DNA of 64,000 nucleotides from Chlorokybus atmophyticus (lineage: Eukaryota > Plantae > Mesostigma and Chlorokybus algae): NCBI GenBank assembly GCA_009103225.1, contig RHPI01000277.1, forward strand, positions 82,652 through 146,651, read 5' to 3'. Both the position numbers and the translations under genes were made by a program. This document shows positions 1 to 64,000 of the stretch, piece by piece. The notes under the pieces were generated by a model that searched no databases, was not told the origin of the DNA, and saw only the letters and a list, made by a program, of their open reading frames with translations. The first letter of the stretch is position 1, and each line of letters begins with the position of its first letter.

Positions 1-1445
1 GACGTCCTCGACCCGTCTACAAGTTGGCGGTTTCCCACACCCTTCACTCTGCAAAGAGGGTACCAGGGTGGTCATTCCGAACAAGTCAGCAGCCTTGATT
101 GACAACTTTACAGGCAAGACGTGACAACCCACCAGCAAGAATATGCTGTCGCGTGAACGTGATCACAAGGTAGTGGTCCCGCAGTGTTGTTGAGCAAAAC
201 CAGCAGGTCAGCTGGTAGCACTCCTTGGTCCAATCAGGCACGTCCTGTTGATGTTGGTCAGGCATATATACATACAGCAAGAAAGAATTCATTGCACTAC
301 TGACATGGTACTTCAATTGTGGGCGATAGATGCTTGTCCGCGAGGACAAACACACGCAAGCCACATGTCTTCCTGTTCACAAGTACACTGCTAGCACAGC
401 AATTGTAACATGATGCGCAATATGGACTAGATGGTGTGCCACAGCCAGCTCTTACCGGACCATCTGTTGCCGCTGCGTCTGCATAACAGCGTGTGCATGT
501 CCATCCACCCACGCATGCTGCATCACCTGCAGGCACCATGCTTATCCAGGCACGGCAACAGCAACTGTCATGCACTGACATGAGTCATGGTTTGTAAAAA
601 CGTCATCACTTTGGCAAACCGTTATGCATGGCAGCCATTCACGCCAGTCTCGATACATGCGCGGTTGTGCAACAACTGGTACAGGCTGGAACAGGTGGAT
701 ATGGTATGACCCTGCGTGCACAAGTGTCAGCCGTCATTGTCACCTGGACGTCATGAACAAGCATACCACGTGAGCCTGGCTGGTGTACATGTGCAAGCGT
801 GAGCTTTGGCCTGCGCAGGCCTAAGATTATTTGCCTGTAATAAAACCGCCAGGTTAATCACACACTCGTACTTCTCACATGCAGTTTGAGGCCAACCCGG
901 CACAATGCGAGGGACTTTTGCCCATACGACAAGCTTTTCCAGGACTGACCAGCGCATTGTACCTGAACCCTGAGCAGAGAGCGTGCACTGAGCTCAGCGA
1001 GCAGTGAATAAGAAAATCTTGCTGTCTTGCAGAGCCAAACACAAGTGCACTCACCTACAAAGGTGCACACATGCGCAGGTGGACACGCGCATGCGCACTG
1101 CACGCATCATGCACATACATGCACACAGCCTGCCAAACAATGGTGTTGATCAGGGCAGCAGCAAACAGTAGTTGCAGGCAGAATGAACGGATGGAGGTTT
1201 GGAACTGGCTGCTTGAATTGACTTGACCATTGTCACTGCAAGCCAGTAAGCTGACAGAGTCTGACGACTGTGAGCAATCTTGCGTGTCATTGCCGCCACT
1301 CTGTGTGCTGCGAGTGTGGCGTACCCAACTCCTCAGGACAGTGTCTTCTTTATGACAAGGTGCATGCCCTGCTTCTCATGTACACGCACTGCGCATGCGT
1401 GAAGGTGCATAACACAATGACCACCAGCACGCACGGAGTCCGCCG

Positions 1446-1489
1446 TGCATGTGTTGATGTGGAGTCTAGACTCAACATCAACACATGCA
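1446..1489. repeat. 44-bp near-perfect palindrome (22-bp arms, 1 mismatch, no spacer)
   Basis: tgcatgtgttgatgtggagtct|agactcaacatcaacacatgca; base-by-base check gives 21/22 pairs. Confidence 0.95.
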
Positions 1490-1641
1490 GCCTGATTCTG
1501 GCAGCCATGCAACCGCTGTGGCTGATAAGGAGGAGTGGGCAAAGCTAGCCTTCTCAATCATCACTACCTCAGGCGCGATGAGTGAGATTAGGTAAGTGGT
1601 CCTCAGCTTTGGCACGAATTAGTTGCTTGCCGATAATGAGC

Positions 1642-1686
1642 AGGCTGCCTCAGCCCTACCTGATGAAAGCAGGGCTGAGGCAGCCT
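1642..1686. repeat. Perfect inverted repeat, 16-bp arms, 13-nt spacer
   Basis: aggctgcctcagccct-acctgatgaaagc-agggctgaggcagcct. Confidence 0.95.
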
Positions 1687-2229
1687 TGGTCTCTACAGTT
1701 TAAAAGCCTCGATGGGACATGCCCAATTGTCACTCAGTGCTCCATGCGAGGGTTGTAGCTGCAAACAACTGCTTACAGCATCATATACGAGGTTGGGAGC
1801 ATGCCAATGCTCAGCTCAGCGCACAGTGTAAGTACAGACAGGCTGCAAATCAGTGAGTGAGACAGCGACAAGCTCTTGACGCACCTCACAAGCATGGACA
1901 CATCCACGGCGGCCAACACGACCTCCAGCGCTGGCGCGTAGCTTTCCGCCTGCGCCCGGCAGAGCACCGGGCGTCCCCACCGTTACCCACACGGATAATG
2001 ATGACCGCGTCAACGACATCGCCGCCCACTATGCTATGCTACGCCGCGTTTGGGCATGTTGGCTGCACACACCAGACTCGCACCGTAAGCCTTCTTTAGT
2101 CCATCCTCACACACTTTGTTCAGCTGTGACAGCCTACTGCCCTTTTCTATGCTTTTCTGCCTGCCTAGCTGCTGTGTTAAATCTCTGCGTACCGCGTCTG
2201 CCCCTTTGTTTGAGCTTCACGCGGCCAAA

Positions 2230-2400
2230 ATCATAACGAGATGATCAGTTCGACGTCGCATCATGAGCAGAGGGCAAGTCGCTGTCGCCAGCACTTAACT
2301 CATTGACTAATGAGCCCGTCGCGTCACGTCACCACGCCACGGTCGTCCCCAAGGGCAGTAGGCTAAACCCTAAATCGCAAGCTTCGCTTGCGCGCTGCGG
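2230..2400. promoter_or_regulatory. Putative divergent promoter between kinase relic and array copy 1, with telo-box AAACCCTAA (2365-2373)
   Basis: CpG-rich non-repetitive segment with ACGT cores (gacgtc, tcacgtca) and AAACCCTAA, an established plant promoter element; lies between oppositely oriented gene relics. Confidence 0.35.
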
Positions 2401-5400
2401 CAGTTCGCCACTCACTGCACTGAGAGTGGCGATCTTTCATCTTGGCAACTAGCAGCTGGCTTTTGCCTCACTCTATTGCGCTCACAGCTTGAGACGCAGC
2501 GCTGTTTATGTTTGGAGGTGGTCGAAGGCGGCGGTGGGCAGGGCCACGAGATGGGTGAGGAGCAGCTTAAGATAGTGCTGAGCAGCATGGATAGCCAGCA
2601 TGGGTAGCCAGCTGCATGTTGCTGCTGAGACTTTGTACAACTGTTGGGTCGAGCGGTGCTTTAAGGGCTGTCTGGCAGTTCGGCAGTGAGTCTGCTCCCA
2701 TTCCCTGCGCACAATACAGCACGCCTTGGCAAGCTGCCATGCTCGCTGTGTGTTGGCCAACACACAACGGGCATGGCTTGCGCTTGATTGACGTGGTGTG
2801 AGATGTGAGATATGAGCATGTGATAGTCAGCAGCGCTGTGACTGTGCCGTGTACCTATGTAGTGGTCACTCGGGGGAAACGGGGGGGAGGTGGTNTGGGG
2901 TAAGGTCACCGAGTCAGGTCACCTTGCTGCACTGCCGCACAACCGGCAGCCCACACTGTGTGACACACAGTTGCAACATTCTGAAGGCAGAGTCTACTGT
3001 TTTCCGCTTCCACAGGTACACAGTATTCATGGTGAGGCTGAGCCTAGAGGCCGCGCGCCGCTGCGGCAGCCATATGACCAACCAGCGGATGAAGTGAGCT
3101 TTGCAAAACTGTCGTTGCTTGACAGTGGCTAGCGCAGCGATTACCACTTGAGTGGTGGTATGTGTAGCTGTATTTATAGAGGGCAGCTTTGAAAGCAGCA
3201 AAATGTAGCTCGACGGCAGCTGACTGTAGCACTACTGTGTTGTGTGTGCTAAGGCGTCCAACAAAGCTTCAGTTCTGAGGTGTCCGACGGCAGGCAACTT
3301 GTTGAACTTTGAAAGCTGAAGACTGTGGCTCAGCGGCAGCTAACTGTAGCGCACACCACTGTGGTAGGTGCTGCTGAGGTGGCATACAACACAGCTGTTT
3401 GAAGGTGTGCGACCGCGCTTGCCCAGGGTATGCATTTGGGATTAGCCACTGGTTGCGTGTGGTGGATATACGCAGTGCTTGAGCTCACCAAGCCGGATGA
3501 GTGTTCTTGTTGACAGGTTCTGCATTGCACCTCCAGCTTGCAGTGTCCAACATGGTTGCACGTTTGTTAAATTTCTGTGCAGATGACAGTTGACGCAGGC
3601 TTCAGGCCTTGTGTAGCTTTGTTGTTGATGCTTACATTGGCTAACATCATACAAAACAAATGCTTACGCGCTGTCAACAATGGTGGACACCAAACCTGGT
3701 AGCGCTCTGAAGTTTTGGTGAATCATTCGAGGCCCCTCTTGCACTTCACTCGAATAACAAAACCTTCTGCGACTGGATGGCGCAGACAGAGCGTTTAGGA
3801 AGGCCATTACAGACCATGCGAGGTGACAAGCTGTAGCACATGCATGAGCACAGAAAGCAACACTGCTCATGCTGCATGGTGCTTGCTGATTTGAGTCGCC
3901 TCACACACAGGGAGTCACTGCCGGCTGCTGCTTCCTTCCCCCCGTCCTTCGCATCCGCAGCAGGTCCTCCCACCAGCTTCATGGGAAGCGCTCAAAGTTG
4001 CTTGGCACGGAGGAGTCGATGGGAGGCTGTTCAGCGTTACAACTGTGCGACACTACTGTGGGAACTTTTGAAGATTATATCGCCTGGACCACTTTCCAGG
4101 TGTGCAGGCACTACTACTAGAGGTAGAACTGCTCGTAGTAGCAGTGCACGTTTAACACGCGCACAGACGCACGCACGCACGCACGCACGCGTAATCTCTG
4201 CACCCTCTCCATGTCCGCACACAGTCATAACCCCCCTCCCCCCCCCCTCGCGACAGAAGGGGGGGGGGGNNNNNNNNNNNNNNNNNNNNNNNNNNNNNNN
4301 NNNNNNNNNNNNNNNNNNNNNNNNNNNNNNNNNNNNNNNNNNNNNNNNNNNNNNNNNNNNNNNNNNNNNNNNNNNNNNNNNNNNNNNNNNNNNNNNNNNN
4401 NNNNNNNNNNNNNNNNNNNNNNNNNNNNNNNNNNNNNNNNNNNNNNNNNNNNNNNNNNNNNNNNNNNNNNNNNNNNNNNNNNNNNNNNNNNNNNNGGGGG
4501 GGGGGGTGGGGGGGGGGGGAGATTCTTGTGTGCAAGCGCAGTTTGCACTGCGCTCCTCGCACTTGTGTGGAGCTCAAGTGCGGGGAACGCATTGCACGCC
4601 CTCGGTCCATAGTAATGTAGTAATGCTAGTAGTTGTAGCAGTGGTAGCAGTAGTACTAGTACCCGTACTATTGCTAATAGTGGCGGTACTAGTACTGCCG
4701 CTGCTATAGCTAGTGCTACTAATGATGGACAGCACTCTCGTAATATAAAGCAGTGCTATAGCTGGTAGTACAGCACCCTGTAAGCTTGTGGCTTTGTTCT
4801 CATTGTCGCATTATTTCGTGCAACATCATTGCAGGGGCAACGTCTTTTTCTCTCTCACATGCAACAGGAGGCCCAGCCAACTGCACGGCATGCCGGCACG
4901 GCTTCATCATCCCAAGGTGAAAGATCATGATGACTGAGCAGGCTGCGAGGCGCGTGACATTGCTATGGCCGCCATGACAATGTACAAAAGCTGAATGCAA
5001 CTGTTCCAACATCAGTTACGAGAGAGAGCCGCCTCGCGCAAAGTACGATGAGCACTAGCAGGTTCTGCAAGTGCTGACACTGCTTGTGTCCAGAGTGGCC
5101 GTAGACTTTTGTTGCTCATGCCGGCTCACTTCAGCGTGCGCCAAGAGCACACATGGAATGCGAAGGCATGATCCCAGCCAATACCGCTTTGGCGGTAGCT
5201 GCTTACGCAAAGCCCCTCTAGCCCGTGCACTGCGATGATCGCGTGTTTTCGGTTAAACACAGCTGCGAGGTCTCCACCTGCCAACACCTGCATGACAACA
5301 TGCAGCAACGCGGCGCTGCGTCTATAGTCAGCCCAACCAACAAGGTATGTACTATCTGCCCGAGCCGGACAGGGGTCTCAGCCGTTGATGATTTGCCTTG

Positions 5401-6850
5401 TGGACGTTGCGGCGTGTAGGGATACCTGTTCTGTCACACTTTACCGCTCCTTTGTACCTCACATGCGCGCACGCCTGCAGACGCAAAGTGTGTGTGGATA
5501 GTCGCATCTGGGTGTGTGCACCGTATCTAGCATACGCACACACATACACACGCTGTTCAGGAACAGTTCATCAGGCGCAGCACTGCCGAGGTGAGGTAGT
5601 CCTTAGGCGGCCTGGTTCTGGCAAAGGTAAGCTATTCAACCAGTATATACTAGTAGTTCCAGGACTCACACGCAGTACAGCACTGTACAGCGATTCTTGC
5701 TTGCACACTTACACGGCGTTGTGACAAACGCACTGTCTGTGCAATAAGCGACACATAACCATGGTGTGCTACTGTAGCAGGTGGGCTCCTTCAAGAGTAA
5801 ACAATCGTGATTGCAGTTGGCAACACTACTACCGCGTGACACGACGGCAACAGTCTTGAGCCCAACCTATTGTGTGATCGTGTTGTGTACCAATGCAACA
5901 TATGCCAATGAAAGCTGCCGATAAGTCCAATTGAGGTGCCCACTGACCAGCCGGACGAGGTCCTGCGTATGCATCCGCCAGCGCAGCGCGTCAAACTCAG
6001 ATGTAACGTGTTTTGCGTGCAAAGGCCAGCACAGGACCCGGCCCCACCAACCCCACCACCCAACCCAACCCAACCCGACCCTAACCAGAACATGCACTGC
6101 ACAAGAGCACATGAGCGGTACAAGCCAAGTGCCAGCAGCACTGCGCGCACAGCACTGCAGACGTGAACTGCGAGGGTGCATGCAGCACCGCACTGCAAAC
6201 AGCGACGCAGCAAGCAACAGAAGCGCAGGGAGGCGGAGGGGGAGGAGAGGGCGAGGGAGTCGTCGTCGCTGCTGCTCATGTGCATGTTATTGACACTTAC
6301 AACGACTAACCAAGCCCATGTGGCCAGGTACTGCATGCATGTACTGACTGCTATGGCTAACGGGGTGTTGGTAGAGTAGGTAGTGAAGTTAGCTAGTGAC
6401 CGTAGCCCGGTGGTCTACATGAACGGTGTTGACTGCATGTGGACATGATGCTGGGCCCATTGCATGTGTCGTGCATGTGCATACATGTTGTGCATTTTCT
6501 GTACATCAGCCATCACAGCTTGCAGTAGCCCCGGCAGCACTGCAGCAGCAGACTTTGCTGCAATGCCTCTCAGAGCCAATGCCCGGAAGCCCTGGGTGTA
6601 CAAAAATTGAAGGTGCTAGTGTAGAGGGTGTGGGCGTGGGCGGGGTGGGGTGGGGTGGGGGGTGGGGATGCGTGCATGCGTATCCGCAAGTATTCCCGTG
6701 CTCGTGCGCATGCCCACATGTGAGTAGGTGGATGCCTGCGCGTGCGCACGTGCGTGTGTACAGGGGAAAGGCGCGGCGGCGCGGGGGGGGGGAGGCCGTG
6801 TACACGTGACATGTGCGCGCGCGTGCAGGGCGATGTGTTTGTGGGTAAGG
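2340..6850 (+). pseudogene. Array copy 1 (decayed LRR-like multi-exon gene; internal deletion near 2770-2900)
   Basis: All major landmarks present except the block after the first exon-like segment; stops/frameshifts in all frames. Confidence 0.55.
2747..2766. repeat. Perfect 20-bp palindrome at a deletion junction in copy 1
   Basis: tgtgtgttgg|ccaacacaca; not present in the other copies. Confidence 0.9.
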
Positions 6851-7762
6851 GTTTTATATTCCTTGACTACGAGTAAACCATTACATCCATCTAAACCACA
6901 TAAATCATGTGACATAATGTGTCAGCCGTTGATAGCAAAGTTTCAAGAGCCGCTCGAGGCTCCAGGAGGGTTGGTGCACGAATTCTTAAGCTTCAACTTG
7001 AAAACAACAATCTCAAAACGATACCTTCCCAGACCAGCCTTTGTTGCTATAACGCTTGAAGTTATGATATCCTATGCAATATTCACCTACATAAAACAGG
7101 TACTCAACCTCAATAAGCAACCTATGATATGTAAAACGTATTTGTTGGAAACATTATGCCATTTGTAATGCATTGAGGGATTGATTATATTTAGAGTGTT
7201 GCATGTCAATCACCAAGAGATACGTTGGGCATATTAAATTACTAAGTAATTGGATGATGCTGCTAAAATCTTGGAGGTTTTAGCAACATCTTACTATGCC
7301 CAAGAGATGAAGTTCCAGCGCCCAACCAGTTCTCATGGCCTTGTAATTGTCAATAAACGTGCAAGCAATCAAAAGTGGCGATCGGATAGCTGGCATATTA
7401 GCCGGTTGGGCACCACAATCACGCAAATCAAGGCACATATCAGCAGCTTGGTGTTTAGTTAACGCAACTTTAATATAACGCATTCATTGCCTGCACCGCT
7501 GTAATGCTAGACCTGCTGTAGGCAAAAGCAGTGGCCCACACATTATCTTTGATAAAGAACTATGCCTGCGCACAATACAATTTAAATGTACATACACTAT
7601 GTGCACATGCCCGACATTACGTGCAAATACTTAATCCTCATTATATACACGTACGTGTAATGTGTTCGTTGTAATGTGTACCCATTATCATAAACCAGTC
7701 GATGCTAAATTCAAGTAATCAATCAGATTTATTGACAACTTGGTCATTTCACATAAGGCATA

Positions 7763-8605
7763 CCGTATTTACCCGGTCAGAGCCCCCCCCCCCCCCCCCN
7801 NNNNNNNNNNNNNNNNNNNNNNNNNNNNNNNNNNNNNNGGGGGGGGGGGGGTATTCTATTAAAAGGGGGGGCTTATATTAAATGCAGGGGCCTGTATTCG
7901 GCCGCGGTATTTGGTACAGACAGTACAGTCCACCCTTTTTAAGAGCATACTGTTTATCCTCCGCTATCTTATGCTCTTGGCGAGGTAATTCTATTGACAT
8001 TTCGGGGCATATTATGCTCTTGGGGATCAAAAGCATATTTATGCTATAAGCGCGGTTTCATCAAATCTATCATGCCCATTGCATCACGCCTATCACGTCA
8101 TGCACATCGCGCCATCACGTTCGTCACGCTGATTGCGCGTCACACCTTGCCCATTATGTCAAATTTATCACGCGCATCACGCCTTATGCCACCCCGTCAC
8201 GCGCTGCTCCAACCTTCGAATATCGCTCATTAATACTTGCGAGAATTACATAGAACAAATCTTCGCGGTTAAGCATATTCTCTTAGGCACAAATACTTGC
8301 ATGTATTCCGTTTGGTAATCTCATTTTCTATGCTGTTAGCGAGGTTATTCTCTCGGAGCGAAGTCTCTTAGCGGGGGTAGACTATACCATATGACGGCCG
8401 CCGTACGGTGTTTTAACAGACTTTACGGCGTTTTAGCCTGTTTTATGATGTTTTGGCCGTTTGGAGAGGCCCAGGGCTAGGCGGGTAGGGGGCAAAGGGG
8501 GGTTGTCTACGAAAAGGGGGGGCTGTGCATGTAAACATAGACCCCCTTCAAAAAACCTTTGGGGGTAACCTTAATAAAGAGGAGCTTCAAATCGGATAAA
8601 AACGG
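7763..8605. mobile_element. Non-autonomous Tc1/mariner-pogo-type element (MITE) in the spacer of copy 1
   Basis: TA at 7761-7762 and 8606-8607; termini CCGTATTTACCCG and CGGATAAAAACGG (11/13 inverted match); no transposase ORF; not seen in other spacers. Confidence 0.75.
7926..8384. mobile_element. Second TA-flanked MITE nested inside the first
   Basis: TA at 7924-7925 and 8385-8386; left end CAGTCCACCCTTTTTAAGAG vs reverse complement of right end TAGTCTACCCCCGCTAAGAG (imperfect ~20-bp TIR); internal (A/G)TCACG repeats at ~8085-8205. Confidence 0.65.
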
Positions 8606-8864
8606 TATGTGCAATGCCCCCATGACAATACATCAAGTAGAGTTAAAAGACGTTCACTAAACGCAATCACAACATCAGCTGCACCGATTAGAGACTAGCA
8701 TTTGCACTTGCATGCAAACCTTACACCTTATGACGGTATCCATGTCACCACGAATCTCCCCCCCAAGCTCGCCTACTTCTCAGCCGCACAGCTTCCCGAG
8801 GTACTGTTGAAACCACGCGTTATGTCTGCCTCGCGTTCAGCGTCATGAGATTGTTACTGCTTTA

Positions 8865-11238
8865 CTACCGGCAAAGGTTGGTCGCTTCCAACTTGTTGCT
8901 ATTTTTACGGTACCCCTACAGACTCCCCAAACGGAAAGATACGTCATCTCGCGAGTTTGCGCCTGTGAGTGTGGTGCTGCGGGAGTCAGGCTTGTCGCTG
9001 GCTTGCGTCTGTGGGCCTTGTTGGTGGACGCAAGCAAAGGCGGTCAAAGGCGGCTGGCGAAGGTGGTAGTGCGCATGCTGCAAGTTGGGTGAGCAAGCAG
9101 CTTCAGCTCGTGGACAGGTGGGAGGCGCTGCTTGTGCCAACTGGTCTGCTCCGTCTCAGCTCTGCATGGCTCACGTAGCCTTCTCTTGAAATGGCTGGTG
9201 GTTGTTACAACCCACGGTTGTTTGCATGCTTGTGGCTGACATTCTGACTAATGTTGCCGTGAGTGCATGGGGGGAGCTGTGTGCGACTTTGCCGCCGTCC
9301 TCTCGCGGTTTTCAGCAATACGCCTTAGTACCTGCTAGCATGCTGTATTTCGGCATGCCCTTGACAGCAAGGTCGCAGCACACTAGGCATTTTGTGCCTG
9401 TGTCCAATCCAATGAGAGTGCACTCTTTGAAAAGCGCATTTACTGGTGTTCAATCCACTCCGCTATAAGCTACGCTTACTGCGCCTACCTTGCGTAGCAG
9501 CTGTGCACTGCAACGCAAGGTACTGTACTGCTACCGTTGCAGTGTGCATTGCGGCCATCAAGCTGTCTCGAATATCAATGTGCGTGTGGTGTCGTGCCGT
9601 GCAGTTAACAATTGCGTGCACCACCTGCTCAGGTCAGCAATGACGGGCGCTGCGCCACATCACGCAGCTCTAGGCAGGAGGGGAAAGTGTGTGCCACACT
9701 GTGGGTGAAAGTGTGCATTCGGTGTTCAGTTATGCACAGACGCTAGTTGTACAAAGTGCATGCGTAGGCGCGTCTGGCTGGGTGCTTGCGCGCGCGTGTC
9801 TGTCATTCGGAGGAAAGTCACCTTATCGCACTGGTGCGGCAAAGGAGGTAGCCCACACGTTTGCAACATTGGTAATGATGAAATCAGGTGCAGAACCATC
9901 AGCGCGGACTGACTGTGCTCCACAGGTGCATCGTATATGGGTGGACTATCTGTAGGAGCCGTGCACACGCACATGACCAGCCGGCAGGAGATCAGAGTAA
10001 GTGCTGCTCTCCTCGCTTGACGGTAGCTGCGAGCACTAACGAGGCCGCTATCGCGCAGCAGCGGTGCTATAAGTACCTGACATTGCAGGTGGCAGCTACG
10101 AACGCTTGCAATTATTGTTCTGTAACCAAGCTGGTAGCTCAATAGCAGCTCACTGAAGCAGCACTGCACTGTGTGCTTGCTACAAACACCATGTGTTCAT
10201 GTGTTCATGTGTTTGACGTGTTTGACAACTGTGTCATTGACACTGATGTCTGCAGCACAACAGTGGAAACTGCTGCTGCTATCATACCACACAGCTGTTG
10301 GAAGGTGTGCGATTGAGCTTGCCCCACGGTAGGCACTTGACATCAGCTACTGGTTGCCTCTGGTGAGTAGGAACTGTGCTTGGGCTTGCAAAGCCTCATG
10401 ACTGTTCTGCACTGCAGATGATCTCAACAGCTTGCATTGTCCGTCGCGTGCTCAGTGCAGGTGCCCGCAGGTGACTGTTTGCGCAGGCTTGACGCCTTGT
10501 GTCGCCTTGTTGTTAATGCTTATGCCGTTGGCTAACTATGAACACAACCACTGCTTACTTATTGATCAGGATGGCAGACACCGTACAGGGTAGCTTCGGA
10601 CGTGTACACGGTAAACTTCAGGAGGCCCCTGTCGCTTGCAATTGGCCCAGCTCATTGCCTCTGCAACCGATAAACGGCGCATGTAGAATATTGGGAAAGG
10701 CCAATACGCACCACACGAGGTAGCAAGCTGCTATGTGTTGCATTTGCACAGAACGCAACACATTGCTATAGTACTACTGATTTGGTACTTGGTGCTACAG
10801 TTTGTAAGCTACCAATACCCATACCAGCAATGTTGCAGTAATGGTGCTTGCTGAGTTTAATCGCATTACGTACGCAATGAGAGTCACATTGCAAGCTGCT
10901 ACATCCTTTCTGCAACAAATCCTCTCACAAGCTTCTTGTGCCTGCTACTACTCGTCGCTTGGCATGGAGGATTTGCTGGAGTCTGTTCAGCATCACAATT
11001 GGGCGACACCGTCTCTGGAACGCTCAAAGACAACCTCGCCTTGGCCACCTCGCAGGTGTGCAGGTACTACTACTAGAGTGCGTACACTTATTCTCTCCAC
11101 GCCTCTATGTCCGCACACAGTTATACCCACCCTCCCACCCACCCACCCACCCGCATAGACTGTATGTCGGGCACGCACGCACGTACGGTAGTAAATACAT
11201 GAGAGAGAGCGAGAGAGAGAGCGCGAGAGAGCGCGCGA

Positions 11239-11297
<59 letters not shown>

Positions 11298-13810
11298 NNN
11301 NNNNNNNNNNNNNNNNNNNNNNNNNNNNNNNNNNNNNNNNNNNNNNNNNNNNNNNNNNNNNNNNNNNNNNNNNNNNNNNNNNNNNNNNNNNNNNNNNNNN
11401 NNNNNNNNNNNNNNNNNNNNNNNNNNNNNNNNNNNNNNNNNNNNNNNNNNNNNNNNNNNNNNNNNNNNNNNNNNNNNNNNNNNNNNNNNNNNNNNNNNNN
11501 NNNNNNNNNNNNNNNNNNNNNNNNNNNNNNNNNNNNNNNNNNNNNNNNNNNNNNNNNNNNNNNNNNNNNNNNNNNNNNNNNNNNNNNNNNNNNNNNNNNN
11601 NNNNNNNNNNNNNNNNNNNNNNNNNNNNNNNNNNNNNNNNNNNNNNNNNNNNNNNNNNNNNNNNNNNNNNNNNNNNNNNNNNNNNNNNNNNNNNNNNNNN
11701 NNNNNNNNNNNNNNNNNNNNNNNNNNNNNNNNNNNNNNNNNNNNNNNNNNNNNNNNNNNNNNNNNNNNNNNNNNNNNNNNNNNNNNNNNNNNNNNNNNNN
11801 NNNNNNNNNNNNNNNNNNNNNNNNNNNNNNNNNNNNNNNNNNNNNNNNNNNNNNNNNNNNNNNNNNNNNNNNNNNNNNNNNNNNNNNNNNNNNNNNNNNN
11901 NNNNNNNNNNNNNNNNNNNNNNNNNNTCCCGTCTCTGTCTCACCGCTTGGTGTAGAGCTCTCGCGCAAGTCGGGGGCTGCGCAATGCGAGCCCGGTGGCC
12001 CGTAGTGCTAGTGTTACTTCTACAACTACAACCACTAGTGGTATACCTGCTACGTAGCAGGAGTATCATTCAACGAATGATTGTTAGTAGTGTACATCAA
12101 ATGCAGGACATGCATGCGCATGCATAACGTGTAGTTCAGTCAGCAATGTACTACCAGTGATGGACAGGACTGGAAGTAGTAAAATCCGTACTGCGACTAG
12201 TAGTTAAGCCTGTACTACTAGTCGTAGGCTGATCATCCTCAGAGTGCTGTACTACTAACAGCAGGCTGCAAGGGGCTTCCATCATTCTCCTCATGAACCT
12301 AGTCATATGCAACATCAACGTGCAGGGCAAGGATCTCTCTCGCTCTCTTACATGCAGGCAGGAAGCGCGGCCGACTGTAACACAGCATTGCCGCTACGCC
12401 TCCTCGTCATGATGATCCCAGAATGGAGTGCGACTGAGCTGCTGCGAGGCTCGCGATGATGACCTCATTATGGCCATGTTATCCATACTTGTATGGCAAC
12501 ATGCCGCAAGCCGTCGACCTGTGGCTTTTGATGATTAGACTGGAAGCTTGACGCTGGTTTGATGCATGTGCACGCGTGTGTCTGCAGTGACAGCCCAACC
12601 AACAAGGATGTACTAACTGTAGAAAGGGGGCAGAGGTCTTAGTCGTTCGACAACTAAGATCTGTTGATGGTTCTGCTTTGCGGACATTGCGACTACGTGG
12701 GCTACCTGCTCTGTTGCACCTTACCGCTGCTTTTCAACACACACGCACGCACACATGCATGGCACGCGTGCGCATGGGCTACCCTGTGTGTCTGAGGCAT
12801 AGGGGGGGGCACGGTGTCTGGCATGCACACGCACTCGTAGCCCAGAGGGCGTCAGGCTCGCACACTGCAGAGACACTGCATGGCGCAGCACTGCCGCACC
12901 ATCGCTCACCTGCCAGGCAGTGCGAGGTGAGGTTGTTCTGAGTCTGGCAAAAGGCAAGGTAATTTCGGGTGCAATCCCAAGACTCTTATGCACAGCACTG
13001 TACATGAAAGTTGCTGCATACCGCCCGCCCCCCCCNNNNNNNNNNNNNNNNNNNNNNNNNNNNNNNNNNNNNNNNNNNNNNNNNNNNNNNNNNNNNNNNN
13101 NNNNNNNNNNNNNNNNNNNNNNNNNNNNNNNNNNNNNNNNNNNNNNNNNNNNNNNNNNNNNNNNNNNNNNNNNNNNNNNNNNNNNNNNNNNNNNNNNNNN
13201 NNNNNNNNNNNNNNNNNNNNNNNNNNNNNNNNNNNNNNNNNNNNNNNNNNNNNNNNNNNNNNNNNNNNNNNNNNNNNNNNNNNNNGGTGGTGTGTGCCCC
13301 CCCCCCTTCCTCCCAAGCGCGCGCGCGCGTTCACACACGAACGCATGCAAAAGTACACTGGCTGTTCAACGGCTGACACAATGGTGTGCTGCGGCACTAG
13401 TGGTGATTGTTGGTGGCAGAGAGTGGAGAGCGCTGGGCTTTCAAAAGACAAAGCCATGACTGGAGCGTAGTCTTCGCATCTGGCAATTACAATAAAAGCC
13501 GTGCCCAAGTGGGTGCGGTCGTGTTGTGTTTAAGTGAAGCACATGAAAGCAGCGGACAAGTCCAAGTGTAGTCTAAGTGAGGTTGCCAGCAGCTACAACA
13601 TGGGAGGAGCGAGGGGGCGTGCGTGCATGGTTGTGTTTGTGAGCGTGTGCGTGCAGGTGTGTAGACTCTACACTTAGTGACTGATGTAGCTGTAACAGGC
13701 GTGCGTGTGCATGGGTGGGTGCACGCGCGCATGCTGTGTTTGGGGGAGGGGGNGCTCATGCGCTTCAATGTGCGTGTATGTATATATATATAGGCCTTCA
13801 CCTTACAGCG
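8865..13810 (+). pseudogene. Array copy 2 (decayed LRR-like gene)
   Basis: Landmarks at 9086, 10700, 11051, 12275; fragments such as QLQLVDRWEALLVPTGLLRLS; no intact ORF. Confidence 0.55.
11200..11297. repeat. (GA)n microsatellite running into a gap
   Basis: Direct observation. Confidence 0.95.
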
Positions 13811-16182
13811 GCACCTTGATCACGTGATGGCTATGAAAGCCATTGCAAGCACAATATATGCCAATCGTTGTATGTGAACTATTGAGAGCTCATTTAAGGT
13901 CATCATGATGCATCGCTTGACACGTTGCAAGCAATCCTAAACATCATTCATTTGTGTATTGCGAGTTTTAAATTCAAATCACATGTAAACCTTGGAATGT
14001 TATTAGGTAATGAGATATATTAACAATTATATAATGGTTGACCGTGAACAATGTAAGTCTTTAGCATATTGCATAAGCAAGGTTAGGTGCAACCAGAAGC
14101 TTGCAATGGCAACATGAATACGTAAAGAGTAATGTTATACGAACAAACAATATAAAAATATAATATAAATATAAAAATTTCCTTGGTTGTTATATGGATG
14201 ATTCTTGAGCTAGTACAATTTAAAGCATAGCGCTTACAACATATCATAAACATATGAAGTTCAACTAAAAAACTTGTTTGTAAAATCGTTGAATGTGTAA
14301 ACCAGCGACAGCTTTGATGCAATTTAACATACCATGCATCAAGTGGCGTGTATTCCATGTAATAAATTGCATAATAAGTAATTAAATCGCAAATGTGAAT
14401 TATGTGTTAATGTTCAATCTATTGAAAGTAACGATATGTAGTTGTAACCCCCATTGTAAAGCACTGTTTACAACGGTAGCGTATTTACAAGTGTCATCGT
14501 TTACAACGTTTGACTTGCTCATAATTCATGTGCAACATGTACATGCTTGTTTTCAATATTGTGTGACAAAAGAGTTTTTCATCCTCTTCTTAAAATTACT
14601 AATACGGTAACGTGACCTGATCATAGTAAGCTTGATCGCAACACAATCAAGCCAATAATTGTCGGTAATACGACCAGTATAATTAAAAGTTGCAATTATG
14701 CATTGCAACCATATTGATTCGTCAAGGGGAATGAGATTAGTAACTTGCAACATGGGATTTATGCCTTGCTTTTGCATGCCAACCACACGATCGAAACGGA
14801 TCTGTCCCTGATTAGTGTCAGCCTACACTTTTCAGCTTGCAAAGGCTGTGCTATTAGCGCGGTTTGAAAAACCGCGCCTACAGCGCTATCATCAGGTCGT
14901 TATTGCTTCGCAATTACCGAGGTGACTTAGGGCAGGTCGCTGCCAACTTTTTGCCATCAACGGGACAACACGGAGTATGCGTACATAAGCCCAAATTCGC
15001 AAGGCTTGCATTGCCGCAGTTTGCGCAAGGCCAGTGTGAGTGTGGCGCTGTGTGAGTCAGGCTTGTCGCTGGCTTGCGAGGCGACTGGAAACGGTGCCGG
15101 CGGTTTGCGTGCCACAAGATGGGTGAGGAGCAGCTTCAGCTCATGGGCACACCAGACTGGAGGTGCTGCTTCAGTTGGTGTCAGTTGGTCTGGTCCGTCT
15201 TTGTCTTAGAGTGCAGTCAAACAGCCTTGCGTGCATGCTTCTGACTAAGACTCTGACTACTACTGTTGCCGTGAGCGGTTTCTTGTGGGCTCTGGTGGCC
15301 GCTCAACTGTGCGACTTTGCCTCCGTCATCTGCGTATACCAGCAGCACGCCTTCGTGTCCGCTGACATGCTGCCTTTTTTTGCTCTTGACACCATGGTCG
15401 CAGCAGCACACGAGACAGCTTGTGCAAGTGTCTAGTCCAATATGTGTAAAGAAAAACGGAATTCTGCATAGCTTAGCGGTTTTAATCCATTCATTGAGTA
15501 TCGGTGAGCTACGCTTACTGCAGCTGTGAACTGCAGCTTGGCAAGTCAGAAACTATTACAGTGTACTGCTACCGTTGCAGTGTGCATCGCGGCCATCAAG
15601 CTGTTTTGCATGTGCGTGAGGCGAGGAGTGCTGAGCACGATTGCGTGCACCTACTCAGGTCAGCGAGGTCCGGTGCTGCGCCACGTCACGCAGTGTGGGG
15701 AGCGAGTGCACAGTGTGCGCTCAGTGATCAGTTACGCACAGACGCATGTGTTGTGCATATGCGTGCGAGTCTGGCTGGGTGTTTGCGCATGTGTGTGGGG
15801 ACTATACGATGCGGTGAGGTCGTCTTGTTGCATGCCGCCTGGTGCGGCTAACCAGGTACTTAGCCCGCACAGTTGTAGCATTGACAGCTGGGTGGCAGAA
15901 TCATCAGCATATATTGATATTTTCCGCTGCCACAGGTATTGTAAGTACATGGTTGGGCTGAGTTCAGAAGCCGTATGCGCGTAAGCATTTTACCAACCGC
16001 CGGGAAAGGGACTGGAGTGCAAGCGATGCTGATAGCAACTGTAAGCGGTGATGCGGTCGTTGTCGCTGAGTGGTGCTGGGTGGCCGCAACTACAGTTGAG
16101 CTAGTAGCTCGACGGCAGCAATGCATTTTGTGCTGGCGATACCAATTGTATATTCTGCAAATGGTGTTATTGGCAAGCCTAG

Positions 16183-16221
16183 TAACAGTCTTACTAGCGT
16201 TGAACGCTAGTAAGACTGTTA
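16183..16221. repeat. Perfect inverted repeat, 19-bp arms, 1-nt spacer; overlaps an 8-bp direct repeat TAGTAACA (16180-16187 and 16227-16234)
   Basis: taacagtcttactagcgtt-g-aacgctagtaagactgtta; other copies read straight through without this insert. Confidence 0.95.
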
Positions 16222-16308
16222 GACTGTAGTAACACAGCTGTTTGCTGATGGTCCAACTGAGGGAGCAATGTTGGAAGCTGCAGATTGTGGCTCAATGACA
16301 GCTAACTG

Positions 16309-16359
16309 TTGATGTCAGCTGATAGTAGCACAATTTGTGCTACTATCAGCTGACATCAA
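16309..16359. repeat. Perfect inverted repeat, 25-bp arms, 1-nt spacer
   Basis: ttgatgtcagctgatagtagcacaa-t-ttgtgctactatcagctgacatcaa; private to copy 3. Confidence 0.95.
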
Positions 16360-17885
16360 GCTGCCGTTAAATTATGGCAAGTGCTGCTCCGATAGCATAC
16401 AACACAGCTGTTTGAAGGTGTGTGACCGAGCTTGCCCCATCCTACGCACATGATTTGACCACTGGTTGCCTTTCGTGGGTGTAAATTGTGTTTACGCTCG
16501 CAAAGACGCATGATGGTTCTGGTTGGCAGGTTCTGCATTGTAACTGCAACACCTTGTCTGTTGCAGGTGTACAGGTGCACTGCAGGCAAGTGCTTACGCA
16601 GGCTTGAAGCCCTCTGCAGCATTGCTAATGCTTCACCGTTACCAACCACTGGTAGCACTGAACGCAACAACTGCTTACTTCAGAAAGTAACGAATGGCAG
16701 ACACCGTACTAGTTGGCTTGCTGATGGGTTGTTGGTGACCTTCTTGACCCCCTGCCACTCGTATTGTGCGCAAAGAGAGTCAGAGTTCAGGTTGCTTCAT
16801 GCTTGCGTCAGCCTTCACATCTGCAGCAAGTCCTCCCACAAGCTTTATGCGAATCGTTGTACTCGCCTGGCAATGAGGAATGGCTGGGCGTCTGTTCAGC
16901 GTTATGGTTTGGCAACACCATTGCGGGAACGCTTGATGACCAGCTCACCTGGGCCACGTCGCAGGTGTGCAGGTACTACTGCTAGGAGTAGAGCCGTGAA
17001 GTGCTAGCAGTGTACTTCCAACGCGCACATAGTCTCTCCACCCCCTTCCATGTCCGCACAGAGTCATCTCCGCCTTCCCCCCTCCCCGAAATACACACAT
17101 TGCACGCACGCATGCACGCACTGGCATACACATTGCATACATGTGCACGCGTGCACACATAAGACAGATTTTGAGAAAGAGAGGAGAGGGGGAGGGGGAG
17201 GGGNNNNNNNNNNNNNNNNNNNNNNNNNNNNNNNNNNNNNNNNNNNNNNNNNNNNNNNNNNNNNNNNNNNNNNNNNNNNNNNNNNNNNNNNNNNNNNNNN
17301 NNNNNNNNNNNNNNNNNNNNNNNNNNNNNNNNNNNNNNNNNNNNNNNNNNNNNNNNNNNNNNNNNNNNNNNNNNNNNNNNNNNNNNNNNNNNNNNNNNNN
17401 NNNNNNNNNNNNNNNNNNNNNNNNNNNNNNNNNNNNNNNNNNNNNNNNNNNNNNNNNNNNNNNNNNNNNNNNNNNNNNNNNNNNNNNNNNNNNNNNNNNN
17501 NNNNNNNNNNNNNNNNNNNNNNNNNNNNNNNNNNNNNNNNNNNNNNNNNNNNNNNNNNNNNNNNNNNNNNNNNNNNNNNNNNNNNNNNNNNNNNNNNNNN
17601 NNNNNNNNNNNNNNNNNNNNNNNNNNNNNNNNNNNNNNNNNNNNNNNNNNNNNNNNNNNNNNNNNNNNNNNNNNNNNNNNNNNNNNNNNNNNNNNNNNNN
17701 NNNNNNNNNNNNNNNNNNNNNNNNNNNNNNNNNNNNNNNNNNNNNNNNNNNNNGGGGGAATGACTCTTGTGTGCGAGCGCAGTTCGCACTGTGTTCCCCG
17801 CATTCGTTTGGAGTTCTTGCGCACGTACGGGGAACGCACTGCGCATTGCACGCCCGGTGGTTCAGTACTACCAGTCCGGTACTAC

Positions 17886-18174
17886 CAGTAGTGCTAGTAT
17901 TACTAGAACTACTACTGCTAGCAATAGCAGTAGTACTACTGTTGTCAGTACTATCAGTATCAGTGCCTCTGCTACCAGTGTTATTACGAGTAGTAGTGGC
18001 ATTACTGATAGTACAGCCATTAACAAACAGTAGTGCTAGTAGTACTAGAACTACTACTGCCAGAAATAGCAGTAGTACTACTCATATCAGTACTACTAGT
18101 ATCAGTGCCTCTGCTACCAGTGTTATTACTAGTAGTAATAGTGGCAACACTAATTGCACAGCCATTAACAAAAC
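17886..18174 (+). repeat. ~143-bp imperfect tandem duplication within the AGT/ACT-rich tract of copy 3
   Basis: cagtagtgctagta..tactagaactactactgc...tatcagtgcctctgctaccagtgttattac...acagccattaacaaa occurs twice in tandem. Confidence 0.85.
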
Positions 18175-21100
18175 TACCACAACTTCATGTACAGCATCTT
18201 GCATGGGGCTTCCATCGTTGTCATGGTTGTATATTGTTCTCGCAACATGAATGCAGGGGCAAGAAGCTCTCGCTTCAATGCGGACAAGAGGCCCAGCCAA
18301 CTGCGACACCGCATCATACCACAGCCTTGGCATCCCAAGGCGGAATGCACCTGAGCGTGCTGCAAGGCTTACAACGAGCGCCCTGGCCATGTTGACCTGC
18401 AAAGGACGAATGCAACCGTTGCGAAGACAACAGCAGGTACGAGCAGCAGCCAGCGGGTTGTGCATGTAGTAAGGTAAGCTGAACCCTCTTGCCCAAGGTT
18501 TATTGTCGCCCTGATTGTGCTGTCTCAACCTGCCAACACCTGCATGACAACATGCAGCAACAGCGGCCGCCACAACCACGTCTATTGTAGACTGGAGCTT
18601 GGTATTGTCCTGTGAGCGTTCTCCATTGTGTGTACACGCGTGCGTCTGTAGTCAGCCTGACCATCAATAATGTGTGCACTGCAGAAGGACGGGTGTCGTA
18701 GCTATTGTTGATCGCTTGGTGTATGTTGCCACTTTGTTAGTGACCTGTTCTTGCACCTTACTGCTGCTTCTGACACGTGCGCGCACACATTGTTGCCGCA
18801 ATGGGCACGCGCGCACGCACACACGCACATTCGAGCACGTACATGCAAATGTGTGTGGCTGATCATGATCGCATCTAGGCATTTGGGTCAGTGCAAAACA
18901 CCTGACGCACATGCAGGCGCCGCGCATGTGGCACACGCACGCATATGCACATGCATACGCACTCGCGCGCTGCAGGGACGTACAATGCGCCACACAACCG
19001 CACTACCGAGTGAAGTTGCTGCATCATGCACACTCAGACACATACCAGCTGTCGACACAAAGTGGCACATTGCACTCGTCTGCTGCCATAGCAGGGTAGT
19101 TGTGGTTTGCGTGGCCTGCAAAAGCGGTGGTGGGGTCTTCAAAAAAACGTACAACTGCAATCGTAGCCTAGTGTTCGCATGACTAACACAAGACACGACC
19201 ACAACAGTTGTTGCAAACCTTGTTGTGGTCGTGTTGTGTACGGCTGAAGCACATGAGCAGCCGACAAGCCTAAATGAAGTTTAAGCAGCCATACAGCCCA
19301 GCCGCACAAGTTGTGGCTTAAACGTTCGCCAACACCATGTCAATCACCGCCGCAAGGTGCATTGCCGCCGGGTGCGTAAGCACGCCAGCATCACAGCTTG
19401 CCGCAGCCCTAGAATGCTCCCAAGTGTCCTTGGAGTGTATATGAACCTCCAAGACTATTGTGTAGAGGGGTGTGGGCGTGGGTGTTGGCAACACACACCC
19501 ACCCACGTCCGAGTTGCATTCGGCAGAGGGAAAGGCGCCGCGCGCGTGCCTCGGGGGAGGGGGGGGGGGGGGCAACACGCGTGTACAGGATAAAGGGAAG
19601 GATTTTGCTTGTGCCAAGTCCATATGCACACTAGTTGTGTAAGGGTGGGTGTTGGGTGGCCGTATGTACAGGATATATGACGTGCTATTAGACACACGCA
19701 TGCAATGCATCACAACTACTCAAGCATTACATGCACACTAGTGTACATTTCACCGTTGTGTGAGATGGGCATGCGTGGGCGCATGTGTGCATGCGTGTGT
19801 TCATTAGCATGCGCACAATGTGCGTGCGGATATGTAGACTCTACAATGTAGCTTTGAGAAGGCGTGGGCATGGATGGGGTGGGTGCACACATACGTGTGG
19901 CTGCACATGGGCATGGGGGTGGTGTGTGGTTGGTTGGGCGCGGGGGGATGCGTGTGTGCGTGTGTAGATCTTACAGACGTAAGCATCATTTCAGTGCGCA
20001 TGCGCATGCCCGCGCACAGATAGGTCACCAACTAGATTTGTGAGTGCGCGTGCCTGTACGCATGTGCACGCGCTTGTGGCCCCCACTCTAAAATTACTAG
20101 TACAGCAACACCGTCACGCAAAGCTATGTTTAGTTATCCATGCTTATCATACTGCACATGCATACACGCAGTGTGCAAGCACACAACTACACAGCAGCAG
20201 CCGTCAGCACATTGTCCGCTTCCACCGTTGGCGCTGCCGTCTGGACTGGTCCCCAGCTTAAGACTGTCGCCACGACCGCCGCCCCACGGTGTTGGCACAA
20301 TATCGTATTGCATAACAACTCTAATCAAACGGTATGTATTGAAGCGATCGTAATAATAGCATATGTCAGCCGTTGATTGCAAGAGTTTTAAAGTTCTCAA
20401 AGCTTGTCAATGGTCGATAAATATATTAAAAACGTCTTGCATTGATCAGGTGTTGCAATAGTTCACAGATTAACCACGCATCATTAAGTAACTCCTTTTA
20501 TATGTAATCCTAAGCGCTAGCGCTGTAAGGGAACACTGAATGTTACAACATTGCTGCAGTTCATTATAAGTATGAAGTGCAAAAGTAATTATTGCAATAA
20601 TACGCCGCGTTGTTTTGCAATGTATTATTGCAAGTGATGAAGTTCATAAAATGTCAAGCATATTCAATGCAGTATGCAGCTCACCAACGAATTTAATTCC
20701 CCTCAACAATGCCCGTCGATGAGGTACTATGCTTCGAACGTCTTCAATATCATAATCACATCATGTCACCAAATTGAACACTTTGCAATTGATCGACTCT
20801 GGTGACAAAATGTGTATATTAACAATGTACATCAACGGACTGGTTCACAACAAACTTGCCGTCATGCATAAAAGGGCTCACACATCGTGTGAGCATTCAA
20901 TAACATATAAGCCTTAATTGGGTATTAGTATTAAGTAAGTCAAATATTAGAGTTAATATAAAGAAAAAAAGTGCTCGTGTGTTGCAATCTTCTGATTTCA
21001 ATATGTAATTGCGGCGATAAATTGTAAAAATATGCATTAAGACAATATGCATAGCGAATACGACATAGGAGCTCACGTGCACATCTGCCAAAGTTGAGCT

Positions 21101-23220
21101 ACACAAAATGTAATGACATGCCCAATTGCAATATGCGAACAAGTGCACGAGTTTTTTTCCTGTAGGATTTCACATTTATTTCACTTAGGATAGTAACATG
21201 TGTTAATGTATTGAAATGCATTAATACTGCTACTTGAACTCCATGTGTTATAATTGCATGGCATAAACATAAATACTCCATGACTCTTTATTAAGTAATA
21301 TGCACACATAATTATCATTTGCGCTTGTCGCACTACAAGAGTTAAATTGGGACCACAATATACATTTTGCATGCAAAGCTTATGTCTATGACGCAACTCT
21401 GAGGTAGAAGCTAGCATACATACACGTACATTTGCTGCACAGAAGAACTACCAGAGACGGTGCTCGAACCGTGCATGCTGAGAGAATCAATACGCATCAT
21501 GCAGCACGATTGCCGGTAGGGGCAGGTCGCCCCAATTGTCACCATTAATACCCCTGCAATAGCGTCCCCACAAGGGAATACAAGGTCTGTTATACGACTT
21601 TAGTGACAAGCTGCTACCGATATACAAGCCCTAAATTGAAAGCTTGCGCTGCGGCACATTGCGCCAAGCCGTTTAGTGTGGCGTTGTGTGTGTCAGGCGT
21701 CTGTGAGCCGCAGCTTCAGTGGCGGTGTGCATGCCGCAGGGTGAGCGAGGAGCAGCTTCAGCTCGTGGATACGTTGGAGGCGCTGCTTGTGTCGTCTGGT
21801 CTAATCGGTCTCAGAGTGCGTGGTTTGCGCAGGAGAAGGCTGCTTGTTGCTTGCATGCCTGGGTGCATGCTGGTGAGACTTTGACCGAGCTGACGCTTGC
21901 CGTGAGCAATTATCTGAGGTTGTGTGGCCGCTAGGCTGTGTGCGACTTTGCCTCCGTTCTGCGCAGTCAAGCAGCACGCCTTGGTGTCTGCTGGCATGCT
22001 GCAAAATTTGGCAAGCCCTTGACAGCAGGGTCGCAGCAGCACACGAGGCAGCTTGCATGATCAGACACAAGCTGCGCAGCCTGTGTCTGAGTATGTGAGT
22101 GGATTGATGAAAATCGCAATCAGCGGCTTGCATCAACTCACCCAATCAAAACTGCTAAGCTACGCTTACTGCAGCTGTGCATTGCAGCGCCAGGTACTGC
22201 TACCGTCGCAGTAGGGCATTGCGACCATTAAGCTGTCTCGCATGTGCGAAAGGCACCGTGCCGCGATGAGGAGTGCTGAACACAATTGCGTGCGCCACCT
22301 ACTCAGGTCAACGATGAGGGCCGCTGCGCCACACCAGCTTCAGGCAGGAGGGAGTGTGTGCCACGTGCACACTGTGGGAAGTGAGTGTACAGTGTGCACC
22401 CGGGGCCCGATGACGCACAAAGACGCGTGTTGTGCGACTTTATCACAGTACTTGATGCCACCCACCCAGGCTGCTGCGTCAGCATAGGCAGCTCACACTA
22501 TGCACCATCGCTTCCTGAAATGCAAAACTTCAGCGCAGACCGAGTGTTCTCTGCCACAGGTCAATGTGGTTAATCTGATGTCAGAAGCCGTGTCCACACG
22601 CACATGATCAACGGGCAGGGGATGAGAGTGCTGCAAGCTATCCTCATTTAGTAGGAGCTGGCAGTTACAAACGCTGCCATCTGTACGATAGTTTGGTTGG
22701 TAGCTCAATGGGTGACTGCAGCAGCGCTGCGTTGTGTGCTGGCTACAAACATCCTGTTTATAAAAAAGTGTGTTACTGAAAGGTTCACAGCTGCTGAGAC
22801 GTTTCCGACTGCAGGTGGCACCTTTGGAAGCTACACTGTCTGAAACTGCACATGTGGCTCAACGAGCAGCTCAACTGACCACAACTTGTTGCACTGTGGT
22901 AAGTGCTGATGAGGTAGCATATAGCACGTCTGGTTGCAGGTGTGCGACCCAAGCCTTCTCCAAGGTTCACACTTATGAGTCAATCGTTGCCTATGGTGGC
23001 TGTTTATTGTGCTTGGGCATGCAAAGACTCATGCTTGTTTTGCAATGCAACTTCAACAGCTTGCATTGTTTGTTGCGTACAGGTGCGTGCAGGTGTTTGC
23101 GCAGGCTTGAAGTGTTGTGTAGGTTTGTTGCCATTGCTTACATCGTTGGATAGCGCTGAACAACTCGTTGAACTGCTTACTCTGCGACTGACGGATGGCG
23201 CCTACAGACGTGTGCACATA

Positions 23221-23266
23221 TGGTGCGTATTGGCCCTTTTCACGTGAAAAGGGCCAATACGCACCA
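23221..23266. repeat. Perfect 46-bp palindrome (23-bp arms, no spacer) at a deletion junction
   Basis: tggtgcgtattggcccttttcac|gtgaaaagggccaatacgcacca; most of the right arm is the normal unit sequence (aaggccaatacgcacca), and the left arm replaces ~100 bp present in other copies. Confidence 0.97.
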
Positions 23267-24019
23267 CGTAAGGCCCTGAGGCGACAAGCTGCTGCACGTT
23301 GCATTTGCATAGAACGCAACACGCGGCCATAGAACTGCTGTGGAACTTGGTGCCTGGGTCAGTGTCTGCTACCCATATTATCAACGCTGCATGGTGCTTG
23401 CTGACTCCGTTGGACTTGAGCGCATGGTCAGTAACGAGCGTTACGATGCAGGCTGCTACTAACTTGCCGCTGTCCTTGGTATCTGCAGCACGTACTTCCA
23501 CGAATATCGCAGAAAAGCACTGGTCGCTTGGAGGAGTTGGGTGTGTTCAACGCTATGATTGGGCGACACCATTGCGGGAACGCTCAAGGACCAGCTCACC
23601 TTGGTCACCTCGCAGGTGTGCAGATACTGATACAAGGAGTCAATTTGGGAGAAGTGCTCGTAGTAGCAGTGCATTTTCCACGCAGGCACACACGCGTGCA
23701 CACATAGTCTCTCCACCCCTCCACGTCCGCACACAGTCATTGAGAGCGCCTGCATGAACGTTGCACCATCACCATGATGAAAAAGCTAAAATGCCCTGCA
23801 GGATGCCGTTCTACTACTAGTGCTGTCCATTGCTAGTCGTATTAGCGATACTACTAGTACTACTACTACTACTGCTACTAGTACTTTGAGAGTTCGAATG
23901 CTAGTAGCACTACGACGGGCCATGCATACTACGGGCCGCCGGGCGTGCCGTGTGCTCCTCACTTGCGCAAGAGCTCCGCACATGTGGCAGGAAGCGCAGT
24001 GCCAACTGCGATGGCACAC

Positions 24020-24296
<277 letters not shown>

Positions 24297-27200
24297 NAAC
24301 ACCAGGTACGAAAGCTGCAGCGCGGATAGTAAGAAGAGCACTAGCAGGTTTGTGTATGAGCATGACACTGCTTATGATAGGATAAAGTGCGCTACAGCTT
24401 GAGACTTTAGGTCTTCTGTAGCATGCGCTTAGAGCACACCTACCATGCGGAAATATCAATAACGGCCGAGACGTGTCCCTCTTTTCAGCAATAATACACT
24501 GCACGTGTGACATTTACAGCAAATCCTTGTTGGTTAGGCCGCGTGCAGACGCATGCGTGCGCACGCACCAATCCAATAGATGGACTGAGACGTCCGCAGG
24601 GCGAATGTTCATAAACAGCTTATCAGCTCTCATTTCAGAAGGCTACCAGTCTGGTGATTGGAGGCCTTTCAAGCAGCCGCTGTTGCCGCAATAATATGCA
24701 TGTTGCAATACATGTGTTGGCAGGTGGACACCTTGCAGTTGATTGACCAACCGTAACCAGCACGGCAGTGTAACGCAAGCAAGAAAGGCTCAGCGTAAGT
24801 CACCATTATGATGAACGCATTGCAACCATCTGTCAGTTTCATTGGCAGGAGAGATGCGACTGCGGGGGCTACATATTCTGCCGCACCCTACTTCTGCTTC
24901 TGACTTGCTCGCACGCACGCAAGCTGTCTGCGTTTAACGGCATATGTATCTGGGTGAGTCCGTGGTTTCTGGCACATGCACTGGTACTTGCACTTTACAA
25001 GGACACTGCATAAGGTGCAGCACAGTCGCACCAGCGCTCACCGTCAAAGTGAGGTAGCCCCAGAACACGTGCACAGCACAGAACTGTACAGCATCCCTGC
25101 TGCACCACGCACGCACAATAAGACACTGGTCAGCAAGTGACGCCTTGCATGCGTGCGCGCCCGCGCTGTTGTTATGGCTGTCTGTGTGCACCGGGGAGGG
25201 GAGGGGTAACATGTGGGCATGCGTGTCCTTAAGTTTGTTCGCATGCAGGTATGTACAAAGACGTGGGCGTGTTTGTGCACGTGGGCATGGGTGTAAGTTT
25301 TTGACCGTGGGTCGGTGCGTGGTTATGTGGTTAGAGCGATGCGAGCGTGTATGTCTAGGCGCAAAAGGGGGGAAGAGTGGTGCGTGAGCATGCATGCGTG
25401 TGTGTGTGGCAGGGCCCCAGGGGGGGTATGCGTGCATGCGTCGCCGTGAGCGTGTGCTTACCCGCGTGCGTGCAGGTGTGTAGAAGGCTTGTGCAGGTGC
25501 GTGGGCGTGGGCCCCATGCCACATGCATGGGTGGTACGGTGCCGCTCATGCACCCGGGGTAGGTGCGCACACGTCTGGGCGGGTGGTGGTGGTGGAATGC
25601 GTGCATGCGCGTCACGAGCATGTTTGTTTGTGTTCCTAATGCCACATGCAGGTGTGGGTGTGTGCGCTCCGGTGTGTGTGAGGCGCATGCGCGCAGCGGT
25701 GTGCATGTGGGTGTATTGGTCGGTACGGGTTTGGGCGCACGTGTGCGCATTAGTTGGTAAGAGAGTGTCAGTGGGCCTGTGGGTTGGTGTGGTGCGTGTG
25801 GGTAGGTGGTTGTCAGTGCGTGCATTTGTGTATAATTTGGCGGAAAGGGGTGGGTGGGGAGAGGCCTTCGAGGTGCCGCGCAGTGCTGCACGTGGAGGGT
25901 GGCACTCTCCACGTCACGGCTACGGACCACCATGATGACCAGATATAAGTGCAGGTAGGATGTTGTTGTAGCGTGCTGTCTGCATGGAGGGTACCATTCT
26001 CAACCACTCATTTGCCTGTTCCTGATGACACCCATTGGTATGCAGTGGTTGTTGCAGACGCTACATAAGCATAGTATGCAGCAGGTTGAACGGTTCTGAA
26101 GACGAGGGGTGAAGCGGTAACGATGGCAACTTTGGCTTGTGTGGAGTGTGCATTTGCGCCATGTAGTTGGTGGCAAGCACGTGGAGCGTGTTGTAACTGA
26201 CAGTAAGCGATCGGCGCTGTTGAGCTCGTATACATGTGTATATTAACATGATTTGCTTGGTTGAATGACTTGCTGAGCACGATCACATTGCACTCAACTA
26301 GCTCAGCCATTGTTGATGGTTCTGTGTTCAGACGGTGCGACTGTGTTGGCTACAGGTAGCCAGTACAAATAAGCTGCAGGTTACCTGCTGCTTTGCATAC
26401 ACGCGGGCATGCCGTGGGTTGCACGCACCACGCATGCACATGCAAACTGTATATGCTTGATCGCAGCTGGGCATCCATGAGTGCATAACATCCGGCACGC
26501 GCACGCTCACATGCACTTGCACTCACACTTGTATACTACAGGATACGGCATGAGGCGCAGCGCATCCGCACCACCGCTCACCTCCGCCGCGATATAGTCC
26601 TTGATCCTTGTAGATGTGACGTAGTCCCAAAACCCGCACGCATGGCACAGCACTGTACAAAACACTATGATGCATGCAGGAGTACATTGACTGTTTAACG
26701 AGTGACACAGCACAATGGTGTGCCAGTATAGCAGGGCTGGTTGTGGTTTCCGCGGCAGGGAGTAAGGAGCGGTGGTGGGCTCTCTGCTGAAGCAACAACC
26801 GCAACCGCAGTGTAGTGTTTTCCTACCTATTACCGCCACTGAACCACACAACAGTCGTTGCAGAACTGAGTCATGAAAGCATCCAACAAGTGGAAGCAAA
26901 ATCCAAGTGCAGTTGCAAGCAGACACAACCCAACCGCACAGGATGATGCTGAAGCCTCCTAACACCGTCGGCCACGAACATAAAGTGCATTCGGCGGCAT
27001 GCCAACCAATACAGCTTGCCTTAGCCGGCAGCACTACATTTCCCGGGGGGGGGGGGGGGGGGGGNNNNNNNNNNNNNNNNNNNNNNNNNNNNNNNNNNNN
27101 NNNNNNNNNNNNNNNNNNNNNNNNNNNNNNNNNNNNNNNNNNNNNNNNNNNNNNNNNNNNNNNNNNNNNNNNNNNNNNNNNNNNNNNNNNNNNNNNNNNN

Positions 27201-28739
27201 NNNNNNNNNNNNNNNNNNNNNNNNNNNNNNNNNNNNNNNNNNNNNNNNNNNNNNNNNNNNNNNNNNNNNNNNNNNNNNNNNNNNNNNNNNNNNNNNNNNN
27301 NNNNNNNNNNNNNNNNNNNNNNNNNNNNNNNNNNNNNNNNNNNNNNNNNNNNNNNNNNNNNNNNNTGCCCGGGGGGGGGGGGGGGGGGGGGGGGGGGCTG
27401 CATTTGTAAGTGTGGGTCATGGTGTTGGTGGATGTGTACAAGAGCTAGCATGCTACATTAGTAGCATGCCTTGTGTCAAGCACACAATGTCATGTACAAC
27501 ATCCAGCAGTCACACATGCCATTGCATGCGTACACATCAGCAATTTACCATTGGGCTGCCAACTGTACCTAACACATAAAGCCCCTACTCCGTTAGTCAC
27601 TTAAACATGCAAAGTGTCCAGCAATCACATGCGCATGCGCCTTATGTGGGAGGGGCGGGGGGCGATGCGTGTGTTGTGAGTATGTGCGCACCCATGCACA
27701 CAAAATGCAGGACACGCACGTGCGGGTGTGTAGAAAGATGTGTTTGTGTGTGGGTAAAAGTTCTCAGAATTAATGTAGCAGTCCTTGATGCATCTATTAC
27801 GAATATACAAAGGCTATTGTTACAGTCGTAACCACTACTGCTTATGCTGCCATAACCATCGCATGTAGTGGGCGTTCCGCAAGCAAAGACGTCATTGACC
27901 TCATTGAGTCGTATGGCGTACTTTATAATGCATGCTGAGTGTGTGTGCATGATAAGCGCACTGTATGCATAGTGTTATGCATGCCATACATGCAACAACT
28001 CACTCACAATGCATAGACAACACATGCAAACAAAGTACGAGAGTCGTCGTTGATTGCGGAAAATAATGTGAAAGACTCCTTCCACTGAGACTCATTCCCA
28101 TATTATAATTACATATATTAAGTGCTATGTTTTGAGCATCATTAGCAATATTGTCAATTCACACGAGGCCAATCTTATATCAAGAATGGGCCAACTACTA
28201 CGTAAATAGACAATACGCATGGGTTTGTGTGAGTACACCTTGCACTTATCAATGCAACATGTTGTTTGTTATCTTGCGATAGTACTTAAAGCTTACATAC
28301 ACCAACGTAAGTTGTAAACATCATTGCTGATTGAACAAAAATGCGACATCTTGTTTTCAATCATCTAAATGTCAGTGCTCCCAATTTAGCACACCGGTTG
28401 CGCATTCAAGAATGACGATGTGAATCCACAAAGAGGAAAAGCGCATATAGTGAAAGCTGTTAAGGCATAATTGAACGAAAGTGTAACCTATACATGTTGA
28501 TAAACCCATTTGAGCATTTACTCACAAGGTGTGTATGTTGGACGCAGAAGTCAATTTTGCTAGCCCATATCACAATGCGCTTGTTCTTACTTATGACATC
28601 AACCGCTCCGTTTCATAGATGTTGGATGTATGCACATAAAAGTCCACGCGAAATCGTTCTTTAGCCTACCCTACACTTTTAGGCTAAAAGTTTAGGCTAC
28701 TGCCTTCATAGTTTTGACCAGATCGTTATTGTGTCATGA

Positions 28740-32880
<4,141 letters not shown>

Positions 32881-34169
32881 GTAAATGAAGGCCAATTCTT
32901 CTTCTTCGCAACCTCGCTTAATTGCTTGAGTTCTGTTAAAGCTTTTGTGATTTTGCGTGTATGAGCCTTGGATCGTGAACTCGCAGAGCTTATGTTGATG
33001 TAAAAAGTGACTCAGCAAGGACATGTTTGAGTAGTGTATTTGTATTAAAACTCATTATTACTCACGTTTAATTTATAACAACAGTCTTGTAATTGTTTGC
33101 CAAGCTAAGAAAGTCATGCACTCAGAAGCTGGATTGTAAAGTATACTTTTGGGTTGAAACATGTCATTTATGGCGCACTATCATAGCATTATACGGTGCC
33201 GTTGGTGGTTGAAGACGTCGCTGTAACGTCCTCGCACAAGTGTGCTACTTGTTATATATATATATATATATCAAGCAACCACTTACCTAAATTGGCAATT
33301 GATTACGTTTGATGTGTAATCTCAAGCAATCATCGTTCTAACATACGTGCTATGTCTTGCCCGTATGTGGAAAATACACAACTCACGCACAAAGGTTATT
33401 ACAATAAAATGTATGTGCTACACCAAAGTTTCAGCAGCTTGAATGTTGCATCTTTCAGTTTTGTGCATCGATTGAATTATGCAATGTGCCATTGTATATG
33501 TATGAAAGAACACATATGCAATGTGCCATATTTTTGGTAACACAGTTATCAAATGTGCCATATTGGCCATATGCGGCCGCTATTTGCATAGCATTGTAGG
33601 CAACTCAAATTACAAAAATATAAGTGCGTAATTCGAGAGCTACAAGCCACCACCACAAGCCACTAAAATGCTCGACAATGCATTAACAAGCAATTTTATT
33701 ATGTGCAGTAGTTTGCTGACATGAATCTTAGCACCGCTGCCTGCGACTTGCCTACTACGGAGTTTACTGTAACCCTTGTGCTTTATGTGTACATATGAAA
33801 GTGTTACTTGCTATATTATCGAGCGCTAATCCTTGTTTGCATTGATTGCAAAATTCCATGGGTATTGCCATGATAGCATTGCATGAATGCAATACATCAT
33901 AACATAATACGCCGCCAATGCAACCAAACGTAACACACAGTATGACTTGAGAAAGGCAGACAACATAATCATCATCAAGCTGTTAAACTGAAGGAAAATA
34001 CTTGTGGCACCATTAACATAAAATCTGCCTATTGTATACATGTAAACGTCAAGTTGGAGGCAATCTGGCCCTACCGTTAATCATACCGCTACATTGAATA
34101 AAACGCTGAACGCGTGAGGTTCAGCTTAGCAAGGCCTTGTCAAGCTTTGGAAAAATTGCGTGGTTTCGA

Positions 34170-35160
34170 CAACGGAAACTTGCCGTCACAACTGTCAGCT
34201 ATGCACCCTACAAAGCGTCCCTAAACGTGAATGAGACTGTCAGAAGACTTAATCAACCTTAGCACAGAGTCTTGCGCAGCGGCAATTTGCGCCGTGCGAG
34301 TGTGGTGTTGTGTGTGGGTCGAACTTGTTGCGCCGCAGCGCCTTATTGGCAAGCAAGGGGGTCATATGCGACGGGCCAAGGTGCCGGCGGTGTGCATGCC
34401 ACAAAATGGGTGAGGAGCAGCTTTCAGCTATCATGGACAAGCTGAAGGCGCTGCTTGTGTTGACAGTTTGGTCCGTCTCAGCGTGCATGGTTCACGCAGC
34501 CTTCTCTTGCGATGGGTTTGGTCGCTGGTTGTTTGAGCATGCCTGTGGGCATGCTTCCACAGCTACTACCGTTTAGCGGTGTTGAGTTGGGCCAGCTTGG
34601 CTATGTGCAAGTTTGCCTTCATCGTCCACGCCAGTTGACTGTATGCCTTGGTGTCCGCTGGCATGCTGTGATTTGGCATGCTCTTGAAGGTAGCAGCAGA
34701 TGAGGCAGCTGGTGCCTGTGGGTGATTGAGCAAAGTCAAATCGCATAGATCCGGTAATATACGCTCACCTGCAGCTGTGCAGTGCAATGCGCACTGCAAG
34801 GTACTGCCACCTTGCAGTGTGCATTGCGGTCATCCAGCTGTCTCGCTCTTGGATGTGCGTGGCACAGCGAGGAATGCTGTTGTTGCGTGCATCACCTACT
34901 CGCGGTAGAGATGAGGTGCGTTGTGCTGTGCGCCACATCAGGCGGTGTCAGGCAAGTGAGGTGCGGGGGAAGGGGGAAGTGCGTGGCACACACTGTGTGT
35001 TGAATATGGGTACAGTGACTGTACGGTGTGCACTGCCCAGTTCCGCACACATACCTGTGTTGTGCATGTGCGGCTGGATGGGTGCTTAAACGGACGCATG
35101 TGGGGTTATGCAGTGCAATACCCTCATCTTCGCATGGTGGCAAAGCAGGTCCAGCTCACA
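34170..35160 (+). pseudogene. Truncated array copy 6a (5' ~1 kb only)
   Basis: Contains MGEEQLSAIMDKLKALLVL at 34407, then restarts with the upstream motif (taggagcaagtcgc...gtccccagaagggaatacaaaccctaa) at ~35163. Confidence 0.6.
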
Positions 35161-35162
35161 AT

Positions 35163-38100
35163 AGGAGCAAGTCGCTTGCGATTCATAACCGTCCCCAGAA
35201 GGGAATACAAACCCTAACTCCGAAGCTGCTTGCGCTGCGGCAGTGCGCGAAAGCAGCTTGTGAGTGGGCAGTGTGGGGCGTTGCGTCACAACTTGGCGTG
35301 GGTCGGTGGCCAGTCGCTGGCGTGCACAGCTTGGGGGCCGCAGCGCTCTCAAGGATGGAGGCAGGCAGAGTGGGTCAGAGGCGGCTGTATGCATGAGAAG
35401 CACAAGCTGGTTGAGGAGGGGTTAGCTGCAGGACAAGATGGAGGCGCTGCTTGTATCAACTTACTGACTCATATGACATGGGCAACGCTTAGTTTGATGT
35501 CAAGCTAACATTAATTGCTTTGGACCAAGCGTGTATGGTCACGCAGCCTTCTGTTGCGTGCCTGTGGGCATGCTTGTGGCTTGGTTCAGTTGTTACCATT
35601 GAGTGGTAGTTTGACTTTGGCTGTATATGCTTGGGAGCCTCTGTCCGCTTGCAGTAGACCTTGGTGTCTGCTCGCATTCTGCGCCACAGTGTTTTTGCCT
35701 GCCCTAACCTTTGACCACAAGCTGCCTTGGCAGCAGCAGACAAGGCACCTTGTGCCTGTATCTGAGCAGATCCACTCGCATAGATCCGTTAAGCTAACTC
35801 TTACTGCAGGTGTGCCACAGTTGCAATGCAAGGTGCTGCCATAGCACTGTGCATCGCGGCCATCAAGCTGTCTTGGTCTCGAATGTGCGTGGTGCAGCGA
35901 GGAGTGCTGCACTGCGTGCAGAGATGAGTGGCGGCTCATTGTGCTGAGCTACAATAGGGGGTGTCAGGCAGGTGAGGTGGGGCGGGGGAGGGAGTGTGTG
36001 GGGCTCAGTGTGTGCCACAAACTCGGCAGTGAGTGTGCACTAAGTGCCCTGTTGCGTCTGTTGTACACAGACGCGAGTTACGCACGTGCATGTGTATGTG
36101 CATGTGGCTGAGTGCTTGGGCGCACGTGTGTGGGAGGTTATGCAGTGCACTAAGGTCAACTGAATGCACTGCCGCATGCTGCAGCAAACTTGGAGGCAAA
36201 ACCATCGGCGCACATTGACGTGCCTGCTGCCCCAGGTGCTTTGCATATACGGCTGCGCTGATCCCAAAAGCCATGCACACCTGCGTACACACATGCACAT
36301 GACCAGCTGGCAAGGGTTTGGAGTAAGTGGTAAAAGCTATCCTAATCAGACAGCCGCTGTGAGTTGTGACGCTGCCATTATTGCTCAGCAGTGATTCTGT
36401 GTAACTGCATGCGAATACCTGCCAACACAGTTGAGCTGACTGCAGCATTGCTGTGTTGTGTGCGCTGGCGCTACAAAAATCATGTTTGACAACTGTGTTA
36501 CTGACACGGTTGGTAACACAGCTGTTGACAGGTGTCCGACTGCAGATGGTAATGTTGAAGCTGCAAACTGTGAATGGAATGGCAACCATGTAACGCACAA
36601 GCACATGCACACCCGCCCAAGCGTGTATCAATATGCGTGTGCGCAAGTGCACCCACACACACACAGGTTTAATCACTCCACACTTAGATGTACACACTCC
36701 ATTGTGCGTGTGCACACACTACGCAGCAACACATGCCATTCACTGACATGTGCTCGCATTGCAGGCTTTGATCTGACCCCGCAACAGGTCGCGGACGCGC
36801 TCATGATGCGCCTGCGCAGGCTTACCTCAATCGAAGCTGGCAAGGTCAAGGCAGAGTTGAAGGTCTCGAACTCCAAAAGTAAACAACCTCAACAGCCTAT
36901 CGTCGGAAGAAAAGCCACGTGCTGGAGGTAACACGCATAGTACAAGTGGGCATTGATGCTGATGGAGATTAACAGTGGTTTCTAAACCACACGTGTGCAA
37001 TCCTTGATTAGGTCATGAAGTCAGTCGCTTTGAAGCTGAAGTGGAAGTACAGCATACCTAAAAAATCCAAAGTGCAGAATGTCCTTGTCATCCGGGATGA
37101 CAGCGAGCTTGGGGAGTGAGCATTGAAAACAGCTTCGTCGCCCTGAGCAAGCGCGGGTACATTAAGCGCGTGCTGGCAGACACCTTGCGACAGCAGCGCG
37201 TGGCACGTGCGGGAATGCGGCCGCAATGATGGCATGAGTCACCTGTGCGCGATGAGCAAACAGATGCGCTGCTGTTCTTCAGGTGTGGTCACCTGTGTGC
37301 AGTAAGTACGTCTTTTCCAGAGCACACACAGCTGTCGGCCTCACGCGTGCAGTCATGGCAGACACAAGGGCTATGTGTACTTCCTGTATGGCCATCAGAC
37401 CCAAAGACCTCGTGCGCGTCTTCTGGTACACCTGTTTTCTCCAGGCAGATTGACATGTTTCTGGCTTGGATTGGCTGTGTGTTGTGAGTTTGTATGGCTG
37501 TGAGCTCGTACATTTTTGTTATTGCGTGCATGCGTGCGCTGCATGCATATCAATATGCGTTGTATAGGGGTGTCTGGCTGATAAACATCCCGCGGACAAC
37601 ATTGCATGCTTACGGTGTCATCTTTAGAATTGGTGGCTACGCTAGTCATGGTGATGACCAACGGCTTCATCAAGCGCCTCGCAGTTGCAGGACATCCGCT
37701 CTTCGGGTCTGGTGGCTTTGCAACTGAATAATGACGACGAGCTGCGGTGGGTCCAGTCTGCCTATGATGGCAATAGCATTGTCATCGGCGCGTCCGACGG
37801 ACAAGGCATCCACCTCACCATTGATGAAGATCATGTAAGCTTCTTTGGCAACACATCCAGGTATCATTGCCAAGCACACATTACTGTCAGTGCGCGTGCA
37901 TGTGCATGCTTAGTGGGACGCGTGCGCGTGTACATGCGCGCTTGTGCGTGTGGCATGCGCGCCATGCATCAAGGAGCCCACATCACTTTGATGGACATCA
38001 TCCCGCAGGCTGCAATGCCTGTCTAGCGTTCTCTTTTCCCAAGCTAACTGCAGCACAACTGAGGTAGCATACACTACAGCTATGTAAAGGTGCGAGCGAG

Positions 38101-41100
38101 CTTGCCCCATAGTTGGCAATTTCTGCATTGCAACACTGTGCGCATGGTACAGGTGCGTGCAGGTAAGTGTCTACGCAGGCTTGAAGCCTTTGGTAGCCTT
38201 GTCAATGATTACGCTGCTGGCTGGCGCTGAACTCAACAACTGCATAGTGATAGGGGTGGCAGACACCACCACTGGATAGCTTCCTGATGTGGTATCGGTG
38301 CACTTCTTGCGGCCCTGCCACGTGCACTTGTAGTTCGCCCCAAACCCATTGCCTTTGCAACAGATAGTTGGCGCAGACAGAGCGTTCAGCAAGGCCAATA
38401 CGCATCACGTGAGGTGACAAGCTTCTGTGCTTTGCACTTGCAGAAAACCCAGGACACTGCCAATATACTGCTACGTTACTTTGTGCTACAGTGTGCCTGG
38501 CTACCATACAGCAATGCTGTAGCGGTGCTTGTCGACTCGAGTGGCATCATACGCAAAGAGCGTCCACATGCAGGCTGCCAGTTCCTTTTTGCTATCCTTC
38601 GCATCTGCAGTAAGTCCTCCCACCAACTTTATGAGAAGCGCTGCTGGTCACTTGGCATGGAGGAGTCGCTGGGCGTCTGTGGCGCAACGATTCTGTGACA
38701 CCATTGCCGTAATCCTGGAGGACCAGCTCGCCTTGGCCACCTCGCAAGCGTGCAGGTACTACTACTAGCAGTAGATCTGTGAGCAGTGCTAGTAGTCGTA
38801 GCGCTGCAGTTGCCACGCGCGCACGAATGCACGCATAAAGACAGAGAGCTCGAGAGAAAGAGAGAGGATGTGTGTGTGTGTGGGTTTGGTTTGGGCGGGG
38901 GGGGGGGGGGGGGGGGGGANNNNNNNNNNNNNNNNNNNNNNNNNNNNNNNNNNNNNNNNNNNNNNNNNNNNNNNNNNNNNNNNNNNNNNNNNNNNNNNNN
39001 NNNNNNNNNNNNNNNNNNNNNNNNNNNNNNNNNNNNNNNNNNNNNNNNNNNNNNNNNNNNNNNNNNNNNNNNNNNNNNNNNNNNNNNNNNNNNNNNNNNN
39101 NNNNNNNNNNNNNNNNNNNNNNNNNNNNNNNNNNNNNNNNNNNNNNNNNNNNNNNNNNNNNNNNNNNNNNNNNNNNNNNNNNNNNNNNNNNNNNNNNNNN
39201 NNNNNNNNNNNNNNNNNNNNNNNNNNNNNNNNNNNNNNNNNNNNNNNNNNNNNNNNNNNNNNNNNNNNNNNNNNNNNNNNNNNNNNNNNNNNNNNNNNNN
39301 NNNNNNNNNNGGGGGGGGGGGGGGGGGGGGAGAGAAGTTATATGTGTGTAAGCGCAGTTGCACTGCGCTTGCGCTCTCGCACTCATAAAGCTCTTGCGCA
39401 AGTGCGGGGAACACACGGCACGTCCGCTAGCTCGTTGCAGTGCTAGTAGTACTAGAATTACTACTGCTAGGACCAGGACTATCCGTCATAACAGTAGTAC
39501 CGCTACTACCAGTGTTACTACTAGTAGTGATGGACTGTACAAGTAGCAGTATAATTCAGTGGTACGACTAGTAGCACAGCATCTGGTGAGAGGCCTCCAT
39601 CATTCTCATCATGGCATTGTTTTGTGCAACATCCATGCAGGGGTAAAGAGCTTTAAGCTCCGAGAGCGGCGCTCTCACATGCAGACACAAGAGGCCTAGC
39701 CGACTGCAACACGGCATTGCCGCCACGGCTTTGTCATCTCAAGGCGGATGCAAGCGTGCTGCGAGGTACAAACCCTGAGCTCGCCATAGCCATGTTGACG
39801 TACAAAAGACGAATGCAACCGTTCCAAAGACAACATCACGTACAAGAGGCGCAGCTCAGCGTGCGCCAATAGCACACAGTGCGAAGGCAAGAGCAGCTGC
39901 TACAAGGCTGTTGCGTCATCAGACCGCAAGCTGATGGCCGTCCTGCTATCGTTTCGCTCCAACTGCTGGTGCGTGTGCATGCGTGCATCTGGAGTCAGTG
40001 TGATCAACCACGATATACTGTCACTGTAGAAGTGGGACTGAGGTCTCAGCCGTTGTTGTTGGTTCTGCCTTGTGCACGGTGCGACTGTGCAGGCTACCTG
40101 TTCTGCCGCACCGTACCATTGCTTATGACACGCATGCTGCAGTGGGTGGCACGCACGCGCACATGCCAACTGTGTGTCTGGTCGCACCTGGGCATCTGGG
40201 GTGAGTGCACAGCATCTGGTGCATGCGCTTGCACCGCGCACACGCGCAATCTACAGGGATTGCATGGCTCGTCACCACCGCACCACCGCTCGCCTGCACG
40301 GTGAGGTAATCCCAGGATCCGCAGGGAACGGCAATGTACAGGTATTCTTGCCGCACCATGCCCGCACGCATGCAGGAACACACTGGCTGTACCAAATAGA
40401 CGCATCACATTGGGGGATGCGTGCATGTCTGTCGGTGTGGCTGTGTGTGTATGCCAGGGAGGAGCGCGGGGCATGCGCGTGCGCAAGTATGCAGCTGTGT
40501 AGAAAAGCGTGGGCGCGGCCGCGGGGGGGGGGGGNNNNNNNNNNNNNNNNNNNNNNNNNNNNNNNNNNNNNNNNNNNNNNNNNNNNNNNNNNNNNNNNNN
40601 NNNNNNNNNNNNNNNNNNNNNNNNNNNNNNNNNNNNNNNNNNNNNNNNNNNNNNNNNNNNNNNNNNNNNNNNNNNNNNNNNNNNNNNNNNNNNNNNNNNN
40701 NNNNNNNNNNNNNNNNNNNNNNNNNNNNNNNNNNNNNNNNNNNNNNNNNNNNNNNNNNNNNNNNNNNNNNNNNNNNNNNNNNNNNNNNNNNNNNNNNNNN
40801 NNNNNNNNNNNNNNNNNNNNNNNNNNNNNNNNNNNNNNNNNNNNNNNNNNNNNNNNNNNNNNNNNNNNNNNNNNNNNNNNNNNNNNNNNNNNNNNNNNNN
40901 NNNNNNNNNNNNNNNNNNNNNNNNNNNNNNNNNNNNNNNNNNNNNNNNNNNNNNNNNNNNNNNNNNNNNNNNNNNNNNNNNNNNNNNNNNNNNNNNNNNN
41001 NNNNNNNNNNNNNNNNNNNNNNNNNNNNNNNNNNNNNNNNNNNNNNNNNNNNNNNNNNNNNNNNNNNNNNNNNNNNNNNNNNNNNNNNNNNNNNNNNNNN

Positions 41101-41400
41101 NNNNNNNNNNNNNNNNNNNNNNNNNNNNNNNNNGGGAGGGGGATGGGCGTGCGCGAGCCATTGTGCGTGCGTGTATGTGTCTAGGTGCGCGTATTGGAGC
41201 GTTGGCACAGGCGCAGGCGTGGGCGCGTAGGTCATGTGGATATGTGGGTAGGTGGGTGCACACGTATGCATGTGTGCACGTCTGGGCAGCAGAGAGGGGA
41301 GGGTTGTCAAGGTGATGCGGTTTGCCCTCAACGTCACAGCTACCATCATTATGATAAACGTGGCTAATTAATGGCATGATGATGTGGTCGCGTGCTATCT
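35163..41400 (+). pseudogene. Array copy 6b (interrupted by GyrA fragment)
   Basis: Landmarks at 35190, 38390, 38741, 39595; telo-box AAACCCTAA at 35209-35217. Confidence 0.55.
36765..38025 (+). pseudogene. gyrA: Intron-containing internal fragment of organellar DNA gyrase subunit A (end of breakage-reunion domain plus first CTD blades), frameshifted
   Basis: Successive exon-like blocks: FDLTPQQVADALMMRLRRLTSIEAGKVKAEL (36765-); VMKSVALKLKWKYSIPKKS..ALSKRGYIKRV..DALLFF (37012-37282); KGYVY..PKTSCASSGTPV (~37365-37442); LVMVMTNGFIKRL (~37635-37680); DIRSSGLVALQLNNDDELRWV (37690-37834, ends cat|gtaagc); ITLMDIIP (~37980-38005). The order matches plant-type GyrA. Stops and frameshifts present; no start, active-site Tyr region or C-terminus. 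Confidence 0.85.
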
Positions 41401-41954
41401 GCGCGGAGGGCACTACTCAATAGTAATCCTAGTAATAGTAGTAGCTACAATGCAATAAACTACAGGTAATCAAGTCATGTTTGCCACCTGTGTGGTTGCA
41501 AGAACACGTGTTATATAAATGTTCAAAATCAGTATTATCTTATATCAATGAAGGTGATGCACTTTTGTGTAGGTACAGGTTATCCTCATCAAGAAATTTA
41601 ATGCTTGAGGATCAAGCCGCTAACGTCACACAATAAGATAATCGAGCGCTTTTGTGGCCAAGAGTTGGTAGCTGAAAAAGTCACATAAAATCTATAGTTG
41701 AAAGTGCAATGGTTTGCATTTTCTATTAGGCGGTTTAGCAAGCTTCATACCAACACGTCATACCCTCGCTTATTGCACGAAGATTTGTGAACGACAAGCA
41801 TGAAGAGAACAACCCCATTGATGGAATGATATATTGCAAGTGCAACATAACTCTTATAACAGAGGTTTAAACCCGCTATTATGGCTGTAAGTCCCACATA
41901 TAAATTGTATTATACAATGGCGGCGTAAGTCCCTTATAAGCCTGTGTATCGCAT

Positions 41955-47810
<5,856 letters not shown>

Positions 47811-49056
47811 TGGCGTTGTGCTGGAACCCTGTACATTTGTATACAGTGTGCTTTGCTCGGTTGAACGGCTTCTCAAGGCAAGGCCCACGTTGGCTCAGCT
47901 ACCTTAGCATCGCACACGCGCACATTAAACACAGGCATACAATATGCGAAAAGAGCACTGACTGACTGAGCGGCTCACTTAGTCAGAGCAGTGCTCCCGG
48001 AGAGGTAAAATCCATAGCCTTGTTGCACAGCACCCATGTTCACTGCACTCAGACAGCAATGTATGCATGCGAGTGCGTGCATGCCAGTGCACTGTAGCAG
48101 CAGCTCAGGTGACAGAAGCAGATGAAAGAGAGACACGCATTCGCTTATTCGCGAATCCCCACCGGGCGCAAAAGAATTGCGCGCGTGTGGGTAACCATCC
48201 AAAGGCAGTATTGGAGAATGGTTACGAATTTTCATTGTGAGGAAGTCGACTGAGTCGGTGCGCAGGGTCGCTCCTGCGCGCGGCAATGTGGCATGTCGCC
48301 GCGGAAACCACGTGGCAAGACCGGTAATGGCTGGTCATGACCGAACGCGAGCAAGTCTTGCCGGTCATGAAGGACCAAGATGTGCAGGTTCAATCGCGGT
48401 TAAAGTTGGATCGAATGCCGGTTAATGCGGAATAGGCTAAGAAGGGCTTATGAAGCATTAATAAGCAATACACAACCTCTCATGGTAGCGACATTTGCTA
48501 CCATGGCCTCGTTGGCTAAGCCACGAGTTACACTTGTTGCGGACTTCTTCATGTCTAATGTCCATCGGGGTAGTTCAAAAGCTCTACTTGGCCTTCATTT
48601 AAATATTGCGATTGTTGTTGGCTGTGAATGTATCTGGGCGTGCAACTTGCATGGCCTCTTTCCGCTTTGGGGGTTTGCTTTTAGCAACTCTTGTGAAAGT
48701 TATATGATGGTGACATTTATGGTTGAGTAACTCCAGCGCTCTTCAATTGTTGTTGAACACGCTTTCCTGCTAGTAGTGTAGGGCCCTGGTCGTGATTGGA
48801 TGTTGTTGCTCTGCTATGCGACCGCATGCAAATCATATGTACTGTTGTTGATCACCTCCAAAGACGGTGGTCATATTTGCTTCCGACGCAATCTCACATG
48901 GCTTGTACAAGCATTTTAACGTCACATATGCTTACACTGTCAGCCATGTGCTCTAACTTGCACCAAGCTCAAAGGCCCCCTAACAGCCCTAGATGCTTTT
49001 GGCCGAGAGACACCACAACCCACCAACAACATGTTGGCTCGCGTGTTGTACGCCCC

Positions 49057-50811
49057 TTACACTTGAGACCCCAACTCAGGCCACATGCTTTTCACCAGCT
49101 TCCGGAACCACTCCTGATCCCTTACAAGATCAAAGTCCCGATCCTTCTCCAACTCTTTCACATCAATCCCGCCCGCATCAACGAGTTGTCGCAGTGCGAA
49201 CGCCGCATCGTGTTGTTGCCCGCACAACGCGGAGACAAGAAACCAGTTGTACATTGCGTCGCACTGCTCCAAGAAGGATGTTGTGGCCCATATAGAATCG
49301 GACCCGCGGTCGCCGGCGAGCACGCGCTTGTAGAAGTGGGCGCTGTGGGTGAAGTGGGCGTGTGCGGAGGGGGGGTCGGAGGAGGACTTGAGCTTGCCCG
49401 CGGTCATGTGGGTCTCTGTGAGTAGCATGGTGGTGAGACATGATGCGTGCGTGCAACTTGCTGTGACATGCCCTTTCAGAGTTGCATGTGAGCGCGCATG
49501 GGCATGTGTGTGTACTTGTGCATTTGTATTGCATGCACGCGCGCGCGTGTCTACCTGACAGATGCTTGTACGTGTAACATGTTGTGACATGCTCTTTCAG
49601 ACGTGTGTACGCGTGCGTGTGCGCATGCATGCAGTGTTGTGATGTCCTTGCCTGCCATGCCAAGGGCGGCGTCCGTGTTGTTGGCGCTAACGAGGAGGGC
49701 GGCTTTGTACCCGTCGTTAGCGGCAGCCTCAAGCAGGCGGAAGCCTTCCTCCTGCCGTCCTTCCGTGCACAGCCTCTCACCATGTGCTGAGTACCAACAA
49801 CAAAAGTAAGGACGGCAGCCTGCGCTTGACGTGTGCTTGGTTGTGCGTCATCTTCAACATAGGAGAAGGTGCATGCACGCGCAACCCCATGAGTTTGAGC
49901 CCACCAACATGCGCACACGTGGGTGCGTACATGCTCAAGTGCCGTGTACACGCAACGCATGCAACGCCTGATGCATGCATGTGCACACCTAAGCGCGCAC
50001 ACACACCCCAGCACGCTCGCAGGCACACACGCATGCGCCAGCCTGGCACACACCCAACATGCATCCCACTCACGCACCTGCCAGGACGTCCCCCAGCGCA
50101 TTGAGCGTATCCGTATCCGTCCCCTTCCTCATCCCCGCCGCCGTCCTGAGCTTCTCCTCCGCTCTCTCATACGCCCCCTCCGCCTCCCCCCCCCTCCCCC
50201 GCCCCCTCGCGTTCTGCGCGTAGGAGTACAGCCCCACGCCCCAGTCGTGCAGCAGCCCCGCCAGGTCGTGGCCCAGGCGCGAGTCCGAGGCAGAGCACGC
50301 CGACGCGTACGCGGCGAAACCGCGCTCGTACGCCGCCAGGCCGCGAGCGTAGCGATCCTCGTCCTCGTGGTGGTGGCCGTCGAGTTCAGCGAGGTGGATG
50401 GAGCAGGAGGCGAGGCTGGACAGCGAGTCGGGGTCGGGGGAGGAGGTGGAGTGGGAGAGGGCGGCGGCGTAGAGCTCCTCTGCGCGATGAAGAAGCGCCT
50501 GGGGGAGAATGGCTCTGTGAATGTGCGTGCGTGTGCGCGCATAGGCGTATGTGCGCGCATGGTTGTATGTGCACGTGCGTGCGTGCGTGAATGTGTGTCT
50601 GTGTGATTCTGTGATGTGTGTGTGTGTGCACGCTCACATGCATGGATAGGTTCGTACGTGTGCAAGTGCATGTGCAGGTGCACGCGCGTGCACGTGTGTG
50701 TGCATGCGTGCAGTTTCGAGTGTGTCTATGTGCGTGTTCGAGGATGCGTGCATGCTTGCTGCACACGCACGCACGCACGCACGCATCTGCACGCATATCC
50801 ATACAACCACC

Positions 50812-50906
<95 letters not shown>

Positions 50907-52159
50907 NTTCATGTCCCTTCCCGTCTCCCCCATGGCCATCCTCTCCATCGCGTCCGCGGCCCCGCTCACGGCCTCCTCGTAGTCGTCATCACCACCGCCA
51001 AGCGATGCAACCGCGTGCTCGTAGGACGCCGCGGCCTCGTGCGTGAGAGACATCGCGGTGTGATGGGCAGAAGATTCTGTGATCGGTGCGTGTGCGTGTG
51101 CGTGTGCGAGTGTGTGTGAAACAGACATGTTGGGAGCTGAGTCGCACCTAGTTTGGCCGTCTCGGCGCTGAGCATGCGGGGCGCCTTGGCTCTAGCCGCC
51201 AGCACCACTGTGTCCGCGAGTCGCAACAAGGTCCCTCCCTGATTTGTTGCGAGTAGCGCAGAGTCAAACAGGTTGCGGTTGACCTCAATCTCCCACCCAC
51301 TCAACAACGCACGCACTCTTGCACTCACACGATCGCGCACTGCATGCGGTCGCGGCTCGCACTCGGCCACCCGCTCACTCACTCACTCACTCTGGGGTCA
51401 CGCGCTCACACTCGCAACAGCAACAGCAACACCAACTACATACCAGCAGTAGAAGTCTCTGCCGTACGCGTCCATCGCCAGCGACCAAGCCGCTCACCGC
51501 GGACGCGGACGAGGCGGCGGGCTGATGCTGATGCTGATGCTGCTGGTTGTCATTGAGGCTGTGTCGCAGGAGTTCGGCGGCGCGTTCGAGGAGTGGCAGC
51601 GACTCCGCGGGGCTGCCGCGACGGTCGGCGCGCTGGAGGAGGGACTCAGCCTCTGCTCAGAGAGAGAGAGAGAGAGAGAGTGTGTGTGTGTGCGCGCGTG
51701 TGCGCGTGTGTGTGTGTGTGTCAAGGTACAAACGTTGCCCTTCCATTATTCACCACCATACCTATAGATAGATACTACACATCTGCGAACCGAAAATGAG
51801 ATACTCTTCATGCGCTTTGGAATGGAAGAATTGCCAATATGGTTGGTATGTTGTGCTGTGTGTGTCATGCTGCACTCATCCTGCATGTGTGCAAGACGCG
51901 AACGCATGCACCGCGCTGGATCAGCACAAGTGGCTTGAAGAAAGTGGTGGGCGTTGGAAAAAACCAACTGTACATCATACAAGCGTGTTTTGCATGCGAG
52001 TGGCAAATGGAACCAAACACCAAAAAGAGAAACTGCATGCAAACACAAACTGCATGCACCTGCCAGCACAGGGTCCTCCCCAGACTTCCCAGGAGCTCCT
52101 CCACCTCCACCTCCACCTCTTCCTTCTCCTCCTCGACCTGCTCCTCGTCGACGCGGCAT
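49057..52159 (-). CDS. TPR-like repeat protein, 7 exons (52159-52060, 51652-51444, 51238-51148, 51076-50811, 50498-50078, 49786-49652, 49415-49057)
   Basis: Continuous frame through all six junctions: MPRRRGAG..DPVLA|EAESLLQRA..LLERAAELL..|GGTLLRLAD..|..ASYEHAV..|ALLHRAEELYAAAL..DLAGLLHDWGVGLY..NALGDVLA|AHGERL..DGYKAALLVSANNTDAALGMA|ETHM..YNWFLVSALCG..LEKDRDFDLVRDQEWF..*. Helical TPR-like motifs and the C-terminal D.DF..(L/V)R...WF motif typical of TPR proteins. Intron 6 needs a GC donor. Confidence 0.8.
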
Positions 52160-52678
52160 CCTTCGCCCGCCGCCGCCGCCGCTGTTGCCGCCGCCGCTTC
52201 GGCTAGCTCGGTTAAACGGTCAGTTAGGTTAACTGATAGCAAACCCAGGTGTCAGCTGAGTTGTAGATATCTCGTATGCAAGAGGGGGCGCTGACGGATA
52301 TCCTTACGGCAGGAGAAGATGTCATAACCCTAACCCAGCTTGCCTGGCTGACGCTTAAACTGAGGAGGCGGCGGCGGCGGCGGCGGTGGTGGTGCTGTCC
52401 AAGGCGTTGGAGGCCAAGCTGCGGGTGCATAGGACAGCTGCTGAAGCGGTCTTGGCTTGGAGGCAGTTGCTGGTTGCGGATTGCTGTTGTCTGCAGTCGT
52501 CGTTGCGGAGGGGAGGCCGTGTTTCGTCTGGCCTGGCCTGGTCTACCGTAGGTGGTCTGGCCTGGCCTGGCCTGGGCTGGACTGATTGGTTCGGGTCAGC
52601 ACAGCACGCGGACCTGGCCAGAACGCAGAACACGAACGACTCAATTAGAGTTGCACGACACCGCAGTAAACAGACAGC
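52160..52678. promoter_or_regulatory. Bidirectional promoter region (TPR-like / bL17) with telo-box-like AACCCTAACCC (52326-52336), (GGC)n and (GGCCT)n
   Basis: 519 bp between divergent ATGs; telo-boxes are established in plant ribosomal-protein promoters. Confidence 0.55.
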
Positions 52679-53889
52679 ATGGTGACGCATAGGGTAGCGT
52701 TCCGCAAGCTTGGCCGTCCCACCGCGCACAGGCTGTCCATGCTCAAGACCATGGTCTCGCAGGTGCGCGTGTGTGTGATTGTACGTTGGTGTTTGTGAGT
52801 TTTGTCTTGTTGATGGTTTGTCGTTAACCGCAAGCGATCCCTGTGTCTTCACAACCACTCGAGAGACTAGCATGCTAGCAAAATCTGTTTCGTCCTTCAC
52901 TTCACTTCACTGCAAGCAAGGGGCACCTTGCTCCGGTGTCAGTGTGTAACCACTTGGGAGCTTGAGTGAGCCTCGTGTTGTTGTCAATGTTGGCACTCTT
53001 TATCGCATTTGCACGGGTACGAGTGTGACAACACAACACCAGCTTATGTGTCACACAAGCCGCCTCTCAACCAACTTAACAGGAAGTGCATGGGTTTGTG
53101 TGTTGCTGACACAGCCATGCAATGCGTGTGTCGTTGCACCGGTCAATCCATTTGTTGCTTTGCTCGTTGCATTGCCTTTGCTGCTCAGTAGTTAATTGTC
53201 AAAACCAGTCGCACCTAGAGCAGTGGTGTCTGTCAACATTTCAAACTTTGTGTCAGTTATTGTGGAAATGCATAGAGTGAGACAATTCAAGGCATGTGGT
53301 TTTGTTGGCTGGAGGTTGACGTGTGTATTGTTGTTGCGTGTGCAGTTGATCGAGCACGAGAGGATTGAGACGACGGTGGCGAAGGCGAAGGAGCTGCGTC
53401 GCGTGGCGGACCAGGTGGTGACGATGGGCAAGGAGGGCACGCTCGCCGCGCGACGACGCGCAGCCGCCGTCGTGCGAGGAGACCAAAACCTGCAGAAGCT
53501 GTTCACGGTCCTTGCCGATCGATACAAACACCGAGAAGGTGGGGGCGTGCACACACACACGCGCACGCACATGTGCACATGCACACCTGTCAGTGCGCAC
53601 GCGCTGTGTGTGACACACATGCACGCAAGCACAAACATGCATCGCACACTCAGGCATACACATGCACACGCACAAGCGGTGATTGACACACGCACGTGCA
53701 GGCGGGTACACGCGCGTGCTGCAGACGGGTCAGAGGCAAGGGGACGGCGCGCACATGGCGTACATCGAGTACGTCGATCGAGACGGGGAGCTGCGGCCGG
53801 CGCGACCACCGCGACCACCGTCCATGATGCAACACACGTCCATACTCCCGCCCGCAGCCCAGCCATCAACATTACCATCGAGCCAATAG
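52679..53889 (+). CDS. RPL17: Ribosomal protein bL17, mitochondrial type, 3 exons (52679-52762, 53346-53538, 53702-53889)
   Basis: [28 protein letters not shown]|[65 protein letters not shown]|[36 protein letters not shown]; GT-AG introns, phases consistent; no plastid transit peptide, and the C-terminal EYVDR.GELRP matches plant mitochondrial bL17 (bacterial rplQ family). Confidence 0.95.
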
Positions 53890-54448
53890 TCTTACCAACT
53901 GCTTGTGTCATCAGCCTTGCGCATTCACATAGTTCGTGTCACGCGACTCGTGTGGCACATGAGGCTGAAAAGGAGCACCGTTACATGCAAACGCAGACTT
54001 GTATTGCGAGGCACGAGTGAAGCGTAGTCCCCTTGAGGATAGCAGCGTGCAGCTTGACAACATTTGCACACAACGCAGATAAGGTTCGCACCACGCTGCT
54101 CCCATGGATGAGGCTTCCATCAATTGCTGACTCAATGCAGTGCTTGAGCTTATATATATTGCCTTTTGCGTCTTGCACCTTAAACATTATGGTGACTAGC
54201 TGTGCATTTTTGTGTTCGCGTGCACACATAAGCGAAGTCGCATTTTTGTTGGCCAACATATCTGTATTTCACCTCATCATAATGTCTGTTGTACCAACCG
54301 TCGGTATGGTATGGTTCACAACAGGCAAGGAGCAAGTGCATACACTATCCATGAGCTCTACCAGTTGACATCAATATCTGATGTCGAGTGAGTCTGTGTG
54401 AGTGTGCGTGTGCACGTGAGTGTGTGTGTGGATATGTGCATGCATGTG

Positions 54449-57400
54449 TCACTTTTTGACGCGTATGCGCTTGGCGACCTCCCTGATGTTGGAGAAGATG
54501 CGCTCCCCGACGAGGTCCTTGCGGCCCGCGGCAACCCTGGCGATGTCCTGCAAGAGGCCGTGGTTGCCCATGATGTCAATGTGGTCTCCGGAGCGCGTGC
54601 CACGCCCCTCCACGATGACGTTGGTCGGCGCCACGTGCGGAAACTCCCTCTCTATAACCTGTTGGGCAATGCGTTGAGGGAAGACGTTCGTCGTAGTATA
54701 CAAGTATACATCGACTAAATGTGAAATCCTGGAGCAGGACAGGAAATGTGCGTGTAAGCCTACGTGCGTCTATAGGCGTGCGTGCGTCTTTTTACCTTCA
54801 TCTTGTGTGGGTTGAACCTGCTGGGCGGTTGCCACGCGTGCGCACACATGTACTCCCCGCTAATCAATGGCACCGTGACATCACCAGCACCCAACCTCGT
54901 GCCACTCTGCAGGCACAATTACACGCATCAAACGCACACCCACACGCGCACGCGCATCAGCAAACCCAAAACTCATCTTGCCACAAACAGTCTCAACATT
55001 CTCCCTTACGTCCATTTTTTTGGCGGGGTCGGTGGCGCTCGTGTTGATGGACAAGCGCACCTCCCGGAACGTGCCGTTCGCGGTGGGCAGCACCGTCATG
55101 TCGTACGCAAACCCGCGCTCCGTGTCAATGCCCACACCATTGAAGCAGTACATCGTCGTCGTCGGCGCGTCCGGCAACCTACGCAATGAGTGATACACGC
55201 TCTATCTAAGTTGTGATCCACAACGACTTGTGTTTGTACTTTACAAGCACGTATGTTTGTGCTCGGACAATCAATCTACAATGCGCATGTGCGTGCGTAT
55301 GTGCGCGCGCACACGTACATGGAGCAATCTGACACAAATCACATGTGTTTACGACAGCCACAGCTTCCATAACAAGTGCACTTACTTGGTTTCGAGGGCG
55401 TTGCCCCAGTATCTCGGGTGGTTGTACTCGTCAGCCGCGAGGTCAGCACCCTCGGGTGCGGCCCCGTGGCTGTACTCCGCGTCCATGCGCTCCATAAACG
55501 CAGGGGCCGCCTCGCGAAGCAGGTCGAGGGCCTCGTTCACCGTCAGCGTGTTCTGCTTCGCTATCTCTGCGGGGGGAGACAACGAGGTGTTAATGTGTTT
55601 TCACGCACACTCACGTGTGCACGTGTATAATGTGGTGGTGCGCTCACTGTCAAATGTCTCGACGGGGATTTTGATGCCGGCCTCGTGCTTCGCCTCGGAT
55701 CCAGGCTTGTGATCACCGTACACAGTCGTATCCTGTATAGTTGCAACGACAACAACAACTTGTTACAAATTAGTTGACGAACCAAGAGGCGTAAACGGAA
55801 ACTGCTAGACTGTCTTCACATAGGCTCACACGTACACACGCAAGCGCTCACATGCACACGCGCACCTGAGTGGACATGTCAATGTGGCTGCCGAGCGGCT
55901 TCCCCTCCTTCTTCTCTTTCGGCGACGGCGTGTGATGCACCGTAAACTGTGCACCACCAAACCACATAAACACGTAAACCAACATCATCCCCCGGTACCA
56001 CCTCAGGCAGAACCAGCGTGCACGCATCGCCACATAACCACAACACATCCCCCCCTCACCTGCATGAACTGTCCGTAGGTGATGTCGGGCGCGGTGCGGT
56101 TCTTCCCGTCCTCAGCAACATCGTCCGCGGCGTAGTCCATATCGCCCCACACGGCGTTCCCGCCTTTGGGCAGCATGCTCGGCACAACACCAAACGTGCG
56201 AAACAACTCACGCACCTGCCAGGGGTAATCATCATGAGGACAGAGCTTGTTTGGGGTAGCGTGCGAGTAGTAGTAGCTTACTGTTGTTGCGGCGAAGTTG
56301 GTGACGAAGTCTGCGATGAACGGCGTGGCGGCGAGGACGTTGGCGGTGTCGCGCATGTCGCCGCTGAGGAGCGTTGTGACAGACTTCAACGCACCTGTCG
56401 ACGAACAACAGGGTTTACCCGATGATAGGCACGCGCGCGCTCGTGTGCGTACGTGGGTGTGTACACGCGTGCTTGCATGCAGGTGTGTGCCATGTGCTCG
56501 TGCATGCATGCGTGCATGCGTACCTGTGTGCGATTGTGTACGTGGCGTGTGTACGTGTCTGTGTGAGTGCGCGCGCACACATGCGCATATGCACCATAAC
56601 GCTTGTGTTCGTGTTGAGAAAAAGAACACATACCCAAGTATGGTGGGCCGATGTTGACAACAGCCTCAATGTGTTCCTCCACCCACTTGGGCCCGCCATT
56701 GCCACCGATGCGAGGACCTCCCGCACGCGCCTGCAACCCAACACTTGCTGTTACTTAGTGTTACACAATCAGAGCACAACATGACAAAGGGCGTAATGCG
56801 TGTTTATACCACAGCGTCTGGGTCGGCTTCGACCCATTTGAGGAAGAACAGCGTGGTGAGGGCGCCAAGAGAGTGCGTGTACATGACCGTGCGCTCGCCG
56901 TGGATAAGCTTCGACACTTCGATCTGGTTCTTCAACCGCGTGTAGTATCTGTCTCGCACCTGGCAGAGAACAACAGGCATGCTTGAAGCAACCGATGGTG
57001 CACACATACAAATCCACACACGAACATGCGCGCGCGCATGCGCACACACATACACGCGCATGCGCACACGCACACGCACACGCACACCCACATCCACATC
57101 CACACACGCGCGTACGTGCATGCGCGCGCGTACTCAAACACACACACCCACCTCCAAGTTGGTGAGTGACAGCCGCCAGTCCATCGACGCCATGTGCATG
57201 TTGCTTTCATCATACCCTGCACGAGCGCTTCCCACAGTGAATACAAGTACAAGTACTCATTGCGCGAGCGCGTGTACACAACGACAACCCAACACAACAG
57301 TACCGAGCGCTGCGAGGGTTTCGATGATGGGTGCCCAGACGTAGTACATGGCGATAAAGTAGTCGCCGGAGCCGAGTCCCGAGGCGGGCCGCAGCTTGAT

Positions 57401-59435
57401 GCCCGGAGGGTCCAGACCCGTCTCGTTGTCCAGCTTGATGTGCTCGAACCAGCACGACGGGTCGCCCAGCAAACGCCACACGAACGGACCGCCCCACATC
57501 CTCTGTGAAAATGGTAATGGGTGGGTGGGTGGATGCGTGTGTGTGCGCATGCGTATGTGCATATGTACGTGTATGCAGTGGGTGCGTGCGTGCGTGCGTG
57601 CTTGTGCACGCTTGTTTGCGTGTGTGTGCATGTGCGTGTGCGTGTGTGAGACCCATCATCACCATCACCAGCATCATCATCACCTCTCGGAAGTGGTGTG
57701 CTGCGCACTCGCGTCCCTGCCAGAGCTCGAGGCCGATGGATCCGATCCCCGGCATGAACACGACGGGGTGCTTTGCGCGCAGGCCCTCGCGCGCCAGCGC
57801 CGGACCGGGCGTGTCTTCGATCTGCGCATGCGTGCACAAGTCCACATCACACACCAATGCTGTGCGCTATTACTCTTTCACTCAGTCCAATGTTGTGACA
57901 ACTTTCACATGCAACCTTTGCTGCTTGCTGTGCAGTTACAAGCATGCATGACAACTCATCCCTCAAGCTTAAGCATTGCCTCGCTGACTACACGCAGTAT
58001 TGTGTACCAATACGATGTTTGCACTCGAGGTGGACATTGCGCATCAAGTTCTGTGTGAATAGCACTCCAAGCCGCAACAGAACACACGCACGCATACCAT
58101 CCGCTGTGGCACACCATCGACACCCTTACCTTTGATCCAGTAATGTGCGCTGCGATCTTCTTGGGGTCCACCACGTGCTGTTTTGACATGAGGAGTAGCA
58201 GCAGGTACACCGAGGTGAAGAGGCCGACCCACCAGAGCGTCCCGTTGAGGCAGCACGCCACGCCGTTCTTGTGACCACCACCACTACTGTGCTTCTTCTT
58301 CTCTCCCTTCCTCTTGTTGTCGCTCCTGCCGTGATCGGAAGCATCCGTCTCGCCCTCGGTGGCTGTCTCGCGCTCGGAGTCGTGGCGTTGCTGCTGCTGT
58401 TGTTGATGTTGTTGTGATGTCGGTTGCTGCTGCTTGGCTGCGGGCTGCTTGGCCTGTGCATGTGTGTAAGTGAAACCGAAGGACAACTCGCACTACTACT
58501 CGTTGGCCTGCCTGTGCATGTTTGCGCCAATGGTGAGCATGAATGCTTAACTGAAGCTGCATGCTCTCCCATAGGCATTGGGAACACACATGCAAGTCTG
58601 CTCGGACATGTCATGTGACATGTCCGAACAACTGGTAGGTGACAATGTGGTGCCTGGATTGACGTGCTCGCAGCCTGCTGCTATGCTACCGCGTCATGAC
58701 ACAGCGCGGATGAACATGAACAATATGTTGGGTCCTGATGTGCGTATGCTGTAGATGTGTACGCGCGTATGCTTGTGTATGTGTGTGTGCATGCGTGTGG
58801 GCGTAACTTCAAGAGGTTGCCAGCAACCAATACGGGGTCACCCACCTGCTTCGCTGCTGGCTTCTCCTTCTCTTTCTGCGGCTTCTTCTCAGATGTCAGC
58901 GGCTTAACTGCGCTGTTCACCTTTCCAAAGCAACAAAACCACAATGAGGGTGCATTACACACACACGCGCACACACACGCGCACGCGCACGCGCACGCGC
59001 GCATGTATGCATGCGTTGTGTACATGTAATGCATTGTGCAGAACCTTGTGCGGAAAGCATGTACTGTGCAAGCAACACACTGCATTGCACAATGAGTGAG
59101 AATGTGCATCACACACTGTGTCAAACAGATGCGTATGCGCGTATGTACATGCTCATCATGCAAAAACTGCTTGCCTTTTCCTTCATATCATCCAAACTAG
59201 CTTTCAGCTTGGCGGTAACATCCTCGGCAAGCTTGCCAGTGGCGGCGGCGGCGGCGTCCTTCTTGTGCTTGTTGTTGTTGTTGTTGTTCGTCTCCGCATG
59301 GACGACGTCACCCACTTCGTCGTCGTCGTCGTGGTCGCCCGGGGTGGCGAAGCCCTCCTCGTCCGATAGAAGCAGGAACGGGTTGCTGCCGTCGCCCTTC
59401 TTGCCGCCCTTGCCTCTGAAGCGAAGGTCCGCCAT
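54449..59435 (-). CDS. PDAT: Phospholipid:diacylglycerol acyltransferase (LCAT/Lro1 family), 15 exons
   Basis: Exons 59435-59175, 58920-58846, 58453-58130, 57821-57684, 57502-57304, 57216-57152, 56959-56810, 56730-56634, 56394-56282, 56215-56060, 55732-55648, 55566-55386, 55178-55010, 54906-54796, 54658-54449; phases consistent. Motifs: N-terminal TM (TLWWVGLFTSVYLLLLLM), HPVVFMPG..GLELWQG, RMWGG, LDNETGLDPPGIKLR, MDWRL, THSLG (Ser), SMLPKGG..WG, HPRYWGNALETKLP, GVGIDTERG, GDVTVP (Asp), SGDHIDIMGN (His). Confidence 0.93.
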
Positions 59436-59857
59436 GGCTGGCAGCAAACCTAGCCTGGGCGCATTCAATGTCAGACACCAGATTAGGCCAAGCCAGGCCA
59501 GGCTAGGCGAAAAAAAAAACACAGCTCACCAGGCCACAACAGACCAGACCAGGCCAGACCTGTGTTTGGCCTGCAATGCATGCGGAGCAAATGACACCGC
59601 TTACCTCCACGGCCGCCCCGCCCTGCCTCGCCCGCCGCCGCCGCCGCCGCCGCCGCCGGCCTGGCCTTCTCGGCCTGGAGTGGACACAACGGCTGGCACA
59701 AGAACAATTTTGCAAAACAAATTCACAAGGTTGGCGTTGATATCGGCGATCTTCAGTATTGCCCACAACACAGCAACAAGTCGGTACGAAAAAGTAACAA
59801 ACAAACTGATCCACAAGCTGCTTTGCTTGGCTGAGCGGCGTTGGGGCGGTGGCGGCG
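59436..59857. promoter_or_regulatory. Bidirectional promoter region (PDAT / UGlyAH) with (AGGCC/AGACC)n and (CCG)n
   Basis: 422 bp between divergent ATGs; pentamer repeats at ~59485-59560, (CCG)n at ~59630-59657. Confidence 0.5.
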
Positions 59858-62763
59858 ATGGCGGCAGCGAGGAGGAGCGTATGTGTGCGGACGGCTTCGT
59901 CGTTGCCTGCACTCCTGCCTCTCGCTCTGCTGATGCTGGCTGCTGTTGGCTTCCTGCGAGGCGCAGGTGATGCTGTGTGTGCGCATTTTGCTTGACAGAC
60001 ACACAACCGCACGCTCATTACCGCGTAGTAGAGCATGACCAAGCGAATGCAACGCAATGCAAGACGAGTGAGTCGCATGTTGCCCCATCTGCTATGCGGG
60101 TCAAGTACATGTATGCTGCACACAGCAGTGACGTTGTCTTGTCTTGCAACACGTGTGACGCGTGATTTGAGTGTCACACCTTACCGATGAACGCGTCATG
60201 TGCTTGACCCTCCGCACAAGGCATATGGCACATGGATACGGTGCAGGCATGCACGCGCACGCACACAAACGCATGTGCAAGCTCGTTGTGTCACGCGCAT
60301 GTGCACGCACGCACGCACACACCCCACCTCATCCCAACCCCTTCCCAGCAGTATATGCGTGTGTGTAAGCGTGCATGCGTGCGCACGCGTGCACTTGTTC
60401 CGTTGTACACGCATACATGCGTGAGCCGCACACACACGTGCACGTGAGTGCGGCTGTGCACATGTGGTGTACTCAAACACACACGTGCCGATGCAGTGTG
60501 CCATGGGTTTGGGCATGACCATGGCGCTTACCCCGGCATGACGGACGGGCTGTACTCCAAAGTCATCGAACCCACACTTGACACGCACCACCTCGAAGGT
60601 AACGTGGGATTTGATTGCACGTACACGCACCGCGAACAAGACACGTCACTCGGTGCGCGTACATGTGCGTGCGTGCGTGCGTGCGTGCGTGCATACTTGT
60701 CGGTATATACAGATCTGCCTGGGTTTACGAGGAGCGTGTACGAGCGTGACCACGCCCTCATCACGCCCGAGAGCCGCGTCTTCGGCCCCCTCCACGGCTG
60801 GTACGACCACATACCCACTAGTTGTTATTGCTGCTAGTGTTGCTATAACCACCCCTGCTGGTTATGCCACACCAACAACAATCACAACAGGCGTAACGCG
60901 GACGTGGCGGTGTTGGTAACTCCCGCCATGGGCGCGCACTTCACCATGGCGCTCGCCAAACTCAGAGGTGAGCACAAGGAGTGAGTATGAGTAGTTACAA
61001 CCACTCGCTAAGTGCAACAATGGTCAAGGCACGACAACACGTGTCACATCTCGTTACCAAGTGCTGGTTGCGCGCAGGCAACGCCTCTCTCCCGGCGCCA
61101 TCCGAAGGCGTAGAAAGGTCACGCGCACGCACACACGCGCACGCACACGCACACGTGTGCATCACTCATCAGTCTCACACTGGTTCTCGGTTCTCAAGCA
61201 GGTTGGTGTTTGTGGTGGAGGGCACCATCGACGTGCACTCGGCCGACTCTTCTCTACACGAATTACAAGTGAGGAAGGAAGACAGCGGTTGCGTCGTGTG
61301 GGTATCACTCAACTGTTGTTGAGTGATACCATGGTGCGAGCGGAATGTGGCAATGATGTGTACTTCCCTCGTGCGGTAGGTTGATGGGTATGCTTACTTC
61401 CCACCCGGCCACAAGCACTCCGTCGAGTCCACGCACGGCGCTGGCATCCTCGTGTTCGAGAGAAAGTAGGTGGTGATTTGAGTATGTGTGTGTGCGCGCG
61501 CGTGTGTGCGTGCATATGTGTGCGTGTGTGTGCGTGTGTGTGCGTTGGTGGACGCAAGCACACACATACTCACACACGAGTACATACACGTGTGTACTAG
61601 ACTGCGCGCGTGTGTGCGTGCGTGCGAGTGCTTGGGCGGACGTGTGCACGCGTGTGTGCGTGTGTCTAGACTGATCACCTCTTCCTCTCTAGGTATGTTG
61701 GGTTGGCGGGTGTTGGGCAGCCGCGAGCCAAAATCGGCTACACCGACGACAACCCCGCACTCGAGACACCAGGAGAGGTGTGTTGCAAAACTGTTGGGTT
61801 GGGGCTTACAAGCGTATGCGTGTGGGCGTCTGTGAGCGTATGTACACATGTGCGTGTGCGTACATGAGTGGGAAACGTGCCTGAGTGAGCGAAGTCGACT
61901 TGCTTTTCCAGGTGTTTGGTTTGAAGAAGTTGTTGCCAACAACACCCGAGTACGACTTCAACATCCACGTGAGTGCGGGCGGGCGGTCACTTGTTGGCTT
62001 GTTGACGCTGAGACACGCGCTCCCGCGTGCACATGCCATCTGCATGATGCAATGCACGTGCTTGCAATGGACGTGTGTTGCAAGGCTGTCCTCCTCTGCA
62101 GGTGATGGACTTCCACCCGGGGGAGTACCTCATGGTTAAGGTGCGAGAGTGACACATTCCTCATCGCATGTGTATGTGTGTGTGCTTTGTAGCGTGCTTG
62201 TGCTCCATGTTATATGAAATGCTCTTGATGTCATTGTTCGTTGTGACACGCATGCACGCACGCACGCACGTGCGTGTGTATGCTATGTTTCGTTCCTCAT
62301 ACTCATGCTGTCCAGGAGCTGCACTACAACCAGCATGGCCTGGCGCTGCTGGAAGGCCGTGGCATATACCGCCTCGGTAGCAACTGGTACACACACACAC
62401 GCGCGCGCGCGCGCTCACATTGGCATGTTGGCTCTTCCTGCGGCAAAGTCACTATCAGCACATCGCTTGGTGTATTTGTAAACCAAAACAACATAACCCA
62501 CACGCACGCGCACGCGCCGGCAGGTACCCGGTGCAGGCGGGTGATGTCATCTGGATGGCGCCTTACGTCCCTCAGTGGTAACAGCATGTTGGTTCATGCC
62601 ATTACGCTTAGTACAATCCCGGTCGTGCGATGAGTTGAGAGCTCATGGTATGTGCTTTGTTACATTTTGTCCAATGTTCATGGACAGGTATGCGGCGTTG
62701 GGTTCGACGCGGTCGCGCTACCTTCTTTACAAGGATGTCAACAGGGACCCTCTGAGCCACTAA
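59858..62763 (+). CDS. UGLYAH: (S)-ureidoglycine aminohydrolase (bicupin, purine catabolism) with N-terminal signal peptide, 13 exons
   Basis: Exons 59858-59966, 60497-60598, 60713-60800, 60891-60967, 61078-61117, 61202-61268, 61380-61465, 61693-61777, 61912-61968, 62102-62140, 62316-62386, 62524-62577, 62688-62763. Product: hydrophobic leader (LPALLPLALLMLAAVGFL), DLPGFTRSVYERDHALITPES, TPAMGAHF, LVFVVEG, LETPGEVFGLKKLLP, YDFNIHVMDFHPGEYLMVKELHYNQHGLALLEGRGIYRLGSNWYPVQAGDVIWMAPYVPQWYAALGSTRSRYLLYKDVNRDPL; near-colinear with plant UGlyAH. Confidence 0.96.
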
Positions 62764-63171
62764 GTGGGTGAGGGAGATGTACAGATACAAGCAGGTGCTC
62801 GTGAAGCCATTGTGGTTGGGTGAATCCAGACATATATATACAGTTGAGGTGTTGTGTAGGCATGTGTGTGGCAGGAAACAAGTTGCTGGTTGTTGTGAAA
62901 ACGAGAGACGAGCAGTGCTTTCAGGAGAGTTATAGCAATAATGTTCGTAGGCAGTAATTAGCAGCAGTCAGTAGACGAAAGGCCGAGCGTGAAAGAGATC
63001 TGCAGCAGTGAAGTGTACAGTTCATCTTGTTTGACACTTCAGTATCGTATTGGTGACACAGAAGGTGTGAACTCATGTTGTGTTGTTGTTGTGCTCCGGG
63101 CACTTCGCAAGAGTCGACTACATCCGATGATGACAATCATGGGCAAGGATCAACATAAATGTATCTCATAC

Positions 63172-63885
63172 TCATACTTGAACTCGCACTAAGTCCACCA
63201 CCTCCAACACCTCCTCGATGGCATTCAGCGCGCGGACGAGCCAGCGGGGTAGGCGCTTCCCGACGGACGTGTGGCGGAGGAGCAGGCGGGATAGCAGCAG
63301 GAGGAGACGGCTGGCAGGGGGGTGTTGGTGTACGTTGTTTGTTCTATGTGTGCGTATGTGCGTGTGCGCATACATGCACACGGGCGCGCATGCATGCGTG
63401 TATGTGTGTAGGTGCACCGGTACACACACACAAGTGCGTGTGCGTGTGCAGTGCGTGCTCGTGTGTGTTTGCATGGGCGCACGTGTCAATGCACAAAAGC
63501 TTGCATGACCGCGCACGCATACACGCGAGCATGGGTACTCGTGCGCACATGAGGACATGCGTGTGCAGACCTACGCATGCGGGCACATCTGTGCGTGCAT
63601 GACCGACAAGCATAGGGTGTGCTTTGCACGTACCGTGAACTGTCGTTATGTTTTGTACCAACATCTCCCTCCTCCTCCTCCTCATCCACATTCTCGTCCT
63701 CATCCTCATCGCTGGGCACAGTCCTGAGGCACAGTATCAACAACATCAATGTTTGCATCCGTGTTGTGTTGTTGTTGCGCTGTCCCAGTGTGACCATCAG
63801 GCTGTTGTTGGCGGTGCATACCAGTCGTGTGTGTAGTACAGTCTGGCATTCTCCATCAACTGCTGCCTGCTTGCTGCATCCTGCT
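63172..63885 (-). CDS. 3' exons of an unidentified gene extending beyond the window
   Basis: Exon-like GC-rich blocks with AG/GT boundaries: TVPSDEDEDENVDEEEEEGDV (~63660-63725) and RLLLLLSRLLLRHTSVGKRLPRWLVRALNAIEEVLEVVDLVRVQV* (~63172-63310); possible further exon ~63840-63885. No family recognised. Confidence 0.45.
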
Positions 63886-63895
63886 CTGCATGCAG

Positions 63896-63898
<3 letters not shown>

Positions 63899-63981
<83 letters not shown>

Positions 63982-64000
63982 NGAGAGAGAGAGAGAGAGA
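63899..64000. repeat. (GA)n microsatellite (window edge)
   Basis: Direct observation. Confidence 0.95.

Follow-up and report, generated by a model that had tools for sequence, protein, structure and literature searches.

Our analysis supports the view that the 46-bp perfect palindrome at positions 23221-23266 of this 64,000-nt stretch of Chlorokybus atmophyticus DNA is a mutational scar, in which an inverse copy of a short segment lies beside the segment that was its template, and that the process behind it is a recurrent one (the whole stretch is called the window below; positions refer to it, and strand is given for genes only). The best reading, to which we give roughly an even chance, is that the scar is neutral and was left by short-range template-switch synthesis, in its replication fork version or in its break-induced, multi-jump version. 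The focal palindrome is an ordinary example of a mutation class that has already been described, and it is the frequency of such events in the window that is unusual. Its value is that of a clean, polarised case, where old paralogous copies of the surrounding repeat unit reveal which of the two arms is new.

The repeat array and the focal palindrome

The first ~49 kb of the window consists of an array of about seven old copies of a unit of ~6-7 kb, which are 65-80% identical in patches (divergence 0.25-0.35). Runs of G or C and (GA)n/(TC)n abound in the array, and N gaps break it up. We found no Pfam match for any of 10 ORFs of the unit and no Rfam family matched in it, and codon periodicity between the unit copies is absent, with a top-phase fraction of 0.441 against a null value of 0.441 over 6412 aligned columns. 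Because all three signals are missing, the unit behaves as non-coding DNA, and a coding or RNA function for it was rejected on the same grounds. The last 15 kb of the window contains intron-bearing genes, among them a Ribosomal_L17-family gene on the + strand (E=2.5e-21) and a fragment of an LCAT-family acyltransferase gene on the - strand. The gene models at 53196-54020 and 56003-57857 (Ribosomal_L17 and LCAT, respectively) have introns rich in (CA)n/(TG)n-like runs.

The palindrome, first noticed in an initial annotation of this DNA, is real in the assembly. Its arms, 23221-23243 (TGGTGCGTATTGGCCCTTTTCAC) and 23244-23266 (GTGAAAAGGGCCAATACGCACCA), are 23 nt long each, 100% complementary, and separated by a spacer of 0 nt. 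As a single strand, the region folds into one hairpin with a free energy of -29.1 kcal/mol, compared to -11.0 ± 2.4 kcal/mol in shuffled sequences (z = -7.7). The unit copies provide the polarity. The word GGCCAATACGCACCA of the right arm has exact matches in copy 2 (10699) and copy 7 (44030) and a match with one mismatch in copy 6 (38393), and the whole arm, 23244-23266, aligns with all copies; on this basis it reads as ancestral unit sequence and is the proposed template. The left arm, 23221-23243, would then be the derived one: it is the exact reverse complement of the right arm, is extra in comparison with copies 1, 5, 6 and 7, and has no counterpart in any other unit copy in our alignments. 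The annotation's description of the right arm as ordinary unit sequence and of the left arm as its exact inverse therefore holds, with 23 of 23 nt in the inverse orientation. Insertion of a MITE or of another foreign element was considered and rejected, as the inserted arm is an inverted copy of the adjacent sequence and is found at no other place in the window.

The same annotation placed the left arm in a position that is occupied, in the other copies, by ~100 bp of different sequence. Because the unit contains a direct repeat internally, the left flank of copy 4 can be aligned in two ways. In the MAFFT alignment, and in pairwise comparisons with copies 2 and 6, the flank pairs with the distal repeat, and the left arm falls at a ~100-bp gap. 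Local alignment, on the other hand, matches 23174-23220 best to the proximal segment, which immediately precedes AAGGCCAATAC; this is so for each of the five copies that retain the segment, with scores of 18, 11, 14, 14 and 21 versus 7-13 for the distal one. The 10-mer TCTGCGACTG has exact matches in the window only at 3766, 23181 and 43991, which are the homologous proximal sites (0.19 expected), while GACGTGTGCAC, the word behind the distal alignment, has eight matches in the window when up to one mismatch is allowed. Because the proximal alignment wins and the TCTGCGACTG sites agree with it, we place the loss at 23180-23182 and treat the left arm, together with ~9 nt next to it, as a net insertion, a reconstruction in which the ancestral state is read from paralogous unit copies that are 65-77% identical and that allow a second, weaker alignment. 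Replacement of ~100 bp by the left arm was rejected on this evidence, given also how common GACGTGTGCAC-like words are. What survives of the earlier description is that copy 4 indeed lacks 99 bp; the loss, however, is ~40 bp upstream of the insertion.

By the best alignment, copy 4 would thus have, from left to right, the 99-bp loss, the proximal sequence preserved as far as ...ACAGACGTG, some 32-35 nt of net insertion, and the ancestral right arm. The junction of the loss, at 23180-23182, has CTC microhomology; the equivalent segment of copy 7 is 43894-43992, where the sequence reads CTTACTC...[99 bp]...CCTC|TGCGACTG. The segment 23180-23211 stands directly upstream of the right arm in the other copies. 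The net insertion is the sum of the 23-nt inverse copy and a filler of about 9 nt (GTGCACATA, 23212-23220), which lies between ancestral ACAGACGTG and the left arm and forms, with the preceding TG, the 8-nt mini-palindrome TGTGCACA; a search within 400 bp found no convincing template for it. ACGTG stands on either side of the insertion, and the centre of the palindrome, TTTTCACGTGAAAA, holds CACGTG, the mirror of the ancestral word containing ACGT. The allele that we predict for the ancestor of this locus is ...ACAGACGTGAAAAGGGCC..., and the stem of the ancestral precursor at the site is weak and just 8 nt long (ATGGTGCG/CGCACCAT in copy 7).

A third lesion is found just beyond the right arm, where the 8-nt insertion TAAGGCCC (23269-23276) was probably templated by the lost segment. 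The word TAAGGCCCTG occurs at just two sites in the window, 23269-23278 and 43951-43960 (0.11 matches expected from shuffles); the latter is within the 99 bp of copy 7 that copy 4 has lost, and in copy 4 the word is an extra insert. With three lesions in a span of 100 bp, and lost DNA re-used in one of them, the simplest reading would be one multi-jump episode.

Palindromes in the rest of the window

Chance expectation was estimated from block-wise dinucleotide shuffles (n=100). The window contains five perfect palindromes in which the arms reach 12 nt or more and the spacer does not exceed 4 nt, versus 0.09 expected; in three, the arms are 15 nt or longer, versus 0 in the shuffles, where the longest arm was 14 nt. 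When mismatches are allowed, 12 are observed versus 0.33 expected, a 36-fold excess. The two long perfect palindromes other than the focal one are both in copy 3, at 16183-16221 (19+1+19, 39 bp) and 16309-16359 (25+1+25, 51 bp). Two spacerless palindromes appear to be older, one at 1446-1489 (22+22, one mismatch) and one at 2736-2777 (21+21, two mismatches), and a near-perfect quasi-palindrome with 19-nt arms, one mismatch and a 6-nt loop is found at 34784-34827.

The annotation had counted six long palindromes in the decayed block and none in the 15 kb of intact genes, and had seen in this the mark of a process recorded in dead DNA. The palindromes at 1446, 2736, 16183 and 16309 are confirmed along with the focal one, but at 1642 a 13-nt loop separates the arms of an inverted repeat that is perfect over 16 nt. 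The genic part, for its share, contains two shorter perfect palindromes, each beyond chance singly by comparison with the shuffles: 58602-58627 (12+2+12), in non-coding DNA, and 61301-61330 (13+4+13), in a probable short GT...AG intron. The six strongest palindromes are all in the array, and the chance of finding none of them in the genic part is 0.18. In the scan with enrichment by annotation class, performed on the window and with mismatches allowed, density was 10 in 46.0 kb of array and 2 in 15.0 kb of genic DNA (binomial p=0.74), so that the excess in dead DNA is not significant; nor is confinement to it shown, with two palindromes in non-coding DNA of the genic part. The one at 61301-61330 fills much of its probable intron, which is ~75 nt long (61272-61346) and is flanked by two coding segments (...LVFVVEGTIDVHSADSSLHELQ / ...GNDVYFPR) that look cupin-like by eye.

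Three of these other palindromes can also be polarised by comparing the unit copies. The palindrome at 16183 has a right arm that can be aligned to copies 1, 2 and 7 and is apparently ancestral; the 19-nt left arm appears to have entered between ...CCTAG and GAACGC..., and the flanks have lost nothing visible. The centre of this palindrome coincides exactly with the centre of an imperfect palindrome of ~107 bp that belongs to the unit itself (43313-43419 in copy 7, with 50-nt arms that are 74% complementary and a 7-nt spacer). Both arms of the latter are shared with copy 2 (near 10040-10150) and in part with copy 1 (near 3160-3260), and it is, as far as the copies allow to judge, older than the amplification of the unit.

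At 16309 the orientation is opposite: the left arm is seemingly ancestral (copy 2 has TGATGTCTGC...AGCACAA) and the right arm inserted, again with no visible loss from the flanks, and copy 4 has the mini-palindrome CAAC-TT-GTTG at the equivalent of the centre. The inserted arm is followed by a further 15 nt, GCTGCCGTTAAATTA (16360-16374), which is absent from the other copies and for which no convincing local template was found. Within this region, GCTGCCGTTAA resembles the inverse of the ancestral upstream sequence TCAACGGCAGC seen in copy 5, and the inverse copy may once have been longer, with a 6-nt skip. The first 11 nt of GCTGCCGTTAAATTA match the inverse of the same TCAACGGCAGC at 10 of 11 positions.

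The event at 34784-34827 is of a different kind, in that an inverted repeat conserved in all unit copies (homologues at 9497-9580, 15535-15618, 22194-22248, 29177-29260 and 42747-42830) has received, in one copy, a patch of ~7 nt that turns its left arm into the inverse of the right arm, with one mismatch. The conserved short repeat is CACTGCAAC ... GTTGCAGTG, and the patched copy also has a 5-nt slip in the loop.

Judging from the unit copies, there are at least four polarised events in the window, each of which would have written the inverse of neighbouring sequence at or near a small or an old palindrome. The paralogues thus indicate that small self-complementary seeds and the midpoints of older palindromes are both places where new palindromes arise, and that an inverse copy, a skip and the re-use of a snippet can come together in one episode. 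The three perfect palindromes have 0 mismatches in 134 sites; if they are of similar age, divergence since their formation is less than about 0.02 per site (95% bound). If the process went on and its products then decayed neutrally, a series of 0, 1 and 2 mismatches like that among the arms of 19-25 nt would be expected.

Proposed template switching and its alternatives

The mechanism that we favour can be laid out as a series of steps. In copy 4, a polymerase that had reached the ancestral ...ACAGACGTG would have abandoned its template for the opposite strand and read 23 nt of the latter immediately in front; the product, TGGTGCGTATTGGCCCTTTTCAC, is the reverse complement of the 23 nt that follow. 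The enzyme would then have returned at the self-complementary ACGT, so that the new arm came to abut its template with no spacer. The 99-bp skip at the CTC microhomology, the filler of about 9 nt and the 8-nt copy from the skipped DNA probably belong to the same episode. In the four-point template-switch model, the event would be of the inverted-repeat-creating type, 1-4-3-2, a class that makes up 31% of high-confidence human-chimpanzee template-switch events (PMC5453318). All 23 nt of the copied fragment are the reverse complement of a directly adjacent template, and the flanks, 23180-23211 and 23244 onward, are colinear with the other copies. The length of the fragment exceeds the 14-nt threshold used in that study (PMC5453318), and arms in our shuffles never went beyond 14 nt.

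A switch to the opposite strand is preferred to a fold-back of the nascent strand because self-priming leaves a loop and the centres here are of 0-1 nt, which speaks for inter-strand switching; human-chimpanzee data likewise favour inter-strand switches (PMC5453318). From these centres we infer the inter-strand nature of the switch, which would have occurred at a stalled fork or during break-induced synthesis. The closest known relatives of the event are the four-point template-switch mutations (Loytynoja & Goldman 2017, PMC5453318; Walker et al. 2021, PMC7954356), which also add a nearby reverse complement between unchanged flanks and for which inter-strand switching has been inferred. They differ in that here the copy abuts its template (0-1 nt), that polarity comes from old paralogues and not from outgroup species, that the focal event is accompanied by other jumps, and that the frequency per substitution looks far above that in hominids.

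Quasi-palindrome-templated mutagenesis (Ripley 1982; Dutra & Lovett 2006, cited in PMC5453318) has its likeness in the imperfect repeat at 34784-34827, which was improved, and in the position of 16183 at the centre of an old palindrome; the Ripley-type correction is described in PMC5453318, and the patch at 34784 is an outcome of that type. The focal palindrome, in contrast, is largely de novo and formed around a 4-nt self-complementary seed, and classic quasi-palindrome correction was rejected for this site, where the ancestral unit has just the weak 8-nt stem. Multi-jump rearrangements of the MMBIR/FoSTeS kind (PMC8421209) also involve several microhomology jumps per episode and snippets templated nearby. 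They extend over kilobases to megabases and the focal lesions over about 100 bp, and we infer a single event behind all three of the latter from their clustering.

The initial annotation had seen in the palindromes a signature of end joining. In such a version, a double-strand break near 23212-23244 would have been resected, and its 3' end would have folded back on itself or used the other end as a template, copying ~23 nt in inverse by a polymerase theta-type enzyme or, as in yeast, by Pol delta with NHEJ, before being joined with loss of nearby DNA. Much in copy 4 has this look. The 99-bp loss, the filler of about 9 nt and the 8-nt templated snippet are all within 100 bp, and deletion, microhomology, filler and snippet together are the classic appearance of polymerase-theta or MMBIR-type repair; microhomology is present in the form of CTC at the loss and of ACGTG on both sides of the insertion. 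Fold-back inverted insertions at yeast breaks are 5-34 bp long (PMC11724301), and the inserts of polymerase theta do not usually exceed about 30 nt. Fold-back inversions and snap-back SD-MMEJ (PMC11724301; PMC5728401; PMC2943611), as well as polymerase-theta inserts, thus share with our case the inverse copies of 5-34 nt, the microhomology, the filler and the nearby deletion. Their products, however, keep a loop that is set by the priming microhomology: documented yeast fold-backs retain an asymmetric loop of 41 nt (PMC11724301), and the centres here are of 0, 1 and 1 nt. Furthermore, 16183 and 16309 have no visible flank loss, the loss in copy 4 is ~40 bp upstream of the insertion and not at the same junction, and 34784 is a patch within an intact conserved element. 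We therefore keep from the annotation the notion of a scar left by a recurrent process, while the near-absent centres, the lossless insertions and the 34784 patch fit template switching at least as well, and we regard end joining with snap-back synthesis as unlikely, though well worth weighing.

The remaining explanations fare worse. An improbable one is that the inverse 23-mer is an error of gap filling or polishing. The published assembly was made from short reads only, with SOAPdenovo2 at k=85, GapCloser and Pilon (PMC7027972), all the evidence comes from this one assembly, and the window bears traces of gap closing, N runs by homopolymers and single Ns in GA repeats. On the other hand, the arms, of 19-25 nt, are shorter than the assembly k-mer; the flanks are colinear with the paralogues, so that an error would have had to switch at two exact points no more than 25 nt apart; no N is closer than 1031 bp, with the reservation that closed gaps leave no trace; and chimeric fold-back reads would give arms that reach the read end, when the focal arms end after 23 nt and have unique flanks. 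Nor can artefacts account for palindromes of like size with 1-2 mismatches, or for the ancient shared one. Somewhat less probable still is a break end capped by a hairpin, through a transposase of the hAT/Mutator type or fold-back ligation, then nicked 23 nt from its tip, filled and joined. It does predict a perfect spacerless palindrome abutting the junction, as P-nucleotide additions and hAT footprints do. Known P additions and excision footprints are, however, only a few nucleotides long, and the arms of 19-25 nt are about ten times longer; moreover, neither a target-site duplication nor a transposon remnant was seen in the site alignments, two of the three centres are odd (1 nt), and the 34784 patch is left unexplained. 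We attach hardly any credence to selection for a functional element, be it a protein-binding palindrome with the G-box/E-box core CACGTG or a precursor of a hairpin RNA. The core and the strong fold are there, and template switching is known to create hairpin genes (PMC8794818), but the palindrome is present in one copy only, CACGTG arises automatically from the mirroring of ancestral ACGTG, the unit has neither a coding or RNA-family signal nor codon periodicity, and the other palindromes are of unrelated sequence.

Frequency of events and state of the assembly

In eukaryotes, palindromes become strongly unstable at lengths greater than 40-50 bp, so that the suggestion that this organism tolerates palindromes that are usually unstable was overstated. 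As a rough guide, a perfect palindrome with 22-nt arms stays perfect for ~1/(2×22) = 0.023 substitutions per site, which amounts to about 1000 substitutions over 46 kb, a span with three perfect palindromes whose arms measure 19 nt or more. Between human and chimpanzee, about 794 high-confidence events were recorded per 14.5 million base differences (PMC5453318). The excess over that value would be, roughly, ~50-fold, or ~170-fold if the repeat-creating class alone is counted, an estimate built on three events, a window picked for looking odd, one short-read assembly and differing detection rules. That the alga has a lineage-specific and very high rate of template-switch mutations of this near-loopless, inverse-copy kind is a possibility that we put forward tentatively and with more doubt than belief. 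If true, this would suggest something peculiar in how the alga replicates or repairs its DNA, and a constant supply of new hairpins in its non-coding DNA. Should the frequency hold genome-wide and in the reads, this alga, an early-branching streptophyte, would lend itself naturally to the study of template-switch mutagenesis and of the birth of hairpins.

For the sister species, RNA-seq data but no genomes are available (PMC8611356), and two exact-pattern scans of metagenome contigs gave no match. N gaps in the window are at 4270-4495, 7800-7838, 13036-13285, 17204-17753, 27065-27365, 38920-39310 and 40535-41133, and single Ns at 2895, 13753, 24297, 30676, 44649, 50907 and 63982. Almost all of them are next to G or C homopolymers, in one case with poly-C before the Ns and poly-G after them, or are single Ns inside (GA)n; the pattern looks like the trace of short-read gap closing in low-complexity DNA and is compatible with the published pipeline. 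Of the low-complexity runs at 24023-24296, 30601-30810, 44576-45112 and 50813-50906, one is a 94-nt stretch of C that borders the genic part; (TC)137, (GA)105 and (GA)268 are pure microsatellites of great length that recur in an equivalent position of the unit.

Follow-up and report, generated by a model that had tools for sequence, protein, structure and literature searches.

A decayed, intron-bearing GyrA gene fragment in one unit of a Chlorokybus tandem array, and its possible origin by filler-DNA repair

The insert and the array that holds it

The stretch of DNA analysed here (64,000 nt, hereafter the window) contains an array of diverged tandem repeats with a unit of roughly 6.5 kb and an estimated DNA difference of 25–40% between units. 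Copy 6 of this array carries a 1.46-kb block for which self-BLAST of the whole window found no second occurrence. An earlier note had described an insert of about 1.45 kb between two array flanks; the insert is real, being single-copy by self-BLAST, and the flanks are contiguous in copies 1, 3, and 5. The features of the site and of its empty counterparts are as follows.

3327–3346, no strand assigned: empty site of copy 1, with GGCTCAGCGG and CAGCTAACTG contiguous
16289–16359, no strand assigned: empty site of copy 3 with a palindrome; flanks contiguous at 16289–16308, insertion point between 16298 and 16299 intact
29886–29903, no strand assigned: empty site of copy 5, equal in length to copy 1, with substitutions only
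36430–36572, no strand assigned: left flank, belonging to array copy 6 and homologous to other copies, with AACTGTG at its end
36573–36582, no strand assigned: aberrant junction decamer AATGGAATGG, replacing the consensus GCTCAACGG in the alignment of copies
36583–38039, forward strand: inserted block of 1457 bp (1453 bp with CAAC at 36583–36586 counted as flank), single-copy in the window
38040–38130, no strand assigned: right flank, where the array restarts with CAAGCTAACTGC

BLAST anchors the left flank at 36572 to 43532 in copy 7 and at 36574 to 22844 in copy 4, and the end of this flank (36566–36582) reads AACTGTG AATGGAATGG. The target was altered at the junction, with 9 nt replaced by AATGGAATGG and a further 17 nt lost 20 nt to the right; the latter loss, relative to the other copies, falls between 38059 and 38060. 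Further into the right flank, near 38109, the core alignment has a 91-column gap in copy 6 alone. The junction decamer with adjoining flank matches 36732–36743, inside the insert, in inverted orientation at 11 of 12 positions (estimated chance expectation about 0.06–0.12), a resemblance whose meaning is only suggestive. Since copies 1, 3, and 5 keep empty sites, the GyrA insertion is a derived event confined to copy 6; we rejected the converse, an ancestral component of the unit lost from six copies, as the empty sites are precise.

According to the earlier note, such an insertion into a live leucine-rich repeat (LRR) gene would create integrated-domain fusions, analogous to plant NLR proteins carrying integrated domains (NLR-ID). 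This idea found no support in the surrounding array. Pfam searches of the 150 longest stop-free array segments and of 101 unit-specific spacer segments returned no family at E ≤ 0.01, and no LRR was found even at E ≤ 1 in these two sets or in the open reading frames next to the site. Array copies match each other in all six frames, stops included, and the frames of co-located open reading frames are not conserved. A codon-phase test on the core alignment gave some uneven windows without a coding-like pattern, in pairs of copies that are not independent of one another, and an Rfam scan of the window returned no matches. Judged from its sequence, the array is an old non-coding tandem repeat.

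GyrA content of the insert

GyrA homology in the insert is colinear, lies on the forward strand, and comprises four exon remnants running from the coiled coil to the C-terminal blades. As reference we used P0015, a 525-aa C-terminal half of GyrA with Pfam PF00521 and six PF03989 repeats; searches were made exon by exon. All of the following features are on the forward strand.

36583–36764: CA/TG-rich non-coding lead without GyrA homology; an acceptor-like AG directly precedes the first homologous residues
36765–36927: exon remnant 1, about P0015 aa 78–133 (tblastn), covering the coiled coil and the end of the GyrA breakage-reunion domain
36928–37011: spacer 1, 84 bp, GTAACA...TTAG, read as an intron; as we read the reference, its residues continue across the spacer
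37012–37483: exon remnant 2, about P0015 aa 134–282, covering the linker and first C-terminal blade(s)
37484–37626: spacer 2, 143 bp, GTGAGT...TTTAG, read as an intron
37627–37861: exon remnant 3, C-terminal blade, P0015 aa 267–354 (tblastn E 4e-11), with 85% identity to P0001
37862–37951: spacer 3, 90 bp, starting GTATCA, acceptor eroded, read as an intron
37952–38023: exon remnant 4, start of the next blade (GMRAM...MDIIPQAAMPV), aa 165–196 of the GyrA fragment P0008
38024–38039: 16 unassigned nt, TAG CGTTCTCTTTTCC, separating remnant 4 from the right flank; a transposon terminus would not fit in them

The evidence for this gene identity varies along the insert. By tblastn, P0015 aa 78–110 matched 36758–36856 (42% identity, E 4e-4), aa 167–199 matched 37116–37214 (E 0.036), and aa 294–354 matched 37679–37861 with E 4e-11 in a 2-kb region and 5e-9 in the whole window. 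In remnant 2 a continuous HSP links aa 167–282 to 37116–37472, with a PF03989 match at E 0.004; a second PF03989 match in the insert reached E 0.017, and both weak matches lie under the gathering score. Remnant 4 is the weakest of the four (tblastn E 0.018 in a small search space). The best PDB matches of the insert pieces were GyrA chains: all 17 matches of the coiled-coil piece were GyrA chains or GyrB-GyrA fusion constructs, at weak values (E 0.14–0.93), and the C-terminal piece matched the GyrA C-terminal domain 3uc1 with E 0.002. Together the remnants extend over about aa 78–378 of the C-terminal-half reference, roughly 300 of about 900 GyrA codons, with three introns. On this similarity we assign the insert to a nuclear gene for the bacterial-type DNA gyrase subunit A, the organelle GyrA.

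The fragment is decayed. Remnant 1 has a frameshift near 36860 (its PDB GyrA match corresponds to S. aureus residues 407–437), remnant 2 a frameshift near 37110 and an in-frame TGA at 37227–37229, and remnant 3 a frameshift near 37680, read as an 8-nt deletion. The three frameshifts and the stop codon make the insert a dead copy of a nuclear gene, and within it there is neither a complete open reading frame nor the N-terminal catalytic domain of a working GyrA gene. With these lesions and non-coding repeat surroundings, the fragment has no function here. The frameshifts also account for six or seven open pieces in the insert, and the earlier count of six GyrA exons with introns thus stood as to GyrA and introns but not as to number: there are four exon blocks, three full spacers, and a partial upstream intron, the lead being probably the 3' portion of a GYRA intron that closes with ...attgcag.

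Since intervening sequences were kept and a poly-A is absent, the fragment was copied as genomic DNA. None of the marks of a processed (retro-)pseudogene was found, all three GT-started spacers being retained, in a GyrA alignment that is unbroken apart from them, and neither end of the insert having an A-run, and the proposal of a DNA-level capture rather than retrotransposition was borne out.

A second copy of the fragment

Outside the window there is a second copy of the decayed fragment, P0001 (Chlat1 907, gene model Chrsp108S01352). It is about 13% diverged from the insert, with 75–85% identity in three blocks, and degenerate stretches are common to both; P0001 has no other match in the window. 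We estimate the DNA difference between the insert and this sister copy at only about 5–6%. As a word-search query, P0001 found only itself among proteins of 0.55–1.75 times the query length. The long matches of the representative search (P0002, P0005, P0010, and P0014) are not GyrA and were discarded: P0010 had no significant Pfam match, and the other three are adhesin, fibronectin-III, and WD40 repeat proteins.

The L17 gene at 52679–53886 of the window encodes the Chlat1 model Chrsp108S01353 at 100%, and its gene-model number is consecutive with that of the sister copy. Because of this complete L17 match and of the N-gapped short-read scaffold structure (PMC7027972), we assign both to the same genome, and on these sequence grounds window and sister copy belong to scaffold 108 of Chlorokybus CCAC 0220. 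The adjacent gene number had suggested that P0001 might be an orthologue belonging to a different Chlorokybus species. We rejected this, as L17 shows 100% identity over 136 aa where the nearest other species differs by 2.5–2.9% in protein (PMC8611356, Table 1), and as the window is N-gapped in the manner of the CCAC 0220 assembly. At least one "protein" of the published Chlorokybus set (Chlat1 907, Chrsp108S01352) is consequently a model on a dead GyrA fragment.

As the second copy shares the same decayed features on the same scaffold, the donor or the recipient was probably already a pseudogene. A direct, one-off copy from an intact GYRA locus is not supported, given the decayed sister copy on the same scaffold.

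Origin of the insert and comparison with known systems

We looked for the ends of a mobile element around the insert. No inverted pair was found at its ends, and there is no clear target-site duplication, the flanks GAATGG and CAAGCT being unduplicated. A doubtful 4-nt CA(A/G)C repeat flanks the insert (estimated chance probability about 0.05); this might be either a short target-site duplication or microhomology, and we counted it against transposon-free repair. Reading the junctions on both strands gave neither a 5'-TC nor a 3'-CTRR-hairpin in either orientation and no A-T target, and the 3' 146 nt of the insert fold no better than shuffled sequences (z = 0.58). No Rep/helicase or other protein domain was detected in 1–48.5 kb of the window. 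Since only 16 nt separate the GyrA homology from the junction, there is no room for a terminal element at the right end. The terminal inverted repeats and fixed-length target-site duplication of Pack-MULE, hAT, CACTA, and PIF elements were likewise absent. The earlier observation of no evident inverted repeat or duplication holds apart from the doubtful 4-nt repeat, and the search for Helitron or Pack-MULE ends proposed in the earlier note found none.

The reading that we tentatively favour, while giving it slightly less than an even chance, is filler-DNA repair independent of any transposon, in which a pseudogene copy nearby would have been either the template or the product. The array would have amplified and diverged first, and a double-strand break would have struck copy 6 later; the broken ends would have been nibbled and then repaired without a transposon, about 1.46 kb of unrelated genomic DNA being copied or ligated in as filler, either by non-homologous end joining (NHEJ) with captured DNA or by SDSA-type templated synthesis. 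The filler would be a piece of the nuclear, bacterial-type GYRA starting inside an intron and ending inside an exon, and its template was probably not the working GYRA but more likely the decayed pseudogene Chrsp108S01352, if copying did not run in reverse. What the sequence shows is the insertion, its derivation from GyrA, the kept spacers, the missing transposon ends, and a sister copy, whereas break, repair pathway, and copying direction are what we infer. The altered target and the arbitrary breakpoints (one in an intron, one in an exon) count for repair. Transposon hallmarks are absent and target bases were lost or rewritten, the combination that marks filler DNA, for which fragments of genes arising via SDSA are described by Wicker et al. 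2010, as cited in PMC3445842. Against this reading counts the size of the insert. Typical filler DNA measures tens to hundreds of bp, and 1.46 kb is at the large end.

The same fragment as cargo of a Helitron or other DNA element, with ends eroded or non-canonical for an algal family, seems unlikely. At least two copies of the decayed fragment exist, as a mobile carrier would give, and a weak hairpin (5-bp stem) with CTAG lies at 38005–38027; this CTAG, however, is 13 nt from the junction, inside GyrA-derived sequence, and by our estimate about 30% of random sequences would have a CTRR among their final 20 nt. The missing 5' TC, A-T target, inverted repeats, and duplication, GyrA sequence up to 16 nt from the right end, the lack of a Rep/helicase domain in 1–48.5 kb, and the lack of a similar insert in the window all speak against such a carrier. 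Segmental duplication or conversion, in which one capture was followed by duplication on the scaffold of a larger block including array flanks, we consider a shade less probable again; it draws on the location of both copies on scaffold 108, on the consecutive numbering of the sister copy and L17 models, and on their estimated DNA difference of about 5–6%, against 25–40% between array units. Least probable of all, in our judgement very much so, is an assembly artefact, in which a small contig with the GyrA pseudogene was misplaced within the array during scaffolding and the gap filler closed the joints. The window comes from a short-read scaffold whose gaps leave 15 N-runs (2992 N) in it, in an assembly made with SOAPdenovo plus GapCloser (PMC7027972), the junction bases are odd on both sides, and further perfect palindromes elsewhere in the array may be artefacts too; besides that of copy 3 at 16309–16359, palindromes lie at 16183–16221 and 23221–23266. 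The nearest N, however, is more than 880 bp from both junctions, the array restarts almost exactly at its stopping point, unlike in a random mis-join, and an 85-mer graph would not confuse array copies as diverged as these.

A more specific form of repair had been proposed in the earlier note, namely a recurrent break site. The indel test on a core-only MAFFT alignment of array copies (4091 columns) did not bear out the recurrence: gap intervals of 10 or more columns number 118, spread through the core at about one per 35 columns, control windows equalled or exceeded the event count of the site in a fraction of 0.09–0.70, and the nearest other single-copy insertion lies 17 columns off (P about 0.12). 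Indel density at the site is thus not above that of the rest of the unit, the outcome that the earlier note had named as refuting its proposal. Individual changes described there fared unevenly. The 25-bp palindrome in copy 3 exists (16309–16359, perfect, with 25-nt arms, 11 nt right of the equivalent insertion point), although in a gapped short-read scaffold a perfect palindrome could be an assembly artefact; the copy 2 deletion does span the site (86 columns); copy 7 is indeed 16 nt shorter and rewritten there, while copy 5, also described as scrambled, has the length of copy 1, no indel, and clustered substitutions only. Ectopic templated insertion as such fits the missing transposon ends and slight target damage, and it is the recurrence that falls away.

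A sequence-specific fragile site in the unit, with recurrent breaks and a patch after each (the GyrA insert of copy 6, the copy 2 deletion, the copy 3 palindrome), is accordingly improbable. Three or four independent changes within about 40 columns and the 11-nt spacing of the palindrome and GyrA insertion points speak for it, whereas the position is no outlier among the frequent core indels and copy 5 has no indel. Were the position truly fragile, which we regard as equally improbable, different error-prone routes would have patched it: fold-back synthesis in copies 3 and 4, yielding their perfect palindromes, deletion in copy 2, and in copy 6 kilobase-scale templated copying from the neighbouring pseudogene. 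One of the earliest-diverging streptophytes would then preserve naturally formed traces of both polymerase-theta-like and SDSA-like repair. Both the break hot spot and the domain-fusion route in immune-type genes thus lose their support at this locus.

Among known systems, the likeness to NLR-ID is only abstract, in that ectopic DNA in a repeat-rich gene could add a domain; here the array has no LRR, NB-ARC, or other domain and no conserved frame, and the insert is broken, making a fusion protein impossible. Pack-MULE and other capture by elements with terminal inverted repeats also moves intron-bearing gene fragments to new sites, but our insert lacks such repeats and an 8–11-bp target-site duplication. 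Helitron fragment capture, as reported for maize and other plants in the part of the literature cited in PMC3445842, resembles it in DNA-level exon-intron capture, absence of a target-site duplication, and multiple copies, and differs in that the insert has no TC/CTRR-hairpin ends, A-T target, or surrounding element, and in that its target was altered. The closest parallel is filler DNA or SDSA "gap patching" in plants, which, as far as Wicker, Buchmann & Keller 2010 is represented in PMC3445842, likewise places intron-bearing fragments at non-collinear sites. In plant cases including the maize p1 locus (PMC2686159), target-site duplication and terminal inverted repeats are also absent, target damage is small, and what results is a pseudogene; a further likeness is that the donor probably comes from the same region of the chromosome. 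Our case differs in its host, an early-diverging streptophyte alga, in its target, a non-coding tandem array, and in its donor, apparently a dead copy. This type of scar, gene-fragment filler, is already known from plants; since sister copies of the array preserve the empty site, Chlorokybus provides a clean case of transposon-free DNA-level gene-fragment insertion, an indication that the "gap-patching" route described in grasses goes far back in the green lineage.

The insert in copy 6 and its GyrA content

The window carries a tandem array of seven diverged copies, repeating about every 6-7 kb and 60-78% identical pairwise across a conserved core of 2-3 kb, the cores being separated by unit-specific spacers and N-gaps. 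Self-comparison of the window showed that the core of copy 6 is broken by a block without a match elsewhere in the window, about 1.45 kb long according to anchors to copy 7 (36572<->43532 and 38059<->43568). In the multiple alignment, copies 1, 3 and 5 read GGCTCA(A/G)(C/T)G(G/A) and then directly CAGC at this site, the flanks being contiguous as CAGCTAACTG in copies 1 and 3, while the order in copy 6 is AACTGTG, AATGGAATGG, CAAC, insert, CAAGCTAACTGC. Since copies 1, 3 and 5 are uninterrupted, the insertion is a derived state specific to copy 6. About 9 nt of target were replaced at the left junction in the alignment, and copy 6 lacks a further 17 nt at a distance of 20 nt beyond the right junction, followed by a 91-column gap near 38109.

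GyrA pieces of the insert were searched singly, exon by exon, by reference. The best external reference was P0015, a 525-aa C-terminal half of GyrA (PF00521 positions 295-431 and six PF03989 blades), with which the insert is colinear on the + strand. The aligned pairs are 36758-36856 with aa 78-110 (E 4e-4), 37116-37472 with aa 167-282 (one weak, unbroken HSP), 37606-37677 with aa 267-290, and 37679-37861 with aa 294-354, the last at E 4e-11 locally and 5e-9 when the whole window is searched. The next blade, from the GyrA fragment P0008, aligns to 37952-38023 (E 0.018, the search space being small). The pieces also match GyrA chains in PDB, and PF03989 matches them below threshold.

Features of the insert
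36583-36764, +, putative partial intron, CA/TG-rich, no GyrA homology
36765-36927, +, exon remnant E1, frameshift near 36860
36928-37011, +, spacer 1, GTAACA...TTAG
37012-37483, +, exon remnant E2, frameshift near 37110, TGA at 37227
37484-37626, +, spacer 2, GTGAGT...TTTAG
37627-37861, +, exon remnant E3, frameshift near 37680, read as an 8-nt deletion
37862-37951, +, spacer 3, starting GTATCA
37952-38023, +, exon remnant E4, the weakest assignment of the four exons
38024-38039, +, 16-nt tail without GyrA assignment

Because the reference protein is read as continuous across each spacer, spacers 1-3 are read as behaving like introns. The insert was copied at the DNA level from a nuclear gene encoding a GyrA of bacterial type, the organelle enzyme in plants (PMC4751362, PMC2845627), and the fragment is dead. 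The earlier note had described an intron-containing organellar GyrA fragment with six exons; its GyrA origin and retained intervening sequences stand, but four blocks were counted instead of six. The 13-mer TATCAATATGCGT occurs exactly at 36626-36638 and 37548-37560, in two different putative introns (an estimated ~0.02 expected by chance).

A sister copy and the scaffold

When E3 was queried against the full protein library, the sole close match (85% identical) was P0001, a 106-aa Chlorokybus atmophyticus record of EukProt (jgi/Chlat1/907, Chrsp108S01352). P0001 aligns to 37215-37304 (83%), 37685-37903 (75%) and 37938-37988 (76%), has no match in the window beyond the insert, and shares with the insert a shortened, non-GyrA-like blade-1 stretch and a stop after ...TSL. 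It is a gene model drawn on a second copy of the same decayed GyrA fragment; the 106-aa Chrsp108S01352 "protein" of the published annotation, spliced at incidental sites, is probably an annotation artefact.

An organellar ribosomal protein L17 gene with three exons lies at 52679-53886 (+). Its exon at 53.2-54.0 kb, used as query, retrieved P0141, which is Chrsp108S01353 (Chlat1 911) and has 136/136 residues encoded at 100% in window exons 52679-52765, about 53340-53510 and 53725-53886. Fifteen N-runs, 2992 N in all, are spread across 2895-63982 of the window (largest 11298-11926, 40535-41133 and 17204-17753), which marks it as a gapped short-read scaffold and fits the way strain CCAC 0220 was assembled, with SOAPdenovo/GapCloser (PMC7027972). 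From the L17 match, the N-run structure and the 2.5-2.9% protein difference of the nearest other Chlorokybus species (PMC8611356, Table 1), we assign the window to scaffold 108 of the CCAC 0220 assembly. The S01352 locus is thus a paralogue of the insert located elsewhere on this scaffold, beyond the window, and, if numbering is positional, it would lie upstream with no gene model between it and L17.

The insert and S01352 differ by about 13% in amino acids, an estimated 5-6% or so in DNA if neutral, which would make their divergence far younger than that of the array (25-40%). As they appear to share decay features, one copy would derive from the other, or both from one pseudogene, which makes direct copying from the working GYRA gene an improbable origin for the insert.

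Overlapping long "ORFs" at 10938-12069, 17141-18250 and 40094-41413, together with the low-GC bins there, are N-run artefacts. A 94-C run (50813-50906), of doubtful length in a short-read assembly, stands where the array region gives way to the GC-rich genic region. Downstream of L17, four stop-free segments at about 55800-57200 (-) match LCAT (PF02450, best E 6e-10), indicating a putative multi-exon LCAT/PDAT-family gene.

Variability and coding capacity of the array

With the insert removed, the conserved cores of the seven copies gave an alignment of 4091 columns, in which 118 gap intervals span at least 10 columns each, roughly one every 35 columns. When distinct events were counted in 40-, 60- and 100-column windows centred on the site, 0.09-0.70 of control windows reached its count, depending on settings. 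Single-copy insertions of at least 20 columns number only five besides this one; the copy-3 palindrome comes closest, at a distance of 17 columns (P about 0.12 for a random site so close). The site is variable, yet no excess over the rest of the unit is demonstrable, and the recurrent break site proposed in the earlier note is not supported, on the ground named there beforehand, an indel density no higher than elsewhere.

Perfect palindromes occur at 16183-16221, 16309-16359 and 23221-23266 (the arms measure 19, 25 and 23 nt and lie 0-1 nt apart), in copies that otherwise differ by 25-40%. They are present in the sequence, but in a scaffold built from short reads with gaps they call for confirmation at the level of reads; they are recent scars of fold-back repair or else de Bruijn/gap-closing artefacts. 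To the right of the core, copies 2, 5 and 7 carry long (GA)n runs (11201-11297, 30601-30810, 44576-45112). The run of copy 4 (24023-24296) is the opposite, (TC)n, and its flank of about 59 nt (23964-24022) matches copy 7 in reverse orientation, which suggests a local inversion.

Among the 150 longest stop-free segments within 1-48.5 kb, none matched a Pfam family at E<=0.01 or an LRR family even at E<=1, and LRR families were likewise absent from 101 unit-specific spacer segments and from ORFs beside the site. Matches between copies in tblastx fell in all six frames, with stops; ORFs at equivalent positions had only short in-frame stretches in common, and an Rfam scan of the window found nothing. 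The behaviour of the array is that of non-coding DNA, so domain fusion is not at stake, and the analogy with plant NLR-IDs, which the earlier note drew for a live LRR gene, is left here without LRR or other Pfam domains and without conserved frames.

Origin of the insert

Both junctions were checked, and, consistently with the earlier note, which saw no evident TIR or TSD and called for a check of Helitron and TIR ends, neither an inverted pair nor a fixed-length target duplication was found at the ends. Helitron hallmarks (5' TC, A|T target, terminal CTRR) were likewise absent; a single CTAG is present near the 3' end, 13 nt in from the junction and within GyrA-derived sequence beside a 5-bp stem, and the fold of this end does not improve on that of shuffles. 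GyrA homology extends to 16 nt from the right junction and leaves no room for a terminus. Transposon cargo whose ends have eroded or are unusual, which the second copy of the fragment would favour, is unlikely, and inheritance via a larger duplication is about as unlikely; mis-assembly is very improbable.

The fragment's breakpoints are arbitrary, the left one falling in an intron and the right one in an exon, and the target shows slight damage, features that, together with the missing transposon ends, are those of filler DNA at a repaired double-strand break. The leading, still tentative reading is that a double-strand break in copy 6 would have been repaired with GyrA-derived DNA as filler. 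The aberrant left-junction bases 36570-36581 have an 11/12 inverted match to 36732-36743, 150 nt inside the insert, which might reflect a snap-back templated joint or have arisen by chance (an estimated 0.06-0.12 expected). A 4-nt CA(A/G)C repeat may also be present at both junctions; both observations are weak and carry no conclusion.

If filler repair is accepted, the insert is a real but ordinary repair scar of a kind already known, and the added result is that this scar has a sister copy which public annotation counts as a protein. Movement of gene fragments by SDSA is ascribed to Wicker et al. 2010, as cited in PMC3445842. Filler DNA at repaired breaks is known in plants and often drawn from nearby sequence (PMC2686159), and the insert resembles it in its lack of transposon ends and its damaged target.
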